From Acetobacteraceae bacterium (GTDB lineage Bacteria; Pseudomonadota; Alphaproteobacteria; Acetobacterales; Acetobacteraceae): a stretch of 64,000 nucleotides of DNA. A program made the position numbers and the translations under genes. The notes beneath the pieces were generated by a model. It was not told the origin of the DNA, ran no database searches, and worked only from the letters and a program-made list of their open reading frames with translations. The DNA is taken from positions 277,923 to 341,922 of the forward strand of contig CBDIBD010000002.1 of assembly GCA_965276655.1 (NCBI GenBank), written 5' to 3'. Below, piece after piece: positions 1 through 64,000 of this stretch (positions are counted from its first letter, which is position 1; each line of letters starts with the position of its first letter).

Positions 1-1
1 C

Positions 2-730
2 GTGGGCATCGGTCTCGCGGTCGCCGGCGGCCTCGCCGCCGAAGGCGCGCATCTCGTGCTGGCGGCCCGCGACGCCTCGCGCCTCGCGCGCGAAGCCGGC
101 CGCCTCGCCGCCGAACACGGCGTCACGGTCGATCATGTCGCGGCCGACGTCGCCACCGCGCAAGGCTGCCAGGCGATCATCGACGCGGTCGGGCCGGCCG
201 GCGCGGACATGCTGATCAACAATGCCGGCGCCGGCTCCAACGAGACCATTCTCGCAGCCGACGACGCCAAGTGGCAGCATTACTGGGACCTGCACGTGAT
301 GGCGGCCGTTCGCCTCGGCCGCGGCCTCGCACCCGGCATGAAGCAGCGCGGCGGCGGCGTCATCCTGCACAACGCCTCGATCTGCGCGGTCCAGCCGCTG
401 CACTACGAGCCGATCTACAACGTCACCAAGGCGGCGCTGATGATGTTCTCCAAGACCTTGGCCAATGAGCTCGTGGGCGACAACATCCGCGTCAATTGCG
501 TCAATCCCGGGCTGATCCGCACGCCGGACTGGGTCAAGACCGCCAAGGAACTGGCGGGCGAGGGCTGGGAGGCGCATCTGCAGTCGGTCGCCGACGAGTA
601 CGCGCCGATCAAGCGCTTCGCGACGCCCGAGGAACTGGCGCACTTCTTCGTCTTCCTGTGTTCCGACAAGGCCAGCTACAGCATCGGATCCACCTACTTC
701 GTCGATGGCGGCATGCAGAAAGGGCTCTGA
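2..730 (+). CDS. SDR-family short-chain dehydrogenase/reductase, 5' end cut by the window edge
   Basis: ORF 2..730. SDR hallmarks are visible in the translation: NNAG (LINNAGAG), catalytic YxxxK (YNVTKAAL) and VNCVNPGLIRT. Confidence 0.8.
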   Translation: MGIGLAVAGGLAAEGAHLVLAARDASRLAREAGRLAAEHGVTVDHVAADVATAQGCQAIIDAVGPAGADMLINNAGAGSNETILAADDAKWQHYWDLHVMAAVRLGRGLAPGMKQRGGGVILHNASICAVQPLHYEPIYNVTKAALMMFSKTLANELVGDNIRVNCVNPGLIRTPDWVKTAKELAGEGWEAHLQSVADEYAPIKRFATPEELAHFFVFLCSDKASYSIGSTYFVDGGMQKGL

Positions 731-743
731 ACCCGTCATCGAG

Positions 744-1649
744 TCATGACCGCCGGGCAGGGGCGAGTTGCGGCCCGACCGTGTCGACCAGCCAGTCGAC
801 GAACACCCTCACCCGCGGCGAAAGCTGGCGGTTGCTCGGATAGAGCACAGAGATCGGCGTCGGGATCGGCGGGAAGTCGGCCAGCACCTCCACCAGGGCG
901 CCGGAGGCGAGGTCGTCCTCGAAACGGTGCCGCGGCGCCTGGATCAGGCCCAGTCCGAAGCGCGCCGCCGCGGCGCTGGTATCGGCGCCCCCAACCAGGA
1001 CGCGCGCCGGCAGCATTACCTCGATCGTCTCGCCGCCGGCGGTGAACTCCAGCGGCAGCACCTGGCCGGTGCGCGACGACACGAAGCCGATCATCACATG
1101 CCCGTCCAATCGGTCAGGCGACACCGGAACGCCACGCTCGGCGAGATAGCCTGGAGAAGCGCAAGTCATCTCTTGCATGACGCCGAGCCGCCTGATGACC
1201 ATCTCGCTGTCGGCAAGCGTGCCCGCACGCACCACGCAGTCGACGCCCTCGCGTATCAGATCGACGAAACGCTCGCCCTCATTGAGATGGACGGTCAGCG
1301 CCGGGTGCAGCGCCAGGAAGGCAGGCAGCCCTTGCAGCAGCATCGTGCGCGCGAGGTTGCCCGCGACATCGACCCGCAACAGCCCGGCCACCGCCCCGCT
1401 CGCACCCCGGTCGGCATCCTCCATCTCGGCGAGGATCCCCACGCAACGTCGATAATAGGCCTCGCCCTCGACCGTCGGCTGGACGTGCCGTGTGGAGCGC
1501 TGCAGGAGCCGCGCGCCGAGCCGCCGTTCCAGCGCCTTGATCGCGGCCGTCGCGACGGGCCGCGACACGCCGAGGTCCGAGGCCGCGGCCGTGAAGCTGC
1601 CGCGGTCGACGATGCGGACGAAGAGTTCCAGCGAAGTCAGTCGGTCCAT
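744..1649 (-). CDS. LysR-family transcriptional regulator
   Basis: The N-terminal wHTH MDRLTSLELFVRIVDRGSFTAAASDLGVSRPVATAAIKALERRLG is classic LysR. ORF track gives 744..1685, but the ATG at 1649 (MDRL...) is the likely start. Divergent from the SDR gene at 1751. Confidence 0.85.
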   Translation of the reverse strand: MDRLTSLELFVRIVDRGSFTAAASDLGVSRPVATAAIKALERRLGARLLQRSTRHVQPTVEGEAYYRRCVGILAEMEDADRGASGAVAGLLRVDVAGNLARTMLLQGLPAFLALHPALTVHLNEGERFVDLIREGVDCVVRAGTLADSEMVIRRLGVMQEMTCASPGYLAERGVPVSPDRLDGHVMIGFVSSRTGQVLPLEFTAGGETIEVMLPARVLVGGADTSAAAARFGLGLIQAPRHRFEDDLASGALVEVLADFPPIPTPISVLYPSNRQLSPRVRVFVDWLVDTVGPQLAPARRS

Positions 1650-1750
1650 CTTCATTGTTTCGACCGGCAAAACAAGGATGTCCATTCCGGCGCGCTAATC
1701 GCTCCTGGCCTGCCACTCCAGGTAACGGCGACCAGACATCGGAGGCACCC

Positions 1751-2524
1751 ATGCCCGAACAGCGTATCGCCCTCGTGACAGGCGGCAGCCGCGGCCTCGG
1801 CCGTTCGACCGTGCTCGCGCTGGCCGCCCGCGGCGTGCATTGCATCTTCACCTACAACAGCAACAGAGCCGCGGCGGACGAGGTGGTCGTTCTGGCGGAG
1901 AAGGCGGGGGCGGAGAAGGCGGGCGCCCGCGCGACCGCGCTCCGCCTCGACACCGGCAAGGCGGGCACCTTCGCGGACTTCGCGGCTGAGGTCCGGCGCG
2001 TGCTCGCCGGATGGGGCGCGGACCGGTTCGATTTTCTCGTCAACAATGCCGGCACCTCGCATCACGCCGGCATCGCCGATGTCACCGAGGAGGACTTCGA
2101 CAGGCTCTTCGACGTCCACGTCAAGGGCGTGTTCTTCCTGACGCAGAAGCTGCTGCCGCTCCTCCGCGACGGCGGCCGCATCGTGAACATCTCGTCGGGG
2201 CTCACCCGCATCATCTATCCCGGCAGCGCCGCCTACGGTGCGATGAAGGGCGCCGTCGAGGTGCTGACGAAATACATGGCCAAGGAGCTCGGTGATCGTC
2301 GCATCGCGGTCAATGTCGTCGCACCGGGCGCCGTCGAGACCGATTTCAGTGGCGGGATGGTGCGCGACAATCCCCACATCAACAGGCGCATTGCCGATGC
2401 GACCGCGCTTGGCCGCCCCGGCCTGCCGGACGATATCGGCCCGATGATCGCCTCGTTGCTGTCCGAGGACAATCGCTGGGTCAACGCCCAGCGGATCGAG
2501 GTCTCCGGCGGGATGATGATCTGA
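1751..2524 (+). CDS. SDR-family oxidoreductase
   Basis: ATG at 1751 is preceded by GGAGG (1741-1745). Motifs: TGGSRGLG cofactor loop, NNAG, YGAMKGAV (YxxxK). The track ORF 1655..2524 starts too early. Confidence 0.85.
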   Translation: MPEQRIALVTGGSRGLGRSTVLALAARGVHCIFTYNSNRAAADEVVVLAEKAGAEKAGARATALRLDTGKAGTFADFAAEVRRVLAGWGADRFDFLVNNAGTSHHAGIADVTEEDFDRLFDVHVKGVFFLTQKLLPLLRDGGRIVNISSGLTRIIYPGSAAYGAMKGAVEVLTKYMAKELGDRRIAVNVVAPGAVETDFSGGMVRDNPHINRRIADATALGRPGLPDDIGPMIASLLSEDNRWVNAQRIEVSGGMMI

Positions 2525-2551
2525 CGAGGCTGATGGGCGGCAACCCGCCCA

Positions 2552-3517
2552 TTAGCCGCCGGAGGCGGCGCGACCGGGCAGGATCAGCAGCTTGCCGCGT
2601 GCGTGCCCACTCCGGCACCGTGCGAGCGCCGCGCGCCACTCCGCCATGCCGAACGTGTGTCCCACCGGCACGGTGAAGCGCCCTTCCGCGGCAAGCTGGG
2701 CAAAGTGGCAGAGCACATCGTAGCGTGGAACCAGGCCAGGCTCCCGGCCCGTCGTGCGGACGCCGAGCCTTCCCTCGTCGAAGTCGCTGATGCTCATCAC
2801 GCGATCGGGGTCGCCGACGATCCCGACCAGGTCCGGCAGCACGTTCGGCACCAGCGCGGTGTGCAGAACCAGATCGGGCGCCCCGCCCGCGATACCGCGA
2901 ACCCGCTCCGCCATCCCGTCGCCATAGGTCGTGACCTTCGCACCGAGGTCGCGCAAGCGGCCTGCGAAGGTCTCGCCCGCGGTCGCAATCACGCGCGCGC
3001 CGCGCAGGAGCGCCATCTGGACAGCGGCAAACCCGACCATCGTCCCGCCACCGTTGATCAGGATGGTCTGTCCCGCGGCCAGGCCGAGCAGATCGAGACT
3101 GCGGAACGCCGTCTCGACGGCCATCGGCAACGCAGCCGCGTCGAGGAGGTCCAGGCCATCGGGAACCGGCGCCCACGCGGCCAGGACCGCATGGTCCGAC
3201 GCTCCGGCGGTGGGATAGCCCATGAAGTCGGGAACGCCGAAGACGTGGTCACCCGTCTGGATGTTCGTGACATCGTCCCCGACGGAATCGACGGTGCCGG
3301 ACACATCCAGCCCGATCCCGCGCGGCAGCGCGCCGGGCATGAAACCCAGGCACAAGACCCAATCCATCGGGTTCAGCGCGCAGGCGCGCACGCGCACGCG
3401 GATCTGGCCCGGTCCTGGATTTGGAACCGGAGCGTCCTCGAGGCGCAGCACGTCGGTCCACTCACCGTGGCGATGGAAGCGAAGGGTTTGCATGCTCTCA
3501 GGTTCCGGGCGGCTCAT
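2552..3517 (-). CDS. Zinc-type alcohol dehydrogenase / NADPH:quinone oxidoreductase (MDR superfamily)
   Basis: 321-aa ORF. It has a GroES-like N-terminus (IRVRVRACALNPMDW) and a Rossmann loop (ILINGGGTMVGFAAVQMA). An alternative start is the ATG at 3493 (MQTL). Confidence 0.8.
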   Translation of the reverse strand: MSRPEPESMQTLRFHRHGEWTDVLRLEDAPVPNPGPGQIRVRVRACALNPMDWVLCLGFMPGALPRGIGLDVSGTVDSVGDDVTNIQTGDHVFGVPDFMGYPTAGASDHAVLAAWAPVPDGLDLLDAAALPMAVETAFRSLDLLGLAAGQTILINGGGTMVGFAAVQMALLRGARVIATAGETFAGRLRDLGAKVTTYGDGMAERVRGIAGGAPDLVLHTALVPNVLPDLVGIVGDPDRVMSISDFDEGRLGVRTTGREPGLVPRYDVLCHFAQLAAEGRFTVPVGHTFGMAEWRAALARCRSGHARGKLLILPGRAASGG

Positions 3518-3605
3518 GCCGGCTCTTCGTCGATCGCCTTGTTTCGTCAGTGACTGACATATCCTGTGTCGTCAGCCGCTGACAAGACCATGACCCGGGG
3601 TTGCT

Positions 3606-3923
3606 CTAGCCGGTCACCGCGGCGCGCAGGATGCCGTCGACCCAGTTGAGGGCGCCGATCCAGGCGATCGCCAACGTCGCGAAAGCGACCAGGGCGGCGG
3701 ACGCTGGCACGATGATATGCCCGGACGGATGGTCCTGAGCGTTGGCAGCCAGTCCGCGAGGGTCCCGTCGGGGGAACCGGATGAGTGTCGCCTCCGCGTG
3801 ACCCGCAGCACAACGGCGGGACAGCTTCGCCGCTCGGCGCCCGAAAGGCAGCACAACGGCATCCGCCTCCCAAAGAGGGCGTCGATCGTCGCTCGGTGGT
3901 GGCATCGCGTCGCCTCGCCGCAT
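3606..3923 (-). CDS. Hypothetical small protein with a C-terminal transmembrane segment
   Basis: Only plausible ORF in the 590-bp gap between qor and gltX. Hydrophobic stretch IIVPASAALVAFATLAIAWIGALNWV. No family recognised. Confidence 0.3.
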   Translation of the reverse strand: MRRGDAMPPPSDDRRPLWEADAVVLPFGRRAAKLSRRCAAGHAEATLIRFPRRDPRGLAANAQDHPSGHIIVPASAALVAFATLAIAWIGALNWVDGILRAAVTG

Positions 3924-4107
3924 TGGACGGCGCTGCTGGCAGCATGCCGATCCGGTGAGCGCGTTGGCTGACGGAAACGCTTACGGCCGTGCGATCACGG
4001 CCTGGCACAAGTGCGGCCGCAAGCGAGGCGGTTCAAGAGACGATCGCGCTGCGCGTGCACTGGCATTCCGCGACCGAGCCTGCACGCGGCCGGCGTGCTC
4101 GATGACG

Positions 4108-5451
4108 TCAACCGACCGCAAGCGCCAGTCGCGCGGCCGTCCGCGGGCGGCCGATCAGCGGCAGCAGCGCGCGAAGCTCCGGGCCGTGGTCCTCGCCGGT
4201 CAGCACCAGGCGCAGCGGTTGGAACAGCGCCTTGCCGGCCTTGCCCGTCCGCGTCTTCAGTGCCGAAGTCCAGTCGTGCCAGGTCGCGTCGTTCCAGGGC
4301 TCGGCGGGCAGCAGGTCCAGCGCGGTCCTGACGATCGAGGTTTCCTCGGGCTGCAGCACCGGCGGCATCAGGTCGTCGCTGGCCACCACCTGATGCCACG
4401 CCCGGGCTTCGGTCAGCAGGTCGAGATTGGCACGGATCGCGAACCAGAACGCCTCGCTCGCGCCCTCCGGAAGCCTGGCTTTCGCATCCTCGAAGGCGAG
4501 ATGGGCGATGACCTTGCGGTTCAGCGCCAGGAGCTGCCTGGTGTCGAACCTCGGCTGCGCGTGGCTGACATGGGCGAGGTCCTGCGAAGCCGCGAGCTCC
4601 TCGATGGTCAGCGGCTCGGGATCGTCGGACGTGCCGAGCCGCGCTAGATAGCTGGCCACCGCGCGCGGCTCGACGCCGTCGTGGCGGAGCTGCCTGAGCG
4701 TGAAGGCGCCGCCGGTGCGCTTGCTGAGCTTGCCGCCGTCATCCCCCGTCAGCAGCGGCAGGTGGCCGAACTGGAAATGGTCGCGCTTGGCACCCAGGGC
4801 GGCGGCGAGATCGATCTGCACGCCGGTGTTGGTGACGTGGTCCTCGCCGCGGATGATGTGGGTGATGCCGGTCTCGAGATCGTCGACGACGCTCGCGAAG
4901 GTATACAGGAACGTGCCGTCGGCACGGATCAGCACCGGATCGCTGACGGAAGTCAGCCTGACGTCGCGACGGCCGCCGACGAGATCGACCCAGAACACCG
5001 GCGCGTCGCCGAGCCGGAACCGCCAGTACGGCGTCTTGCCGTTCGACTCCGCCTGGGTCCGCTGCGCGTCGGTCATGCGCAATGACCCCCGATCATAGAT
5101 CGGCGGCTTGCGGGCGCGGATCCGCGCCTCGCGCTTGGCCTTCAGCTCCGCCTCGGATTCGAAGCATGGATAGAGCCGGCCGGCGGCCTTGAGGCGCCCG
5201 GCCGCCGCCTCGTAACGGTCGAGATGCTCGGTCTGGCGGAACGATTCCTGCCAATCCAGACCCAGCCACCGCAGATCGGCCTCGATCGCCGGCTCGAACT
5301 CCGCGGCCCGCGTGCGCGCGCTGTCGGTGTCGTCGAAGCGGAGCTGGAAGATCGCGCCGTGGCGGTGGGCATAGAGCGCGTTGGCGACCGCCTGGCGGGC
5401 GTTGCCCACGTGAAGATAGCCGGTGGGGCTCGGCGCGAAGCGGAGCTTCAC
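4108..5451 (-). CDS. gltX: Glutamate--tRNA ligase
   Basis: HIGH region (SPTGYLHVGNAR) and KMSKS-like loop (KLSKR). 447 aa. The GTG start overlaps the upstream stop (GTGA). Confidence 0.9.
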   Translation of the reverse strand: MKLRFAPSPTGYLHVGNARQAVANALYAHRHGAIFQLRFDDTDSARTRAAEFEPAIEADLRWLGLDWQESFRQTEHLDRYEAAAGRLKAAGRLYPCFESEAELKAKREARIRARKPPIYDRGSLRMTDAQRTQAESNGKTPYWRFRLGDAPVFWVDLVGGRRDVRLTSVSDPVLIRADGTFLYTFASVVDDLETGITHIIRGEDHVTNTGVQIDLAAALGAKRDHFQFGHLPLLTGDDGGKLSKRTGGAFTLRQLRHDGVEPRAVASYLARLGTSDDPEPLTIEELAASQDLAHVSHAQPRFDTRQLLALNRKVIAHLAFEDAKARLPEGASEAFWFAIRANLDLLTEARAWHQVVASDDLMPPVLQPEETSIVRTALDLLPAEPWNDATWHDWTSALKTRTGKAGKALFQPLRLVLTGEDHGPELRALLPLIGRPRTAARLALAVG

Positions 5452-5843
5452 GCGGTGTCCTCGTCGTCGGGCGCGTCGCGTCTCGGGTCGATCGCGCGCC
5501 AGTCACGCTCGATCTCGCCCGCGGGCCGCTCGGCGAAATGGTCGAGCTCGGTCGCACTTCGCCAGGTCTGCTCCGCCGGCGCCTCGATCACGTGGGCGTC
5601 CTCGCCGTACGCGAACCAGGCGGCGATCACCTCGCGGCCGGTCATGCCGGGCTGGCGGCAGAGCTCGATGCTGTCGCGGACATAGGCGCGCGCGAACGCG
5701 TTCGCGTGCATCAAGGTTGGGAAACCGCGGACCTCCTCGACGACATCGTCGTCGCCGGCATTGCCGCCCGACAGGTCGAGGATGCGCACGCGCCAGCCGC
5801 CCTCGGGCGCGAACAGCTCGGGCAGCTCGATCTCGTCGCTCAT
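5448..5843 (-). CDS. Hypothetical acidic 131-aa protein
   Basis: Intact ORF. It is translationally coupled at both ends: ATGA with the upstream gene and GTGA with gltX. No family recognised. Confidence 0.6.
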   Translation of the reverse strand: MSDEIELPELFAPEGGWRVRILDLSGGNAGDDDVVEEVRGFPTLMHANAFARAYVRDSIELCRQPGMTGREVIAAWFAYGEDAHVIEAPAEQTWRSATELDHFAERPAGEIERDWRAIDPRRDAPDDEDTA

Positions 5844-7054
5844 GCGGCAGGATGTGGATCGACGGGCTCGGTCTGGAAGGTCGTGCCGTTCCGTCGCCCG
5901 TGCTCCTCCTGGCGCCCATGCTCCTCCTGACGCCGCAGCAGGAACTCGCGGCCGAGCTTGACGCGCGGGCTCCCGTCATAGGCCACGATGTCGGCGGTGG
6001 CGTAGGTCTCGGACCAGATATCGGGAATGAAGCTGCCGGTGCCGACGAGGTCGATCGGCGCGCCCGCATCGAACATGACGCGGCACTTGGCGGTGTTGAA
6101 GCCGGACGAGACCGCGATCGTGACCTTCGGGAAGCCGGCGGCGTCCAGTTCGTCGCGCAGGTGCCAGATCGCGGCGGCCGAGACGCCGGTGCCAACGAGG
6201 TGGCGCAGCTCGTCCTGGCTGCGGTAGCGGCGGATCGCGCCGGGCGCATGACGCTCGAGCACGCCGTAGCTGATGGCGGGATCGAGACCCTCGAGGAAAC
6301 GGGCGCCGTGGGTGTCGAGGCGGACGCCGACCTGGCCCGCGCGGGCGAGATCGGGAAAGCGACGGCACACGTCGAGCGTGTCGCTGACCTCGCGGCCGAA
6401 ATAGTCCGGCAGCACGACAAGACGCTGGTCGGGAAAGGTCTCGTGGAACATCTCGGCCGCCCGGAGCGTGGTCCCGGCATAGCCGATCAGCGCGTGCGGC
6501 ATGGTGCCGTAGCCCGCTTCGGCGCCGAAGAAATGCGCGGTCGCGTCGGTCGCGTTGCCGATGAAGCCGCGCGCACCCTCGCGCTGCGCGGCCCGGCTGC
6601 CGACGCTGGCGGCGTAGGCCATCTGGATCTGCATCTCCTCGCCGGCGCAATGACGCGCGTCCATGGCGAGAAACGGCACGTCGGGCAGGGCCACGCACAT
6701 CTGATAGGCATTGTGGGCGGCGACCGAGGCGGGACCGACCTTCTGCAACAGCAGGGTCTCGAGGTCGGCGAGATGGGCGAAGCTGCCGGTGATGTAGGCC
6801 AGCGGCTCGCCGGCGCCGACCCAGTCGCCCTCCTGGTGGGTCTCGTCGACGATGAAGCGCGTGTGACGCGCGGCGGCGACCGTCGCGATCCAGTCGCTCA
6901 TCAGCCGGCACGCCGCGATCACCGGCCGGCGGAGGAAGACGGCGTAGGTGACGCGGGCGTCGCCGAAGCGCTCGACGACGGCGCGCGTCCGGTTGAAGTA
7001 GGTGTCGGTGCGCGCGTGGATGTCGGCATCGAGCGCGTCCTGATGCGCGCTCAT
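5840..7054 (-). CDS. Nicotinate phosphoribosyltransferase (approx. 400-aa type)
   Basis: This is the C-terminal 404 codons of the artefactual 1188-aa track ORF 5840..9406. The ATG at 7054 overlaps the DAHP synthase stop (ATGA). Motifs [16 protein letters not shown] and VSSGF fit the type II PRTase/NAPRT family (assignment from memory). Confidence 0.75.
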
Positions 7055-8448
7055 TCGGCGGCCACCTTTCCTGCGGCCGAGGCGCTTCGACGCGCCTTGA
7101 GTTCCTCCGCGATCAGGAACGCCATCTCGAGCGACTGCTCGGCATTCAGCCGCGGATCGCAGAACGTCTCGTAGCGCGCCGACAGGTCGGCCTCCGTCAG
7201 CCGGTGGGCACCGCCGACGCATTCGGTGACGTCCTGGCCGGTCATCTCGACATGCACACCGCCGGGCGGGATCTGCTCGGCCGCCAGCACATCGAAGAAG
7301 GTGCGAAGCTCCGACAGGATGGCATCGAACGAGCGCGTCTTGACGCCGAGCGTCGTGCTTGTGGTGTTGCCGTGCATCGGGTCGCACAGCCAGACCGGGA
7401 TGCGACCGGATCGGCGGACGGCGCGAACCAGCGGCGGAAGCGCATGGGACACCTTCTCGACGCCCATGCGGCTGATCAGCGTGGCGCGGCCGGGGACCCG
7501 GTCGGGATCGATCGTGTCGAGCAGGGCCAGCACGTCGTCCGGCTGCGTCGCGGGCCCGATCTTGATGCCGATCGGGTTGTTGATGCCGCGGCAGAACGCG
7601 ACATGGGCGCCGTCGAGCTGGCGGGTGCGCTCCCCGATCCACAGGAAATGCGCCGAGCAGCCATACCAGTCGCCGGTGGTGGAATCGATCCGTGTCAGCG
7701 CCTGCTCGTAAGGCAGCAGGAGCGCCTCGTGACTGGTGTAGAACTCGGTCTCGTTGATGTGCGGCGCACCACCCATGCCGCACGCCTCCATGAAGGCGAG
7801 CGTCTCGTCGATGCGGCCGGCGAGGTCGCCGTAGCGGGCGGCGAGGGGAGAGCGGCGCACGAAACCGAGATTCCAGCGATGCACCTGATGCAGGTTGGCA
7901 TAGCCGCCGGAGGCGAAGGCGCGCAGCAGGTTGAGCGTGCCGGCGGACTGGAAATAGCCGGTCTCCATCCGCGCCGGATCGGGCGTGCGGTCGGCTTCGG
8001 TGAACGCCGGCCCGTTGACGATGTCGCCACGGTAGCTGGGCAGCGTCGCACCGTCCTGCATCTCCGCGTCCGACGAGCGCGGCTTGGCGAACTGGCCGGC
8101 CATGCGGCCGACCTTGACCACCGGCAGCGTGGCCCCGAACGTCAGCACGACCGCCATCTGCAGCAGCACCCGGAAGGTGTCGCGGATGATGTCGGCGGTG
8201 AACTCGCCGAAACTCTCCGCGCAGGCGCCGCCCTGGAGCACGAAGGCGCGTCCGGCGGCGGCGTCGGCGAGATGCGCCCGGAGCCGTCGCGCTTCGCCCG
8301 CGAACACCAGCGGCGGATAGGCGCGCAGCCGCGCCTCGGTCGCTGCAAGCGCCGCCTGGTCGGGGTAGGCGGGGATCTGGCGGACCGGATGGGCGCGCCA
8401 GGTGTCCGGCGACCAGGTCGCGGTTGCATCCCTCGTGTGCGCGCTCAT
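7051..8448 (-). CDS. 3-deoxy-7-phosphoheptulonate (DAHP) synthase, class II
   Basis: Start at ATG 8448 (MSAHTRD...), 465 aa. Class II motifs: [45 protein letters not shown]. Confidence 0.9.
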
Positions 8449-8608
8449 GATGTCGGTATCCGGTGCCTTTCCGCGTGACCGCGGGTGGTGCGCCCATTCG
8501 GCAGCCGAGGCAAGGCCGGGACGATCGACCGCCGGCGAGACAATCGGCATGATCTGCAACCGTCCCGGTCGAGGCGGCTTGAAACGTTCGTGCGGTTCGC
8601 GCTGGGGG

Positions 8609-9535
8609 ATGACGGTGGACGCATTGTCGGTTCGGTCGAACGGTCGATCTCGCGTCGCATGGCGCCCGTGGGCGCTCCTCGTCGCGCCGATAGCGCTCGG
8701 CGGCTGCGAACCCGCGGTGCTCGCGCCGGCGGGCCCGGTGGGATTGGCGGAAAAGACGATCCTGCTCGACTCGGTCGCGATCATGCTCGTCATCGTCGTG
8801 CCGACGATCGTGGCGACCCTGGGTTTCGCCTGGTGGTATCGGGCGTCCAACAGACGCGCGCGCTACCGGCCCGACTGGGCCTATTCGGGCCGGGTCGAAC
8901 TCATCACCTGGGCGATCCCGCTGCTGACCATCACCCTGCTCGGCGGCGTCACCTGGGTCGGGTCGCACCTGCTCGACCCGGGGCGCCCGATCGAGAGCGC
9001 CAAGCCGCCCCTCGATGTCGAGGTCGTGGCACTCGACTGGAAGTGGCTGTTCATCTACCCGCAGCAGCGGATCGCGAGCGTCAACGCGCTGTCGCTGCCG
9101 GTGGGCGTCCCGGTGCGCTTCACCATGACGTCCGCGAGCGTGCTCAACGCGTTCTTCATCCCGCGCCTCGGCAGCATGATCTATGTGATGAACGGCATGA
9201 CGTCGCGTCTGAACCTGCTGGTCGACACGCCCGGTCAATACAGCGGCCTGTCGTCGCACTATAGCGGCGACGGCTTCTCCGACATGAACTTCACCATGCG
9301 GGCCATGGCGCCCGACCAGTTCGCGCGCTGGGTCGACGCATCCCGGCGCTCGGGCCCGACGCTGGACGAGGCGGCCTACACGGCGCTCGAGCGCCAGAGC
9401 AAGCACGTCGCCCCGATGATGTTCGCCGCCGCCGATCCGGCGCTGTTCGGCCGCATCGTCTCGCAGGAGCTGCCGCCCGCTTCAGGCCCCGAGGCGGCGC
9501 GTGCCCACAACGACGTCACCCCACGGACGGATTGA
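8609..9535 (+). CDS. cyoA: Cytochrome o/bo3 ubiquinol oxidase subunit II
   Basis: ATG at 8609 follows a G-rich RBS. Two N-terminal TM helices and a cupredoxin domain without the CuA ligand pattern. Followed by cyoBCD. Confidence 0.9.
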
Positions 9536-9539
9536 CCGG

Positions 9540-11543
9540 ATGTTCGGAAAGCTCACCCTCTCGGCGATCCCCTACGATCAGCCGATCCCGATGGCCGCGT
9601 CCAGCCTGGTCGTCGTGGGCCTCGTCGGGATCCCGATCCTGGTCCTGGTCAAGGGCTGGCTGCCTTATCTGTGGCGCGAATGGATCACCAGCGTCGACCA
9701 CAAGCGGATCGGCGTGATGTACACGCTGCTCGCACTCGTGATGCTGATGCGCGGCTTCACCGACGCGATCATGATGCGCTCGCAGCAGGCGCTCGCCTTC
9801 CGCTCGCAGGGCTACCTGCCCCCCGAGCACTACGACCAGGTCTTCTCGGCGCACGGCACGCTGATGATCTTCTTCGTCGCCATGCCGTTCGTGATCGGCC
9901 TGATGAACTTCGTCGTGCCGCTGCAGTTGGGCGCGCGCGACGTGGCCTTTCCCACGCTCAATTCGGTCAGCTTCTGGCTGACCGCGACCGGCGCGCTGCT
10001 GGTCAACCTCTCGCTGGTCGTGGGCGAGTTCGCGCGCACCGGCTGGCTGCCGTATCCGCCGCTGTCGGAGCTCGCCTATTCGCCCGGCGTGGGCGTCGAC
10101 TATTATCTTTGGGCGCTGCAGATTTCCGGCGTCGGCACGCTGCTGACCGGCGTGAATTTCGTCACCACCATCCTCAAGATCCATGCGCCCGGCATGACCT
10201 ACATGCGCATGCCGATGTTCTGCTGGACGTCGCTGGCGTCGAACCTGCTGATCGTCGCCGCCTTCCCGATCCTGACCGCCACGCTCGCGATGCTGCTGCT
10301 CGACCGCTATCTCGGTTTTCATTTCTTCACCAACGATCATGGCGGCAACGTCATGATGTTCATGAACCTGATCTGGGCCTGGGGACATCCGGAGGTCTAC
10401 ATCCTGATCCTGCCCGCGTTCGGCGTGTTCTCCGAGGTGGTCTCGACCTTCTCGCAGAAGCCGCTGTTCGGCTACCGGTCGATGGTGCTGGCGACGATGG
10501 CGATCTGCGTGTTGTCGTTCATGGTCTGGCTGCACCATTTCTTCACCATGGGCGCAGGCGCCGACGTCAACGCGGTGTTCGGCATCGTGACGATGATCAT
10601 CGCGGTGCCCACCGGCGTGAAGGTGTTCAACTGGCTGTTCACCATGTTCGGCGGCCGCGTCACCTTCTCCGTGCCGATGCTGTGGTCGCTCGGCTTCATG
10701 GTTACCTTCGTCATCGGCGGCATGACCGGCGTGCTGCTCGCCGTGCCGCCGGCGGACTTCGTCCTGCACAACAGCCTGTTCCTGGTGGCCCACTTCCACA
10801 ACGTCATCATCGGCGGCGTGCTGTTCGGCGGGTTCGCCGGCTACAACTACTGGTTTCCGAAGGCGTTCGGCTTCCGGCTGCACGAGGGGCTCGGGAAGGC
10901 GGCGTTCTGGTGCTGGCTGAGCGGTTTCTATCTCGCCTTCATGCCGCTGTACGTGCTGGGCTTCCTCGGCATGACGCGCCGCATGCAGCACTACGACAAC
11001 CCCGCCTGGCGGCCATGGCTGCTGATCGCGGCGGCAGGGGCCGCCGTGATCGCGGCCGGCATCGTGCTGATGGTCGTCCAGCTCGTGGTCAGCATACGCC
11101 GCCGCGAGCAGCTTCGCGACGAGACCGGCGATCCCTGGAACGGGCGCTCGCTCGAATGGGCGGTGCCCTCGCCGCCGCCGTCGTTCAACTTCGCCGTGCT
11201 GCCCGACGTGCGCGGCGCCGAAGCCTACTGGAGCATCAAGCAGCGCGCGCACCAGCATGCCCGGCTCGGGCCGGAACCCGACTACGAGCCGATCGAGATG
11301 CCGCGCAACAGCCCGACCGGCTTCGTCTGCGCGTTCTTCGCGACCCTGATGGGCTTCGCGCTGATTTGGCACATCTGGTGGATGGTGGCAGCCGGCGCGC
11401 TCGGCGCGTTCGTGACGTTCGTCGCCTTCGCATGGCGCGACGACGGCAAATACACGATCCCGGCCGACACTGTCGCGCGCATCGACCGCGCCAACCGGCG
11501 GATCCGGATGACCGCGCTGGCCCATGAGGAGGCGGCGCAATGA
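9540..11543 (+). CDS. cyoB: Cytochrome o ubiquinol oxidase subunit I
   Basis: Heme-copper oxidase subunit I signature ([24 protein letters not shown]). Starts [15 protein letters not shown], as in CyoB. Confidence 0.95.
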
Positions 11544-12211
11544 GCACGTCGCAGCCAGCCATCGCGCGGTTCGATCCGCACCGCCTCGGCCGGCGGCGCG
11601 AGGATGGGGACCGGCATCACGGCTCCGAGCACGCCGCACGCAGCCTGCCGTCGGAACGGATCATCGTCGGCTACGGATTCTGGATCTTCCTGCTCAGCGA
11701 CATCATCATGTTCTCGGCCTTCTTCGCCACCTACGCGGTGCTGGCGGACAAGACCGCCGGCGGTCCCAACGGATCGAAGCTGTTCGACCTCGACAACACC
11801 GCCGCCGAGACGGCGCTGCTGCTGATCTCGAGCTTCACCAGCGGGCTCGCGAGCCTCGCCGCGCACGCCCGCAACATGCTCTGGTTCCAGATCGCGATGG
11901 CGGTGACCTTCGCGCTGGGCGCCGGCTTCATCGGCCTGGAGGTGACCGAGTTCGCGGGCCTCGTCGCGAAGGGCGACGGGCCGACGCGCAGCGCGTTCCT
12001 CTCGGCGTTCTTCGCCCTCGTCGGCTGCCATGGCCTGCACGTGACGCTCGGCCTGTTGTGGCTGCTGACGATGATGGCGCAGGCGGCGGCCAAGGGCTTC
12101 CGGCCGGAAATCATGCGGCGCCTGCTCTGCTTCAGCCTGTTCTGGCACGCGCTCGACATCATCTGGGTGGCGCTCTTCACGGTGGTCTACCTGCTGGGAG
12201 TGGCGCGATGA
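11540..12211 (+). CDS. cyoC: Cytochrome o ubiquinol oxidase subunit III
   Basis: ATGA overlap with cyoB. Polytopic protein with a typical subunit III C-terminus ([17 protein letters not shown]). Confidence 0.9.
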
Positions 12212-12609
12212 GCGACAATGTCCGTGGTGCGCACCTGCACCACTCCGACCGCGCGCCCGGCGACGAGCGCGAGGAGGGCGAGGATCTCGCCCACGGCGTC
12301 ATCGGCTACCTCGTCGGGCTGGGCCTCGCGACGGCGCTCACCGTGATCGCGTTCCTGGTGGCCCGCACCAGCCTGGTCTGGGAGCCGAGCATTCCCATCG
12401 CCCTGCTTACGCTCGCCATCGCCCAGATGGGGGTGCACATCGTCTTCTTCCTGCGCATCACCAGCGGCCCCGACAACATCAACAACATCATGGCGCTGGC
12501 CTTCGGGGTGCTGATCGTGTCGCTGCTGATCGGCGGCTCGATCTGGATCATGGACCATCTGAACCAGAACATGCTGCCGATGGACCAGATCATGAAGATG
12601 CAGCGTTAG
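12208..12609 (+). CDS. cyoD: Cytochrome o ubiquinol oxidase subunit IV
   Basis: ATGA overlap with cyoC. 133 aa with 3 TM helices. Position and size fit CyoD. Confidence 0.85.
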   Translation: MSDNVRGAHLHHSDRAPGDEREEGEDLAHGVIGYLVGLGLATALTVIAFLVARTSLVWEPSIPIALLTLAIAQMGVHIVFFLRITSGPDNINNIMALAFGVLIVSLLIGGSIWIMDHLNQNMLPMDQIMKMQR

Positions 12610-12627
12610 ACCACCGCGCCTTGCGTC

Positions 12628-14013
12628 CTATTCGGCGGCCCGCGCCAGCCCGACGACGCGCGCCGGCTCACGCATCGTCACCATCTCCTCGGCCGATGTC
12701 GGGTGGATCCCGACCGTGTGGTCGATATCGCGTTTGGTCAGGCCCGCGGCGACCGCGACGGCAAATCCCTGGATGATCTCGGGTGCGTCGTCACCCATCA
12801 TGTGCGCGCCGAGCACCACGCCGCTTGCCTGCTCGACGACCAGCTTCATCGTCGAGCGGTTCGAGACACGCGCGGTGATCGTGTGCTTGAGCGGCGTGAA
12901 CCGGGAAAGATAGATCTCGACCGCGCCTTTCTCGATCGCTGCTTCTTCCGTCAGGCCGACGCTCGCCATCGGCGGCGAGAAGAAGACCGCCTTGGCCACC
13001 GTGTCCAGCGCCCAGCGTCGCGCTTCTCCCGGCCCGAACAGACGGTGCGCGAGCCGGTGGCCCTCGGCGATCGCGACGGGGGTGAGATTGAGGCGGTTGG
13101 ACACATCGCCGATGGCATAGATATGCGGGATGCTGCTCTGGTTCTCGTCGTCGACGACCACGCCGCCGGCCGCGTTCGTCTTCACGCCGGCCCGCTCCAG
13201 CCCCAGTCCCTCGGTATGCGGTTTGCGGCCGACGGCGAAAAAGACCAGATCGGTCTCGACGCTGGTGCCATCGAACAAGTCGGCGGTCAGATGGCCGCCC
13301 GGATGCCTGACGACCCGGTGCAGCGTGGTCAGCGGACGCTGCTCGATCCCGCGCGCATCGATCGCCTCCGACAGCGCGTCGCGCATGTCCTGATCGAAGC
13401 CGCGCAGCGGCCTGGGCTGGCGGTAGACGAGCGTCACCTCCGATCCCAGCGCACGAAAGATGCCCGCGAACTCCACGCCGATATACCCGCCGCCCACGAT
13501 CAGCACGCGGTCCGGGCGCGCGGGCAGATGGAAGGCCGCGTCCGACACGATGCCATGCTCGCTGCCCTCGATAGGCGGCTCGACGATCGGATGGCCGCCG
13601 GTCGCGACGACGATCCGTGCCGCCGTCACCCGCTTGCCGCCGACGTCGAGCGTGTGGCCGTCGATGAAGGTGGCGCGCGCGTCGAAATGCGCGACGCCCG
13701 CCCGGTCGAGCAGCGAGACATAGATCGCGTTCAGTCGGGAGATCTCCTCGTCCTTGGCAGCGATCAGGGCACGCCAGTCATGACCGTCCACGGTCGTCTC
13801 CCAGCCGAAGGCGCGGCTGTCGGCGGCGGCGGCGCCGTATTCGCCGGCCTGGACAAGAAGCTTCTTGGGCACGCAGCCGACGTTGACGCATGTCCCGCCC
13901 CAGAACCGTTCCTCGGCCACGCCCACCCGAGCACCGTAGCCCGCGGCGATGCGCGCGCAGCGAACCCCGCCTGATCCGCCACCGATGACGAAAAGGTCGA
14001 AATCAAAGGTCAT
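12628..14013 (-). CDS. gor: Glutathione-disulfide reductase
   Basis: Start MTFDFDLFVIGGGSGG. Redox-active disulfide GGTCVNVGCVPKK. C-terminal HPTSAEE dimer-interface motif. Confidence 0.9.
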   Translation of the reverse strand: MTFDFDLFVIGGGSGGVRCARIAAGYGARVGVAEERFWGGTCVNVGCVPKKLLVQAGEYGAAAADSRAFGWETTVDGHDWRALIAAKDEEISRLNAIYVSLLDRAGVAHFDARATFIDGHTLDVGGKRVTAARIVVATGGHPIVEPPIEGSEHGIVSDAAFHLPARPDRVLIVGGGYIGVEFAGIFRALGSEVTLVYRQPRPLRGFDQDMRDALSEAIDARGIEQRPLTTLHRVVRHPGGHLTADLFDGTSVETDLVFFAVGRKPHTEGLGLERAGVKTNAAGGVVVDDENQSSIPHIYAIGDVSNRLNLTPVAIAEGHRLAHRLFGPGEARRWALDTVAKAVFFSPPMASVGLTEEAAIEKGAVEIYLSRFTPLKHTITARVSNRSTMKLVVEQASGVVLGAHMMGDDAPEIIQGFAVAVAAGLTKRDIDHTVGIHPTSAEEMVTMREPARVVGLARAAE

Positions 14014-14070
14014 GCGTATTCCTTGACGATGCCCGGCTCCCACATCGATACGGATGGCGGCGAGAAAGCG

Positions 14071-14583
14071 ATGAGAGTGATGTCCCGGATCGGTCCGATC
14101 GGCGTGTTCGTCGTCCTGTCAGGTGCGATATCGGCACGCGCCGCGGTTCCGCCATTGGCGCCATTGCCGGACCGGCAATTGGAGACCCGCTCGGCGGCGA
14201 TCCTGGGCACCGAGCTGCTCCGCCGGAACGCGACGCCGCCGGTCATCCTGCGAGTGCGTGAGCTGACCGGCAAGTATCTGTCGGGCGGATCGGACCGGGA
14301 TTTCTCGCCACAGCTGCAGGTTGCGGTCACCGAGGCACCGAAGCTGATCGGGCCGGGGAGCGATTGCCGCTCGCTTCACCTGCGCCTCGACCTGGCATTT
14401 CCGTCCAACTGGCTGCCGCCGCTGGTCATCGATGGCCCGTGGTGCCTGACGCCGGCCGGCTGGCAGGCGATCACGCTGCGGGTCAGCGGGGCGATCCCCA
14501 AATCACCGGGACAGTTGCCGTTGCCGTCGGACAATCACGGGCTCGAGACCACCACGCTGGATGTCACGCCAGCCCGATCGTAG
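14071..14583 (+). CDS. Hypothetical secreted protein
   Basis: Signal-peptide-like N-terminus MRVMSRIGPIGVFVVLSGAISARA. No family recognised. The track ORF starts at 14023. Confidence 0.45.
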   Translation: MRVMSRIGPIGVFVVLSGAISARAAVPPLAPLPDRQLETRSAAILGTELLRRNATPPVILRVRELTGKYLSGGSDRDFSPQLQVAVTEAPKLIGPGSDCRSLHLRLDLAFPSNWLPPLVIDGPWCLTPAGWQAITLRVSGAIPKSPGQLPLPSDNHGLETTTLDVTPARS

Positions 14584-14603
14584 GACGCTGCTTCTCGACG
14601 CCC

Positions 14604-15422
14604 CTATTTCTCGACAAACGCCTTCTCGATCACGTATTCGCCCGGCTCTGCGTTGTGGCCCTCGACGAAGCCGTGCGCGACCAGCATCGCTTCGCAGTCG
14701 GCCAGCATGCGCTCGTTGCCGCAGATCATCGCGCGGTCCAGCGCGTGGTCGACCGGCGGCAGCCCGAGATCGGCGAACAGCTTGCCGCTGCCGAACAGCT
14801 CGGTAATGCGGCCGGTGGTCTCGTATTCCTCGCGCGTGACGCTCGGATAGTAGAGCAGCTTGCCGGCGATCTCCTCGCCGAGCAGTTCGTGCCGGGGCAG
14901 CTCGTCGCGGATATACAGGCGGTAGGCCAGTTCGTCGGCGGTGCGGCAGGTGTGGGTGAGCACGACATGCTCGTAGCGATCATAGACCGCCGGGTCGTGG
15001 ATCAGCGCCATGAACGGGGCGAGGCCAGTGCCGGTCGCCAGCAGATAGAGGTTCCGCCCCGGCTTGAGATTGTCGACGATCAGGGTGCCGACCGGCTTGC
15101 GGCCGACCAGGATGGTGTCGCCGACCCGGACCTGGCCGAGGCGCGAGGTCAGCGGACCGTCCTCGACCTGGATGCTGAGGAACTCGAGGTAGCCCTCGTA
15201 GTTGGCGCTCGCCATGCTGTAAGCGCGCAGCAGCGGCTTTCCCTCGACCTCGATGCCGATCATGGTGAACTGACCGTTCTCGAACCGCAACGACGGATCG
15301 CGCGTGGTGCGGAAGCTGAACAGCCGGTCGGTCCAGCGCTGCACGGACAGCACGGTTTCGGCGTTGAGGTGCCCGTAGGCCTTGGTGGGCTCCGGGATGC
15401 CCCGGGCGAGGGTGGTCGACAT
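14604..15422 (-). CDS. fpr: Ferredoxin--NADP(+) reductase
   Basis: FAD motif RAYSMAS and NADP loop LLATGTGLAPF. ATG at 15422 (MSTTLARG). Confidence 0.9.
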   Translation of the reverse strand: MSTTLARGIPEPTKAYGHLNAETVLSVQRWTDRLFSFRTTRDPSLRFENGQFTMIGIEVEGKPLLRAYSMASANYEGYLEFLSIQVEDGPLTSRLGQVRVGDTILVGRKPVGTLIVDNLKPGRNLYLLATGTGLAPFMALIHDPAVYDRYEHVVLTHTCRTADELAYRLYIRDELPRHELLGEEIAGKLLYYPSVTREEYETTGRITELFGSGKLFADLGLPPVDHALDRAMICGNERMLADCEAMLVAHGFVEGHNAEPGEYVIEKAFVEK

Positions 15423-15456
15423 CGGCTGGTCCAATCTCCGAACGCGTCGGCCCCAT

Positions 15457-16425
15457 CTATTGGTGACGGCCCGGGTTTTCCAGTGCCGCGGCAAGGCGCT
15501 CGAAGGCGGCGTCACCGGGCGGCACTCCGAAACGGAGCCGGTCGGGGGCGTGCGTGAACCGTCGCACCATGATGCCGGCTCGTCCCAGGCGGCGCCACAG
15601 CGCGGCCGCCTCCGGATGGGAAGCCAGGCGGAACAGGACCGTCCCGCCGATGATGGTCAGGCCGTGATCGGCGAGAAGGCGGTCCAGCCGGCCGGCGGCC
15701 GCCGTGAGCGCGGTCCGCTGGGCGGCGCGCCAATCGAGGTCCGGCAGCGCCGCGAGCCCCGCCGCGAGCGCGGGCGCCGACACCGGCCATGCGCCGAGCG
15801 CGCTCCGCAGACGCGCCAGCAGCGGATCGGCGCCGAGCGCGAAGCCGAGCCGCACGCCGGGCAGCCCATAGGTCTTGCCGAACGAGCGCAACAGGATCAG
15901 GCCCGGGCGGGAGGCGAGGCGCGGGAGGTCGGCTTGGCAGGACTCGAGATCGGCGAACGCCTCGTCGACGATGACGAGACGGCCGGGGACGGGTGCGACG
16001 GCGGCGACGTGGCCATCGGGATTGTTGGGTCGAGTGACGACGATCGTGGGCGCGCCGGTCTCGCGGGCGGCGGCGAGGCAGGGCACGTCGTGGATCAGCG
16101 CCCCGGCGGCCGACCAGGCGCGTGCATGACCGGCATAGGTGGGGCCGACGATGGCGACGTCGCCGCCCCGGAGGAGGGCAATCAGGCTCATCAGCAGCCC
16201 GGTGCCGGGACCCGCGACGGCAATCGCGTCGGGAGGCAGGCCGTAGGCGCGCGCGGCCTGCGCCTCGAGGGCCGTGAGGTCGGCGGGCTCCGGCAGGCGG
16301 TCGAGCCGGACGGGCGGACAGGGATAGGCGGTGGGATTGATGCCGGTCGACAGATCCAGACACGGTTCCGGGGCGCCGGGAAAGCAGGCGCGTGCGTGGG
16401 CCAGATTGCCGCCGGAGATGTCCAT
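15457..16425 (-). CDS. cobC: L-threonine-O-3-phosphate decarboxylase (cobalamin aminopropanol arm)
   Basis: Class I/II aminotransferase fold with the PLP lysine context SFGKTYGLPGVRLGF. N-terminal GGNL...STGINP. Sits next to cobD/cbiB. Confidence 0.8.
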   Translation of the reverse strand: MDISGGNLAHARACFPGAPEPCLDLSTGINPTAYPCPPVRLDRLPEPADLTALEAQAARAYGLPPDAIAVAGPGTGLLMSLIALLRGGDVAIVGPTYAGHARAWSAAGALIHDVPCLAAARETGAPTIVVTRPNNPDGHVAAVAPVPGRLVIVDEAFADLESCQADLPRLASRPGLILLRSFGKTYGLPGVRLGFALGADPLLARLRSALGAWPVSAPALAAGLAALPDLDWRAAQRTALTAAAGRLDRLLADHGLTIIGGTVLFRLASHPEAAALWRRLGRAGIMVRRFTHAPDRLRFGVPPGDAAFERLAAALENPGRHQ

Positions 16426-17341
16426 GCGGCTGAGGATGCTGTCTGCGTCGATGCTCGTCGAGGCGGTGGCGGGCTATCCGGACTGGCTGTTCCGCCGCGC
16501 GGGGCACCCGGTGACGTGGGCCGGATCGCTGATCGGTCGGCTGGACGAGGACTGGAACCGTCCCGAGGCCACGGCTGCGGTCGCGCGTTGCCGCGGCGCC
16601 GCGGCGCTCGCCTTCGTCGTCGCCGGCGCATGGCTCACCGGCCGCGCGGTCTCGCGCCATGGCCCGGCCGCTTCGATCGCCGCGGCCTCGAGCCTGCTCG
16701 CCGCGCGCAGCCTGCACGCGCACGTGGCCGCCGTCTCGCGCGGGCTGGAGCAGGGGTTGCCCGCGGGGCGCGCGGCGCTGTCGATGATCGTGGGGCGCGA
16801 CACCGCAAGGCTTGACGAGGCGGGCGTGGCGCGGGCGGCGATCGAAAGCCTGGCCGAGAATTTCTCCGACGCGGTGGTGGCACCCGCCCTTTGGTTCGCC
16901 ATCGGCGGGCTGCCCGCGATGGCCGCCTACAAGGCGATCAACACCGCCGACAGCATGATCGGTCATCGGACCGAACGGCATCGCGCGTTCGGCTGGGCGT
17001 CGGCGCGGACCGACGACTGGGTCAACCTGCCGGCGTCGCGGCTTTCTGCGCTGCTGATCGCGGCGGGCTCCGGCCAGCCGCGTCCGGCGTTGCGGGCCGT
17101 CCGGCGGGGTGCCGCGCGCCACCGATCGCCGAACGCCGGCTGGCCGGAGGCAGCGATGGCGGGCGCGCTCGGCATACGGCTCGCGGGACCGAGGTCCTAT
17201 GGAGGCCATCCGGTCGAGGATGCGTGGATGGGGAACGGCACGGCGGACCTCGGACGGGCCGAGATCGCGCGCGCGCTGCGCGTCTATCGGCGGGCGTGCA
17301 TGCTCGCCTTCGCGCTGACCGCATGGGGAGGCGTTCGATGA
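16424..17341 (+). CDS. cobD: Adenosylcobinamide-phosphate synthase (CobD/CbiB)
   Basis: Motifs GYPDWLFRRAGHPVTW and NTADSMIGH. GGAGA lies 5 nt upstream of the ATG at 16424. Alternative starts at 16418, 16436 and 16451. Confidence 0.85.
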   Translation: MRLRMLSASMLVEAVAGYPDWLFRRAGHPVTWAGSLIGRLDEDWNRPEATAAVARCRGAAALAFVVAGAWLTGRAVSRHGPAASIAAASSLLAARSLHAHVAAVSRGLEQGLPAGRAALSMIVGRDTARLDEAGVARAAIESLAENFSDAVVAPALWFAIGGLPAMAAYKAINTADSMIGHRTERHRAFGWASARTDDWVNLPASRLSALLIAAGSGQPRPALRAVRRGAARHRSPNAGWPEAAMAGALGIRLAGPRSYGGHPVEDAWMGNGTADLGRAEIARALRVYRRACMLAFALTAWGGVR

Positions 17342-18555
17342 GCGATCACGATGCCGAGGCGTTCGACATCCAGGCGTGCGACGCGCGGGCGGACCGGCTG
17401 GAGCCCTGGCTGCGCGCGTTCGTCCACCGGCCCACCAGGCACGCCGCCGCGGCGGCAGGACCACTGCACGGCATGCCGGTCGGGGTGAAGGACATCATCG
17501 ACACCGCCGACATGCCGACCTGTTGCGGCTCGCCGCTGCTGGCGGGCCGCCGCCCGGACGCGGACGCCGCAATCGTCTCGCGGCTGCGCGCGCTCGGCGC
17601 GATCGTGTTCGCCAAGACGGTCACCACCGAGTTCGCCTGGCGCCACCCCGGAGCCACGGTCAATCCCTACCGGCGGGGCCACACGCCGGGCGGTTCGTCG
17701 AGCGGCTCTGCGGCCGCCGTCGCCGCCGGGATCGTGCCGTTGGCGCTCGGGACCCAGACCGTGGGCTCGATCATCCGGCCGGCCGCGTTCTGCGGCGTCG
17801 TCGGCTTCAAGCCGACCCACGCCACCCTGCCGACGGCGGGGGTGCACCCGTTCAGTCCCTCGCTCGACCATGTCGGGCTGTTCGCGCGGCGGGTCGAGAC
17901 CGTCGCCCATGTCTTCCGCCATCTGGTGCGCGGCTCGGAGGCGGCGACGATCGAGGCGCCGCGCCTGCTGCTGGTCCGCCCGCGCGAGCACGCCGTGAGC
18001 GGACCGCAGCGTGCCGCGCGCGACGACGCGGCCCGCCTGCTTCGCGATTCGGGAGCGACGATCTGCGAGCGCGTGCTCCCGCCCACCTTCGATCGCGTCT
18101 GGGACTGGCTCGGCGTGGTGCTGGCGTTCGAGGCGGCGGCGCAATTCGGCGCGATGGTCGATCGTCATCCGGACCGGACCAGCGCGTGGCTGCAACGGAT
18201 CGTCGCCGAAGGCCGGACGATCGAGCCCGCCGCCTACGACGAGGCCCGCCATGCGCAGACGCTGCTCCGCGCCGCGAGCCGTGACGCGATGGCCGGTTTC
18301 GATGCGCTGCTGATGGTGCCGGCGCCCGGGGAGGCGCCGGCGGGCCTGGACGACACCGGCGACGCCACGTTCTGCGCGCCCTGGAGTTTCGCGGGCGTTC
18401 CGGCGCTCACCGTGCCTGCCGGCTGGTCGCCGAACGGCCTCCCGCTCGGCCTGCAACTGGTCGGCGCCTGGGGCACCGACGCGCGCCTGCTCGATCTCGG
18501 CGCCTGGATCGAGACGCGCCTCGCCTGGCCGCCACGCGCACTCGACTCGCCCTGA
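17338..18555 (+). CDS. Amidase-signature family amidase
   Basis: GGSSSGSAAAVAAG signature and the Ser-cisSer-Lys context. The ATG at 17338 overlaps the cobD stop (ATGA). Confidence 0.8.
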   Translation: MSDHDAEAFDIQACDARADRLEPWLRAFVHRPTRHAAAAAGPLHGMPVGVKDIIDTADMPTCCGSPLLAGRRPDADAAIVSRLRALGAIVFAKTVTTEFAWRHPGATVNPYRRGHTPGGSSSGSAAAVAAGIVPLALGTQTVGSIIRPAAFCGVVGFKPTHATLPTAGVHPFSPSLDHVGLFARRVETVAHVFRHLVRGSEAATIEAPRLLLVRPREHAVSGPQRAARDDAARLLRDSGATICERVLPPTFDRVWDWLGVVLAFEAAAQFGAMVDRHPDRTSAWLQRIVAEGRTIEPAAYDEARHAQTLLRAASRDAMAGFDALLMVPAPGEAPAGLDDTGDATFCAPWSFAGVPALTVPAGWSPNGLPLGLQLVGAWGTDARLLDLGAWIETRLAWPPRALDSP

Positions 18556-18657
18556 CAATCAAACCCTGAGAATCAAGTGGGGTGCTGCTTGGCGACCTTG
18601 CAAGGCCTCGCTGAACCCGTGCTCGTCGGCAAGCCAGCGGGAACGCGCCGCGCGCGA

Positions 18658-19374
18658 TCATCGGCGTCGGTGGCACGCCATCCAGTTCACGCGCGTGCTG
18701 GCTTGCCACCAGGCGCGATGGACGAGCGGGAGATATCCCATCCCGGTCAGTGCCACCTGCCGCAATCCATGCCGGGCCAGCCGGTCGTCCACCTCGCCCG
18801 GGTTGCGGAAATCCGCCCAGCGATGGGTGCCCGGCGGCAGCACCCTGAGGATGTATTCCGCGCCGATCTTGGCGAGTGCGAGGCTCTCGGGCGTGCGGGC
18901 GATCGAGGAGACGAACAGCAATCCGCCCGGCGCGACATGGGTCGCGAGCCTTGCGAGGAAGCCGTCGAGATCCTCGACATGCTCCACGACCTCGAGGCAG
19001 CAGACGATGTCGAACCGTTCGCCCGCCAGCGCCTCGGCCAGCGTGCCCCGGCGGTAGTCGATCGAGAGCCCGGTTGCGTGCCTCAGGGCGACCGCGATGT
19101 TCTCGGCGCTGACGTCGATGCCGGTGAGGATCGCACCCTTCCTGGCCAGCGCCTCCGACAGAAGACCCGCCCCGCACCCGACATCGAGCACCCGCCTGCC
19201 GGCAAGCGGGCCGAGTTGCTCCCGCGCGCGATCCTCGATCCAGGCGGCGCGCATCGGGTTGATCACATGCAGCGCCTGCATCGGTCCCTTCGGATCCCAG
19301 AACCGTGCCGCCTGGCGGTCATAGAATTGCCGCTCGCCGCGCGCCGCACCGTCCCTCCGATCGTCATCGCTCAT
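18658..19374 (-). CDS. ubiG: Bifunctional 3-demethylubiquinol 3-O-methyltransferase / 2-polyprenyl-6-hydroxyphenol methylase
   Basis: SAM motif [13 protein letters not shown] plus the UbiG-specific [14 protein letters not shown]. The ATG overlaps the cobQ stop (ATGA at 19371-19374). Confidence 0.85.
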
Positions 19375-20828
19375 GCGCGAGAAATGGCGAGCAGGGCGTC
19401 GATGTCGACGTGACGCTCGAGATGGGCCGCGAACGCGTCGAGGATGCGGTCGATCCCGGCCTCATGGTCATGCCCCGCTTCCTTGCCCGACAGCAGCGCG
19501 CCGCGGAACCCGTCATTGGCGAACAGCCCGTGCAGATAGGTGCCGCCGACGAGACCATCGGCGGAGCGCGCGCCGTCCTCGCTGCCGTCATCGAGGCGCG
19601 CGAACGGACGGCCGCAATCGGGACCGGTCGTGATCCCGAGATGCATCTCGTAGCCTCTGATCCGGACGCCGTGCTCGGTGCATCCGGCGATTTTCGTCAG
19701 TCGCTTCCCGGCCGCCAGCGTGGTCGTGACGTCGAGCAACCCGAGTCCCTCTGCCTCGCCCGGCGCCCCCTCGATCCCGAGCGGGTCCGCGATCAGCCGG
19801 CCGAGCATCTGCAAGCCCCCGCAGATGCCCAGGATCCGGCCGCCCCGCCGACGATGGGCCGCGAGGTCGACCGGCCACCCCGCACTTCGCAGCGCGTCGA
19901 GATCGGCGATCGTGGCCTTGCTGCCCGGGATCACGACCAGGTCGCAATCGCCCGGCAGCGGCTGGTCGAGCGGCAGCATCATCAGCGTCACGCCCGGTTC
20001 GGCCGCCAGCGGATCGAAATCGTCGAAATTGGCGATGTGCGGCAGCAGCGGCACGGCCACCCGCATGCGTCCGTCCGGACGCCCGCCTCCTCGCCCGCCT
20101 GACGGCACCAGGTCGAGCGCGTCCTCCCGCGGCAGCCTTGCCGCGTCCTCGAAATGCGGGATCAGCCCGAGCGGCGCCCAGCCCGTCGCGGCGCCGATCG
20201 CGCGCATGCCGTCCTCGAACAGCGACAGGTCGCCGCGCATCCGGTTGACCAGGAACCCGCGGACGAGCGCGCGGTCCGCGGCATCGAGCACGGTATGGGT
20301 GCCGACCAGGCTCGCGATCACCCCGCCACGGTCGATGTCGCCCACGATCACCACCGGCACGTCCGCCGCCCGCGCGAAGCCCATGTTGGCGATGTCGTTG
20401 GCCCGCAGATTGATCTCGGAGGCGCTGCCCGCCCCCTCGACGATGACGATGTCATGGGCAGCCGCAAGGCGCGCGAAGCTGTCGAGCACGAACCCCATCA
20501 GCGTGGGCTTGATCGCCTGGTAGGCCCGCGCGTTCGCCTGTCCGTGGATGCGCCCCTGGACGATGATCTGCGAGCCGTCGCCCTGCGGCTTGAGCAGCAC
20601 AGGATTCATGTCGCTGACCGGTGCCAGGCCGCAGGCGCGCGCCTGGAACGCCTGCGCACGGCCGATCTCGCCCCCGTCCTCGGTCACGGCGGCATTGTTG
20701 GACATGTTCTGCGGCTTGAACGGCGCCGGCCGCAGACCTCTTGCGCGAAGTGCCCGGCAGAGCCCCGCCACGACGAGGGATTTGCCCACCGAGGAGCCGG
20801 TGCCTTGCAGCATGAGTGCAGGCATCAT
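19371..20828 (-). CDS. cobQ: Cobyric acid synthase
   Basis: N-terminal GTGSSVGKS loop and a C-terminal GATase domain (ICGGLQMLG). 485 aa. Confidence 0.9.
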
Positions 20829-20835
20829 TGATGAG

Positions 20836-20884
20836 CCCAGGGCTCTGCCCTGGACCCGCCGGGGGGAGGCGCCCCCGGACCCGC
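20836..20884. repeat. GC-rich double-hairpin intergenic repeat (family member a)
   Basis: cccagggc-tct-gccctgg / ACCCGCC / gggggg-agg-cgccccc. The hairpin-ACCCGCC-hairpin layout is shared with the elements at 38666, 55509 and others. Confidence 0.6.
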
Positions 20885-20885
20885 A

Positions 20886-21500
20886 TCAAAATTCAATGCC
20901 TTCCTGCGCTTTCACGCCGGCGGCGAAATGGTGCTTGGTCGGCTCGAAGCTGGTGACGAGGTCCGCGGCTTCGACCAGCCCGGCGGGCGCGTTGCGGCCG
21001 GTCACCACGACATGCAGCATCGCCGGCCGCGCCGCGAGCCCCGCCAGCACCCCCGCGAGATCGAGATAACCGTAGCGCAACGCGATATTGAGCTCGTCCA
21101 GCACCAGCAGCCCGATGTCCGGGTCGTCGCGCAGCGCGATCGCGCGCGACCAGGCGGCCTCGCAGGCCGCGACGTCGCGCGCCCGATCCTGGGTCTCCCA
21201 GGTGAAGCCCTCGCCCATCGTGTGCCAGTCGACGCGGTCGCCGAACGCCTGCAGCGCCCGCCGCTCGGCGGTGTCCCAGCCGCCCTTGATGAACTGCACC
21301 ACGCCCACGCGCCGCCCGATGCCGAGCATGCGCAGCGCCAGGCCCATCGCCGCCGTGGTCTTGCCCTTGCCGCGCCCGGTATGGACCATCAACAGGCCCT
21401 TGAGGGCGGTCTTGGACGCCACCTCGCGATCCTGGATCTCCTTGCGCCGCTCCATCCTGGCGCGGTGCCTTGCGTCGGGATCGGGATCGACATCGGTCAC
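20886..21500 (-). CDS. cobO: Cob(I)yrinic acid a,c-diamide adenosyltransferase
   Basis: P-loop GRGKGKTTAAMG. Motifs VQFIKGGW and LVLDELN, typical of CobO/BtuR. Confidence 0.9.
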   Translation of the reverse strand: MTDVDPDPDARHRARMERRKEIQDREVASKTALKGLLMVHTGRGKGKTTAAMGLALRMLGIGRRVGVVQFIKGGWDTAERRALQAFGDRVDWHTMGEGFTWETQDRARDVAACEAAWSRAIALRDDPDIGLLVLDELNIALRYGYLDLAGVLAGLAARPAMLHVVVTGRNAPAGLVEAADLVTSFEPTKHHFAAGVKAQEGIEF

Positions 21501-21699
21501 ATGGGGCTCCTGAACGCGGGGATGGTGGGCGGGCCGGGATGTGCTAAGTTACCCATTCGGGACATATGCCCGAGCCGGCGCTTTTCGGCCCAAGATCTGC
21601 CCTACGACCCGCTTCACGCGGTTACGCATCGGTGCATCGGTTGCGGAAAAGTCAAGAAACCCCGTGACGTGCGGGATGCTGGAAGAGAAGGAGACTCCG

Positions 21700-21906
21700 A
21701 TGTCTGTCGGAACAGTGAAGTGGTTCAACGCGACCAAGGGCTATGGCTTCATCCAGCCGGATGACGGCTCCAAGGATGTGTTCGTGCATATCTCGGCGGT
21801 CGAGCGCTCCGGCCTCGGCCAGCTCAACGAGGGCCAAAAGGTCAGCTTCGAGCTCGAGCGCGGCCAGCAGGGCAAGACGTCCGCCGTCAATCTGCAGGCG
21901 GTCTGA
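21700..21906 (+). CDS. cspA: Cold-shock protein (CspA family)
   Basis: RNP1 KGYGFI and RNP2 VFVHIS. 68 aa. GAAGGAGA RBS. Roughly 200 nt separates it from the divergent cobO start, leaving room for a long CspA-type 5' leader. Confidence 0.9.
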
Positions 21907-21914
21907 CCGGGTCT

Positions 21915-21947
21915 GGCGGGGTCCGGCGGACCCCGCCTTCCCTTTTC
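21915..21947 (+). terminator. Rho-independent terminator after cspA
   Basis: Perfect 10-bp stem ggcggggtcc/ggaccccgcc with a 3-nt loop, followed by ttcccttttc. Confidence 0.7.
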
Positions 21948-21969
21948 GGTCGATCGCTGCAGGAGCGGG

Positions 21970-22137
21970 ATGATGGCGTTCAAGCCGAACTACAACCATC
22001 AGAAGATGGAACGGGACCGGGCCAAGCAGGCCAAGAAGGAAGAAAAGCTCCGCGAGAAGCAGGAGCGACGCCGCGCCGAGCTCGAGCCGGGCGCCGAATC
22101 GGCCGAGGGCCAGCCGCCGACCGAGAACGAGCCGTGA
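21970..22137 (+). CDS. Small Lys/Glu/Arg-rich protein (55 aa); too short to appear in the supplied ORF track
   Basis: Hand translation: MMAFKPNYNHQKMERDRAKQAKKEEKLREKQERRRAELEPGAESAEGQPPTENEP. AGGAG lies at 21961-21965. Its stop overlaps the next ORF's GTG (GTGA). Confidence 0.45.
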   Translation: MMAFKPNYNHQKMERDRAKQAKKEEKLREKQERRRAELEPGAESAEGQPPTENEP

Positions 22138-22349
22138 AAAGCCGCTCTGCGAGTTCGGTCGTGATGTTCGACGTCACCTATATCGACGGCAGCGTGACCT
22201 CCCGCCGCAAGGTCGCGGGCGTCGCCCTCGGCGGCCTCGACGGCGACGAGCCTGCCAAACATATCATCGCCCAGCAGGACCGTGAGATCGGACAAGCGTC
22301 CGGCCGACCGCGTCCCGAGATCAAATCGATCACGCGCTCGAAGGTCTGA
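22134..22349 (+). CDS. Hypothetical small protein (71 aa; 61 aa if it starts at ATG 22164)
   Basis: The GTG at 22134 overlaps the upstream stop. Sequence ...MFDVTYIDGSVTSRRKVAGVALGGLDGDEP... No family recognised with certainty. Confidence 0.4.
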   Translation: MKSRSASSVVMFDVTYIDGSVTSRRKVAGVALGGLDGDEPAKHIIAQQDREIGQASGRPRPEIKSITRSKV

Positions 22350-23989
22350 CAGCCATACGGGCGCGGCCCCTCGTCCTGGCGGCGTTGATCGCGTCAGGAC
22401 CCTCCGCCGGCGCGATCGAACCGGACGGCTGCGGCACCGTCGTGGTGCCCTCCGCCGTCGGATCATCCGATGTGCCGGCGCCGGCGGCCAGCCTGCATCC
22501 CGTGCTAGCGAACAGCTCCCTCGTCGAAACCCAGCTCTATGACCTGCTCTACCGGCCGGTGCTATGGATCAACCCAGAGCACCAGATCGATCCGGTCGAC
22601 AGCCTCGCGTCATCGGTCAAGGCGGCCGATGGCGGTGCGACATTTCGCATCACCCTCAAACCTTATGTCTGGTCGGATGGGGCGCCGGTCACGGCGGACG
22701 ACGTCCTCTACTGCTGGGAAATGATCAAGGAGGACGGCCCGTCCTTCGTCAATTATCAGACCGGCGGCATACCCCAGCTCGTCCGGAGCGTGACAGTGAC
22801 CGGCGCGCACACGCTCGAAATCAGGCTGACCCGCGCGGTCAATCCCGACTGGTTCGAGATCACCGGCATCCAACTGCTGTTCGCGCTGCCCCGTCATGCC
22901 TGGGGTCACCTGACGATTAAGCAGCAGCAGAGCCTGCAAAGCACGACGTCCTTCTACGGCGTCGTCGACGGCCCCTTCCGCCTCGACCGGCTCGAAGTCG
23001 GCCGCTACGCGGCTTTTTCCCCAAATCCGCTCTATGGCGGCCACAAGGCGTCGATGCGCCGCCTGCTGGTGACTTTCCTGCAGGGAACCGATCCGCTGGC
23101 AGCACTGCAAGCCGGGCAGGTCGACATGGCGAGCCTGCCCTTCTCGGTGTGGGAGGCAGCAAGGAAACTGCCCGGTTTCGATCTCGTGTCGATCGGGCCG
23201 AGCGCGCAATTCACCACCATCGTGCCTAATCTTGCGAGCCCGAGCGCGCCGTTCCTCGCCGACCTTCGGGTCAGGCAGGCGATGGCTATGGCGGTCGATC
23301 AGCAGCGCCTCGTGGCCAGCGTGTTCCACGGCAACTCGCTCGTCGATCGCGGCTTCATCCCGACGGCACTCGACAAGTTCCTCTCTCCCGAAATTCGCGG
23401 CGGACGGACGCCCATCGCCTTTGATCCAACGCGGGCAATGCATCTGCTCGATCAGGCGGGCTGGCGCCCGGGGCCGCGGGGCATCCGCGGCAAGGACGGC
23501 CACCTTCTCAGCTTCGAGGTGTTGACCACGGCTGGCGACGCGACCGGCCTGACGATGCTGGAACTGATCAGGAGCGACCTCGCGTCTGTCGGTATCGAGC
23601 TCCGGATCAAGGAAACCGAGTTCAACCAGCTCCTGGCGCGCATGGCCGGCTCCCCCGCGGCGTGGCAGGCCGCGTTCCTGAGCTGGTCCATGACCGCCTA
23701 TCCCGACGGGACGCAGCAATACCAGACCGGCAGTTTCGGCAACTACGAGCACTACAGCAGTCCCGCGATGGACCGCCTGCTCGATGCTGCGATCTACAAT
23801 CCCGGGATGGACGGATTGTTCGCGCTCGAGAACTATATCCTCGAGCAGCAGCCAATGATCTTCCTGCCCACCGGCTTCTACACCGTGATGGTGCGCCCCG
23901 GCATCGACGGCGTGCGCAAATTCATCAGTCCGAGCGGAACCTGGTCGCCCGAATATCTGACGCTGCACGGGGCGATGGCTTGTCATTGA
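22346..23989 (+). CDS. ABC transporter substrate-binding protein, family 5 (peptide/nickel type), copy 1; start codon uncertain
   Basis: Paralogous over its full length to the next gene. The track start (TTG 22385) removes the signal peptide. The in-frame upstream sequence reads LTAIRARPLVLAALIASGPSAGA, but the only candidate starts there are CTG 22346 and ATA 22355. Confidence 0.8.
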   Translation: MTAIRARPLVLAALIASGPSAGAIEPDGCGTVVVPSAVGSSDVPAPAASLHPVLANSSLVETQLYDLLYRPVLWINPEHQIDPVDSLASSVKAADGGATFRITLKPYVWSDGAPVTADDVLYCWEMIKEDGPSFVNYQTGGIPQLVRSVTVTGAHTLEIRLTRAVNPDWFEITGIQLLFALPRHAWGHLTIKQQQSLQSTTSFYGVVDGPFRLDRLEVGRYAAFSPNPLYGGHKASMRRLLVTFLQGTDPLAALQAGQVDMASLPFSVWEAARKLPGFDLVSIGPSAQFTTIVPNLASPSAPFLADLRVRQAMAMAVDQQRLVASVFHGNSLVDRGFIPTALDKFLSPEIRGGRTPIAFDPTRAMHLLDQAGWRPGPRGIRGKDGHLLSFEVLTTAGDATGLTMLELIRSDLASVGIELRIKETEFNQLLARMAGSPAAWQAAFLSWSMTAYPDGTQQYQTGSFGNYEHYSSPAMDRLLDAAIYNPGMDGLFALENYILEQQPMIFLPTGFYTVMVRPGIDGVRKFISPSGTWSPEYLTLHGAMACH

Positions 23990-25614
23990 TCGGGCGCCGC
24001 CTCGCCTGCCTGCTGACATTCGCCGCCCTCGGCATGCCTCCTGGGCTCGCGTCCGATTGCGGAACGGTGATCGTGCCTTCGGGCGTCGGCCTCGGCGATC
24101 CGCAGCCGGTCGACACCCTCGATCCCGTGCTCGCGACAGGCACGATCTACGAGCAGCAGACCTACCAGATGCTCTATCGGCCGGTGGTCTGGTCCAACGA
24201 GAAGCACGAGATCGACTGGAACCTGGGCCTGGCGTCCGCGATCGACGTGCAGGATGGCGGCGCGACCTTCGTCGTCACCCTCAAGCCGTATGTCTGGTCG
24301 GATGGCCATCCGGTCACCGCCGACGACGTGCTCTATTGCTGGCAGCTCATCAAGGCGCTCGGCGAAACCTACGTCTATTATGGAACCGGCGGCATTCCGC
24401 AGTTGGTCAAGGACGTGTCGGTGACCGGACCTCACACCCTGGTGGTCCGCTTGACCAAGACGGTCAATCCGCAATGGTTCCAGCAATCGGGACTCGGCCA
24501 GTTCTATGCGTTGCCGCGTCACGCCTGGGGCCGCTTCTCGATCGCTCAGCAACAAACCCTCCAGAGCACACCGTCGTTCTACGCCGTCGTCGACGGGCCC
24601 TTCCATCTCGCCGAACTCCACCTCGGCCGCTACGCCGTCTTCGAGCCGAACCCGCTCTATGGCGGGCACAAGGCCGCCATCAAGCGCCTCATCGTCAACT
24701 TCCTGCAGGGCACCGATCCGCTCGCGGCCCTGACCGCGGGCCAAGTCGACATGGCGACGCTGCCATTCACCATCTGGGACAAGGCGCGCCATCTGCCCGG
24801 GTTCCGCGCGGTCTCGATCGGGCCTACCTCCGGCTATTTCACCATCATCCCGAACATGAAGAACCCGAATGCACCGTTCCTGGCCGATGCCCGCGTCCGC
24901 CAGGCGATCTCGATGGCGATCGGCCAGGAGCGGATCATCGACACGGTGTTTCACGGCCAGTCGCTGCCGGTCCGCGGCTTCGTGCCCTCCGCGCTCACCG
25001 ACTATCTCGCGCCGGACATCAAGAAGGGGCATCCGTCGCTGACCGACGACCCGGTGCGCGCACGCGCCCTGCTCGACGACGCCGGCTGGCGCACCGGCCC
25101 CGACGGCATCCGCGTCAAGGACGGCAAGCGGCTTGCTTTCGACATCCTGGTCACGGCCGGAGTGGAGGAACGTTTGGAGACGCTCGAGCTGGTGGAAGCC
25201 GATCTCGCCGCCGCCGGGATTTCTGTCCACATCAAGGAAGTCCAGTTCAACCAGCTCTTCGCGCGCATGCTCGGACCGCCGGCCGCCTGGGATTCGGTCT
25301 TCATCGGCTGGTCGATCCCGGGCTACCCGGAGGGCAACCAGTTCTTCAAGACCGGCAGCTCGTCGAACTATGAGCGCTACAGCAACCCCGGCATGGACCG
25401 GTTGCTCGAAGCGGCGGTCGACAAGCCGGGCCTGGACGAGTTGTTCCGCGTCGAGGACCTGGTGATGGCCGAGCAGCCGATGATCTTCCTCCCCGAGGGC
25501 TTCCACCAGGTGCTGGTCCGGCCCGGGATCGAGGGCGTGACCGACTTCGTCAAACCGAACGGCACCTGGTCGCCGGAATTCCTGCGTCTGAGCGGAGACA
25601 TGGCGTGCCACTGA
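23986..25614 (+). CDS. ABC transporter substrate-binding protein, family 5, copy 2
   Basis: The TTG at 23986 overlaps the copy 1 stop (TTGA) and gives the signal peptide MIGRRLACLLTFAALGMPPGLA. Long blocks are shared with copy 1 (KPYVWSDG.PVTADDVLYCW, NPLYGGHKA, LQGTDPLAAL.AGQVDMA.LPF). Confidence 0.85.
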   Translation: MIGRRLACLLTFAALGMPPGLASDCGTVIVPSGVGLGDPQPVDTLDPVLATGTIYEQQTYQMLYRPVVWSNEKHEIDWNLGLASAIDVQDGGATFVVTLKPYVWSDGHPVTADDVLYCWQLIKALGETYVYYGTGGIPQLVKDVSVTGPHTLVVRLTKTVNPQWFQQSGLGQFYALPRHAWGRFSIAQQQTLQSTPSFYAVVDGPFHLAELHLGRYAVFEPNPLYGGHKAAIKRLIVNFLQGTDPLAALTAGQVDMATLPFTIWDKARHLPGFRAVSIGPTSGYFTIIPNMKNPNAPFLADARVRQAISMAIGQERIIDTVFHGQSLPVRGFVPSALTDYLAPDIKKGHPSLTDDPVRARALLDDAGWRTGPDGIRVKDGKRLAFDILVTAGVEERLETLELVEADLAAAGISVHIKEVQFNQLFARMLGPPAAWDSVFIGWSIPGYPEGNQFFKTGSSSNYERYSNPGMDRLLEAAVDKPGLDELFRVEDLVMAEQPMIFLPEGFHQVLVRPGIEGVTDFVKPNGTWSPEFLRLSGDMACH

Positions 25615-26564
25615 TCCGCTCGCTCGGCCGGCGTCTCGGCGCGTCGCTCCTTTCCCTGTTCATCCTGGTCAGCATCTCCTTCGTGCTGGTGCACCTCACT
25701 CCCGGCGGCCCGGCCTTCTCGATCCTCGGCCTGAAGGCGACCGCGCAGTCGGTCGCCGCCGTCAACAAGGCGCTCGGCCTGACCGTCCCGCTCTGGCAGC
25801 AATACGCGATCTGGTGGTGGCACCTGCTGCACGGCGATCTCGGCTTCTCGTACCTCCTCCATCGCCCGGTCGGCGAATTGCTGCTCAGCTACGAGCGCAA
25901 CACCATCGTGATGTACGGCCTCGCCATCCTGCTCAGCGCCGCGATGGCGATCGGGCTCGGCATGGCGCACGGCGTGCTCTACCGGCGGCCGGCAGGCACC
26001 CTGCTGTCGCTGCTGGAACTGACGCTCTACGCGATGCCGTCGTTCTTCCTCGGCGCGATCATGGTGCTGATCTTCGCGACGTCGCTCGGCTGGCTGCCCC
26101 CCGGCGGCCTCGTCGATCTGCGGCTCGAGACGCCCACCATCGGTTCCTATCTGCGCCACCTGATCCTGCCCGTGACCACCATCGCGCTGATCACCATGGC
26201 CGGGCAGGCGCGCTATTTCGCCCAGGCCGTGCACGAGGAGCTGGGCCGCGACTACGTGCGCACCGCGGTTTCCAAGGGAGCCACCCCGCGTCAGGTGCTG
26301 TTCGGCCACGTCTTGCGCAACGCGCTACGCCCGCTGGTGACATTGCTCGGCATCTCGTTTCCCTACGTCTTCGCCGGCGGCGTCGTCGTCGAGACGGTGT
26401 TCTCCTATCCCGGCCTCGGCTGGCTGCTGTGGCGGTCGGCACTGCTGCAGGACTATCCGGTGCTGATCGCGATCGTGCTGCTGATCGGCGTGCTCACGAT
26501 CATCGGCAACCTGCTCGCCGACCTGATCAACGGGCTGCTCGATCCGAGGGCGAACTATGCCTAG
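25605..26564 (+). CDS. ABC transporter permease (DppB/NikB-like)
   Basis: Six-TM binding-protein-dependent permease with the EAA-loop region DYVRTAVSKGATPRQVLFGHVLRNAL. Confidence 0.9.
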   Translation: MPLIRSLGRRLGASLLSLFILVSISFVLVHLTPGGPAFSILGLKATAQSVAAVNKALGLTVPLWQQYAIWWWHLLHGDLGFSYLLHRPVGELLLSYERNTIVMYGLAILLSAAMAIGLGMAHGVLYRRPAGTLLSLLELTLYAMPSFFLGAIMVLIFATSLGWLPPGGLVDLRLETPTIGSYLRHLILPVTTIALITMAGQARYFAQAVHEELGRDYVRTAVSKGATPRQVLFGHVLRNALRPLVTLLGISFPYVFAGGVVVETVFSYPGLGWLLWRSALLQDYPVLIAIVLLIGVLTIIGNLLADLINGLLDPRANYA

Positions 26565-27354
26565 GCTCGTCGTGGGGCTGGTCCTCGCCTTCCTCGTCGT
26601 GCCCGGAAGCTTTCTCGGCGCCTGGCTCTATGCCGCCGATCCGTTCGTGCTGCACACGCAATTGCCGCTCGCACCGCCCTCGCTCGCCCATCCGCTCGGC
26701 ACCGACGCGCTCGGGCGCGACCTGCTCGCGCGGCTGTTCTCCGGCGGCGTCGCGACCCTGCTGGTCAGCCTGCCCGCCACCCTGCTCACGTTCCTGCTCG
26801 GCTCCGCCTACGGACTTGCCTCCGGGCTCGGGCCGGCCTGGCTCGACCAGGTGCTGATGCGCGTGCTCGACGCGATGCTGGCACTCCCGGCGTTGATCGT
26901 GCTGATCTTCTTCGCCGCCCTGGTGACGCTGAACATCCCGAGCCTGATCCTGCTGCTCGGCCTCATCTCGTGGCCCAGCCTCGCCCGGCTGGTGCGCAAC
27001 GAGACCATCGCCCAGCGCGACCGGGAGTTCGTGCTCGCCGCGCGCCAGTCCGGCGGCAGCCGCTTGTATGTCGCGCGCGTGCACCTCGCCCGCGTGATGG
27101 CGCCGATCCTGGTGGTGAACGCGACGCTGCTGACCGGCGAGATGATCGTCGTGCTGTCGGCGCTGAGTTTTCTCGGCTTGGGCGTCCAGCCGCCGCAGAC
27201 GAGCTGGGGCGGCCTGCTCGAGAACGGCCTGTCGCTCATCGCGCTCAAGCCGTGGTGGCTGATCCTGCCGCCCGGCCTGATGATCTTCGCGGCCCTGTTC
27301 TCGACTTCGCTGATCGGCGAAGCCCTGCTCGCGCGCCGGGTCGGCGCGCGATGA
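26557..27354 (+). CDS. ABC transporter permease (DppC/NikC-like)
   Basis: Permease with the loop EFVLAARQSGGSRLYVARVHLARVMAP. Overlaps both neighbouring genes. Confidence 0.9.
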   Translation: MPRLVVGLVLAFLVVPGSFLGAWLYAADPFVLHTQLPLAPPSLAHPLGTDALGRDLLARLFSGGVATLLVSLPATLLTFLLGSAYGLASGLGPAWLDQVLMRVLDAMLALPALIVLIFFAALVTLNIPSLILLLGLISWPSLARLVRNETIAQRDREFVLAARQSGGSRLYVARVHLARVMAPILVVNATLLTGEMIVVLSALSFLGLGVQPPQTSWGGLLENGLSLIALKPWWLILPPGLMIFAALFSTSLIGEALLARRVGAR

Positions 27355-29099
27355 ATGCGGCGCTCCGCCTCGACCGGGTGTCGGTCGCGATCGGCGGCAC
27401 GCGCCTGCTCGACGAGCTCGACCTGACCGTCGAGCGCGGCGAATTTCTCGCACTCGTGGGCGAATCCGGATCGGGCAAGACCATCGCCGCGCTCTCGGTC
27501 ACGCGCCAGTTGCCGCCGGGTGCCGAGCTGTTCGGCCGGGTCGTGGTCGATGGCATCGATGTGCTCACCCTCGACGGGCCGGCGCTGCGCCAGGTGCGCG
27601 GCGGCGCCGTCGGCATGGTGTTCCAGAACCCGCTGTCGGCACTCAACCCGTCGCACACGGTGGGGGTGCAGATCGCCGAAGCGGTCAGGCTGCACCGGCC
27701 GATGTCCCGGCAGGCGGCGCGCGCTCGCGCGCTCGACCTGATGCGCGAGGTCGGCATCGGCGATCCGGAGCAGCGGATCGACGATCACCCGCACCGTTTC
27801 TCGGGCGGCCAGCGCCAGCGCGTGATGATCGCCATCGCGCTCGCGGCCGAGCCGCGGCTGCTGATCGCCGACGAGCCCACCACCGGCCTCGATCCGCTGG
27901 TCGCCACGCAGATCCTGGCCCTCCTCGCCCGATTGCGCCGGACGCACGAGATGGGCGTCCTCTTCGTCACCCACGATTTCGGCGTCGTGCGCGCGCACGC
28001 CGACAGCGTGCACGTGCTCTATGCCGGGCGGACCGTGGAAACGGCACCGTCCGGTCCCTTGTTCGCGCATCCGCGCCACCCGTACACCGCCTCCCTGCTG
28101 TCGGCGGTGCCGGTCGCCGGCCGGCGCGTGCTGACCGACATCCCTGGCCAGATGCCCGAACCGGGTCACCGGCCGCCCGGTTGCCGTTTCGCGCCGCGCT
28201 GCGACCGGCGCGAGGCCGCCTGCGAGGCCGCCTATCCGCCGCTGGAAGCCGATGGCCGCACGCTTGCCGCCTGCCTGTTCCCGCTGACCGAGCCGCTCGC
28301 GCGGCCAGCCTCGGATGCGGTGCCGATCGCGATGCGCGCGAATTCGGAACCGTTCCTGGTGCTCGACCAGGTCGCCGTGCGCTATGGCAAGCGCCTCTCC
28401 GCATCGCTGCGCGACGTGTCGCTCGCGATCGGACGCGGCGAGTGCCTAGGCATCGTCGGCGAAAGCGGCTCGGGCAAGTCCACGCTCGGGCGCGCGATCC
28501 TGCAGATGGTGGCCCACGAGGGACGGATCACGCTCGACGGCAAGGCGCTCGGCTCGCTGTCCGGCGCACAGGCGCTGCAGGCGCGGCGCCGGTTGCAGGT
28601 GGTGTTCCAGGACCCGCGCGAGTCGCTCAACCCGACGATCTCGATCGGCGAGATCGTGACCGAACCGCTGCGGATCGCGGGCGTCGGCCGTGCCGAGCGG
28701 CGCCGGCGCGCCGGCGGCCTGCTCGAGCATGTCGGGCTGCCGGCGTCGCTTGCCGGGCGGGCGCCGCGCTCGATCTCCGGCGGCCAGGCGCAGCGCGTGG
28801 CGATCGCGCGCGCGCTCGCGGCCAGGCCCGACCTGATCGTCCTCGATGAACCCACCTCGAGCCTCGACGTGTCGACCCAGGCGACGCTGCTGAACCTGCT
28901 GCGCGCCCTCGGGCGAAGCGACGGGATCGCCTATGTGCTGATCAGCCACGATCTGGCGGCGGTCAGTTTCATGGCCGACCGGATCGCCGTGCTGCGCGCC
29001 GGCGCGATCGTCGAGGTGCAGGACACCGCGTCCCTGCTCGCTTCACCCAGGGATGCCTATACGGCCGCACTGGTGCAGGCGGCGCTCGGCCACGGCTGA
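27351..29099 (+). CDS. Fused double ABC ATPase (DppD-DppF type)
   Basis: The ATG at 27351 overlaps the permease stop (ATGA). Two Walker A motifs (GESGSGKT, GESGSGKS) and two signature motifs (FSGGQRQR, ISGGQAQR). Confidence 0.9.
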   Translation: MNAALRLDRVSVAIGGTRLLDELDLTVERGEFLALVGESGSGKTIAALSVTRQLPPGAELFGRVVVDGIDVLTLDGPALRQVRGGAVGMVFQNPLSALNPSHTVGVQIAEAVRLHRPMSRQAARARALDLMREVGIGDPEQRIDDHPHRFSGGQRQRVMIAIALAAEPRLLIADEPTTGLDPLVATQILALLARLRRTHEMGVLFVTHDFGVVRAHADSVHVLYAGRTVETAPSGPLFAHPRHPYTASLLSAVPVAGRRVLTDIPGQMPEPGHRPPGCRFAPRCDRREAACEAAYPPLEADGRTLAACLFPLTEPLARPASDAVPIAMRANSEPFLVLDQVAVRYGKRLSASLRDVSLAIGRGECLGIVGESGSGKSTLGRAILQMVAHEGRITLDGKALGSLSGAQALQARRRLQVVFQDPRESLNPTISIGEIVTEPLRIAGVGRAERRRRAGGLLEHVGLPASLAGRAPRSISGGQAQRVAIARALAARPDLIVLDEPTSSLDVSTQATLLNLLRALGRSDGIAYVLISHDLAAVSFMADRIAVLRAGAIVEVQDTASLLASPRDAYTAALVQAALGHG

Positions 29100-29171
29100 T
29101 CGTTCTCGTCACGATCCGTTAACCGGGCCGGCCCAAGATCGGTCCCCTGCCGATGCTTTTGGGGAACCGCA

Positions 29172-30878
29172 ATGTCCGTCAGCGGGCGCCGTTCGGGCCG
29201 GTCATTGAGCGTTGCGGCCCGCATGGTGCTGATCGGCGCCATCGCGACGGGATGCGCCGTCGCGATCATCGCCTTCTTCATCATCTGGCAGGAGCGCGCG
29301 GCCCTGGTCCGCAGTGCGCGCGCCCATCTTGCCCTGGACCTCGATCTCGCTCACGAGCTGCTCCGCCAGGAAGCAGGCGACGGGCCGGTGCGGCTCCTGA
29401 ACGGCCATCTCGTCGCGGGCAAGGATCATCCGCTCGAAGGCGACGTGTGGGTCGTCGACGGCATCGCCAGGTTCGGCGGCGGCGACACCGCCACCGTGTT
29501 CCGCGGCGACATGCGCGTGAGCACCAGCGTGCGCAAGGCCGACGGCACCCGCGCGGTCGGCACGCACCTGGCGCCCGGCCCCGTCCATGATGCCGTGCTG
29601 CGGGACGGCCGGACCTACCGCGGGCAGGCCAAGATCCTGGGCGTGGACTACTTCACGATCTACGAGCCGCTGAAGGACAGCCAGGGATCGGTGGTGGGCA
29701 TCCTCTACGTGGGCGTCAAGCAGTCGGTCTACATGGCGGCACTCGCGAACATCGAGTTCTGGACATGGATCGGCGGCTTCGTCCTGATCGGCGTTGGCGG
29801 CCTGATCCTGTTCCTCGCCGTGCGCCGCACCCTGCGTCCGCTCGACGCCCTGCGGGATGCGATGGGCGCACTCGCGCAAGGAGAGCTCGACATCATCGTC
29901 CCTGCCCTCGATCGCGCGGACGAGATCGGGCGGATGGCCCGCGCGGTCGGCGTCTTCAAGGACAGCATGGCCAGCGCCGACCGCCTGGCCACCGAGCGGC
30001 GCGCCACGAAGGGCGAAGCCGAGGCAGCCCGGAAGGCGCTGGTCGAAGGCACTGCTTCCGCCTTCGAGGAACGCGTGGGTGGTCTCGCGGCCAGGCTGTC
30101 CGAAGCGGCCGCCGGCCTGCGCCTGACCGCCGGGACGATGTCCGAGACCGCCGACAACACCGATCGCCAGGCTTCGACGGTCGCCGCCGCGACCGAGCAG
30201 GCGCGGGCCGGCGTCGAGACGGTCGCGGCCGCCGCCGAGCAGCTCGCTGCTTCGATCAGCGAAATCAGCCGCCAGATCGCGCTCTCGTCGGAAGTCACGC
30301 AACGGGCCGTCGCGGACGCCAGGCGAACCGATGACGTCGTGACCGCGCTGGCCGCGAGCGCGCGCAGGATCGGCGAGGTCGTGAACCTGATCACCAACAT
30401 CGCGAGCCAGACCAACCTGCTGGCGCTGAACGCGACCATCGAGGCCGCGCGCGCCGGGGACGCCGGCAAGGGCTTTGCCGTCGTCGCCTCCGAGGTCAAG
30501 CAACTCGCCCACCAGACCGCGGATGCCACGAAGGAGATCGAGGCGCAGATACGCGACATCCAGGGCGCGACGACCGAGGCCGTCGCCGCGATCAAGACCA
30601 TCGGCGCCACGATCGAGGAGGTCAGCACCATCGGATCGGCGATCGCCGCCGCGGTCGAGGAGCAGGGTGCCGCAACCGCCGAGATCGCGCGCAACGTGCA
30701 ACAAACCGCCGCGAGCACCCAGCACGTGACCGACAGCATCGGCGCGGTCAGCCGCGCCGCCAACGACACCGGACAGGCCGCGAGCGAGATGCTGAGCGCG
30801 GCCGATGGTCTTTCGCAACAGGCGGCGGAGCTGACGAGCGAAGTGGCCGCGTTCGTCGAGGGCGTTCGGGCGGCCTGA
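29172..30878 (+). CDS. Methyl-accepting chemotaxis protein with a periplasmic Cache-like sensor
   Basis: Layout is TM, sensor of about 170 aa, TM, HAMP. Highly conserved signalling hairpin [32 protein letters not shown]. Confidence 0.9.
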
Positions 30879-30881
30879 AGG

Positions 30882-30917
30882 CTGGGGGAACCGGAGCCGG
30901 TCCCCCAGACCCCCGGC
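30882..30917. repeat. GC-rich hairpin repeat (family member b)
   Basis: ctggggga...tcccccag stem followed by ACCCCCGGC. The reverse complement resembles the GGGGTCTGGGG...CCCCAG units at 49304 and 55569. Confidence 0.5.
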
Positions 30918-30939
30918 AATCTCAAGTCCAGTCCAGTTC

Positions 30940-30957
30940 CTGACAGCAAGCTGACAG
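30940..30957 (-). promoter_or_regulatory. Pho-box-like direct repeat (candidate PhoB site)
   Basis: The minus strand reads CTGTCAG-CTTG-CTGTCAG: two 7-mers with 11-nt periodicity (consensus CTGTCAT-N4-CTGTCAT). It lies about 145 nt upstream of the phosphoesterase ATG, but in the opposite orientation. Confidence 0.35.
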
Positions 30958-31101
30958 TAACTTTCGCGCGCGGGTCAAATCCAGTCCAGCCGGATGACGC
31001 GCGCTTCATGGTTTCATCACATTGTCATCTTGCCGGCGGGACACGGTTTAAGGCGAGCACTATACAGCCTGCGTCATCACGATGACGATGGGAACCCACG
31101 C

Positions 31102-33795
31102 ATGAAATGTTCGACCTCACTCAGTCCGATCGGCGGCCTTCTGGCGCTCGGGCTCTCGCTGCCCGCGCTCGCCGCGCCGTCGACCGATTTCCCGACCTAC
31201 ACGGTCGGCCCGCAGAAGAACGGTTCGATCATTGCCTCGAACCTGCAGCGCCTCACGCCGGCCGGCCGCCAGATCGGCCTGGGCTCGCCCGTGCGCGCCA
31301 AGGCGGTGGCATTGAACCCGATCGCGAACAGCCACACCGCCGCCATTCTCGAGATGGGTGCATCCGAGGCGGTGAAGGTCATCGACACCAAGAGCGGCGT
31401 CGTGCTGCAGAGCTTCATCCCGGCGCAGGACAGCAGCGGCTCGTTCACCGGCATCACCTATTCCGCGGACGGCAAGTATCTGTTCTTCAGCCAGGACAGC
31501 TCCTACCTCGAAATCGCCAAGGTCGACGGCAAGGGCCTGCTCAGCGACTATGGCCGCGTCACGCTGCCGCCCGACACCTCGATCCCGCTCTACACGTCGA
31601 GCACGGCGAACCCCGCCGGCGTCGCGGTCTCGGCCGACGGCAAGTCCGCCTACGTCCTGCTCAATCAGAACAACACGCTCGGCGTGGTCGACCTGACCGG
31701 GTCCGCGCCGGTGCTCAAGCAGCAGATCCACGTCGGTAACGATCCGAACAGCATCGTCATCGCGAACGGCTTCGCCTATGTCACCAACACGGGCGGCCGG
31801 GTCGCGGCCTCCGGCGACTTCACCGACCTCTCATCCGGCACGCCGATCGTGGCCAACCCGGCGACCGACGCATCGAGCACCGGCACGGTCTCCGTCATTG
31901 ACCTGGCGACGAACCAGGTGGTGAACACGATCGATGTCGGCCTGCAGCCGACCGGCCTGACGGTGTCGGGCTCGACGCTCTACGTCGTCAACACGAACAG
32001 CGAGAACGTCTCCGTCGTCGACCTCAAGAGCGGCCGCGTCAAGAACACGATCAGCCTCGCGATCCCCTACTACAAGACGTTCGGAACCGAGCCGTCCGGC
32101 ATCGCGACCGACGGAAACTACCTCTTCATCGCCTCCTACACGACCAACTCGATCCTGGTCGTCGATCTGGCCGCGAATTACCTGATCGGCTCGATCCCGA
32201 CCGCATACGGCCCGAGCACCGTCGCCTACGACGCCGCCAACCAGCAGCTCATCGTGACGAACGACAAGGGCACCGGCGCGCAGGGCTCGATCGGCAGCGC
32301 CCACGGCGTGAGCGGCTACAACACCCACCAGGACACCGGCACCGTCAGCCTGATCCATATCCCGACGCTCTCCCAGCTGCTCCAGGACAACGTCCAGGTC
32401 GCCGAGAACAACCACTGGGACCTGTTCAACAACACGCTCGGCACCTTTTCGATCAATCCGGGCGCGAAGCCGGTCGCCGTTCCGGCGCATATCGGCGAGC
32501 CGTCGCTGATCAAGCACGTCTTCCTGTTCATCAAGGAAAACCGCACCTACGACCAGATCCTCGGCGATGTCGCCAAGGGCAACGGCGACAGCTCGCTCGC
32601 GGTGTTCGGCGCGGTGACGCCGAACCAGCACGCGCTGGTCCAGCGTTTCCCGCTGCTCGACAACGTCTACGCGCCGAGCCGCCAGTCCGCGGACGGCCAC
32701 CCCTGGATCGTCTCGTCGATCTCCTCTTACAGCAACGACATCCAGTCGCCCGACTGGGTCCGTTCCTATCCCGGCGGCAACAGCAACGACGTGATGACCT
32801 ACACGCCGCAAGGCTTCCTGTGGCAGACGGTCAAGGCCGCCGGCCACAGCGTGAAGATGTATGGCGAGTGGAGCGACAGCCAGGTCGTCGACGGCAACTA
32901 CAGCTGGTCGGACTGGTACAAAGCGTCGCAGATCATGGAGGGCAAGATCAGCGGCACTTCACCGATCACGCTCACCACCGACACCGAGTCGACCAAGGTT
33001 CCCTCGGCCGAGGCGATCCTCGACCCGCACTACCCGTCCTTCAACACCGGCATTCCCGACCAGTATCGCGTCGACGTCTGGATGCCGCAGTTCATGAACT
33101 ACGAAGCCACCAACACGCTTCCCGACATGGAAATCATCTGGCTGCCCGATGACCACACGTCGGGCTTCACCACCGGCTTCCCGATCCCGACCGCGGCGCA
33201 GGCCGACAACGACCTCGCACTCGGCCGCATGGTCGACGCGATCACCCACAGCAAGGATTGGCCGACCACCGCGATCTTCGTCGAGGAGGACGACGCGCAG
33301 GACGGCGTCGACCATGTCGACGGCCATCGTCAGCCGGTCTACGTGATCAGCCCGTATGCGAAGCAGTTCGCGACCACGGCCGACCACACCTCCTACACCG
33401 CGGAAAACATCAACCGCACCATCGAGAACATCTTCGGCGCGCAACCCTTGACGCAATTCGACCTCGTCGCATCGCCGATGCGCACCGTGTTCACCAACAC
33501 GCCCAACACCGCGCCCTACGACATGGTGCCGGCCACTCTCGACCCCGCCACCTTCCCGACGCCGACGGCGTCGGTGAAAGGCGCCTCCAGCAATGTCCGC
33601 AACGCGTGGCAGCTCGCGTCGGATCATCTCATGGCGGGCCACACCAACCATGCCGACTCGGTCGACGAGAACGTGTTGAACCACGTGATCTGGTATGCGA
33701 GCACCGACTTCAGCCGCCCGTATCCTGGCGAGAAGAAGGTGCTCCCGCCGACTTCGTTCCACCCGCGCGCGGTCACGCCAGAGACCGACGACTGA
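31102..33795 (+). CDS. Secreted bifunctional beta-propeller (YncE/YVTN-like) / PF04185 phosphoesterase (phospholipase C or acid phosphatase family) protein
   Basis: Signal peptide MKCSTSLSPIGGLLALGLSLPALAAP. The N-terminal half has repeated ...YV.N....VSVVDL blades. The C-terminal half carries FIKENRTYDQILGD and EEDDAQDGVDHVDGHR, as in phosphoesterase-family enzymes. Confidence 0.8.
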   Translation: MKCSTSLSPIGGLLALGLSLPALAAPSTDFPTYTVGPQKNGSIIASNLQRLTPAGRQIGLGSPVRAKAVALNPIANSHTAAILEMGASEAVKVIDTKSGVVLQSFIPAQDSSGSFTGITYSADGKYLFFSQDSSYLEIAKVDGKGLLSDYGRVTLPPDTSIPLYTSSTANPAGVAVSADGKSAYVLLNQNNTLGVVDLTGSAPVLKQQIHVGNDPNSIVIANGFAYVTNTGGRVAASGDFTDLSSGTPIVANPATDASSTGTVSVIDLATNQVVNTIDVGLQPTGLTVSGSTLYVVNTNSENVSVVDLKSGRVKNTISLAIPYYKTFGTEPSGIATDGNYLFIASYTTNSILVVDLAANYLIGSIPTAYGPSTVAYDAANQQLIVTNDKGTGAQGSIGSAHGVSGYNTHQDTGTVSLIHIPTLSQLLQDNVQVAENNHWDLFNNTLGTFSINPGAKPVAVPAHIGEPSLIKHVFLFIKENRTYDQILGDVAKGNGDSSLAVFGAVTPNQHALVQRFPLLDNVYAPSRQSADGHPWIVSSISSYSNDIQSPDWVRSYPGGNSNDVMTYTPQGFLWQTVKAAGHSVKMYGEWSDSQVVDGNYSWSDWYKASQIMEGKISGTSPITLTTDTESTKVPSAEAILDPHYPSFNTGIPDQYRVDVWMPQFMNYEATNTLPDMEIIWLPDDHTSGFTTGFPIPTAAQADNDLALGRMVDAITHSKDWPTTAIFVEEDDAQDGVDHVDGHRQPVYVISPYAKQFATTADHTSYTAENINRTIENIFGAQPLTQFDLVASPMRTVFTNTPNTAPYDMVPATLDPATFPTPTASVKGASSNVRNAWQLASDHLMAGHTNHADSVDENVLNHVIWYASTDFSRPYPGEKKVLPPTSFHPRAVTPETDD

Positions 33796-33816
33796 TCAGC
33801 GGCCTCTCACGACAGG

Positions 33817-33854
33817 CGCCCTCTCCGGATCCGCCGGGGAGGGCGTTGCTTTTT
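33817..33854 (+). terminator. Rho-independent terminator
   Basis: 12-bp stem cgccctctccgg / ccggggagggcg (one G-U pair), 5-nt loop, then ttgcttttt. Confidence 0.7.
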
Positions 33855-33880
33855 CGGGCACGCGATGCTTTGAGCGGACG

Positions 33881-35500
33881 ATGAGCGTGCCAGCCCTGCT
33901 CGCGCAAGCCGCCCGGTCGCTTCAGGCCGGACGCGCCGGCGACGCGATCCCGCCGCTGCGCGAAGCGGCCCGGTTGCATCCGAATGACGCGGCCATCCTG
34001 CATGATCTCGGGGTTGCCTGCCTCGAGACCGGCCTGACCCACGAGGCGATCGACCATCTCGACCGCGCCGTGCGCGCCAATCCGCGTTTCGCGAAGGCCT
34101 TCTGGCGGCTCGGCATCGCCTTCGAGGCGATCGGCCAGAACGACACCGCACTCGGCGCCTACGGCCGCGCGACCGCGCTGCTGCCGTCGCTCACCGAGGC
34201 ACGATACCGCGCGGCCAGCCTGCTCGAGACAATGGGCCATCGAGACCGCGCGGCGTCGGAGTTCCAGCGCGCTGCCGCCTCCAGGACGAGCCTCGGCAGG
34301 ATCTGCGGCGTCCGCGCGGCCCTGATCGAGGGCCGCGACGAACAGGCCGAGCGCACGCTTCGCCAGATCCTCGCCTTGACACCGGACAACGCGGCCGCGC
34401 TCGACCTGCTCGGGACGGTGCTCGCGAACGCCGGCCGCCTCGAAGAGGCACGCGACGCATACGCCCGGGCGATCGCGATCGCGCCCGCGCTCGCTGGCAG
34501 CTACTACGACCTGGTGCGATGCCGGCGCCTCGTGCCTGACGACCGGCATCTCGTCACACGCATGCAGGCGGCCCTGACCCGAGGCGATCTCGACACGGAG
34601 CAACGCGCGCGCCTCCATCTCGCACTCGGCAAGGCCGCCGATGATTTCGGCGATCCGGCCCAGGCGATGCGCCATTTCGACGAGGCCGATATGCTGAGGA
34701 GCACCCTGGTCGCCTTCGACGCCGACGCCTTCGAGGCCCGGATCGACCGGATGGTCGCGCGCTTCACGCCGGAACTCCTCGCATCCGCGCACCATCGCTC
34801 CGATGACCCGATGCCGGTGCTGATCGTGGGCCTGCCACGCTCCGGCACGACGCTCGTCGAGCAGATCCTGTCCAGCCACGCCGCGGTCGCGGGCGGCGGC
34901 GAGATGCCATTCTGGACCGAACAGGGTCCACGCTGGGCGGCAGCGGAGGCAAGCCTCCAGGACCTGGCCGCTGATTATCTGCGCGGCTTGCGCACCCTCG
35001 CACCCGCCAGGCGGGTAACCGACAAGATGCCGCTCAACCTGATCTGGGCAGGCCTGATCCATCTCGCCCTGCCGAACGCCACGATCATCCATTGCCGGCG
35101 GGACCCGCTCGACACGGCGCTGTCGATCCATTCGACCTATTTCAACGCGCGCCTGCCATTTCCGACCGGAGGTGCGGCACTGGTCCGCACCGTCCGCGCC
35201 ACCCAACGCCTGGCCGACCATTGGCGACGCGTGCTGCCCTCAGACCGGTTCATCGAGCTCGACTACGAGCGGCTCACCGACGATCCCGGACACCAGATCC
35301 GGCGACTGGTCGCGCAATGCGGCCTCGACTGGGACCCCGCCTGCCTCCATCCGGAGCGCAATGCGCGCATCGTCAAGACACCGAGCAAATGGCAGGTGCG
35401 CCAGCCGATCACACGCAGCGTCGGAAGCTGGCGCCGCTACGAGCCGTGGCTCGGGCCGCTGCGCGCGCTCGGCGTCGCCCCCGCGCAGCCGGCCGCATAG
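33881..35500 (+). CDS. TPR-repeat / sulfotransferase-family protein
   Basis: The N-terminal ~300 aa are TPR-like repeats. The C-terminal domain has the PAPS-loop motif LIVGLPRSGTTLVEQIL and the block TPSKWQVRQPI...W.RYEPWL. Confidence 0.8.
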   Translation: MSVPALLAQAARSLQAGRAGDAIPPLREAARLHPNDAAILHDLGVACLETGLTHEAIDHLDRAVRANPRFAKAFWRLGIAFEAIGQNDTALGAYGRATALLPSLTEARYRAASLLETMGHRDRAASEFQRAAASRTSLGRICGVRAALIEGRDEQAERTLRQILALTPDNAAALDLLGTVLANAGRLEEARDAYARAIAIAPALAGSYYDLVRCRRLVPDDRHLVTRMQAALTRGDLDTEQRARLHLALGKAADDFGDPAQAMRHFDEADMLRSTLVAFDADAFEARIDRMVARFTPELLASAHHRSDDPMPVLIVGLPRSGTTLVEQILSSHAAVAGGGEMPFWTEQGPRWAAAEASLQDLAADYLRGLRTLAPARRVTDKMPLNLIWAGLIHLALPNATIIHCRRDPLDTALSIHSTYFNARLPFPTGGAALVRTVRATQRLADHWRRVLPSDRFIELDYERLTDDPGHQIRRLVAQCGLDWDPACLHPERNARIVKTPSKWQVRQPITRSVGSWRRYEPWLGPLRALGVAPAQPAA

Positions 35501-35519
35501 TGCCGGCGATGGAGCAAAC

Positions 35520-36279
35520 ATGCCGATCGACTGGACCCATGCGGCGCCCTCGATGCTGGCGGCGTTCCTCGCCTCTCTCGTGGAGTTTCATCGAGGCGCT
35601 CACGATCGTGCTCGCCGTCGGCGCGGTGCGCGGCTGGCGCGGCGCGCTCGGTGGCGCGGGCCTCGCTCTCCTGGTCCTGCTGCTCCTTGTCGCCTTCCTC
35701 GGACCGGCGCTCACGCGGATCCCGCTCGACCTGATCCAGCTTGTTCTCGGCGCGCTGCTGCTGCTGTTCGGGATGCGCTGGCTGCGCAAGGCCATCCTGC
35801 GCGCGGCTGGGGTGATCCCGCTCCATGACGAGGACGCGGCCTACGCCCGGCAGACCAGCGCCCTGCGGACCACCGCGCTGGCGGAAGGCTGGGACCGGCT
35901 TGCGATCTCGACGTCCTTCAAGATCACCATGATCGAGGGCATCGAGGTGGTCTTCATCGTCGTCGCACTCGGATCCGCGGGGAAGGGACTGCTTCTGCCT
36001 GCCGGCGTCGGCGCGATCGCCGCCCTCCTCGTGGTCATCGCGCTGGGTGCGGCGCTTCACAAGCCGGTCGCGATGATCCCCGAGAATGCGCTGAAATTCA
36101 TCGTGGGCGTGCTGCTCTGTTCGTTTGGAACCTTCTGGGTCGGCGAGGGCATGGGACTGGCCTGGCCGGCTGGCGACTTGTCGATACCCGCACTGAACGC
36201 CTTCTACCTGGCCGCTTCGCTGTCGGCGGTTCCGATCTGCCGAACGTCCGCCGCGTCCGCCGCGAGGTCGCGCGCATGA
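35520..36279 (+). pseudogene. Polytopic membrane protein (COG4280-like; family from memory) with an apparent 1-nt frameshift
   Basis: Frame A (ATG 35520) reads MPIDWTHAAPSMLAAFLASLVEF. The hydrophobic protein then continues in the +1 frame as IEALTIVLAVGAVRGW... through to 36279. The switch is at the T-run 35586-35588. Confidence 0.55.
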
Positions 36280-36494
36280 GCTGGCTCCGGACCGTCTGGT
36301 CCGAGTTCGTCGGACTGTTCGTCGATGACGGCAGCTTCGCGGTTTCCATCCTGGTCTGGCTTGCGGTGGCCGGATTGGGACTGCCTCGGCTCGCGTTGCC
36401 CCATTCCGTGCCTCCCGTCATCCTGTCTGCCGGCCTCGTCGCGATCCTTGTCGCGAGCGCCGCGCGGCGCTCGCGCGCGAACCGCGATCCGTGA
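36276..36494 (+). CDS. Small membrane protein (72 aa)
   Basis: ATGA overlap with the preceding membrane gene. Two hydrophobic segments. Confidence 0.5.
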   Translation: MSWLRTVWSEFVGLFVDDGSFAVSILVWLAVAGLGLPRLALPHSVPPVILSAGLVAILVASAARRSRANRDP

Positions 36495-36507
36495 ACGCGT
36501 CAAGACC

Positions 36508-36650
36508 TTATCGGAGCGATAGCATGAGACCTCCGAATGCCCCGATGACGACGAGGAGCGGAGGCACGCGCCAGACGGCCAACAGCATGAACGCGCCCAG
36601 CGCGAGCGCCGCATCGGCCGGACCGGACACCGCGCCGGTCCAGACCGGAT
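36508..36650 (-). pseudogene. Orphan duplicate of the chrA 3' end (last ~45 codons)
   Basis: Hand alignment of 36544-36650 with 37553-37662 gives about 90% identity with one 3-nt indel. The fragment translates to PVWTGAVSGPADAALALGAFMLLAVWRVPPLLVVIGAFGGLMLSLR*. Nothing upstream of the fragment resembles chrA. Confidence 0.7.
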
Positions 36651-36795
36651 GGCCAAAGGCAGGACTCGACGACACCTACTGCGGCATTTACGGTCGTGGT
36701 GTCGAAGCGCGGTTCGACGATTTTTGCCGATCTGGATCGGCGGAGGTCCTGCTGGTCGAGGCGCCTAAAAGAAGCGCGACGATCGAGGAACAGCA

Positions 36796-37161
36796 ATGGC
36801 GTGGACCTACAGCCAGTCGACTGGAGAGCTGCGCCACAACGGTAAGCTGGTTGCGACTGGCTACTCCGGTATCGGCGTCGGGCAGAACAATTCGGCTTTC
36901 CAGTCGTCTCATGACGTAGGCCCGGTCCCGATGGGCACCTACGCGATCGGTGCTCCCTTCCAGCATCCTCACGCGGGAAGCTACGCCATGCGTCTCACGC
37001 CCATGGCGGGAACGAACACCTTCGGACGGACCGGACTGATGATCCACGGTGACAGCATCACCCATCCGGGTCGTGCATCGACAGGCTGCATCATCGAAAA
37101 CCTGCACGCGCGTCAGCAGGTATGGAATAGCGGCGACCACATAGTAGCAGTAACGCAATGA
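36796..37161 (+). CDS. Tlde1-like (DUF2778) L,D-transpeptidase-fold peptidoglycan-targeting toxin candidate
   Basis: 121 aa, starting MAWTYSQSTGELRHNGKLVATGYSG.G.G.NN, then VGP.P.G.Y.IG, and a C-terminal LMIHGDSITHPGRASTGCII His...Ser/Thr-x-Gly-Cys block. This matches my recollection of tlde1-domain proteins. G+C is lower than the flanks. RBS GAGGAA. Confidence 0.7.
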   Translation: MAWTYSQSTGELRHNGKLVATGYSGIGVGQNNSAFQSSHDVGPVPMGTYAIGAPFQHPHAGSYAMRLTPMAGTNTFGRTGLMIHGDSITHPGRASTGCIIENLHARQQVWNSGDHIVAVTQ

Positions 37162-37496
37162 GTTGGCGCCTCCTCCTGGTGACGCTCGCGCTGCCCTTCG
37201 CCGCCTACGCGCATCCGCCTGCCTGTGCCAGCTGGCCCACGAACATGGCGATGGTCTATCTCAAGAACGCCGGTATCACTGATCCCACGAAGCTCGACGA
37301 GCGCGCCACGAAAGCAACCCTGCTCGCCGCCCAACCAATCGGGAAGGGCGTCTACAAGGAGATCTACGACATTGTCTTCCGCGAGAAGACCGGCAAGCTC
37401 GTGGAGGTCGTCACATCGAACGAGGCATCGGAGGAAGAGTGTTCCTTGACGGCGGTGGACGTCTACGTCGTGTCCCGGAGGCTCGGCGGTCGCTGA
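37158..37496 (+). CDS. Periplasmic immunity-protein candidate (112 aa)
   Basis: ATGA overlap with the toxin candidate. Sec signal peptide MSWRLLLVTLALPFAAYA. No family recognised; the role is inferred from context. Confidence 0.5.
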   Translation: MSWRLLLVTLALPFAAYAHPPACASWPTNMAMVYLKNAGITDPTKLDERATKATLLAAQPIGKGVYKEIYDIVFREKTGKLVEVVTSNEASEEECSLTAVDVYVVSRRLGGR

Positions 37497-37528
37497 GGTC
37501 AAGGAGACCGCATGTGCCGGCGGCTCAT

Positions 37529-38665
37529 TCAAACCATGCCGGCAAGCGCACCGAGGACGACGACGAGGAGCGGAGGCATGCGCCAGAACGTCAGCAGCAT
37601 GAACGCTCCCAGAGCGAGCGCCGCATCGGCCGGACCGGACACCGCACCGGTCCAGACCGGATCATAGAGGGCCCCGGCCAGCAGCCCGACCACCGCGGCG
37701 TTGACGCCGCGCATCGCGGCCTCTGCGGCCGCAAGCGACCGGACGGCGTCCCAGAACGGCAGCACGCCGATCAGCAGCAGAATTCCCGGCAGGAAGATCG
37801 CCACGAGCGCGATCATCGCGCCCGGCAGCCCATGCGTCACCGCGCCGAGATAGGCGGCAAATGTGAACAACGGTCCCGGAACCGCCTGTGCGGCGCCGTA
37901 GCCCGCGAGGAAGGCGCTGTTCGACACCCAGCCCGGCGTCACGACGGCGTCGCGCAGCAGCGGCAGCACCACGTGGCCGCCGCCGAACACGAGCGCGCCC
38001 GACCGGTAGAAGGCGTCGAATTCCGCACCTTCCCAGCCAGCGCCGCGCGCCAGCGGAAGCAGCAGCAATCCGGCGAACAGTGCCAGGCATCCGGTCGCCA
38101 CGAAGCGCGGCACGGTCACCGCAACCGATACAGGCAACCCGTCGGATGGAGCATTCGACCGGCAAAACCCGAGACCGGTGGCCGCACCCAGAACGATCGT
38201 CGCGATCTGTCCGGCCGGCCCGGGCCGCAACAGGACCAGGATCGCCGCGAGTGCGGCGATGCTCGCGCGTGGCCGGTCCGGACACAGCGACCGCGCCATG
38301 CTCCGGACCGCCTCGGCCACGATCGCGACCGCCACGAGCCTGAGCCCGTGCAATGCCCCGTGTCCGGCGATCCAGGGCGCACCATAGGCGAACAGCACCA
38401 GCAGCGCCGCCGATGGCAACGTGAAGCCGGCCCATGCCGCGAGCCCGCCGGCCAAGCCCCCGCGCAGCAGCCCGATCGCGAAACCGGTCTGGCTGGAAGC
38501 CGGCCCCGGCAGGAACTGGCACAGCGCCACGAGGTCCGCAAATTCCCGCTCGCCGAGCCATCGCCGGCGCCCCACGAACTCCGCCCGGAAATAACCGAGA
38601 TGCGCGACCGGCCCCCCGAAGCTGGTCAGGCCGAGCCTCAGAAACGCGACGAACACCTCAGTCAT
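37529..38665 (-). CDS. chrA: Chromate transporter (CHR family)
   Basis: FLRLGLTSFGGPVAHLGY and the second-half repeat ALVFGGGHVVLPLL. The likely start is ATG 38665 (MTEV). The track's TTG at 38674 lies inside a repeat element. Confidence 0.9.
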   Translation of the reverse strand: MTEVFVAFLRLGLTSFGGPVAHLGYFRAEFVGRRRWLGEREFADLVALCQFLPGPASSQTGFAIGLLRGGLAGGLAAWAGFTLPSAALLVLFAYGAPWIAGHGALHGLRLVAVAIVAEAVRSMARSLCPDRPRASIAALAAILVLLRPGPAGQIATIVLGAATGLGFCRSNAPSDGLPVSVAVTVPRFVATGCLALFAGLLLLPLARGAGWEGAEFDAFYRSGALVFGGGHVVLPLLRDAVVTPGWVSNSAFLAGYGAAQAVPGPLFTFAAYLGAVTHGLPGAMIALVAIFLPGILLLIGVLPFWDAVRSLAAAEAAMRGVNAAVVGLLAGALYDPVWTGAVSGPADAALALGAFMLLTFWRMPPLLVVVLGALAGMV

Positions 38666-38722
38666 GGTTTCCAAAGGCGCCTGCCTTTGGCGGGGTTGCA
38701 GGGGCAGCGCCCCTGCGAGGTT
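38666..38722. repeat. GC-rich double-hairpin repeat (family member c)
   Basis: ggtttccaaaggc-gcct-gcctttggcgggg then gcagggg-cagcg-cccctgc. The reverse complement aligns with 55509-55553, including the gcctttggaaaccat junction. Confidence 0.65.
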
Positions 38723-39813
38723 CAGCGTGCGATCTCCACCGGAACCGACACCAGTGCGCCGGCAGGGACCGGCGCATTGACGCCCGCCGGAAGCCGCAAC
38801 TCCGACCCATCCCCGACGTCACGCCGGTAGATCTCGCCATGGTTGCCGACGGCCTGGATCGCCCGCGACAGAAAGCGATCATCGAGCCCCAGCGCGCGGC
38901 CGATCCAGACGTCCGCGCCGACCAGCCGCCGCACGATCGGGTCACGCGAGGTCCGCGCCAGATCAGCCACGTTCGCGCGTGCCACGCCATGCTCCTCGGC
39001 CTGCAGCAGCCCATTGTCCACGGCGGTCACGATCGTCATCAGGCGGCGATCGGTCTCCCGCATCGCCGGCGCGAGCGGGTCGACGGTGACGGTCCGAGCC
39101 AGGATCGCGAAGGTCTTCAAGGCCGGCAGCGAGAGGCGGAGGTTGGCGAGTTCGGTGATGTCGCCGGTGACGAGGTTGCAATGGTTGGTCGCAAGCGCGG
39201 CGAGCATCTCGCCTCGCTCCTGGAACGGGAACGGCGTGAACGCCACGCCGAGCTCGTCGAGGCGGTTGCGCACGGTGTCCATCGCCGGCGTCCCGTCGAT
39301 CCAGCAGACACGCGCACCCTTGATGTCGGCCAGTCGCGTGATCCCGAGCTTGGGATCGACCAGGAAGCCCTGCCCGTCGATCAGTATCGGCGGAGCGAAG
39401 GCGAGGTGCATCGCCAGTCCGAGCGCGGGATCGGGAGTGGCCCCCAGCATGATGTCGGCGCGGTGATCGCGCACCTCCCGCAATCCGGAAATCTCGTCGC
39501 GCCCGGCGTCGATGACCGCCCGCGCCGGATCGCCGAGAATGGAGGCCGCCAGTGCACGGCAATAGTCGGTCTCGAATGCGGAGAGGTTGCCGTGTCCGTC
39601 AAACTCGGAATAATCGTCGGTGTCGATGTTGACCGCGCAGACCAGATGGCCGCGTGCTCGGATGTCATCGAGCGTGTCGGCACGCGCAGGGCGCCCGCAC
39701 AGACCGAGCAGGGCGAGACAGGCGAACACGACCAGTCGCGGTCGCCGGATGTCGCACCGTCCGAGGAGGCCGGCGAATGCCGGCCCCTCCGTCGATGCGT
39801 CGAGGATCGGCAA
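38722..39813 (-). CDS. Amino-acid ABC transporter substrate-binding protein (family 3, AapJ-like), orphan
   Basis: Signal peptide followed by DTLDDIRARGHLVCAV..., typical of polar amino-acid binding proteins. No cognate permease or ATPase is adjacent. Confidence 0.75.
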   Translation of the reverse strand: MPILDASTEGPAFAGLLGRCDIRRPRLVVFACLALLGLCGRPARADTLDDIRARGHLVCAVNIDTDDYSEFDGHGNLSAFETDYCRALAASILGDPARAVIDAGRDEISGLREVRDHRADIMLGATPDPALGLAMHLAFAPPILIDGQGFLVDPKLGITRLADIKGARVCWIDGTPAMDTVRNRLDELGVAFTPFPFQERGEMLAALATNHCNLVTGDITELANLRLSLPALKTFAILARTVTVDPLAPAMRETDRRLMTIVTAVDNGLLQAEEHGVARANVADLARTSRDPIVRRLVGADVWIGRALGLDDRFLSRAIQAVGNHGEIYRRDVGDGSELRLPAGVNAPVPAGALVSVPVEIAR

Positions 39814-39819
39814 GCCGGA

Positions 39820-41874
39820 TCAGGGCGTCCAGGTGCCGCTGGTGGGAATGCCGGGGGTGGCGCTCGGACGCGGATTGAAGTCGGCCGGCGCCGGATCGAT
39901 GACCGTCCCGTCCGGCTTGAAGTCGGTCGGCGTCACCCCGATCGCCTTGCAGCCGCCCTGTGCCGCGTAGTGAGGCAAGGAATGCACCACGGCCGGATCG
40001 ATCTCGGCGAAGCTCGCCGGGATCGGGGATGAAGCCCCCGTCAGACGGGCGTTGTCGAACGCCGGGAACAGGTCACCGATATCGGGAACCCCGTCATCGG
40101 CCGGCGACAGATAAAGCTGGCCGAGCTTGAAGAAGCCTTCGAGGCGCCCGAGAAGCTCGTCGGGCAGGTCGGCAAGCGGCGCCAGCCCGTACAGCTCGTT
40201 GATGAACTTGATGACCGAGCTGTGCTCCGAATACTGCTTGACGATCACGTGCGAGCTTCCGAACGGGGAGATCACGATCGCCGGAATGCGCGGGCCGCCG
40301 TCGATCGGCTTGCCTTCCGGATCGAGGCTGCGGATCTTGAGCTGCTGGTGATCGTAGAAACCATCGGTCTCGTCGTAGGTGATGATGATCGCGCTCTGGC
40401 TCCAGTAACGGGAGTGCGCGATCGCATTGACCGTGTCGGCGACCGACGCCTCCGAGATCTGCGAGTCGGAGTAGCCGCCGTGGTCGTCGTTGCCCGCGAA
40501 CGAGACGGCGAGCTTGGGGTTCGGATCGACCGGCTTGAGATGATCGAGATTGCCGTAGCCGCCCCTGACGTAATAGACGCCGCCGCTGGCCGCGAGATTG
40601 CCGTTGGCGACGTCGTCGTAGAAATGCCCCTCGCCGAACAGGTGCTTTTGCGCGACCTGCGCATTGTCGGCGACGTAGCCGAAATATTGCGGACCCTCGT
40701 GATGCACGATGTAGTCGTTGTGCGGGTTGGTCGGCGTGGTGTTGCTCGGGTCACCCGGCTCGGTGTCGAAGCCGAGCTGATACCAGGCCCAGTTGGTCGG
40801 CGGCAGGTTCTCGCCGGCGATCGCCGTGATGTCGTTCTGCACATCGGCGAGATCGACCGTGGGGTTCTGGTCGGTGGCCACGACCTGCCTGATCTTGCCG
40901 CCCATGAACGAGAGCGGCAGGCTGGCATAGGTCTGGTTGATCGCCGGTTTGGCCGGGTTCTCGTCGCCGGGATTGTAGGGCGGCTTGATGGCCGATGGAT
41001 CGAGGTTCGAGCCGGCGAACGGACCGGGATCGGCGTAGATCGGCACACCGCTCGCCGCATAGGCTGTGTTGGCCGTGCTGACGTTCGGGTGCAGGGCCCA
41101 CTGGGTCAGGCCCGATTGCCCGGCGATCATCGCGACCGCGTTGGGCGTCGACGGCCCGATCACCGACTGGTGGAAGGCGTCGAACATCGCGAAGCGGTCG
41201 GCGTACTGCCACAGGAACGGAATGGTGTCGCAGTCGATATGGGCCATGTCGAGCTCGGCCATCTGCTTCTGCGCAAGCAACGGCGGGGTCGACGAGGGCA
41301 AGCCGCTCGCGAGCCCGACCACCTGGCCGGCCGCGTTGGTCGTCAGCTTCTCCTCATTGAGCGCGTAGCGGTCGTTCGCCGCGAGGTTCTGCTTGTCGAA
41401 ATGGAGGTCGTTCTCGTAACCCGCCTGCGAGTGATCGACGCTGGCGACGTCAGCCGGGTAGAGCGGCACCGTCTTGCCGTTCACGTCCTTGACCGCCTGC
41501 GGGATCAGGAAAGGCGTGATCGTGGCGGTCTTGTTGTCGGTGCCCTGAATCTTCTGGCTGAAACCGAGCACCTGGGAGGAGGGCTGGTCGAACAGTCCGT
41601 CCGCCTTCGGAAACGTCCCGAAATAATGATCGAACGACCGGTTCTCCTGGAAGATCACGAACACGTACTTGATCTTCTGGCGCAGCAGCGCCTGCTTCAT
41701 CGCGTGCGACAGGACCGGCTCGCTGGCCGGGCTGGTCGCGTATTGCATCGCGGCCGGACTCGAGGGCGCGCCCGGCACCACGTCCGGAGCAGCCGACGCC
41801 AGCGCCGGCTGTGCAACAAGAGACGTGATCGCGATCGTCGCGCACGTCGATTTCCACCACTGCCTGGATGTCAT
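39820..41874 (-). CDS. Secreted phosphoesterase-family protein (PF04185; phospholipase C / acid phosphatase AcpA-like)
   Basis: Signal peptide, then IKYVFVIFQENRSFDHYFGTFP. C-terminal ITYDETDGFYDH. Confidence 0.85.
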   Translation of the reverse strand: MTSRQWWKSTCATIAITSLVAQPALASAAPDVVPGAPSSPAAMQYATSPASEPVLSHAMKQALLRQKIKYVFVIFQENRSFDHYFGTFPKADGLFDQPSSQVLGFSQKIQGTDNKTATITPFLIPQAVKDVNGKTVPLYPADVASVDHSQAGYENDLHFDKQNLAANDRYALNEEKLTTNAAGQVVGLASGLPSSTPPLLAQKQMAELDMAHIDCDTIPFLWQYADRFAMFDAFHQSVIGPSTPNAVAMIAGQSGLTQWALHPNVSTANTAYAASGVPIYADPGPFAGSNLDPSAIKPPYNPGDENPAKPAINQTYASLPLSFMGGKIRQVVATDQNPTVDLADVQNDITAIAGENLPPTNWAWYQLGFDTEPGDPSNTTPTNPHNDYIVHHEGPQYFGYVADNAQVAQKHLFGEGHFYDDVANGNLAASGGVYYVRGGYGNLDHLKPVDPNPKLAVSFAGNDDHGGYSDSQISEASVADTVNAIAHSRYWSQSAIIITYDETDGFYDHQQLKIRSLDPEGKPIDGGPRIPAIVISPFGSSHVIVKQYSEHSSVIKFINELYGLAPLADLPDELLGRLEGFFKLGQLYLSPADDGVPDIGDLFPAFDNARLTGASSPIPASFAEIDPAVVHSLPHYAAQGGCKAIGVTPTDFKPDGTVIDPAPADFNPRPSATPGIPTSGTWTP

Positions 41875-41963
41875 CGATCTTCCTGCCGGTCATGCTTCGT
41901 GGTCCGGCCCGGGATCGGGCGGTCCTCACGCGGCGGACACTGCCCCGGCCGCCCACGCTGTTG

Positions 41964-41984
41964 TGATGAAGCTTTGATGAAAGG
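41964..41984 (-). promoter_or_regulatory. Pho-box-like element upstream of the phosphoesterase gene
   Basis: The minus strand reads CTTTCAT-CAAA-GCTTCAT (TCAT cores 11 nt apart). It lies about 90-110 nt upstream of the ATG at 41874, in the same orientation as the gene. Confidence 0.3.
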
Positions 41985-42000
41985 AGCAGCGTGCCTCCAC

Positions 42001-43220
<1,220 letters not shown>

Positions 43221-43224
<4 letters not shown>

Positions 43225-43739
43225 GGCGACCTCCCTTTCACGATCAGCGGCTGGCCCGCGACGATCAACACGACATGCCCCGCGAGCGCCGCCAATCGCT
43301 GATTGAGCAGCCCCGCATGATCGCGGAACCGGCGCGACAGCGCATCCCCTGGCACGATGCCGAGCCCGGTCTCGTTCGATACCAGGATGGTCGGATGCGT
43401 GCGAACGGCAACCGCGCGCTCGACCGCGCCGACATGGGCCGACACGTCGGCCTCCGCGAGCAGCAGATTGGTCAGCCACAGCGTCAGGCAATCGACCAGG
43501 ACCGGTGCCGCGGCCTGAAGTGCCGCCGCCAGATCGATCGGCGCCTCGATCGTGCGCCAGTCCGCCGGCCGCCGCGCGCGATGCGCCTCGATGCGGTCGC
43601 GCATCTCGTCGTCGAACCCCTGCCCGGTCGCCACATAGACCACGCCTGCATGCGCGCCGATCAAACCTTCCGCATAGGCGCTCTTGCCCGACCGGGCGCC
43701 GCCGAGCACGAGCGTGATGCGATTGACTTCGGCGGTCAT
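43221..43739 (-). CDS. cobP: Bifunctional adenosylcobinamide kinase / adenosylcobinamide-phosphate guanylyltransferase
   Basis: P-loop LGGARSGKS. 172 aa. The stop overlaps the gcdH start (ATGA). Confidence 0.9.
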
Positions 43740-43754
43740 CGGCTCAAACCTTCG

Positions 43755-43940
43755 TCCACGACGGTGCCGCCCGCGAGGGCGGTGAAAAGGGAATGCGGTT
43801 CGATGCCGCGGCTGCCCCCGCAACTGTAGGCGAAGAGCGCGCCACCGACACGCCACTGGGTCACCCGTCACGGGCGGTCCCGGGAAGGCCGGGGTGCCGC
43901 CGGACATCACCGGCGCTTCGCGAGCCAGGAGACCTGCCGT
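43755..43940 (+). ncRNA. Cobalamin (AdoCbl) riboswitch
   Basis: Conserved blocks appear in the canonical order: GGTGCC, GGTGAAAAGGGAA, GCTGCCCCCGCAACTGTA, GCCACTGG, GGGAAGGCC and the B12 box AGCCAGGAGACCTGCC (43922-43937). It lies upstream of DUF1636-cobW-cobN. Confidence 0.85.
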
Positions 43941-44042
43941 CCGCGTTGGGACCGAGCGACCGGGCGGGGTGCCCCGGTGCGTGCTCCCGCATCGCCCGCT
44001 GGGTCCGGGGGATGCGGGCGGTCGTGCATCCGCGAGGACCGC

Positions 44043-44384
44043 ATGAGACCCGTTCTGCATGTCTGCATCACCTGCCGGATGGGGCGGGACCTGGAGGACG
44101 AACGGCCGCCGGGCCTCGACCTGCACGACGCGATCGCATCGCGCGCCGGTGGCATCGCCGAGGTGCGCGCGGTCAGATGCCTTGCCGCCTGCAGCCGCGG
44201 CTGCACCGCCGCGATCGAAAGCCCGGGCAAATGGACGACGCTGCTGGGCGGCCTCGCGCCCGCGGTCGCGGACGATCTGATCGACTACGCGTCCGTCTAC
44301 GCCGCGTCGTCGTCGGGTGCGGTGCTGCCGTCGCGGCGCGCCGAGAGCCTCCGCCATGCGATCATCGGACGGTTCCCCGGATGA
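44043..44384 (+). CDS. DUF1636-type Cys-rich metal-binding protein of cob operons
   Basis: MRPVLHVCITCR...RCLAACSRGC cysteine pattern. It is the first gene after the riboswitch, and the cobW ATG overlaps its stop (ATGA). Confidence 0.7.
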   Translation: MRPVLHVCITCRMGRDLEDERPPGLDLHDAIASRAGGIAEVRAVRCLAACSRGCTAAIESPGKWTTLLGGLAPAVADDLIDYASVYAASSSGAVLPSRRAESLRHAIIGRFPG

Positions 44385-45415
44385 CCGCGCGAATTCCAGC
44401 GACCATTGTCAGCGGCTTCCTCGGCGCCGGCAAGACCAGCCTGGTGCGCCATCTGCTGGCCCACGCCGGCGGCCGCCGCCTCGCCATCATCGTCAACGAA
44501 TTCGGCGCGCTGGGCATCGACGGCGCCACGCTGCGCGATTGCGGCATCCCCGGCTGTGACGACGTGGTCGAACTCGCCAACGGCTGCCTCTGCTGCACGG
44601 TGGCCGACGAGTTCCTGCCGGCGATGCTCGCCCTGCTCGACCGGCCGCACCCGCCCGACCACATCGTCATCGAGACGTCGGGCTTGGCCCTTCCCAAGCC
44701 GCTGATCAAGGCGTTCGGCTGGCCCGAGGTGCGCGCCCGGGTGACGGTCGACGGCGTGATCACGGTCGTCGACGCGCCGGCGGTGCTGGCGGGCCGGTTC
44801 GCCGATGACCCCGACGCGGTCGCGGCCGCGCGCGCGGAGGATCCTTCGCTCGACCACGACAACCCGCTCGCCGAGGTGTTCGAGGACCAGCTCGCGGCCG
44901 CCGACCTGGTGGTGCTCAACAAGGCCGACCTGCTGGCCGATCCCGCCTCGCTGTCGCGCGAGCTCGGCGCCAGGCTGCGGCCCGGCGTGCGTGTGATCGA
45001 GGCCGCCTTCGGCCAGGTTCCGCCGGCCGCCCTGCTCGGCATCGGGGCCGCCGCCGAGAACGATCTCGACGGACGGCCGTCCTGCCACGACGCGGAGGAT
45101 CTGGCGCACGAGCACGACGACTTCACGTCCTTCGTGGTCGAGCTGCCGGAGATCGCCGACGCGGACGACCTGCTCGCGCGTCTCGCGCGCGCGATCGAGG
45201 CGCACGACATCCTGCGCGTCAAAGGGTTGGCGGCGGTGCGCGGCAAGCAGCGCTGGCTGGACGTCCAGGGCGTCGGCCCGCGCCTGCGCCGCGAGTTCGG
45301 GCGTCCCATCACCCCGGACGAGACGCGGTCCGGCCATCTGGTGGTGATCGGCCGCGCGTGTCTCGACCAGGCGGCGATCGCCGGCACGATCGCACCGGCG
45401 CCCGAGACGGTCTGA
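44381..45415 (+). CDS. cobW: Cobalamin biosynthesis GTPase/metallochaperone CobW (COG0523)
   Basis: Motifs GFLGAGKTSL, GCLCCTV and a His/Asp-rich stretch (HDAEDLAHEHDD). Confidence 0.9.
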   Translation: MTARIPATIVSGFLGAGKTSLVRHLLAHAGGRRLAIIVNEFGALGIDGATLRDCGIPGCDDVVELANGCLCCTVADEFLPAMLALLDRPHPPDHIVIETSGLALPKPLIKAFGWPEVRARVTVDGVITVVDAPAVLAGRFADDPDAVAAARAEDPSLDHDNPLAEVFEDQLAAADLVVLNKADLLADPASLSRELGARLRPGVRVIEAAFGQVPPAALLGIGAAAENDLDGRPSCHDAEDLAHEHDDFTSFVVELPEIADADDLLARLARAIEAHDILRVKGLAAVRGKQRWLDVQGVGPRLRREFGRPITPDETRSGHLVVIGRACLDQAAIAGTIAPAPETV

Positions 45416-45416
45416 G

Positions 45417-48400
45417 ATGCACCTGCTCGTCAGGGAGCGGACCTCGCTCGACGAGACGAGCCCCGCCGAGGATCTCGGCCTCCCGCCCGCCGACCTGGTG
45501 TTCCTGTCGTTCTCCGACAGCGATCTCGCCTCGGTCGGCCGGGCACCACGCCCGCCGGGATCGAGCGTACTCGCGGTCGCACTCGCCCGCCTGATCCATC
45601 CGATGTCGGTCGACCTGTTCGTCGAGCGCACGCTGCCCGGCTCCGGCGTGGTGGTGGTCCGGCTGCTCGGCGGTCTCGATTACTGGCGCTATGGCGCCGA
45701 GGAGCTGGCCGCCGCCTGCCGGCGTGCCGCGGTCCCGCTCGCGATGGTGGCCGGCGACCGGCGTGACGACGAGCGGCTCGCTTCGCTGTCGACGGTGGAC
45801 GCCGCGGTGCTCGCGCGCCTCGACGCGATGCTGGGCGAGGGCGGCCCGGCGAACGCGGCGCGCGCGGTGCGGCTCGCGCTCGCGATCGGCGGCCGCCTCG
45901 CCGACGACGGCGCGGACGCCGACCCGCTTCCGACCTTCGGCGTCCACGACTTCGGTGTCGCCACGCCATCGCCCTGCGTCGGCCGCGCGGCGATCGTCCT
46001 CTACCGGTCGCACCTCCTGGCCGACGACGTCGCACCTCACGCGGCCCTCGCGCACGCGCTCGCGGCGCGCGGCCTCGAGACCCGCGCTTGGTTCGTCGAC
46101 AGCCCGCGCAACCCGTCGAGCGCCGCGCTGCTTGCCGGCGCATTGCGGAACTACGCACCGCGCGCGGTGCTGAACGCGACCGCTTTCTCGGCCCGCGGGT
46201 CCGCCGGCGCGCCGCTGGAGGCGCCCGGGGTCCCGGTGCTGCAACTGGTGCTGGCCGGCAGCGACCGCGCCGGCTGGGAGGCCTCGAGCCGCGGCCTGTC
46301 GCCGCAGGACCTGGCGATGCAGGTGGTGCTGCCGGAACTCGACGGACGGCTGCTCACCACCGCGATCGGCTGCAAGACCGAACTTCACGGCGTCCGGCGC
46401 AGCGCACCCCTCGACGCGGGCGTCGCACTCGCCGCCGACCGGGCGGCCGGCTGGATTCGCCTGGCCACGACCGTCCCCGCGCGCCGGCGCATCGCGATCG
46501 TGCTGTCGGACTACCCCGGCGCGTCCGGGGCCACGCATGCCGTCGGCCATGCGGTCGGGCTCGACAGCCTCGCGAGCCTGGCCGCGATCCTCGGATGGCT
46601 CCGCCACGCGGAATACGATCTAGGCGACCTGCCCCTGCCGTCGGCCGCCGGCCTGACCAAGGCGCTGCTCGCGTCGCGCCGCCGGCTGGTCCGCTTCGGC
46701 CGCATCGTCGTCGCCGTGCAGCCCGCTCGCGGCGGCGCCTACCACGATCCGGACGCGCCGCCGTCGCGGCCCTACGCCGCCTTCCACCGATGGCTGCGCG
46801 CCAGCGCCGACGCCGTCGTGCATCTCGGCACGCACGGCACGCTCGAATGGCTGCCGGGCAAGGCGGTCGCCCTGTCCGGGACCTGCTGGCCGGTCGCGCT
46901 GCTGCGCGGCTTGCCGGTGATCTACCCGTTCATCGTCAACAACCCCGGCGAGGCGGCGGTCGCCAAACGCCGCCTCGGCGCGGTCACGATCGGGCACCTG
47001 ACGCCGCCGCTGGTCGCGGCCGGATTGTCGGGCGAGGCGCGCGCGGTTGAGCTGCTGATCGACGAGTTCGCCGCCTGCGACGGGATGGACCGGCGCCGCG
47101 CCTCGATGCTGCGCGCCGACATCCTCGAGCGCGCCGCGTCCTCCGGGTTGCTGGCCGAAGCCGGGGCGACCGAGGACGCCACGCTGGACGATGATCGGCT
47201 CGCGACCCTCGACGCTTATCTCTGCGACGTGAAGGAGCTGCGGATCGCGGACGGTCTGCACGTGTTCGGCCGTCCCCCCGCCGGACGCGCCGCCCTGCTC
47301 GACGCGGTCGGCGCCGCCCACGCACCGGCTCTCGACGCCTCCGCCGGCTGCGAACGCGCCGCACTGCTCGCGGCCCTCGACGGCCGGTTCGTCGAACCCG
47401 GACCCGCGGGCGCGCCGAGCCGCGGACGCGCGGACGTGCTGCCGACGGGGCGCAACCTCACCGGCATCGATCCGCGCTCGATCCCGACGCCGAGCGCCGT
47501 GCGGCTCGCCGCGCGGACGGCGGACGCCCTGCTCGCCCGGCATCTGCAGGAGACCGGCGAGCCGCTGCAGCGGCTGGTGCTCGATCTGTGGGGCAGCGCC
47601 AGCCTGCGCACGGGCGGCGAGGATCTGGCGCTGGCGCTGGTGCTGATGGGCGCCGAGCCGGTGTGGGACGAGGCCGGCCGGCTCAGCGCCGTCGAGATCC
47701 TGCCGCCGGCGCTGCTCGACCGGCCGCGCGTCGACGTGACGCTGCGCGTCTCGGGCCTATTCCGCGACGCGTTCGCGGGCCAGATCGCGCTGTTCGACCA
47801 GACGGCACGCAGACTGGCGGGTGCGGCGCGGATCTTCGGCCCGGCCTCGGGATGTTTCGGCGCCGGACATGACTGGCTCGCCGCGTCCGGCTTCGCGTAT
47901 GGCGCGACGGCCGACGGCGTCCCGGCGGCCGGCGCGCTCGCCGCGCTGACCCGGGCCGCCGACGCGTTCGTCCATCAGCAGGACCACCACGAGACCGACC
48001 TCCTCGACGGCCCCGACCACGCGGCGCACGAGGGCGGCTTCGCGCGCGCCGCCGCCTCGCTCGGCAACGCGCCGGCGCTCTACCACATCGACATCGCGGA
48101 CGCGCCGCGCGTGCGGCTTGTCGCCGACGAGATCAAGCGCGTCGTGCGCGGCCGGCTCGCCAACCCGGCCTGGCTCGCCGGCATGCGCCGTCACGGCTAT
48201 CGCGGTGCGTCGGAGATGGCGCGCGGTCTCGAGGCGCTGGCGGATTTTGCGCGCGCGCTGCCCGACCGGTTCGACGCGCAATTCGACCTCGCGGCGGCGG
48301 CGTTGCTCAACGACGAGGAAAATCTCGCCTTCCTGGAGTCCGCCAACGACGAAGCCCTGGCCGCGATCAAGCGCACGCTCGGCGCGATGCGTGACGAGGA

Positions 48401-48446
48401 TCTCTGGCGATCGCGGCGCAACGATGCGGGCGCACTGACCTCATGA
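45417..48446 (+). CDS. cobN: Cobaltochelatase subunit CobN (aerobic pathway)
   Basis: CobN/Mg-chelatase H family blocks: HLGTHGTLEWLPGK, YPFIVNNPGE, NPAWLAGMRRHGYRGASE. At 1009 aa it is short for the family. Confidence 0.9.
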   Translation: MHLLVRERTSLDETSPAEDLGLPPADLVFLSFSDSDLASVGRAPRPPGSSVLAVALARLIHPMSVDLFVERTLPGSGVVVVRLLGGLDYWRYGAEELAAACRRAAVPLAMVAGDRRDDERLASLSTVDAAVLARLDAMLGEGGPANAARAVRLALAIGGRLADDGADADPLPTFGVHDFGVATPSPCVGRAAIVLYRSHLLADDVAPHAALAHALAARGLETRAWFVDSPRNPSSAALLAGALRNYAPRAVLNATAFSARGSAGAPLEAPGVPVLQLVLAGSDRAGWEASSRGLSPQDLAMQVVLPELDGRLLTTAIGCKTELHGVRRSAPLDAGVALAADRAAGWIRLATTVPARRRIAIVLSDYPGASGATHAVGHAVGLDSLASLAAILGWLRHAEYDLGDLPLPSAAGLTKALLASRRRLVRFGRIVVAVQPARGGAYHDPDAPPSRPYAAFHRWLRASADAVVHLGTHGTLEWLPGKAVALSGTCWPVALLRGLPVIYPFIVNNPGEAAVAKRRLGAVTIGHLTPPLVAAGLSGEARAVELLIDEFAACDGMDRRRASMLRADILERAASSGLLAEAGATEDATLDDDRLATLDAYLCDVKELRIADGLHVFGRPPAGRAALLDAVGAAHAPALDASAGCERAALLAALDGRFVEPGPAGAPSRGRADVLPTGRNLTGIDPRSIPTPSAVRLAARTADALLARHLQETGEPLQRLVLDLWGSASLRTGGEDLALALVLMGAEPVWDEAGRLSAVEILPPALLDRPRVDVTLRVSGLFRDAFAGQIALFDQTARRLAGAARIFGPASGCFGAGHDWLAASGFAYGATADGVPAAGALAALTRAADAFVHQQDHHETDLLDGPDHAAHEGGFARAAASLGNAPALYHIDIADAPRVRLVADEIKRVVRGRLANPAWLAGMRRHGYRGASEMARGLEALADFARALPDRFDAQFDLAAAALLNDEENLAFLESANDEALAAIKRTLGAMRDEDLWRSRRNDAGALTS

Positions 48447-49357
48447 CCGTGCGCGGCTGGTGTCCGGGCCTGCACGACCCGATGATGTCCGGCGACGGGC
48501 TGCTCGCGCGGGTCAGACCCAGGTTCGGCCGACTGACGATGGACCAGGCGACCGCGCTCGACGCGCTCTCCAAGTCGTGCGGCAACGGCATCATCGAGAT
48601 CACGTCGCGCGGCAACCTGCAGGTGCGCGGTCTGCATGCGCACGCGCGCTTCGTGGACGGCGTCTGCGACGCCGGCCTCGGCGAGCGCGATCCGGTGCGC
48701 GAGCGAAGGCGAAGCGTGGTGGCGGCGCCGTTCGCCGACGAGGTTCTTGTCGGTTGGCTGGAGCAGGCGCTGATGGAGACCGCGTCACTGGACGGCCTGC
48801 CGCCGAAGTTCACGATCCGCGTCGATGGCGGTCCGGTCTCGATCGCCGACGTGCCGGCCGACGTCGCCGTTTCGCGGGTCGGCGACACGATCCGTGTGTC
48901 ACGCGCGGCGCGGACGCGCGCCCCGCTCACCGGACCGATCGGCCGCGTGCCGGGCATGGACGCGGTCGCGATCGCGCCGAAGTTCGGCCAGTTCGGCGAG
49001 GGGCAACTCGCGGCACTGGCCAGGCGAGCAGGCAGGGACTTGCGGATCACCCCGTTCCGCTCGGTGATCGTGCAGGGAGCAGCGGACGGTTTCGCCGACG
49101 GCCTCGGCCTGATCACGGTTGCGGACGATCCGCGCCTGCGCATCGTCGCCTGTGTGGGCGCCCCCCGGTGCAAGTCCGGATTGGGACCGGCCCGCGACGT
49201 CGCGGAGCAGTATTTGTCGATGTTGCCCGCGTCGGGCGTCCTGCACATCAGCGGCTGCGAGAAGCGCTGTGCTTTCCAGGGAAATGCCCAGCTTATAATC
49301 CCGGGGTCTGGGGCCGCCGGCCCCAGCGGGGTCGAGGGGAGGAGCCCCTCGCCTTGA
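48443..49357 (+). CDS. cobG: Precorrin-3B synthase CobG (short form, 304 aa)
   Basis: MTVRGWCPGLHDPMMSGDGLL start and a sulfite/nitrite-reductase-like Cys cluster (CVGAPRCKSG...HISGCEKRCA). The last ~20 codons run through a repeat element. Confidence 0.8.
   Translation: MTVRGWCPGLHDPMMSGDGLLARVRPRFGRLTMDQATALDALSKSCGNGIIEITSRGNLQVRGLHAHARFVDGVCDAGLGERDPVRERRRSVVAAPFADEVLVGWLEQALMETASLDGLPPKFTIRVDGGPVSIADVPADVAVSRVGDTIRVSRAARTRAPLTGPIGRVPGMDAVAIAPKFGQFGEGQLAALARRAGRDLRITPFRSVIVQGAADGFADGLGLITVADDPRLRIVACVGAPRCKSGLGPARDVAEQYLSMLPASGVLHISGCEKRCAFQGNAQLIIPGSGAAGPSGVEGRSPSP
49296..49351. repeat. GC-rich hairpin repeat (family member d) inside the cobG 3' end
   Basis: ataatcccGGGGTCTGGGGCC-gcc-GGCCCCAG then cgagggg-aggag-cccctcg. 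Same unit as 55561-55592. Confidence 0.6.
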
Positions 49358-49959
49358 CTCGAACCTGGATCCATGACGCCGACGCGATCTACGAACGCTC
49401 CTTCGCGATCATCCGTCGGGAGGCGGACCTCGCAGGCCTCGACCCGGTCGAGGAGCGGTGCGCCGTCCGCATCGTCCACGCGTGCGGCATGATCGACGTG
49501 GTGCACGACCTCCACTTCGCCGGAGGCTTCGCCGCCAGCGCCAGGGCCGCGCTGCAAGCGGGCGCGCCGATTTTGTGCGACAGCCGGATGGTGGCGGAGG
49601 GGATCACCCGCCATCGCCTGCCGGCGGGAAACGAGGTGGTGTGCACGTTGGGGACCGCGCCGGTCGCGGGCACGACCCGTTCGGCGGCCGCACTCGAGGC
49701 ATGGCGGCCGATTCTGGCCGGCAGCGTGGTCGCGATCGGCAACGCGCCGACGGCGTTGTTCCGGCTGCTGGAGATGCTCGACGAGGGCGCGCCGCATCCG
49801 GCGGCGGTGATCGGAATGCCGGTGGGTTTCGTGGGTGCGGCCGAGAGCAAGGAGGCGTTGCTCGAAGCCGGGGTGCCGGCCTGCGTTGTGCGCGGCAGGC
49901 GCGGCGGCAGCGCGATGGCGGTCGCGTGCGTCAATGCGCTGGCGAGCGGCCGCGAGTGA
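49354..49959 (+). CDS. cobH: Precorrin-8X methylmutase
   Basis: The TTG at 49354 overlaps the cobG stop (TTGA), with GAGGGGAGGAG upstream. Motifs IYERSFAIIRREADL, VHACGM and GNAPTAL. Confidence 0.9.
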   Translation: MTRTWIHDADAIYERSFAIIRREADLAGLDPVEERCAVRIVHACGMIDVVHDLHFAGGFAASARAALQAGAPILCDSRMVAEGITRHRLPAGNEVVCTLGTAPVAGTTRSAAALEAWRPILAGSVVAIGNAPTALFRLLEMLDEGAPHPAAVIGMPVGFVGAAESKEALLEAGVPACVVRGRRGGSAMAVACVNALASGRE

Positions 49960-50684
49960 GCGGCGTGCTGCGGATCGTGGGCGTCGGACCGGGCGATCCC
50001 GAACTGGTCACGGTCAAGGCGGCGCGGCTGATCGCGGCGGCGTCCGCGATCGCGTATTTCGCCAAGCGCGGCGGCGCAGGGCACGCGCGCTCGACCGCGG
50101 CGCACTACATGCGGCCAGGGGCCGAGGAGTTGCGCCTCGAATACCCGTTCACGACGGAGGTCGCGGTCGCCGACCCGGCCTACCGGCGCGGCATCGACGA
50201 TTTTCACGACACGGTGGCCGCCGGATTAGCCGCGCGACTGTCGGCGGCCGGCGAGATCGTGCTGCTGTGCGAGGGCGATCCGTTCTTCTTCGGCTCGTCG
50301 ATGCATCTGTTCGACCGATTGTCCCCGCGTTTCCCGGTCGAGGTGGTGCCGGGGATCAGTGCCATGAGCGGGGCGTGGAGCCAGGCGGCGCTGCCGATCG
50401 CGCATGGCGACGACGTGCTGTCGGTGCTGCCGGGCACCCTCGACGAGGCCTCGCTCGGAGCGCGGCTCGCGTCGAGCGACGCCGCGGTGGTGATGAAGGT
50501 GGGCCGGAACTTGCCGCGGATCCGCGCGGCGCTGACGGCGGCCGGCAAGCTGGATCGCGCGCTCTATGTCGAACGGGCGACGCAGGCGGGGACGGTGTCG
50601 GTGCCGCTCGCCGCGCGCGACGTGTCGCTCGCGGCACCCTATTTCTCGATCGTGCTGGTGCCCGGCCGCGAGCGGGCGCGGTGA
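49956..50684 (+). CDS. cobI: Precorrin-2 C20-methyltransferase
   Basis: GTGA overlap with cobH. LRIVGVGPGDPELVTVKA tetrapyrrole methylase N-terminus. Confidence 0.9.
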   Translation: MSGVLRIVGVGPGDPELVTVKAARLIAAASAIAYFAKRGGAGHARSTAAHYMRPGAEELRLEYPFTTEVAVADPAYRRGIDDFHDTVAAGLAARLSAAGEIVLLCEGDPFFFGSSMHLFDRLSPRFPVEVVPGISAMSGAWSQAALPIAHGDDVLSVLPGTLDEASLGARLASSDAAVVMKVGRNLPRIRAALTAAGKLDRALYVERATQAGTVSVPLAARDVSLAAPYFSIVLVPGRERAR

Positions 50685-51433
50685 CCGGTTCGCTGCACGT
50701 GGTCGGATTGGGACCGAGCGGGCCCGAACACAGGACGCCGGCGGCCGAGGCGGCGCTGGCCGGCGCGGAGATGCTGCTGGGCTACGGGACCTATCTCGAC
50801 CGGGTGGTTCCGCGGCCCGGACAGACGGTGCTGGCCACCGACAACCGCGAGGAGCTCGATCGCGCGCGGCATGCCCTCGACTACGCCGCCGCCGGCCGCC
50901 ATGTCGCGATGGTGTCGGGCGGCGATCCCGGCGTGTTCGCGATGGGCTCGGCGGTGATGGAAGCGATCGAGCACGGGCCGCCGGCCTGGCGTTCCATCTC
51001 GGTCGAGATCGTGCCCGGGGTGACGGCGATGCTGGCCGCCGCAAGCAGGCTCGGCGCCCCGCTCGGCCATGATTTCTGCGCGATGTCGCTGTCGGACAAT
51101 CTCAAACCCTGGAGCGTCGTGCTGGCGCGTCTGCGTGCGGCGGCGTCGGCGGGGTTCTCGATCGCCCTCTACAATCCCTCGTCGAAGGCCAGGCCTTGGC
51201 AGCTAGGAGAGGCGCTAGCGGCCTTGCGCGAGGTGCTGCCGGGCTCGGTGCCGGTGGCATTCGTCACTGCGGCACTGCGCGCGGACGAGCATGTGGTGCT
51301 CACCACGCTCGCCCGCGCCGATCCCGTGCGTGCGGACATGCGCACGCTGGTGGTGATCGGAACCGAAACCTCCCGAATCGTGGAGCGGCCGGGTCTGACG
51401 CCGCTGTTCTATGCGCCGCGGTCGGCCTCGTGA
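50681..51433 (+). CDS. cobJ: Precorrin-3B C17-methyltransferase
   Basis: GTGA overlap with cobI. Motifs LHVVGLGPSGPEHRT and VSGGDPGVFAM. Confidence 0.9.
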   Translation: MTGSLHVVGLGPSGPEHRTPAAEAALAGAEMLLGYGTYLDRVVPRPGQTVLATDNREELDRARHALDYAAAGRHVAMVSGGDPGVFAMGSAVMEAIEHGPPAWRSISVEIVPGVTAMLAAASRLGAPLGHDFCAMSLSDNLKPWSVVLARLRAAASAGFSIALYNPSSKARPWQLGEALAALREVLPGSVPVAFVTAALRADEHVVLTTLARADPVRADMRTLVVIGTETSRIVERPGLTPLFYAPRSAS

Positions 51434-52236
51434 CCGGTCTTGAGCCATTCGAAGGCGGCGGCCGCATCGGTCGCGAGCGAACATTCCGGCTCGGCCGGGC
51501 GCGCCACCATCACGACCGGCAACCCGAGCGCGCGCGCGGCGTCGAGCTTGGGGCGGGTCGCATCACCGCCGGCGTTCTTGGTCACCACGATCTCGATGCG
51601 ATGCTGCCGCAGCAGGTCGCATTCGTCCTCGAACCGGTACGGGCCGCGCGCCAGGATCGTGCCCGCGCCGGGCAGCAGCCCCGGCGGCGGCGGATCGATG
51701 CTGCGCGCGAGGTAGGAATGCTGAGGACAAGCGCGAAACGGAGCGAGGTCGCCGCGGCCGACGGTCAGGAACACGCGCCGGCCGGCCGGCCCGAGCAGGA
51801 GGGCGGCGGACCTCATGTCGGGTGCGTGGCGCCAGTCATCGCCGGGGCCGGCGATCCATTCGGGACGGCGCAGGCGAAGCAACCCGATCCCCGCCCGTTG
51901 CGCGGCATGACGGGCATTCCCGGTGATGCGGGCCGCGAACGGATGGGTCGCATCCACGAGGCGGTCGATCGCATGATCGGCGAGATAGGCGGCGAGCCCG
52001 GCCGCCCCGCCGAAGCCGCCGATCCGGCGCGGGATCGGCGAGGGCGCCGGCCGCGCGGTGACGCCGGCCAACGACAGCGTGGCCGCGACGCCACCGTCCG
52101 CCGCGAGCAGGGCCGCCAGCGACGCGGCTTCGGTGGTGCCGCCGAGGATCAGGACACGCAGCAGGGCCGGCCTCCATGACGCGCTGGCTCGCGATCGTGG
52201 GGATCGGCGAGGACGGTGTCGAGGCGCTCGCCGCAT
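51409..52236 (-). CDS. cobK: Precorrin-6A reductase; start uncertain
   Basis: The conserved N-terminus RVLILGGTTEA begins near 52158. The nearest in-frame candidates are CTG 52164/52161 or ATG 52236, which would add 26 Arg-rich residues. Confidence 0.85.
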   Translation of the reverse strand: MRRAPRHRPRRSPRSRASASWRPALLRVLILGGTTEAASLAALLAADGGVAATLSLAGVTARPAPSPIPRRIGGFGGAAGLAAYLADHAIDRLVDATHPFAARITGNARHAAQRAGIGLLRLRRPEWIAGPGDDWRHAPDMRSAALLLGPAGRRVFLTVGRGDLAPFRACPQHSYLARSIDPPPPGLLPGAGTILARGPYRFEDECDLLRQHRIEIVVTKNAGGDATRPKLDAARALGLPVVMVARPAEPECSLATDAAAAFEWLKTGHEADRGA

Positions 52237-53372
52237 CCGCCCGCGCGTTGATCGAGGGCGCGTCGCTCGTCGTCGGCGGCGCGCGCCACCTGAAGCTGGC
52301 GTCGTCCCTGATCCGCGGCGAGGTGCTGGTGTGGCGGCGGCCGATCGAGGCGACGCTCGCCGACATCCTGGCCCGCCGCTTCACGCCTGTCGTGGTGCTC
52401 GCCTCGGGCGATCCGTTCTCGTTCGGCGCCGGATCCCTCCTTGCCGCACACGTCGCGGCCGACGAGCGGGTCACCCTGCCCGCGCCCTCGGCACTGTCGC
52501 TGGCGGCGGCCGAGCTCGGCTGGGCGTTGCAGGACGCGGCCATCGTGTCGTTGTGCGGCCGCCCGCTCGCCACGCTGCTGCCGGCCTTGCAGCCGGGCGC
52601 GCATGTCATGGCGCTGTCGGAGGACGCAACGACGCCGGCGCGGATCGGCGCCCTCCTCGTCGAGCGCGGCGGTGGCGGCTCGATGATGCATGTGCTGGAG
52701 GCTTTGGGCGGCCCGCGCGCCCGCCATCGCCGGGCCCGTGCCCGCGAGTTCGCGCTGATGGGGATCGATCCGCTCAACATCGTGGCGATCGCGGTCGACC
52801 CCGACATCGCGGCGATCCCGATCGCGCCGGGGCTCGACGACGCGTTCTTCGACAGCGACGGTCAGCTCACGCGCCACGAGCTGCGCGCCTCGGCGATTGC
52901 CGCCCTGTCGCCGCACCCCGGCCAGCTGCTGTGGGACGTGGGCGCCGGCGCCGGATCGATCGCCATCGAGTGGCTGCTCCGCGCGCCGTCGATGCGCGCC
53001 GTCGCGTTCGAGCGCCGCGCGGACCGGGCGGCACGCATCGTGCGGAACGCGTCGTCCCTCGGCGTGCCGTCGCTCGGCATCGTCCAGGGCGAGGCGCCCG
53101 GATCGTTCGAGACCGTGGACGGCGAGCCCGACGCGGTGTTCGTCGGCGGCGGCGTCGCCGCGCTGGACGCGGCGTTCGCGCGCCTGCGTCCGGGCGGCCG
53201 CATGGTCGCCCATTCGGTGACGTTGGAGACCGACACCGCCCTGTTCGCGGCCGAGTCGCGATACGGTGGGACCCTGACCCGGTTCGGGATCGAGAGGCTC
53301 GACATGGTGGGCGAATTCCGCGCCTTCCGCCCGTCGATGACGGTGACGCAATGGAGCACGACCAGGCCGTGA
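52176..53372 (+). CDS. cobL: Precorrin-6Y C5,15-methyltransferase (decarboxylating)
   Basis: Two-domain CbiE/CbiT-type methylase. Motifs [19 protein letters not shown] and [14 protein letters not shown]. Confidence 0.9.
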
Positions 53373-53716
53373 CGCTCGTCGTGGGCGTCGGCTGCTCGAC
53401 CGGTGCGAACGCGCTCGAGATCGCGCGCCTCGTCGGCGCCTGCCTCGACGGACGCGCGGCGTCGATGATCGCCGTGCCGGCATCGCGCGCGTCGCTCGCC
53501 TCGATCATCGAGGCGGCATGCCTGCTCGGCCTTCCCGTCCGGGCGATCCCGGACGCCGCGATCGAGGCGGTGCAAGGTCGCTGCCTGACCAGGCCGTGCC
53601 GCGCCGCGCGCGCGGTCGCCGAGGGCGCCGCACTGGCTGCGGCCGGTGGTGCCGGAATCCTGCTCGGGCCGCGCGTCAAGGCGGCGCGCGTGACATGCGC
53701 GATCGCCCGCCCGTGA
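53369..53716 (+). CDS. cobE: CobE / CbiG C-terminal-domain protein
   Basis: The GTG at 53369 overlaps the cobL stop (GTGA). An alternative ATG is at 53351. [12 protein letters not shown] start, about 115 aa. Position between cobL and cobM as in other cob clusters. Confidence 0.6.
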
Positions 53717-54468
53717 CGGTCCATTTCATCGGCGCCGGCCCGGGTGCGGCCGACCTCATCACGCTGCGCGGCCGCGACCTCCTCGCCTCCTGCCCGGTCT
53801 GCCTCCATGCGGGCTCCACCGTCTCGTGCGCCCTGCTCGAACATTGCGGGCCCGGCACCCGGCTGATCGACACCGCGCCGCTGTCGCTCGATACGATCGA
53901 GACTCTCTGCGTCGAGGCCGACGCGGGCGGCCTCGACGTGGCCCGGCTGCATTCCGGCGACCTCGCGGTCTATTCGGCGGTGGGCGAGCAGATGGCGCGG
54001 CTGGCCGCGCGCGGCATCCCGGTCACGATCACGCCCGGCGTCTCCGCCCTCGGCGCCGCGTCCGCCGCGATCGAGCGTGAACTCACGCGCCCCGGCCAGA
54101 CCCAGAGCGTCGTGCTGACGCGCCTGTCCGGACGCGCCACCCCGGTGCCCGAGACCGAGCGGCTCGAACTGTTCGCGGCCACCGGCGCGACGCTCGCGAT
54201 CCACCTGTCGGTGCACCGTCTGGCCGAGATCGTCGCGCGCCTCTTGCCGGTGCTGGGTGCCGACTGCCCCGTCGCGGTGGTGGAGCGGGCAAGCTGGCCC
54301 GAGGAGCGCGTCTGGCGCGCGCGCCTCGACACGATCGAGTTGGCGGTCGGCGCCGACGCTCCGCCGCGCATGGCGCTCGTGCTGGTCGGCCGCGGCCTCG
54401 ACGACAGCGTCGTGCGCGAGAGCGCCCTCTACGATCCCGCCCACCACCGCCGGTTCAGACCGCAATGA
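53713..54468 (+). CDS. cobM: Precorrin-4 C11-methyltransferase
   Basis: The GTG at 53713 overlaps the cobE stop (GTGA) and gives (M)[19 protein letters not shown]. An alternative ATG is at 53695. Confidence 0.9.
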
Positions 54469-55495
54469 AGCCGGTCGTTGCGCGCAGCCGGCCGGTGCGG
54501 TCGAACAGCACCACCTCGAGCGCGCTCCCGGTGCGGGCGAGCAGCGGTGCCGCCGTGCGCCAGGCGGCCTCGGCCACATGCGCCGCCAGATCGACGCCAT
54601 GCGCCTCGGCGCGCTCGAACGCCTCGGCGCCGTTGTTGACGGTCGCGAGCGCATCGAGCCCGGCCATCCTTGCCAGTGCCGCCAGGTCGAGCGCGCCGCG
54701 CTTGGAATGCAGATCGAGCCGCCCTTGCGCGAGCTTGGTCATCTTGGCGAGCCCGCCCGCGAGGCTCACCCGCGCCACCGGACGGCGCGCCAGGTACTTG
54801 AGTGTCGCGCCGGCGAAGTCCCCCATCTCGATCAGCGCGTGCTCCGGCAGCCCGTGCAGCGCCCGGACCGCGTCCTCGCTGGTGCTGCCGGTGCTGGCGG
54901 CGACATGATCCAGCCCGGTCGCGCGCGCGACATCGATCCCCCGATGAATCGTGTCGATCCAGGCGGCGCACGAGAACGGGATCACGATGCCGGTCGTCCC
55001 CAGGATCGACAGGCCGCCCACGATGCCGAGCCGGCCGTTGAGCGTCCTTGCCGCCAGCGCCGCGCCGCCCGGGACCGAGATCTCGACGATCGCGTCGGCG
55101 ATGCCGCGCTCCCGCAAGGCGTCCACGATCATCTTGCGCGGCGTCGGATTGATCGCGGGCTCGCCCGGCGGCAGCGGCAGGCCGGGCCGCGTGATCGTCC
55201 CCACGCCTTCGCCCGCTCGGAAGACGATCCCGCCCGTCGGAGCCCGCACCAGGCTCACCCGGATCAGGGCGCCATGCGTGACGTCCGGATCGTCGCCGGC
55301 GTCCTTGACGATGGCCGCCTTGGCGACCGATCCAGCCAGCGCGAACTCGGCGAGCGCGAACGCGGCCGTCCCGCCGCGCGGCAGCGCGATCTCCACCGGG
55401 TCGGGGAAGACGCCATTCGTGAGCGCCGAGGCACAGGCCGCCGCCGCCGCGGTGGCGCAGGCGCCCGTCGTCCAGCCGCGTCTCAGATCCGCCAT
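54455..55495 (-). CDS. cbiD: CbiD-family precorrin-5B C1-methyltransferase homologue
   Basis: ATG at 55495. [18 protein letters not shown] start and [18 protein letters not shown] motif. The 3' end overlaps the cobM 3' end by 14 nt (convergent genes). Confidence 0.85.
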
Positions 55496-55508
55496 CGCAC
55501 CACCATAC

Positions 55509-55592
55509 CAGGGTTCCGCCCTGGACCCGCCAAAGGCTAGCCTTTGGAAACCATCAATAAGATCATTGGGGTCTGGGGCCCGTCGGCCCCAG
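55509..55592. repeat. Composite GC-rich triple-hairpin repeat (family member e)
   Basis: ccaggg-ttcc-gccctgg / ACCCGCC / aaaggc-ta-gcctttgg / aaaccatc...GGGGTCTGGGGCC-cgtc-GGCCCCAG. It combines the modules seen at 38666 and 49296. Confidence 0.65.
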
Positions 55593-56332
55593 TCTTTCTT
55601 CCTGGTCACGTCTGGCTCGCGGGAGCAGGGCCCGGCGATGTCGGGCACCTGACGCTGCATGCCGTCTCCGCGCTGCGGCAGGCCGACCATGTCGTCTACG
55701 ATGCGCTCGTCGATCCCGGCATCCTCGCACTCGCGCCCCCTGATGCCGTCCGGGAGTTCGCCGGCAAACGGGGCGGGCGCCCGTCGCCGACGCAGGACGA
55801 CATCACCGCGCGCCTGATCGAACTCGCGCGCACCGGCGTGCGCGTGCTGCGGCTCAAGGGCGGCGACCCGTTCGTGTTCGGCCGCGGCGGCGAGGAGGCG
55901 CTCGCACTGCGCGCCGCCGGCATCCCGTTCCGCATCATCCCCGGCCTGACCGCCGGCCTCGCCGGGCTCGCCTCCGCCTTCATCCCCGCCACCATGCGCG
56001 GCATCAACCGCGCCGTCGTGCTGGCAACCGGCCAGACCGCCGAAGGACCCGATATGGTCGACTGGGAGGCCGTCGCACGGCTCCGCCAGCCGGTCGTGCT
56101 CTACATGGCGGTCCGCACCATCGGCGGCATCGCCGGCCGCCTGATCGCCGGCGGCATGCCGGCCGATACGCCGGCCGCCGTGGTCTCGGAGGCCACCACC
56201 GCGCGCCAGATCGTCCTCGTCACCACGCTGTCCGGGCTCGCCGGCGAGATCGCGCGTGCCGGTCTCGCCACGCCCGCGATGATCGTGATCGGCGACATCG
56301 TGCGCATGCGCGACATCCTGGCGGGCCCATGA
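55544..56332 (+). CDS. cobA: Uroporphyrinogen-III C-methyltransferase; start uncertain
   Basis: VWLAGAGPGDVGHLTL, GGDPFVFGRGGEE. The only canonical in-frame start is the TTG at 55544, which lies inside the hairpin repeat. Confidence 0.85.
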   Translation: METINKIIGVWGPSAPVFLPGHVWLAGAGPGDVGHLTLHAVSALRQADHVVYDALVDPGILALAPPDAVREFAGKRGGRPSPTQDDITARLIELARTGVRVLRLKGGDPFVFGRGGEEALALRAAGIPFRIIPGLTAGLAGLASAFIPATMRGINRAVVLATGQTAEGPDMVDWEAVARLRQPVVLYMAVRTIGGIAGRLIAGGMPADTPAAVVSEATTARQIVLVTTLSGLAGEIARAGLATPAMIVIGDIVRMRDILAGP

Positions 56333-57654
56333 CCGGCGGACTGATCGTGGCCGCCCCGTCCTCGGGTGCCGGCAAGACCACGATCACGCTCGGGCTGCTC
56401 GCGGCACTTCGCGCCCAAGGAACCAACGTCAGCGCGGCCAAGGCCGGCCCCGACTACATCGACCCCGCCTTCCACGCGGCCGCGACCGGACGCGCCTCGG
56501 TCAATCTCGACGGCTGGGCGATGCCCCCGGGGATGGTCACGCAACTCGCGGCCGGCATGATTGAAGGGCTCGCCTCCGGCGAGGGCCTGCTGGTGATCGA
56601 AGCGGCGATGGGCCTGTTCGACGGCGCCGGGCGGCCAGGACCGGGCGGCACCGACGGCAGCGCCGCCTCGCTCGCCGGCCTGCTCAATCTGCCGGTCCTG
56701 CTCGTACTCGACATCGCCGGGCAGGCGCAGTCGGCAGGTGCGGTGGCACTCGGCTTCGCCGCGACCGACCCGCGCGTGCGCATCGGCGGCGTCGTGCTCA
56801 ACAACGTCGCGAGCGAGCGCCACCGCGCCCGCGCCGCGGCCGCCGTCCAAGCCGCCGGCATCCCCGTCCTGGGCAGCGTCGCCCGGTCCGCCGGACTAGC
56901 GCTCCCGTCGCGTCATCTCGGCCTGGTGCAGGCGAGCGAAATGGACGCACTGCCGGCGCATCTCGCGCGCCTCGGCGCCCTCGTCGGTGCGTCCGTCGAC
57001 CTCGACGCGATCCGTGCGATGGCGCGACCCGTCGAAGCCATCGCCGGCACCGGCGGACGCATCGCACCGCCCGGGCAGCGGATCGCGCTCGCGCGCGACG
57101 CGGCCTTCACCTTCGTCTACCCGCACATGCTGGCCGGATGGCGCGACGCGGGCGCCGAGATCGTGCCGTTCTCGCCGCTGGCCGACGAGGCGCCCGATCC
57201 GTTTTGCGACGCGGTGTGGCTCCCGGGCGGCTATCCGGAGCTGCACGCTGGACGCCTGGCCGGAAGCTGTAATTTCATGGACGGCGTCAGGCGGGCGGCA
57301 TCGCGCGCGACGGTGCACGGCGAATGCGGGGGAATGATGGTGATGGGACGTTTCCTGATCGACCAGGCCGGGGCGCGCCACGCGATGACGGGATTGCTCG
57401 ACCACGCGACGAGCTTCGCCGCGCGCCGGCTGCAGCTCGGCTACCGGTCGGCGCGCTTGCTCGCCGACTGCGCGCTCGGCCCGGCCGGCGCCGTCATCGC
57501 CGGCCACGAATTCCACTACGCGACCATCGTCGAGCCCGGCGCCGCCGCACCGATGGCGACGCTCACCGACGCCGACGGCGCGCTCATCGGGCCGGCCGGC
57601 GGCATCGCCGGCCGCGTCTCGGGCAGCTTCTTCCACGCGATCGCGCGCCACTGA
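56329..57654 (+). CDS. cobB: Hydrogenobyrinate a,c-diamide synthase
   Basis: ATGA overlap with cobA. SGAGKTTITLGL loop and a GATase domain (ECGGMMVMG). Confidence 0.9.
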   Translation: MTGGLIVAAPSSGAGKTTITLGLLAALRAQGTNVSAAKAGPDYIDPAFHAAATGRASVNLDGWAMPPGMVTQLAAGMIEGLASGEGLLVIEAAMGLFDGAGRPGPGGTDGSAASLAGLLNLPVLLVLDIAGQAQSAGAVALGFAATDPRVRIGGVVLNNVASERHRARAAAAVQAAGIPVLGSVARSAGLALPSRHLGLVQASEMDALPAHLARLGALVGASVDLDAIRAMARPVEAIAGTGGRIAPPGQRIALARDAAFTFVYPHMLAGWRDAGAEIVPFSPLADEAPDPFCDAVWLPGGYPELHAGRLAGSCNFMDGVRRAASRATVHGECGGMMVMGRFLIDQAGARHAMTGLLDHATSFAARRLQLGYRSARLLADCALGPAGAVIAGHEFHYATIVEPGAAAPMATLTDADGALIGPAGGIAGRVSGSFFHAIARH

Positions 57655-58667
57655 TGGCCGCCTTCGAGACGATGGCGTCGCTGCGTGCCGCCTGCGCGTC
57701 GCCGCCCTCGCCCGACGCGCGGGCGGAGGCCGAGGCAATGGCGCGCCAGGCACGCCTGACCAAGCCCGCCGGCAGCCTCGGCCGCCTCGAGGAACTCGCC
57801 GTGTGGCTCGCCGGCGTCCAGGCGCGCGCCATCCCCCGCCTGGACGCGGTCGACATCCTGGTCTTCGCCGGCAATCACGGCGTGGTGGCCCAGGGCGTGT
57901 CGCCGTTTCCCGCCGCCGTGACCGGGCAGATGGTGGGCAACTTCGCCCGCGGCGGCGCCGCGATCTGGCAGCTCACCCGGCTCGCCGAGGCGAGGCTGCG
58001 CGTGCTGCCGCTCTCGCTCGACACGCCGACCGCCGACATCACCACGGCGCCGGCGATGGACGAGGCCGATTTCCTCCACGCCATCTCGATCGGCTACGAC
58101 GCCGTCGAGGACGGCACCGACCTGGTCTGCCTGGGCGAGATGGGCATCGGCAACACCACCGCCGCCGCCGCACTCGCCGCCTCCCTGCTCGGCGGACGCG
58201 GCGCGGACTGGGCCGGACGCGGCACCGGGCTCGACGATGCCGGCATCGCCCGCAAGGCGGCCGCCATCGACCGGGCGCTTGCCCGCGCCGGCACGCTCGA
58301 TCCGCTCGAGGCGGCACGCCAGCTCGGCGGCCGCGAGCTTGCTGCCCTGCTCGGCGCCGCGCTCGCCGCGTCGCACCGCCGCGTGCCGGTCCTGCTCGAC
58401 GGCTTCGTCTGCACCGCATCCGCGGCACCATTGGCGCGCCTTGCAATCGACGGCCTCGCGCATTGCCGGGTCGCGCACCGGTCCGCCGAGCGCGGCCACC
58501 AGCGCCTGGTCGAAAGCCTCGGCATGCGGCCCCTGCTCGATCTCGACATGCGGCTCGGCGAGGCGTCCGGCGCTGCTGTCGCACTGCTGCTGGCACGTGC
58601 GGCGGTCGCGTGCCACGCCGGCATGGCGACCTTCGACGAGGCCGGCGTCTCGGACCGCGACGCCTGA
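57654..58667 (+). CDS. cobT: Nicotinate-nucleotide--dimethylbenzimidazole phosphoribosyltransferase
   Basis: The ATG at 57654 abuts the cobB stop (TGATG). Motifs LTKPAGSLGRLEEL and GEMGIGNTT. Confidence 0.9.
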   Translation: MAAFETMASLRAACASPPSPDARAEAEAMARQARLTKPAGSLGRLEELAVWLAGVQARAIPRLDAVDILVFAGNHGVVAQGVSPFPAAVTGQMVGNFARGGAAIWQLTRLAEARLRVLPLSLDTPTADITTAPAMDEADFLHAISIGYDAVEDGTDLVCLGEMGIGNTTAAAALAASLLGGRGADWAGRGTGLDDAGIARKAAAIDRALARAGTLDPLEAARQLGGRELAALLGAALAASHRRVPVLLDGFVCTASAAPLARLAIDGLAHCRVAHRSAERGHQRLVESLGMRPLLDLDMRLGEASGAAVALLLARAAVACHAGMATFDEAGVSDRDA

Positions 58668-58673
58668 GCTGAC

Positions 58674-59408
58674 GTGAGGCCGCTCGCCGAGCTGGGTGGT
58701 GCCATCACGCTGCTGACGCGACTGCCCGGTGCGGCCCTGGTGCGCGGACCTTGGCCGGATCCCGGCCGATGCGTGTGGGCCTACCCGCTGATCGGGCTGC
58801 TGATCGGCGGCGTCTCCGGCCTGGTCCTCACCCTCGCCGAGCGGGAAGGCGTGCCGGCACTCGCGGCGTGCACGCTCGCGCTGGCCGCCGCCGCCTCGCT
58901 CACCGGTGGACTGCACGAGGACGCGCTCGCCGACACGTTCGACGCTCTCGGCGGCCGAACGCCCGAACGGCGGCTCGCGATCCTGCGCGACAGCCGCATC
59001 GGCGCGCATGGCGCGCTCGCCCTCATCCTGGCGACGCTGATCCGGGCCGCCTGCCTCGCCGCCATGCCCGGCGGACGCGCGTCGGTCGCCCTCGCCCTCG
59101 CGTCCGTCCTTGGGCGTGCGTCGATCCTGGTGGTGATCGCGCGCGCCCGGCCGGCGCGCACCCAGGGGGCGGCCGCTCCTCTCGGCGAAAGCCCCGCACC
59201 CCGGCTGCTCGCCGGCCTCGCCCTGTCGCTGGCGCTCGCCGTCTCGCTCGACGCGCACTGGGCATTGCCCGTGCTCGCATCGGGACTGACCGGTCTCGCC
59301 GTCGCGCGCCTCTCGCGCCGGCGCTTCGGCGGCTTCACCGGCGACCTCCTCGGGGCCGCCGAGATGCTGGCCGAATGCGCCGTGCTGCTGGCGATCACGA
59401 CGCAATGA
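58674..59408 (+). CDS. cobS: Adenosylcobinamide-GDP ribazoletransferase (cobalamin synthase)
   Basis: GTG start. Polytopic protein with the GGLHEDALADTFD and GGFTGD motifs. Confidence 0.9.
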   Translation: MRPLAELGGAITLLTRLPGAALVRGPWPDPGRCVWAYPLIGLLIGGVSGLVLTLAEREGVPALAACTLALAAAASLTGGLHEDALADTFDALGGRTPERRLAILRDSRIGAHGALALILATLIRAACLAAMPGGRASVALALASVLGRASILVVIARARPARTQGAAAPLGESPAPRLLAGLALSLALAVSLDAHWALPVLASGLTGLAVARLSRRRFGGFTGDLLGAAEMLAECAVLLAITTQ

Positions 59409-60598
59409 CGAACCGTCCGGTCCCGGAACCGTTGCAGACCGGCGACCCGGAGGACTTCGACATGCTGCGAGCACCCGCCTTCGGCTCGCGCGGCGCGCGC
59501 CGGACGCATCGGCTGTTCCATCCGCTCTGCGGCGCCACCGCCGGCACGCTCGCAGCCGTCATGGCCAAGGGCGGCATCGCGCCGTCACGCGCCCATGTCG
59601 CCGCCATCGCCTGCGCGATGGCCGCAATCAGGCTTCCCTTCACCGTGCCGGAAGCGCTCTTCGCGCGCACACTGCCGCGAGACTACGCCGCCCCCATCTT
59701 CATCGTCGGCCACTGGCGCAGCGGCACCACCCACCTCGCCAACATCCTCAGCCGCACCGGCACCTTCGGGCTGCTCTCGCCGGTGTCGGTCGGCCTGCCC
59801 GCGGAGGCGCTCGGGCTCGGGCGGCTGATGGCGCCGCTGATCGGCCAGTTCTTTCCCCGCACCCGCCTGATCGACGGGCTCGCCCTCGCCCCCGACCTGC
59901 CGCAGGAGGACGAGCTCGCGATGGCGAACCTCACGACGCTGTCGTGCCATCACGGGATCTATTTCCCGTCCCGCCTGCGGCACGAGTTCGACCGCGGCGT
60001 CTTCGGCGACGGCGTGGCCCCGGCCGAGCATCGGCGCTGGGCGTCCCGTCTCGAGCGCTACGTCGCCAAGCTGACCTGGCGCGCCGCCGGCCGTCCGCTG
60101 CTGATCCGCAATCCCGCCAACAGCGCCCGCATCCCCATGCTGCGGGCGATCTGGCCGGACGCCCGCTTCATCCACATCCATCGGCATCCGGCATCGGTCT
60201 ACCCATCGTCGGTGCGGATGTTCGCAACCCTGATCAGGGAATTGTCGCTCGGCGGCCCGGAGGCCGACGTCACCGGGCTGGTGCGCCACGTCTATCCGCG
60301 TCTGATGGACCGCCTGATCGACGACATGGCCGCACTCCCCGCGGGGTTCGGCGTCTCGCTTCGCCTCGACGACCTGAAGCGCGCGCCGCTCGACGCGATC
60401 CGGCGCCTGCATGACGGCCTCTCCCTGCCCGGTTTCGCCGACGGGCGCGCGGCCATGGCCCGCTACCTCGACGGCATCGAGCACACGCCCATGCTGCATC
60501 CTCTCTCGCCCTCGGACGCGGCCTGGCTCGAGGAACGCTGCCGGCCGATCCTGTCGCGGCTCGCCTACGGCCGCGAGGCCTGCTCCGAGGCCGCCTGA
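59405..60598 (+). CDS. Sulfotransferase-family protein
   Basis: The ATG at 59405 overlaps the cobS stop (ATGA). PAPS-loop-like [16 protein letters not shown]. Further blocks: [13 protein letters not shown] and [13 protein letters not shown]. Confidence 0.7.
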
Positions 60599-60690
60599 GC
60601 CTCGTTGCTTGCCCGGATGATTACGATAGCGCTGGCCACCGGCGGCCCTCCGTCCTAGCTTGTGATGACAAGAAGTTGGGAGACGTCGAC

Positions 60691-61434
60691 ATGCAAAATG
60701 ACATGCAGCGGCGACTTGTCGCCGAATTCTTCGGAACCTTCTGGCTGGTGTTCGGTGGCTGCGGAAGCGCGATCGTGTCGGCCGCCTATCCGCAGCTCGG
60801 CATCGGCTTCCTCGGCGTGGCGGCCGCCTTCGGCCTGACCGTGCTGACGATGGCCTACGCCGTCGGCCACATCTCCGGCGGCCACTTCAATCCGGCCGTG
60901 ACCCTGGGACTCTGGTCGGCGGGCCGCTGCGCCAACAAGCATGTCGGGCCCTACATCGCGACCCAGGTGGTCGCAGCCGTGCTCGCGTCCTTCGTGCTGT
61001 GGCTGATCGCATTGGGCAAGCCGGGCTGGGCGATGGGCGGCTTCGCCGCCAACGGCTACGGCGCGCTCAGTCCCGGCCACTACTCGACCGGCGCCTGCTT
61101 CCTCGCCGAGTTCGTGCTGACCTTCTTCTTTCTGTCGATCATCATCGGCACGACCTCCAAGGGTGCCGCGACCGGCTTCGCCGGCATCCCGATCGGGCTC
61201 GCCCTCTGCCTGATCCACCTGATCTCGATCCCGATCACCAACACGTCGGTCAACCCGGCGCGAAGCACCGGGCCGGCGCTATTCGCCGGCGGCGCCTATA
61301 TCGGGCAATTATGGCTGTTCTGGATCGCCCCGATCGCCGGCGGGATGCTCGCGGGCGTCATGGGACGCATCCTCTACGAGCAGCCGTCGGCGATCCTCGA
61401 GACCACGGTGGTGGAGCAAGCCTCCAAGGCCTGA
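60691..61434 (+). CDS. aqpZ: Aquaporin Z
   Basis: Two NPA boxes ([16 protein letters not shown]). [15 protein letters not shown] start region. An alternative ATG is at 60703. Confidence 0.9.
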
Positions 61435-61461
61435 ACCCCGGGCGCGTCGGCGCAGGCAAGA

Positions 61462-61494
61462 CCGGGGGCCGAGGCCGGCCCCCGGACCCCCGGC
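61462..61494. repeat. GC-rich hairpin repeat (family member f)
   Basis: 10-bp stem ccgggggccg/cggcccccgg with a 4-nt loop, followed by ACCCCCGGC. The same suffix is seen at 30909-30917. Confidence 0.55.
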
Positions 61495-61655
61495 TGCCAT
61501 CCGATCCTGGCCAAGCCGACCGCGAGTATCGGAGTCCGCTCTGTCTGGAGGCTCGCCGCGGTGCTACCGCTCCCGCCGGCGGTTGGCTCCTGCTGGATGC
61601 AGGCGATGGCGCAATCGGCTATGTCCCTGTCGAAAGTGACGAAGGAAGATGCTTG

Positions 61656-62291
61656 ATGCCGCCCCCTATGCTCGAACATCGCTGGTTGCGACAGGATGCC
61701 GTGGCCCTCCAACTCCGGGAGGCTGGTGGCAATGCCGCCTTGTTCGACTCTGTTCCCGAACCGGAACGGGCAATCAAGTGTCTCGTCGGGCTGTGCTTCT
61801 ACAGATTCGATTCCCAGGTCGGACAGGAGATAAAGAAGAATCTACAGTTCTACTCATCAAAGCCGGGCCATATCGCCATCGCCGTCTGGTTCCTCGGCCT
61901 CATGAAGGCAATAGAAGATAGTCCACAGGACTTTCCGTTTTGTCTATCGGAGAAGGAGTTTACCTATTATTCCGAACAGAACTTTGGTGGCCAGATCAAA
62001 GACATCGAGGAGTTGTATCATCCCCCTTCGTATTATCAGGCTTTGCTCCAAGATATTTTTGGGTCTTTCATCATAATTGCCGTTGGCGCTGCCGCAGCCG
62101 TATCTTTTCCTGAAGCGGCTGCTGGGGCTGCCCTTACCGAGGCCGTTGCTCCCGGAGTTCTCAGAGCCGTGGTCGGAAGTGTCGCCAGCGGTATCACAGC
62201 CCGCTTTCTACCCGGCGGATCATGGGAGGCTCAGAGAAAAAGTAACTTATGGCCAAGATATCAAGCCGATGCGGAAAGACGAAGGCTATGA
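61656..62291 (+). CDS. Hypothetical membrane-associated protein (211 aa) with an Ala/Gly-rich hydrophobic C-terminal region
   Basis: ATG at 61656 with a GAAGGAAG RBS. It is the tail of a long track ORF that runs out of aqpZ in another frame. G+C drops sharply after about 61790. Hydrophobic segments HIAIAVWFLGLM and IFGSFIIIAVGAAAAVSF...GVLRAVVGSVASGI. No family recognised. Confidence 0.5.
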   Translation: MPPPMLEHRWLRQDAVALQLREAGGNAALFDSVPEPERAIKCLVGLCFYRFDSQVGQEIKKNLQFYSSKPGHIAIAVWFLGLMKAIEDSPQDFPFCLSEKEFTYYSEQNFGGQIKDIEELYHPPSYYQALLQDIFGSFIIIAVGAAAAVSFPEAAAGAALTEAVAPGVLRAVVGSVASGITARFLPGGSWEAQRKSNLWPRYQADAERRRL

Positions 62292-62700
62292 TACCTCCGA
62301 TTAGAGCGTACATATATGAAAAAAGACAAGTGATCGTACTGATATGCATCTCTTTGGTTATCTGTTACCTGCATTTTGGAAGAGATATATTTGGTTTTTT
62401 GGGTATGATTCTTGTGTTCTTAGTTTGCTGGAGCTCTTATCCGCATTTTCAGGAAAGAAGTGGTGTCTACTACACTAGCAGGATCTCGCTTCGTATTATT
62501 ATGGTTATGTGTGTCATTGGAACTTTTGTTGGAATTGTACTACAGTTTATGAAGTACTCCAATTTATAAAATCATGAATAGTGACACGGACACTGGAAGG
62601 GTATTCTTGTACTCACGGGAGGTCGGCCTCAATAAGCACTAATGCTCATCTTGGAACACAATCTGGCGATCAGAGAATGGTCAGTCATACAATTGCCTTG
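61790..62700. other. Low-GC segment, probably foreign DNA
   Basis: Hand counts of 60-nt lines give about 43% G+C at 61921 and about 32% at 62341, against a roughly 70% background. No mobility gene was seen. Confidence 0.6.
62288..62569 (+). CDS. Hypothetical small 3-TM membrane protein (93 aa)
   Basis: The ATG at 62288 overlaps the upstream stop (ATGA). Very AT-rich: a hand count of the 60-nt line at 62341 gives about 32% G+C. Three hydrophobic helices. Confidence 0.5.
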   Translation: MIPPIRAYIYEKRQVIVLICISLVICYLHFGRDIFGFLGMILVFLVCWSSYPHFQERSGVYYTSRISLRIIMVMCVIGTFVGIVLQFMKYSNL

Positions 62701-63452
62701 GTTTTCTCGCCCGTGACGCCAGCATCGGCGGCGCGTCCCGCTCCAATCGGCGGCTGGCTTGGCCGTGCAACGCCCGCCATCCAATGCATTGTGACGATCG
62801 GGCTGATCACAGCCGCCGCGACGGCCGCAAAGGATGTGCTCGGTCCGCCTGCCTGCTGCTGATACGCGCCAAGCGCCGCGTCATCAACCGCCTCGGCTTC
62901 GCAGCCGAGCTCTGCTTGCTTGATCATCCCGGGTAGGCGCTCGGGACTCGGCCAGCAGACATCCACTTCATGCGAGTGCCCTGACTCTTTGCGCGATGTT
63001 AACGGCGCCACACGTGAGCTGAACGCATGCGCCTCCGTCGCACCGTCTCGGTCCGCCGCCAGCAAGCGCCGGACTCAGAAACGCGGAGGACACGCGGCCG
63101 CGGATGGTCACGCATCATTGACGTGGCCGCCAGCCCGCCGAGCACCGCGAGGCCGACATCTTCATGCCGTCCCGCTGACATCCAGATCGCCAATCGTATC
63201 GTAAGAATTGAGTGTCGCCACAGCAGACCAACAGGTCATCCTTAATGGTCAGCGTCGGCAACGCAAAGTATCCCTGAGCGCTTGAGGCACCTTCCAAACA
63301 ATAAGTTCGAGTCCATTGACTTGAGTTTATTCGCAATTCTTCTTCAGCTTTGCCGTGTTCTCCTCTAACGTTATTGTTAACCTTGTTCCCGACGCATCGT
63401 TATGCTTTATGATGCGAGCGCATTGGGCGCTATCCTCAAAAAGGGACCGATC

Positions 63453-63686
63453 ATGATCAGCCGCTCGCGACGTTTCGTTTCACAAGGTTCCGGTCTTGCG
63501 CTCACCGCGGCCATTGCCGTTTCGCTGACCGGCCACGCTCGTCACGACGTGGCGATGACACTTGGCGTGCAGTCATCCTCCGCCACGAGTGCACCGGGCA
63601 GCCTGTCGGGCCTGCGGCATGACCGGTCCGCGCATCTCGCGACCGATATCAGCTACAGTCCTGGGCTTTTTCACTCCTATCCCTGA
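63453..63686 (+). CDS. Hypothetical small protein with a signal-peptide-like N-terminus
   Basis: MISRSRRFVSQGSGLALTAAIAVSLTGHA. AAGGGA lies 6 nt upstream. Weak call in decayed-looking DNA. Confidence 0.2.
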   Translation: MISRSRRFVSQGSGLALTAAIAVSLTGHARHDVAMTLGVQSSSATSAPGSLSGLRHDRSAHLATDISYSPGLFHSYP

Positions 63687-64000
63687 CCTCCCTCGGGGCT
63701 CCAAGCTCGCGCGTAGCCAAGTCACGCAACCGTGTCTCCGGTGTAATAACATGACCGGGGAACGGTTTGCGACCGTCGTTAGAGGATCTACGGTTCAAAA
63801 TTGTGGGCTGAAGAGAGTGGTTGGCCTTTTTTCGGCGCGGTATTTGCGATAGCGCAGTGATAGGTCCAGCCTGCGGCTAACGGTCGTGCGGCGTCGATCA
63901 GTCTACAGGACGGTCCATGCGTCTCGCCCGGTGGTCACGGCCCTCATCGTCAGGAATGGTAGGAGGGGCTGCCGTCGCCTTGGCCGTATCTTGCTGGTGT

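Follow-up and report, generated by a model that had tools for sequence, protein, structure and literature searches.

The window analysed here, a stretch of 64,000 nucleotides from an Acetobacteraceae bacterium, contains an intact gene for a chromate efflux transporter, chrA, which is convergent with a pair of small genes; on the far side of the pair lies an orphan copy of the chrA 3' end (Table 1). The two small reading frames overlap by the tetranucleotide ATGA, and the sequence GAGGAA at 36785-36790 is found 5 nt upstream of the ATG of the first, in a non-coding leader where a terminator-like hairpin (36700-36719) is at chance level, with one found against 0.7 expected. The orphan can be translated mechanically as an ORF at 36508-36675, which extends 25 nt past the chrA homology, the latter ending abruptly at 36650/36651. 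In a Pfam sweep of 45 further ORFs of the window, the families listed (the top 25 per batch) are housekeeping ones, with no T6SS, integrase, transposase or phage family among them, in agreement with the original prediction, which had seen neither a T6SS gene nor an integrase in the 64 kb.

Table 1. Features of the chrA locus (positions are those of the 64-kb window)
Feature	Coordinates	Strand	Description
Displaced (orphan) chrA 3' end	36508..36650	-	last 143 nt including the stop codon; repeat copy 36544-36650
Toxin leader	36651..36795	+	145 nt, non-coding, 60% G+C
Candidate toxin gene	36796..37161	+	121 aa, Tlde1 domain (DUF2778, YkuD-like), without signal peptide
Candidate immunity gene	37158..37496	+	112 aa, Sec signal peptide, family without annotation
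Spacer	37497..37528	.	32 nt separating the stop codon of the immunity gene from that of the convergent chrA
chrA, intact, chromate efflux transporter	37529..38674	-	381 aa; TIGR00937 E 8e-96, PF02417 E 1e-76

The pair is bracketed by a direct repeat formed by the end of chrA. Proper alignment of what had first been noticed as a duplicated chrA 3' end gives 107 nt at 92% identity (36544-36650 and 37556-37662; BLAST E 1e-39), in two copies only within the 64-kb window, and in a tblastn search residues 338-381 of ChrA match the orphan with 77% identity (E 3e-13). Past the repeat the intact gene closes with a different and slightly shorter C-terminal tail (37529-37555), and the terminal ~35 nt of the two copies are, by eye-count, near-unrelated at the nucleotide level; nevertheless both encode typical ChrA C-termini, that of the orphan ending ...VVIGAFGGLMLSLR before the stop, and protein-level homology runs to the stop codon in both. 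Tails that have diverged to this extent while remaining ChrA-like indicate that two different chrA alleles met at this locus, although later gene conversion could also account for so sharp a drop from 92% identity over so short a part of the gene. A scan of G+C and GC3 along chrA gave no obvious donor-derived tract. The insert between the repeats (1012 bp, two ORFs) is different in composition: over 36700-37500 G+C falls to 0.60-0.62, whereas the flanks have 0.68-0.73 and the window as a whole 0.693, the lower G+C that had been counted by hand for the pair is borne out (60-63% against about 70% around it), and GC3 of the toxin gene is 0.70 compared with about 0.85 in adjoining genes.

By sequence profile and predicted structure, the 121-aa protein is a member of the Tlde1/DUF2778 superfamily, as had been proposed from its layout. 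The motifs on which that proposal leaned, including HGDSITHPGRASTGCII, are present, and the Pfam family PF10908 (Tlde1_dom) matches residues 21-107 with 39.8 bits (E 7e-10), the curated cut-off being 30.1 bits; the same domain is present in every listed homologue. A Foldseek search of the PDB with the AF2 model (pLDDT 93.7) returned 7uo8_A, the Salmonella Tlde1a, at the top (probability 1.00, TMq 0.70, 19% identity), and this is the sole real fold match, further matches being noise. Since phmmer against the PDB sequences yielded no match at E <= 10, the protein is tied to Tlde1a and to YkuD enzymes solely by the fold search and the profile search, the latter aligning the H..SxGC of the toxin subfamily with the H..SHGC of the YkuD structure 4lpq. 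There is no NCBIfam model for either protein of the pair, and an exact-sequence look-up of the 121-aa protein found no match; a near-identical protein (P0001) leads to the locus of a relative of the window, L001, considered below.

Across 63 homologues, H84, S95, C98, R78 and R106 are invariant, and the window ORF is full length and has kept them all. The active-site block reads A-S95-T96-G-C98-I-I, with a distance of 14 residues between His84 and Cys98, the latter being the single cysteine of the protein. The full motif HXX14-17-(S/T)HGCh with its second His is absent, Thr96 standing at that position, which across the subfamily is occupied by T/N/E/Q/K/H/L/F. In Tlde1a the corresponding H129 affects some activities more than others (PMC9638812). 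With Thr96 in place of the second His, the exact chemistry of the toxin may differ from that of Tlde1a. The compact Tlde1-like domain is also found as the C-terminus of RHS-repeat proteins (profile E < 1e-35).

The product of the downstream gene matches no Pfam or NCBIfam family; one AF0941-like Pfam match was set aside, as its 17 bits fall under its cut-off. The protein starts with MSWRLLLVTLALPFAAYA, the predicted cleavage following AYA18 and leaving HP as the next residues, and an N-terminal hydrophobic leader is present in 37/37 aligned homologues. Two cysteines, C23 and C95, are invariant across the family and probably form a disulfide. The AF2 model (pLDDT 87.6) has one helix and a four-stranded sheet, and searching the PDB with this fold gave no significant match, only weak VirB8/NTF2-like ones with E > 0.1. 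The arrangement originally described, a Sec-signal ORF coupled by ATGA to a toxin, is sound: the overlap is seen, the leader is common to the family and the pair is conserved.

This conservation is best appreciated in Paraburkholderia diazotrophica, Dyella sp. M7H15-1 and Burkholderia ubonensis, where the same pair occurs with the same 4-nt overlap, both proteins being 56-60% identical to those of the window and the partner measuring 112-113 aa; toxin and 112-aa-type partner thus co-occur in four genomes. In Dyella the pair (59% and 58% identity) directly follows hcp and precedes a second effector-immunity pair and clpV, inside a T6SS cluster, and because an orthologous pair occupies such a place the effector-immunity reading holds. 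It is supported by the Tlde1 match, the Tlde1a-like predicted fold, the conserved His and Cys, the Sec-targeted partner and the linkage to hcp, and the same evidence supports the 112-aa protein as a cognate immunity protein that would neutralise the toxin. Other copies lie in an integrase island, on phage-like contigs and at stray chromosomal sites, and in three other genomes, too, the G+C of the pair is below that of the host locus.

Tlde1 is a periplasm-acting L,D-carboxypeptidase/transpeptidase, and members of its family are proposed to be secreted mainly as Hcp cargo (PMC9638812; bioRxiv 10.1101/2020.02.18.954545), and Tlde1a itself acts on tetrapeptide stems (L,D-carboxypeptidase and D-amino-acid exchange) and is toxic only in the periplasm (PMC9638812). 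The 121-aa protein would accordingly be a minimal YkuD-like L,D-peptidase, working in the periplasm through Cys98 and His84, that cuts or exchanges the terminal D-Ala of peptidoglycan tetrapeptide stems and so weakens the wall. Having no signal peptide, it would most likely be loaded into Hcp and fired by a T6SS encoded elsewhere in the genome, and the 112-aa protein, exported by Sec, would block it in the periplasm of the producer or a sibling. In 23-57% of genomes, depending on the family, no Tlde1 member is near T6SS genes (bioRxiv 10.1101/2020.02.18.954545).

Two close relatives, available as pieces of 13-15 kb, show the state of the locus elsewhere in the lineage. The sister species (L003) has the same arrangement at 91-94% nucleotide identity and, judged from these alignments, the arrangement predates the split between the two. 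The L003 toxin gene has lost its first two thirds and suffered a 4-nt deletion in the rest, and that of L001 has a 2-nt deletion near its 3' end, a frameshift that may be an error of the 5x-coverage assembly. All three genomes keep an intact immunity gene, for which dN/dS is 0.33 between the window and L003, the genome with the dead toxin; owing to indels in the codon alignment, values for OFeT and for the 335-aa gene were left out. Comparison of these sequences indicates that the module is decaying on the toxin side, with the immunity gene kept under purifying selection. L003 also has a 37-nt insertion in the spacer between the immunity gene and chrA. No hcp, vgrG, PAAR or T6SS core gene is near the pair in either relative, as judged for L003 by tblastn synteny with the window.

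A rival reading is that the pair is not an interbacterial weapon here. It could be a phage remnant or moron whose enzyme serves as a lysin. Alternatively, in a host without T6SS, it could be a relic of which only the immunity gene still counts, defending against Tlde1-type effectors of neighbours; the disrupted toxin of L003, and possibly that of L001, beside an immunity gene under purifying selection is in keeping with this. So is the wide occurrence of the domain in phages: 58 phage records contain full-length toxin homologues at 37-50% identity, among them lytic Erwinia and Dickeya jumbo phages and a Citromicrobium microvirus of 4360 nt, PHROG 24118 matches the toxin (E 3e-35), in BFVD the fold has matches in phage tail lysozyme and tape-measure protein domains, and two metagenomic contexts look phage-like. 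The jumbo-phage and microvirus homologues show that the Tlde1-like domain is not exclusive to T6SS. Yet the families listed for the window include no phage genes, the specific combination of this toxin with a 112-aa partner is the one beside hcp in Dyella, and the window ORF is full length with every invariant residue, so that we consider a non-weapon role highly improbable. A possible lysis cassette in the phage-like contig L091 was likewise rejected: the gene downstream of the toxin encodes neither a spanin nor a holin but a lipoprotein that shares homology with the partners found in L083 and L086/87, which makes an effector-immunity pair and not a holin/spanin set.

How the pair came to lie beside chrA is suggested by the orphan fragment of the sister species. 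In L003 this fragment is colinear, same-strand chrA sequence in which nucleotides ~572-617 are joined to nucleotides 1077-1146, the two matches overlapping by 6 nt, and a colinear mid-chrA piece in this position implies that the displaced copy was once at least about 575 bp long. That the mid-gene piece is a recent templated patch was ruled out, as it is only 87% identical to the chrA of L003 and colinear with the tail. A second, independent instance of a repeated anchor is provided by Dyella, where a 42-nt copy of the hcp 3' end, 93% identical and with a spacing of 1048 nt, lies just past the immunity gene.

We favour, with a probability of about 0.6, the reading that the pair is a horizontally acquired Tlde1/DUF2778 effector-immunity module brought in by recombination with chrA as the homologous anchor. 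Incoming DNA would have carried a chrA 3' portion together with the pair and crossed over within the resident chrA, its other end being joined illegitimately inside the same gene; the displaced resident 3' fragment would have been left beside the adjoining 72-aa gene, at first at least about 575 bp in length and later whittled by deletions to the 143 bp of the window. This route corresponds to homology-facilitated illegitimate recombination, also called 3'-end or C-terminal displacement, and the hcp 3'-end duplication in Dyella together with the chrA remnant fits such anchor-gene recombination. A toxin pair beside chrA is then an ordinary by-product of how such pairs spread. The anchor model requires a donor in which the pair already stood beside chrA. 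No such neighbourhood is seen at the 80 chrA loci outside the lineage or at the 77 OFeT loci. On contigs of 2-4.6 kb, the two nearest homologues of the toxin adjoin DUF2939 or citrate synthase and not chrA, a search with the 48-aa orphan peptide gave no candidates for a chrA with an orphan-type tail, and no parental sequence for comparison at the joint 36650/36651 was found among the chrA, OFeT and toxin-homologue loci examined.

The original prediction had pictured a cassette whose insertion rebuilt the chrA 3' end. The foreign composition and the duplication belong to that picture and stand; a neat insertion is poorly supported, given that the arrangement is old and also present in a sister species, that the L003 orphan is a longer piece of chrA, that the ~35-nt ends of the copies point to two alleles, and that no integrase is listed for the window and no conserved ends or flanks recur in six contexts of the pair. 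A more formal version would have a site-specific cassette of ~1 kb, or an island stump, occupying an att site within the 3' end of chrA, the 107-nt repeats being attL and attR. Direct repeats made of a target 3' end are what such an element would leave, as is the foreign G+C of the insert, and the order of the parts agrees: one repeat runs into an element-supplied tail, and the other, with non-homologous DNA before it, into the native tail and flank. The families listed for the window include no integrase or transposase, however, and across six contexts of the pair there are no conserved cassette ends, inverted repeats or non-coding flanks, the toxin leader resembling none of those in five other genomes. 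The repeated gene varies with the host (chrA here, hcp in Dyella), and the flank repeat, seen elsewhere in Dyella only, is absent from seven other contexts (L002, L083, L086, L090, L096, L176 and L178). Elsewhere the pair lacks a neighbouring chrA and its copies share neither flanks nor an att core, a mid-chrA piece as in L003 is unexpected for an att site, and neither an empty site nor chrA beside the 72-aa gene was found outside the lineage, at 0/80 chrA loci (GTDB) and 0/77 OFeT loci (metagenomes). Site-specific integration accordingly appears quite improbable.

The same survey bears on the possibility that two chrA paralogs once stood in tandem, through duplication or acquisition of an allele, that the pair landed between them independently, and that the copy by the 72-aa gene eroded to 143 nt. 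In its favour, the two tails are genuine C-termini of ChrA, two species have inherited the arrangement from their ancestor, and the colinear mid-chrA piece of L003, meeting the tail at a 6-nt overlap, is just what an internal deletion would leave of a longer copy. L003 leans towards the paralog decay that had been named as the alternative to insertion, but a full second chrA was not seen in any relative among the 80 chrA and 77 OFeT loci. Moreover, the remnant directly abuts the toxin leader at a sharp boundary, and the hcp duplication of Dyella is more economically explained if the module arrives with an anchor 3' end. We regard decay of a paralog as unlikely. In its long-remnant form it differs from the anchor model only in whether the second chrA copy was ever complete.

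One may go further than the anchor model and suppose that the compact ~120-aa Tlde1-like domain without the second His is a delivery-agnostic peptidoglycan-cutting module, moving among T6SS cargo pairs, Rhs toxins, temperate-phage morons and lytic-phage lysis machinery, including that of a six-gene ssDNA microvirus. In the lineage considered here, which may be without a T6SS, the pair would be a defensive immunity gene with a decaying toxin, spread by hitch-hiking on recombination in the housekeeping gene chrA and not in secretion genes. This broader idea is a doubtful one; if true, any conserved anchor could give effector-immunity modules a way into genomes.

All of this is compatible with current views. 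The 121-aa protein is a well-supported addition to the Tlde1 superfamily, with a minimal catalytic domain and a variant active-site motif, and the partner represents an immunity family that is new to Pfam and NCBIfam models and recurs in Burkholderia, Paraburkholderia, Dyella and Acetobacteraceae. The locus appears to be a clean natural example of the entry of an effector-immunity module, with a displaced anchor 3' end and an anchor gene outside secretion, and in the sister species the toxin has already been lost and the immunity gene retained. Its value lies in annotation, that is, in naming the immunity family and flagging compact Tlde1 domains in phages, and in providing a case study of toxin-module turnover.

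The closest known system is Tlde1a/Tldi1a of the Salmonella Typhimurium SPI-6, first named Tae5/Tai5, whose effector belongs to PF10908 (Tlde1_dom, formerly DUF2778). The toxin of the window shares with Tlde1a the Pfam domain, the fold and the catalytic His...Cys (H121 and C131 in Tlde1a), and both are small, single-domain proteins without signal peptide, encoded beside a Sec-signal immunity gene and linked to T6SS, here through the orthologous Dyella pair next to hcp. At 121 aa it is shorter than Tlde1a (173 aa), to which phmmer detects no pairwise similarity; the 52 extra residues of Tlde1a, we assume, may include its capping subdomain. A Thr replaces the second His of (S/T)HGC, H129 in Tlde1a, and there is one cysteine, whereas Tlde1a has conserved disulfide bonds marked (PMC9638812). 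The immunity protein gives no DUF2195 (Tldi1) match, its gene is downstream of the toxin gene and not upstream, and the Pfam families listed for the 64-kb window include none of T6SS. With YkuD enzymes (PF03734; PDB 4lpq, LdtMt2, Csd6) the toxin has the catalytic H...(S/T)xGC core in common, and some of its homologues also score on PF03734; it differs in the shorter His-Cys spacing, in having neither signal peptide nor PG-binding domain, and in its toxin-type rather than housekeeping genetics. Like orphan T6SS effector-immunity pairs and orphan immunity genes, the pair lies away from T6SS structural genes, and L003 keeps the immunity gene only. With respect to mobility, the counterpart is found in Vibrio cholerae, where Kirchberger et al. 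(2017) proposed that effector-immunity modules are displaced sequentially by homology-facilitated illegitimate recombination (PMC5361080). The anchor here is, by contrast, a chromate transporter gene, which has nothing to do with secretion, converges on the pair and is not part of a T6SS cluster, and there is one module instead of an array. As in those modules, there is no dedicated recombinase or site and the immunity gene is kept after effector loss, and, as in them and in the C-terminal displacement of rhs genes, a foreign effector-immunity module stands beside a conserved anchor with the displaced resident 3' fragment beyond it.

The two reading frames that the original prediction had described as an ATGA-coupled toxin and immunity pair are both present in the window, and their base composition sets them apart as had been estimated by hand, with a G+C content of 0.60-0.62 against 0.68-0.73 in the flanks (0.693 for the entire window) and a GC3 of 0.70 in the toxin gene against about 0.85 in neighbouring genes. 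The reported duplication of the chrA 3' end around the pair holds in a proper alignment; the repeat occurs twice in the whole window, at a spacing of 1012 nt, and nowhere else in it. We favour, at a probability of roughly 0.6, the view that the pair is an acquired Tlde1-type effector-immunity module, with the mode of action, delivery and entry outlined below. Direct results within this view are the domain, the fold, the conserved residues, the recurrence of the pair, its hcp linkage in Dyella, the repeat, the base composition and the condition of the locus in relatives, whereas enzymatic activity, neutralisation, delivery in this organism and the recombination route are inferred.

Features of the locus and of phage and second-family loci
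Feature	Sequence	Position	Strand	Basis or remark
Toxin ORF, 121 aa	window	36796-37161	+	ORF reading; Pfam PF10908
Immunity ORF, 112 aa	window	37158-37496	+	ORF reading; ATGA overlap with toxin ORF
chrA, convergent with the pair	window	37529-38674	-	TIGR00937 match, E 8e-96
Direct repeat, 107 nt, 92% identical	window	36544-36650 / 37556-37662		BLAST E 1e-39
Terminator-like hairpin, then ATTTTTG	window	36700-36719	+	Between chrA remnant and toxin start; 1 found vs 0.7 expected, chance level
OFeT_1-like permease gene and overlapping 72-aa ORF	window	35530-36494	+	Conserved two-gene unit, >50 metagenome loci, 43-76% identity; 72-aa protein matches no family
Two large Phosphoesterase-family genes flanking the region	window	30994-33795; 39820-41874	+; -	Phospholipase C / acid phosphatase-like
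TPR-sulfotransferase gene	window	33695-35500
Cobalamin riboswitch	window	43745-43955	+	RF00174, 106 bits; upstream of cobalamin biosynthesis cluster
Cobalamin biosynthesis cluster	window	~44000 to 57700		CobN, CbiD, CbiJ, three tetrapyrrole methylases, CobQ-like gene
Phage homologue locus	L175 (MG214764.1)	1328-1738
Phage homologue locus	L094 (KY984068.1)	5004-5369
Second partner family	L083	10357-10839		Shared PGTDAG...E.L motif
Second partner family	L087	8376-8942		Shared PGTDAG...E.L motif
Second partner family	L091	8354-8860		Shared PGTDAG...E.L motif

The assignment of the toxin to the tlde1/DUF2778 type is borne out by both domain and fold. The 121-aa protein scores 39.8 bits against Pfam PF10908 (Tlde1_dom; curated cut-off 30.1), and this domain is found in all listed members of a set of 97 homologues, mostly of 118-125 aa; pairwise phmmer with the toxin gave no match. 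Eleven positions (G10, Y23, G25, G42, P45, G47, R78, H84, S95, C98 and R106) are invariant in 63 aligned homologues, and the active-site block of the subfamily reads HGDx(6-9)ASxGCI. The histidine of the canonical (S/T)HGC motif, H129 in Tlde1a (PMC9638812), corresponds to Thr96 in the window toxin, a position that varies within the subfamily. An AlphaFold model built from the 63-homologue alignment (mean pLDDT 93.7) had one real Foldseek match in the PDB, Salmonella Tlde1a (7uo8_A, probability 1.00, query TM 0.70), all remaining matches being noise, and the H...SxGC of the subfamily profile aligns with the YkuD-family structure 4lpq. The toxin would act in the periplasm of a target cell, cutting or exchanging the terminal D-Ala of peptidoglycan tetrapeptides by means of Cys98 and His84. 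A domain at the C-terminus behind RHS repeats is the classic polymorphic-toxin layout, and long proteins of this kind, with RHS repeats followed by a compact Tlde1 domain at the very end, are among the 2246 proteins that HMMER matched at E <= 1e-10 in a set of 1.84 billion representatives. Two tandem compact Tlde1 domains are present in some representatives of 258-262 aa (P0139, P0142), and one homologue (P0093) is deposited as from a bdelloid rotifer, Rotaria sp. Silwood2, pointing to contamination or to horizontal transfer.

The 112-aa partner matches no Pfam or NCBIfam family, and its 41 homologues (mostly 111-130 aa, many in Burkholderia, Paraburkholderia and Dyella) are all unannotated. 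Every aligned homologue has a hydrophobic N-terminal leader, and C23, W26, K36, N37, G39, T51, G79, S91, E94, C95 and V100 are invariant in the family, the two cysteines fitting a possible periplasmic disulfide. The model (pLDDT 87.6) packs one helix on a four-stranded sheet, a fold for which a search of the PDB returned nothing significant. Once exported, this partner would neutralise the toxin.

Toxin and immunity genes recur as a unit, with the identical 4-nt overlap, in three named genomes: at a stray chromosomal site in Paraburkholderia diazotrophica, within a segment that also encodes integrases, ParB and an antirestriction protein in Burkholderia ubonensis, and inside a T6SS cluster in Dyella sp. 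M7H15-1, where the gene order is tssB, tssC, tssK, dotU, an OmpA-domain gene, hcp, toxin, immunity, an NlpC/P60 and DUF3828 pair, and clpV. Identity to the window proteins is 59% for the Dyella toxin and 58% for its immunity partner, and the case for a T6SS cargo effector-immunity module draws its strongest support from this Dyella locus. In the window itself, a Pfam sweep of the 45 other ORFs listed families of cobalamin synthesis, DAHP synthase, cytochrome oxidase and ABC transport, among others, and, in agreement with the original prediction, those listed (the top 25 per batch, a check that is not exhaustive) included no T6SS or integrase family; transposase and phage families were likewise absent from the listing. 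Such an orphan location is ordinary for the superfamily, as 23-57% of genomes with DUF2778 members, depending on the family, lack any member close to T6SS structural genes, and Hcp loading has been proposed as the main secretion route (bioRxiv 10.1101/2020.02.18.954545). Delivery, where it occurs, would rely on a T6SS encoded elsewhere, with the toxin loaded as Hcp cargo. Other compact Tlde1 genes have a different partner family of 160-188-aa lipoprotein or Sec-signal proteins; this second family, unrelated to the first, shares a motif of its own (table).

Full-length compact Tlde1 homologues of 37-50% identity also occur in 58 phage records, among them lytic jumbo phages of Erwinia and Dickeya as well as gpB, annotated as hypothetical, of a Citromicrobium ssDNA microvirus with six genes in 4360 nt. 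PHROG 24118, of unknown function, matches the compact domain (E 3e-35), which probably acts as a lysin in phages, and one Tlde1 gene with a second-family partner lies on a phage-like contig that also has RecT and RadC genes. A phage-derived relic, which these occurrences would suit, or a purely defensive one is a reading that we regard as highly unlikely given the T6SS setting of the Dyella pair.

The Dyella locus also bears on the route of acquisition. There, the pair is bracketed by a 42-nt direct repeat of 93% identity (9472-9513 and 10520-10561 of the CP035300.1 locus, L095), spaced at 1048 nt against the 1012 nt of the window; one copy consists of the final 14 hcp codons and the other, about 180 nt past the immunity gene and before the NlpC/P60 and DUF3828 pair, looks like the footprint of effector-module displacement. 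A site-specific cassette is quite unlikely: the repeated gene differs by host (hcp in Dyella, chrA in the window), seven other contexts show no flank repeats, and leader and trailer sequences of the pair have nothing in common between genomes, all of which argues against a dedicated att site. The predicted cassette insertion that rebuilt the chrA 3' end stands only in part, the duplicated end being real and empty sites being absent from all 80 chrA loci searched in GTDB genomes, and likewise from 77 metagenome loci with the OFeT permease and 72-aa genes. Neither these loci nor the two closest toxin homologues yielded a donor with the pair beside chrA, and a search with the peptide of the displaced fragment found no match.

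Close relatives indicate what the displaced fragment once was. The same locus is present in a metagenome contig (L001, 99% nucleotide identity) and in the complete chromosome of an Acetobacteraceae MAG that represents a sister species (L003, OZ255622.1, 91-94%), so the arrangement was in place before these lineages diverged. In L003, a piece of chrA nt ~572-617 (87% identical, E 2e-10) abuts nt 1077-1146 within the fragment, on one strand, in gene order and with a 6-nt overlap between the two matches; this is the footprint of a ~459-bp internal deletion in a longer chrA copy, which must then have measured a minimum of about 575 bp and of which later deletions have left 143 nt in the window. 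A full tandem chrA paralog that later decayed would also supply a longer copy, but is unlikely. Over their final ~35 nt the two copies look, by eye-count, almost unrelated at nucleotide level, the functional gene ending in ...VVVLGALAGMV* and the fragment in ...VVIGAFGGLMLSLR* (the tail of this type ends ...IGAFGGLMLSLR); both are typical ChrA C-termini, which implies that two different chrA alleles met at the locus. Entry of the pair by chrA-anchored recombination would have left such a displaced 3' fragment behind.

In relatives it is the toxin side of the module that is now decaying. L003 has an intact immunity gene next to a toxin pseudogene (about 7550-7860) whose 5' two thirds are missing and whose remainder carries a 4-nt deletion; in L001 a 2-nt deletion near the 3' end (about 8290) truncates the toxin to 110 aa, which may be an assembly error at a coverage of only ~5x. 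Between the window and L003, dN/dS is 0.33 for the immunity gene, similar to that of the 72-aa gene (0.28) and chrA (0.23); the immunity gene has therefore stayed under selection since the toxin was lost.

The pair belongs to an already known kind of module, of which it is a further member. Its surroundings fit homology-facilitated illegitimate recombination with a neighbouring gene as anchor, the mechanism by which, as Kirchberger et al. proposed, effector-immunity modules are sequentially displaced; C-terminal displacement at rhs loci is analogous to it (PMC5361080).

Follow-up and report, generated by a model that had tools for sequence, protein, structure and literature searches.

A mobile, translationally coupled gene pair from Acetobacteraceae encoding a putative membrane-inserting toxin and its candidate immunity protein

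The region analysed lies within a 64,000-nt stretch of an Acetobacteraceae genome, referred to here as the window, and contains two overlapping genes on the forward strand, carried by a short cassette downstream of an aquaporin gene. The left landmark of this insertion is the native flanking gene aqpZ (60676..61434, +), which starts at 60676 or 60691 and encodes a MIP-family aquaporin with two NPA motifs in its translation. Its orthologue at the orthologous locus L003 belongs to PF00230 (MIP) and shares 95-98% nucleotide identity with it. The cassette begins with a leader (61444..61655, +) containing a hairpin, which the initial annotation had noticed behind aqpZ and which consists of a perfect 10-bp stem (61462-61471/61476-61485). 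Near the end of the leader, the Shine-Dalgarno sequence GAAGGAAG precedes the ATG. The last ~85 nt of the leader are similar to the region upstream of the copy at locus L001 (67% over 86 nt, E 5.6e-6), and 69 nt (61513-61581) are deleted in L003. ORF1 (61656..62291, +) encodes a putative membrane-inserting toxin of 211 aa and ORF2 (62288..62569, +) a predicted membrane protein of 93 aa with three hydrophobic helices, the putative cognate immunity protein or antidote. The cassette ends in a 3' tail (62570..62741, +) that is conserved with L003, as blastn aligns 61757-62741 with L003 positions 10018-10962 in one block at 82% identity. It is followed by a GC-rich segment (0.67) of 437 nt (62742..63178, no strand assigned), which is absent from L003 and stands in place of the right-hand copy of a direct repeat of the aqpZ end; in L003, this 45-nt repeat ends at the equivalent of ~61443. 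Part of the segment (62856-62933) resembled a scrap of the N-terminus of a Tn3-family transposase, with a weak, below-threshold match to DUF4158 (E 0.006). This possible Tn3 remnant is indicated by a single sub-threshold match, and tblastn against plasmids found nothing. No Rfam family was found, promoter and terminator scans remained at background level, and the 64-kb window contained no tRNA.

The base composition of the cassette is foreign to its surroundings. The GC content is 0.693 in the window and 0.669 in aqpZ, 0.536 in ORF1 (0.63 in codons 1-45, 0.48 in codons 46-125 and 0.54 in codons 126-211) and 0.358 in ORF2, whose GC3 is 0.39 as opposed to 0.90 in aqpZ. Among all 282-nt intervals of the 64 kb, the one beginning at 62299 has the lowest GC content (0.348), ~6.8 SD below the mean, and values below 0.50 occur only at 61736-62798 and 63141-63508. 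The collapse to 32-43% described in the initial annotation thus applies to ORF2 and to the intervals within 62200-62700, but not to ORF1, which shows 45-57%. The GC break at ~61790 within ORF1 is real (0.575 to 0.47). A native origin of the first ~45 codons, which the insertion would have fused to the gene, is refuted, because the N-terminal sequence (RWLxxDAVxLQLxE ... PEP/PDP ... VGLCxYR) is conserved at unrelated loci and in other genera, codons 1-60 show a dN/dS of 0.13 in comparison with the L001 copy, the Shine-Dalgarno and start context GCTTGATGCCGCCC is common to ORF1 and L001, and the internal GC profile of ORF1 is repeated in L001. Nor is the internal ATG near 61902 supported as the real start, since the family does not conserve this methionine. 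P0002, P0018 and P0023 are, however, variants with a truncated or split N-terminus that begin just before the YPFCL motif.

The ORF1 product is an all-helical protein of 23 kDa without a signal peptide, in which three parts can be distinguished. A helical domain that includes the motifs YPFCLSEKEF and YHPPSYY spans residues 1-125. It is followed by a Gly/Ala-rich hydrophobic segment of presumed membrane-inserting helices (residues 126-187; 62031..62216, +), which contains a proline (Pro152) that is near-invariant in the family alignment, and by a basic C-terminal helix (residues 188-211) with conserved W199, Y202, R208 and R209, the last three being invariant. Hydropathy analysis revealed one strongly hydrophobic stretch (residues 128-157, Kyte-Doolittle maximum 2.09). 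In ORF2, it placed the three hydrophobic segments at about residues 12-35, 33-52 and 63-91. The C-terminal third had been described as glycine-zipper-like. Using a slightly relaxed motif, (G/A/S)xxxGxxxG or GxxxGxxx(G/S/T/A), a strict glycine zipper was found in 15 of 23 relatives, so that the description is fair for the family, but does not strictly hold for the window copy, which has ten overlapping small-xxx-small-xxx-small motifs and no strict zipper. The AlphaFold2 (AF2) model improved from a pLDDT of 52 with three sequences to 80 with 23 sequences, exceeding 90 for residues 10-125 and 190-211 and remaining at 41-69 in the hydrophobic region. In Foldseek searches, the model matched neither the PDB (best E 3.4, TM <0.25) nor the BFVD, and its fold was unlike that of colicins and of pore formers of the ClyA or Bcl-2 type. 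A sequence-profile search of the PDB was likewise without a significant result (best E about 0.65). Judging from the model, the fold of ORF1 is apparently new.

The ATGA junction reported initially lies at 62288..62291 (+), where the ORF2 start codon overlaps the ORF1 stop codon and the two genes are translationally coupled. An in-frame ATG at 62249, upstream of the ORF2 start, would give an alternative protein of 106 aa. The conserved start is that of the 93-aa form and was preferred because the L003 orthologue has a GTG at exactly this position and all other loci have an NTGA overlap. In total, 17 distinct loci with an ORF1 homologue were recovered, and the gene pair occurs together in every one, the TGA stop of the ORF1 homologue overlapping the start codon of a partner gene. 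The partner is hydrophobic and 62-149 aa long, with three hydrophobic segments in those partners examined. The overlap is ATGA in 12, GTGA in two and TTGA in one of the 15 loci compared, and an NTGA overlap is also present at L019/L020 and L021. The position downstream of the putative toxin, where a cognate immunity gene would be expected, is therefore occupied by an overlapping hydrophobic partner at 17/17 loci, its membrane location being deduced from hydropathy. No third gene is conserved, as the neighbours are unrelated from locus to locus.

A word-indexed search with ORF2 found no homologue; its relatives were located by their position beside ORF1 homologues and then confirmed pairwise. 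A homology chain connects ORF2 with the partners in L008 (E 2.5e-5), L021, L007, L014, L017 and L009. The partner is fast-evolving (mean pairwise identity 21%, compared to 29-44% for ORF1), yet constitutes a single homologous family. Between the window and L001 copies, ORF1 is 64% identical and the partner 12-16%. Such a pattern is usual for immunity proteins whose recognition target is a variable segment within the membrane. Purifying selection acts on both genes (dN/dS 0.06-0.13). Between ORF1 and its L003 counterpart, dN/dS is 0.06-0.12, and between ORF2 and its L003 orthologue it is 0.13, with 44 substitutions but neither a stop nor an indel.

The ORF1 family is small and unnamed and is found in the Rhodospirillales/Acetobacteraceae. 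It comprises 29 clusters among 1.84 billion representatives, every one annotated as "hypothetical protein", with Acetobacteraceae, Acetobacter, Nitrospirillum and Stellaceae as hosts; an indexed search with the family profile returned at least five proteins. Cultured carriers are Nitrospirillum amazonense (WP_326487114.1 and WP_145748670.1), N. iridis and Acetobacter thailandicus (WP_212382976.1), and OZ255622.1 is also among the carrier genomes. Scans of metagenome contigs gave no confirmed relative, and neither 50,697 phage genomes nor 2.9 million viral contigs contained a match. The same was true of tblastn searches with ORF1 and P0007 against plasmids and with ORF1 against phages. The initial annotation recognised no family for either protein, and the profile and fold searches bear this out. 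ORF1 and ORF2 have no significant match in Pfam, NCBIfam, PADLOC or PHROGs, and 23 ORF1 relatives and 13 partners gave nothing consistent in curated libraries. No Pfam or NCBIfam model, including the Pfam colicin pore-domain model in the case of ORF1, matched ORF1 or 22 of its relatives. Among the 5,027 defence models of PADLOC-DB 2.0, none matched ORF1 and none recurred across the 23 relatives; ORF2 matched ZorA2 alone (E 0.021), over a transmembrane stretch. Neither gene contains an HTH, RHH or known toxin domain as used to define type II toxin-antitoxin (TA) systems. The pair is a real, conserved two-gene module outside the curated families.

The cassette is horizontally acquired and mobile. 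Copies occupy unrelated sites: the aqpZ-GGDEF interval, the space separating convergent Aldedh and GNAT genes, a position after sucD, and others adjoining bamA, an RND pump and aspS. One copy is located inside an integrative and conjugative element (ICE), beside replication/partition genes and near a DUF433/PIN TA pair, another in an island that also carries Prim-Pol, Imm-NTF2-2 and, by a weak match, an integrase-like gene, one beside tRNA-Arg and one next to a weak HEPN neighbour. The homologues are thus distributed over an ICE, an island, a tRNA-flanking site, the vicinity of an hcp gene described below, and core intergenic sites. Long repeats of 45-190 bp were seen to flank the recombinase-less cassette. 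In one Acetobacteraceae metagenome-assembled genome (MAG), four copies occupy core intergenic sites of a 4.3-Mb chromosome, three of them with a broken ORF1. Overall, ORF1 is broken by a nonsense mutation, frameshift or deletion in 6 of 17 loci (L002, L003, L005, L007, L008 and L019/20), and these inactivating lesions are restricted to the 5' part of the gene, whereas the partner is open everywhere except in L019/20. In P0030, an in-frame fusion, the ORF1 core is deleted and the membrane part of the partner is kept.

[quoted passage not shown] In L004, 15 nt separate the end of a full-length Hcp gene (PF05638, E 3.7e-34) from the homologue, which is followed by its overlapping partner. Known small Hcp-dependent effectors span a size range that includes 23 kDa. 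L004 is the only one of the 17 loci with a T6SS gene as neighbour: no T6SS Pfam families were detected among the neighbours of the window copy and 15 other loci. Tblastn with the L004 Hcp and with Hcp1 of P. aeruginosa hit only L004 among the window and all loci, which leaves the 64-kb window and the 10 kb around every other copy without an Hcp-like sequence. A literature search produced nothing useful on T6SS in Nitrospirillum or Acetobacteraceae.

Taken together, we consider that the region, on balance, probably encodes a membrane-inserting toxin and a translationally coupled immunity protein in an architecture resembling Ssp6/Sip6, with delivery by a T6SS as a possibility. A toxin/immunity architecture had already been suggested for the window copy, and the comparative evidence fits it: the pairing at all 17 loci, the fast-evolving partner, the decay of ORF1, the hcp link, and the ICE and island contexts. 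According to this proposal, the Gly/Ala-rich helices of ORF1 (residues ~126-187) would insert into the cytoplasmic membrane and dissipate the membrane potential by forming a pore or ion channel. ORF2, as a three-helix inner-membrane protein, would be made only when ribosomes finish ORF1, owing to the ATGA coupling, and would neutralise ORF1 within the membrane. The module would most likely serve interbacterial competition, with one or more relatives wired to a T6SS Hcp carrier and the window copy representing an "orphan" effector-immunity pair. The toxicity of ORF1, its membrane target, the neutralising role of ORF2 and the delivery route are all inferred. Several observations count against a toxin. 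The hydropathy maximum and the basic C-terminal tail would also fit a hairpin protein residing in the producer's own inner membrane, the AF2 model has its lowest confidence in the very region presumed to insert and resembles none of the pore formers named above, the window copy has no strict glycine zipper, and an antidote that is kept after toxin loss is equally expected for intracellular TA modules.

This last point leads to an alternative that we regard as unlikely, namely an intracellular two-protein toxin-antitoxin or abortive-infection/addiction module. Here, ORF1 would be a latent depolarising effector in the inner membrane of the producer that is held in check by ORF2 and fires when ORF2 is lost together with a plasmid or ICE, or upon phage infection. 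The signal-less ORF1 with its hydrophobic segment and basic C-tail would adopt an N-in/C-in hairpin topology, the ATGA overlap would ensure a tight stoichiometric coupling, and the decay of the toxin beside an intact antidote is compatible with a TA module. The ICE cargo position next to replication/partition genes and the DUF433/PIN pair, the weak HEPN and integrase-like neighbours at one locus each, and the lack of secretion genes nearby at 16/17 loci point in the same direction. However, no family member matches any of the 5,027 PADLOC models, none occurs in phages, viral contigs or plasmids, and classical type II TA systems do not typically have a toxin-first order with a membrane-embedded antidote. 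Such a module leaves the hcp-homologue-partner operon of L004 unexplained, and four copies in one 4.3-Mb chromosome, three of them ORF1-broken, look more like an accumulating immunity repertoire.

A non-toxic accessory membrane complex with a role in stress, transport or the envelope, which merely rides on mobile DNA, appears improbable. It would explain why two membrane-like proteins are under purifying selection and match no toxin in sequence or fold, and the folded, conserved 125-residue domain together with the C-helix of ORF1 could be a cytoplasmic functional domain. The patchy and sparse distribution (29 clusters in 1.84 billion representatives), the repeated ORF1 lesions that spare the partner, the extremely fast divergence of the latter, several paralogous copies per genome, the hcp-linked relative, and the ICE and island contexts are, however, typical of conflict systems and not of accessory physiology, and for this reason we disfavour it. 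That a holin/antiholin-like lysis cassette was left behind by a prophage is highly improbable: although ORF2 resembles class I holins in its size and three-helix layout, a Phage_holin_3_7 match below threshold (E 0.054) was obtained for one partner and ORF1 carries a charged, basic C-terminal tail, there is no PHROG match, none of the 17 loci contains an endolysin or another phage gene, the phage genomes and viral contigs searched gave no match, and the C-terminus of ORF2 is uncharged. The probability that both ORFs arose by chance in AT-rich junk DNA is negligible. The missing word-search match of ORF2 speaks for such an origin, although stop-free frames are rarely expected by chance in AT-rich DNA of a GC-rich genome. 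The dN/dS values, the 44 ORF2 substitutions without stop or indel, the homologues of both genes in other genera with the same overlap, the homology chain of the partners and the confident AF2 model of ORF1 refute it.

A more far-reaching form of the toxin/immunity reading can be put forward tentatively, although we regard it as rather unlikely. The family would consist of fold-novel, Hcp-borne, pore-forming T6SS effectors with intramembrane immunity, confined to the Rhodospirillales/Acetobacterales. The cassette of 1.2-1.3 kb would spread alone as a recombinase-less mini-element, landing at core-gene 3' ends with a duplication of 45-190 bp of the target, and lesions within the first ~85 codons would inactivate the effector while the NTGA-coupled translation of the immunity gene survives. 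If the toxin reading is correct, ORF1 adds a new family with an apparently new fold to the small pore-forming interbacterial effectors such as Tse4, Ssp6 and VasX, and would be the first such effector family from Acetobacteraceae and Nitrospirillum, which are important in plant-associated and fermentation communities. The strict NTGA coupling in combination with the 5'-confined lesions would then provide a natural experiment on how effector-immunity pairs become orphan immunity genes, and the long presumed target duplications that flank this 1.2-kb cassette, which has no recombinase, would bear on the question of how minimal cargo moves. The compact size of the family (about 30 clusters) and its cultured carriers make toxicity, immunity and delivery accessible to direct tests.

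Several known systems combine a membrane-active toxin with a small membrane-bound immunity protein. Pore-forming colicins of the E1 type possess a helical domain of ~200 residues with an Ala/Gly-rich hydrophobic hairpin near the C-terminus, which is recognised by a small three-helix immunity protein that neutralises the toxin within the inner membrane. A helical protein with an Ala/Gly-rich hydrophobic region and a small three-helix partner, predicted to lie in the inner membrane, are also found in the present pair. In contrast to colicins, ORF1 lacks receptor and translocation domains and is not accompanied by a lysis gene, a conserved basic helix comes after its hydrophobic region, and ORF2 is co-directional and overlapping, whereas the colicin immunity gene is opposed. 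The glycine-zipper bacteriocins CdzC/CdzD of Caulobacter act in a contact-dependent manner and are paired with the small inner-membrane immunity protein CdzI. They are likewise alphaproteobacterial and zipper-rich, but require an adjacent type I secretion system, and no conserved ABC or MFP exporter genes were found at the 17 loci; ORF1 is also larger and contains a folded N-domain. Tse4 of Pseudomonas aeruginosa is a membrane-depolarising effector carried by Hcp1 and encoded with its cognate immunity gene tsi4 away from the main T6SS cluster. As a small Hcp-borne effector with hydrophobic helices of the glycine-zipper type that dissipates the membrane potential, it resembles the activity proposed for ORF1. 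No homology to ORF1 was detected through any library, and ORF1 differs by its additional folded 125-residue N-terminal domain and, in the window copy, by the absence of a strict glycine zipper.

TspA, EsxX and TelE of the type VII secretion system (T7SS) are reported to be glycine-zipper toxins that depolarise the membrane, with polytopic immunity proteins encoded downstream (PMC12744356, PMC10434224). The likeness consists in the C-terminal glycine-zipper-like hydrophobic region, the depolarisation proposed for ORF1 and the small polytopic partner, a candidate immunity protein, encoded just downstream. These T7SS toxins are LXG-domain substrates of the T7SSb of Gram-positive bacteria, whereas ORF1 lacks an LXG domain and originates from Gram-negative Alphaproteobacteria. 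The closest parallel in architecture is the Ssp6-Sip6 pair of Serratia marcescens, an Hcp-dependent, ion-selective pore-forming T6SS effector with its immunity protein, in which the genes share a four-nucleotide overlap and Sip6 is small and contains transmembrane helices (PMC6889166). The locations of this pair are variable and sometimes beside an orphan hcp, and a genome may contain a second, "silent" copy (PMC6889166). Sip6 has two transmembrane helices and 67 aa, compared to three hydrophobic segments and 93 aa in ORF2, and Ssp6 homologues are enterobacterial, while the ORF1 family is alphaproteobacterial; the comparison made here is one of gene architecture. In both cases, a small, signal-less effector or candidate effector without recognisable domains is followed by an overlapping immunity gene, or a candidate for one, and the pairs are strain-variable and scattered. 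The gene pair downstream of aqpZ most likely represents a new protein family within a known kind of module.

The gene pair lies between aqpZ (60676–61434), which encodes a MIP-family aquaporin, and a GGDEF-family gene. Both genes are on the forward strand: ORF1 (211 aa) opens with the ATG at 61656 and stops with the TGA at 62289–62291, and its partner ORF2 (93 aa) extends from the ATG at 62288 to 62569, with ATGA common to the stop codon of the first and the start codon of the second, as described in the initial annotation. An in-frame upstream ATG at 62249 would extend ORF2 to 106 aa; the 93-aa start is taken as the conserved one, since the orthologue at locus L003, in the related Acetobacteraceae MAG OZ255622.1, has a GTG at exactly the same position and the overlap is kept at every other locus. 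The G + C content is 0.693 in the window, 0.669 in aqpZ, 0.536 in ORF1 and 0.358 in ORF2, so that the 32–43% reported earlier for the pair applies to ORF2 but not to ORF1; GC3 is 0.39 in ORF2 as opposed to 0.90 in aqpZ. In windows of 282 nt, the minimum of the 64 kb begins at 62299 (0.348, about 6.8 SD below the mean), and values below 0.50 occur only at 61736–62798 and 63141–63508. The latter stretch immediately precedes the GGDEF-family gene's start and is 75–90% conserved with L003. A perfect 10-bp hairpin (61462–61471/61476–61485) follows the end of aqpZ, in agreement with the earlier description. Hydropathy likewise fits the hydrophobic Ala/Gly-rich part noted for ORF1, with a single strongly hydrophobic stretch inside this region, and the three helices noted for ORF2, with three hydrophobic segments. 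No match was found for either protein in Pfam, PADLOC, NCBIfam or PHROGs, in agreement with the earlier remark that no family is recognisable.

The step in G + C content near 61790 within ORF1 is real. It had been read as a junction, with the first ~45 codons perhaps derived from fused native DNA and the true start possibly at an internal ATG near 61902, a reading that has to be abandoned. The N-terminus is conserved family-wide at unrelated genomic sites, purifying selection acts on the N-terminal 45 codons, the Shine-Dalgarno sequence and start context are common to ORF1 and the copy at L001, and the internal Met is not conserved in the family. The higher G + C content of the 5' end and the Ala/Gly-rich part is seen again in L001; the profile stems from the amino-acid composition and does not mark a junction.

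When 1.84 billion cluster representatives were searched exhaustively with an HMM, only 29 proteins of the ORF1 family emerged, 22 of them below 1e-10. They are carried by Acetobacteraceae MAGs, Acetobacter thailandicus, Nitrospirillum amazonense, N. iridis and N. bahiense, and one Stellaceae MAG, and every member is annotated as 'hypothetical protein' in named sources. The protein of the window itself has a database entry, on a contig of 797 kb. Full-length members comprise 203–222 aa, and four parts are recognisable in the family alignment: a conserved N-terminal helical region (RWLxDDAVxLQLxE, PDP/PEP, VGLCxYR); the conserved motifs YPFCLSExEF, FGG and YHPPSFY; a variable hydrophobic region, rich in Gly/Ala and ~55 residues long, that contains a near-invariant Pro; and a conserved basic helix at the C-terminus (LPGGSWDAxxKxxLWPRYxxDxxRRxL) with three invariant residues, Y202, R208 and R209. 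A strict glycine zipper occurs in 15 of 23 relatives but is absent from the window copy, which had earlier been characterised as glycine-zipper-like. The AlphaFold2 model of ORF1, based on a 23-sequence alignment, has a pLDDT of 80, with values above 90 for residues 10–125 and 190–211 and of 41–69 for the hydrophobic region. Foldseek found no match to this model in the PDB (best E 3.4, TM <0.25) or BFVD, nor did a sequence-profile search of the PDB. A colicin pore domain was considered for ORF1 and rejected, as the profile and fold tests both failed.

DNA was available for 17 distinct loci (the window, L001–L005, L007–L014, L017, L019/20 and L021), and in all of them the TGA stop of the ORF1 homologue overlaps a start codon, as ATGA (12 loci), GTGA (two), TTGA (one) or a likewise 4-nt overlap (L019/20 and L021); the co-occurrence of the two genes across genomes is thus borne out. 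The downstream partners comprise 62–149 aa; a comparison of the 14 complete ones shows a common layout, with two hydrophobic segments in the N-terminal part and one in the C-terminal part. The partners diverge strongly, with a mean pairwise identity of 21%; the corresponding values within ORF1 are 30% (N-domain), 28.5% (hydrophobic region) and 44% (C-tail). Despite an empty word-indexed search, ORF2 does have homologues, since significant pairwise matches link the partners (window–L008, 2.5e-5; L008–L021, 3e-15; L008–L007, 3.6e-7; L008–L014, 7e-7; L014–L017, 2e-19; L014–L009, 1e-9). Compared with L003, dN/dS is 0.13 for ORF2 (44 substitutions, zero stops or indels) and 0.06–0.12 for segments of ORF1, and codons 1–60 of ORF1 give 0.13 when set against the copy at L001, which is 64% identical; judging from these ratios, both are genuine genes under selection, and an artefact is disfavoured. 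Between the window (61656–62569) and L003 (10001–10792), dS of the cassette is 0.40–0.67, 3–4 times higher than in the adjacent aqpZ (0.17), for which a weaker codon bias, a higher rate of change in AT-rich DNA or recombination that replaced the cassette allele are possible reasons. In L012, a second small ORF (79 aa, 1263–1502) comes after the partner and overlaps it by one base, and the next gene in L014 (1303–1791) has a sub-threshold HEPN_RiboL-PSP match (E 1.7e-4), so some copies may lie in small clusters of conflict genes.

The two genes decay asymmetrically. ORF1 is damaged at six independent loci, by in-frame stops (L002, L008), frameshifts (L005, L007, L019/20) or an 84-nt in-frame deletion together with a 38-nt frameshifting deletion (L003); several lesions are substitutions or multi-nucleotide deletions, which excludes homopolymer sequencing errors for these. 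At five of the six loci the partner is open; in L019/20 it is shortened to 62 aa. P0030 (138 aa; NCBI contig of 29.9 kb) is a natural fusion in which the N-terminal ~73 residues of ORF1 (P0030 residues 4–79, 55% identity to L009 ORF1) are joined in frame to the partner's membrane part (37% identity, E 9e-7), with deletion of the entire ORF1 core. The first lesion falls within the first ~85 codons in six of six cases, for which the chance under a uniform distribution is (85/211)^6, about 0.004. This bias may plausibly arise because partner translation needs ribosomes at the NTGA, so that the partner would stay expressed only if a lesion lies early and translation re-initiates after it. Three short forms unrelated to one another (P0002, P0018, P0023) begin immediately ahead of the YPFCL motif; together with the six early lesions in ~211 codons, they speak for a domain boundary around residue 85 and for selection that favours continued translation of the 3' part.

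The cassette occupies diverse sites. The 4.34-Mb MAG chromosome OZ255622.1 carries four diverged copies (L001/L006, L003, L007, L008), with 48–95% ORF1 identity to the window, ORF1 disrupted in three and the partner open in all four. L003 has the order cob genes, sulfotransferase, MIP, cassette and GGDEF, with aqpZ 95–98% identical to that of the window; L001 lies between convergent Aldedh and GNAT genes, L007 just upstream of bamA (frr-uppS...bamA-lpxD-fabZ region), and L008 adjoins an RND pump. Elsewhere, copies are found between amidohydrolase and aspS (L009–L011), after sucD (L005), next to tRNA-Arg (L002), within an ICE of Nitrospirillum with relaxase, TraF, ParA, RPA, HTH_17, DUF736 and ParB (L017), and in an island with Prim-Pol, Imm-NTF2-2 and a weak integrase-like neighbour (L013). 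Direct repeats of host-gene 3' ends bracket two copies: about 190 bp with 80–83% identity in L001 (9774–9956 and 10952–11147; Aldedh end, hairpin, GNAT end) and, in L003 (9807–9851 and 11086–11130), 45 nt of the aqpZ end with 91% identity at a spacing of 1279 bp. The imperfect repeats, 1.2–1.3 kb of cassette between them and no recombinase gene inside it suggest integration at gene 3' ends via an integrase in trans or a Campbell-type crossover. The window lacks the right-hand repeat and has in its place a GC-rich 437-nt segment (62742–63178, GC 0.67) absent from the otherwise collinear L003. Its 50-aa ORF (62784–62936) contains RRVINRLGFAAELCLLDHPG and matches DUF4158, the N-terminus of Tn3-family transposases, below threshold (E 0.006); the segment may therefore be a transposon scar. 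A tblastn search of this candidate against plasmids gave no match.

The best-supported model, which we hold with moderate confidence, is a toxin-immunity cassette: the Gly/Ala-rich helices of ORF1 would insert into the cytoplasmic membrane and depolarise it, and ORF2, produced via translational coupling to ORF1, would neutralise it inside the membrane. An intracellular TA/Abi-type module, the main rival, would fit the ICE context, an N-in/C-in hairpin topology and the 16 of 17 loci without secretion genes, but has neither a PADLOC nor a phage link and is at odds with an hcp operon; we regard it as improbable. A non-toxic accessory membrane complex appears more improbable still, and a holin is disfavoured. 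Plasmid, phage and viral collections yielded no homologue. The hcp operon is that of L004, where P0021, a bona fide ORF1-family member (E 8.5e-15, initial three-sequence profile), begins 15 nt after the end of a full-length Hcp gene (PF05638, E 3.7e-34, 118 bits) and is directly followed by an overlapping 113-aa partner. Hcp-dependent cargo effectors are classically arranged as hcp-effector-immunity. For the L004 subfamily at least, delivery via T6SS/Hcp is likely. No Hcp or T6SS Pfam families were found near the other 16 loci, and such delivery of the window copy is a tentative, rather doubtful proposition.

Among known systems, the toxin-immunity reading finds its closest likeness in Ssp6/Sip6, a proven Hcp-dependent effector/immunity example with a four-nucleotide overlap of the immunity gene, a small immunity protein with TM helices, and scattered, strain-variable locations with silent second copies (PMC6889166). 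Ssp6/Sip6, Tse4/Tsi4, pore-forming colicin/immunity pairs and T7SS glycine-zipper toxins all resemble the proposed ORF1/ORF2 system in logic and gene architecture, a likeness that does not by itself establish membership in any of these families. The ORF1 family appears to be novel in fold and experimentally tractable, while the concept is already well established and the function is one that we infer. The most fitting label for ORF1/ORF2 is that of a new, uncharacterised family of proteins within a kind of system that is already known.
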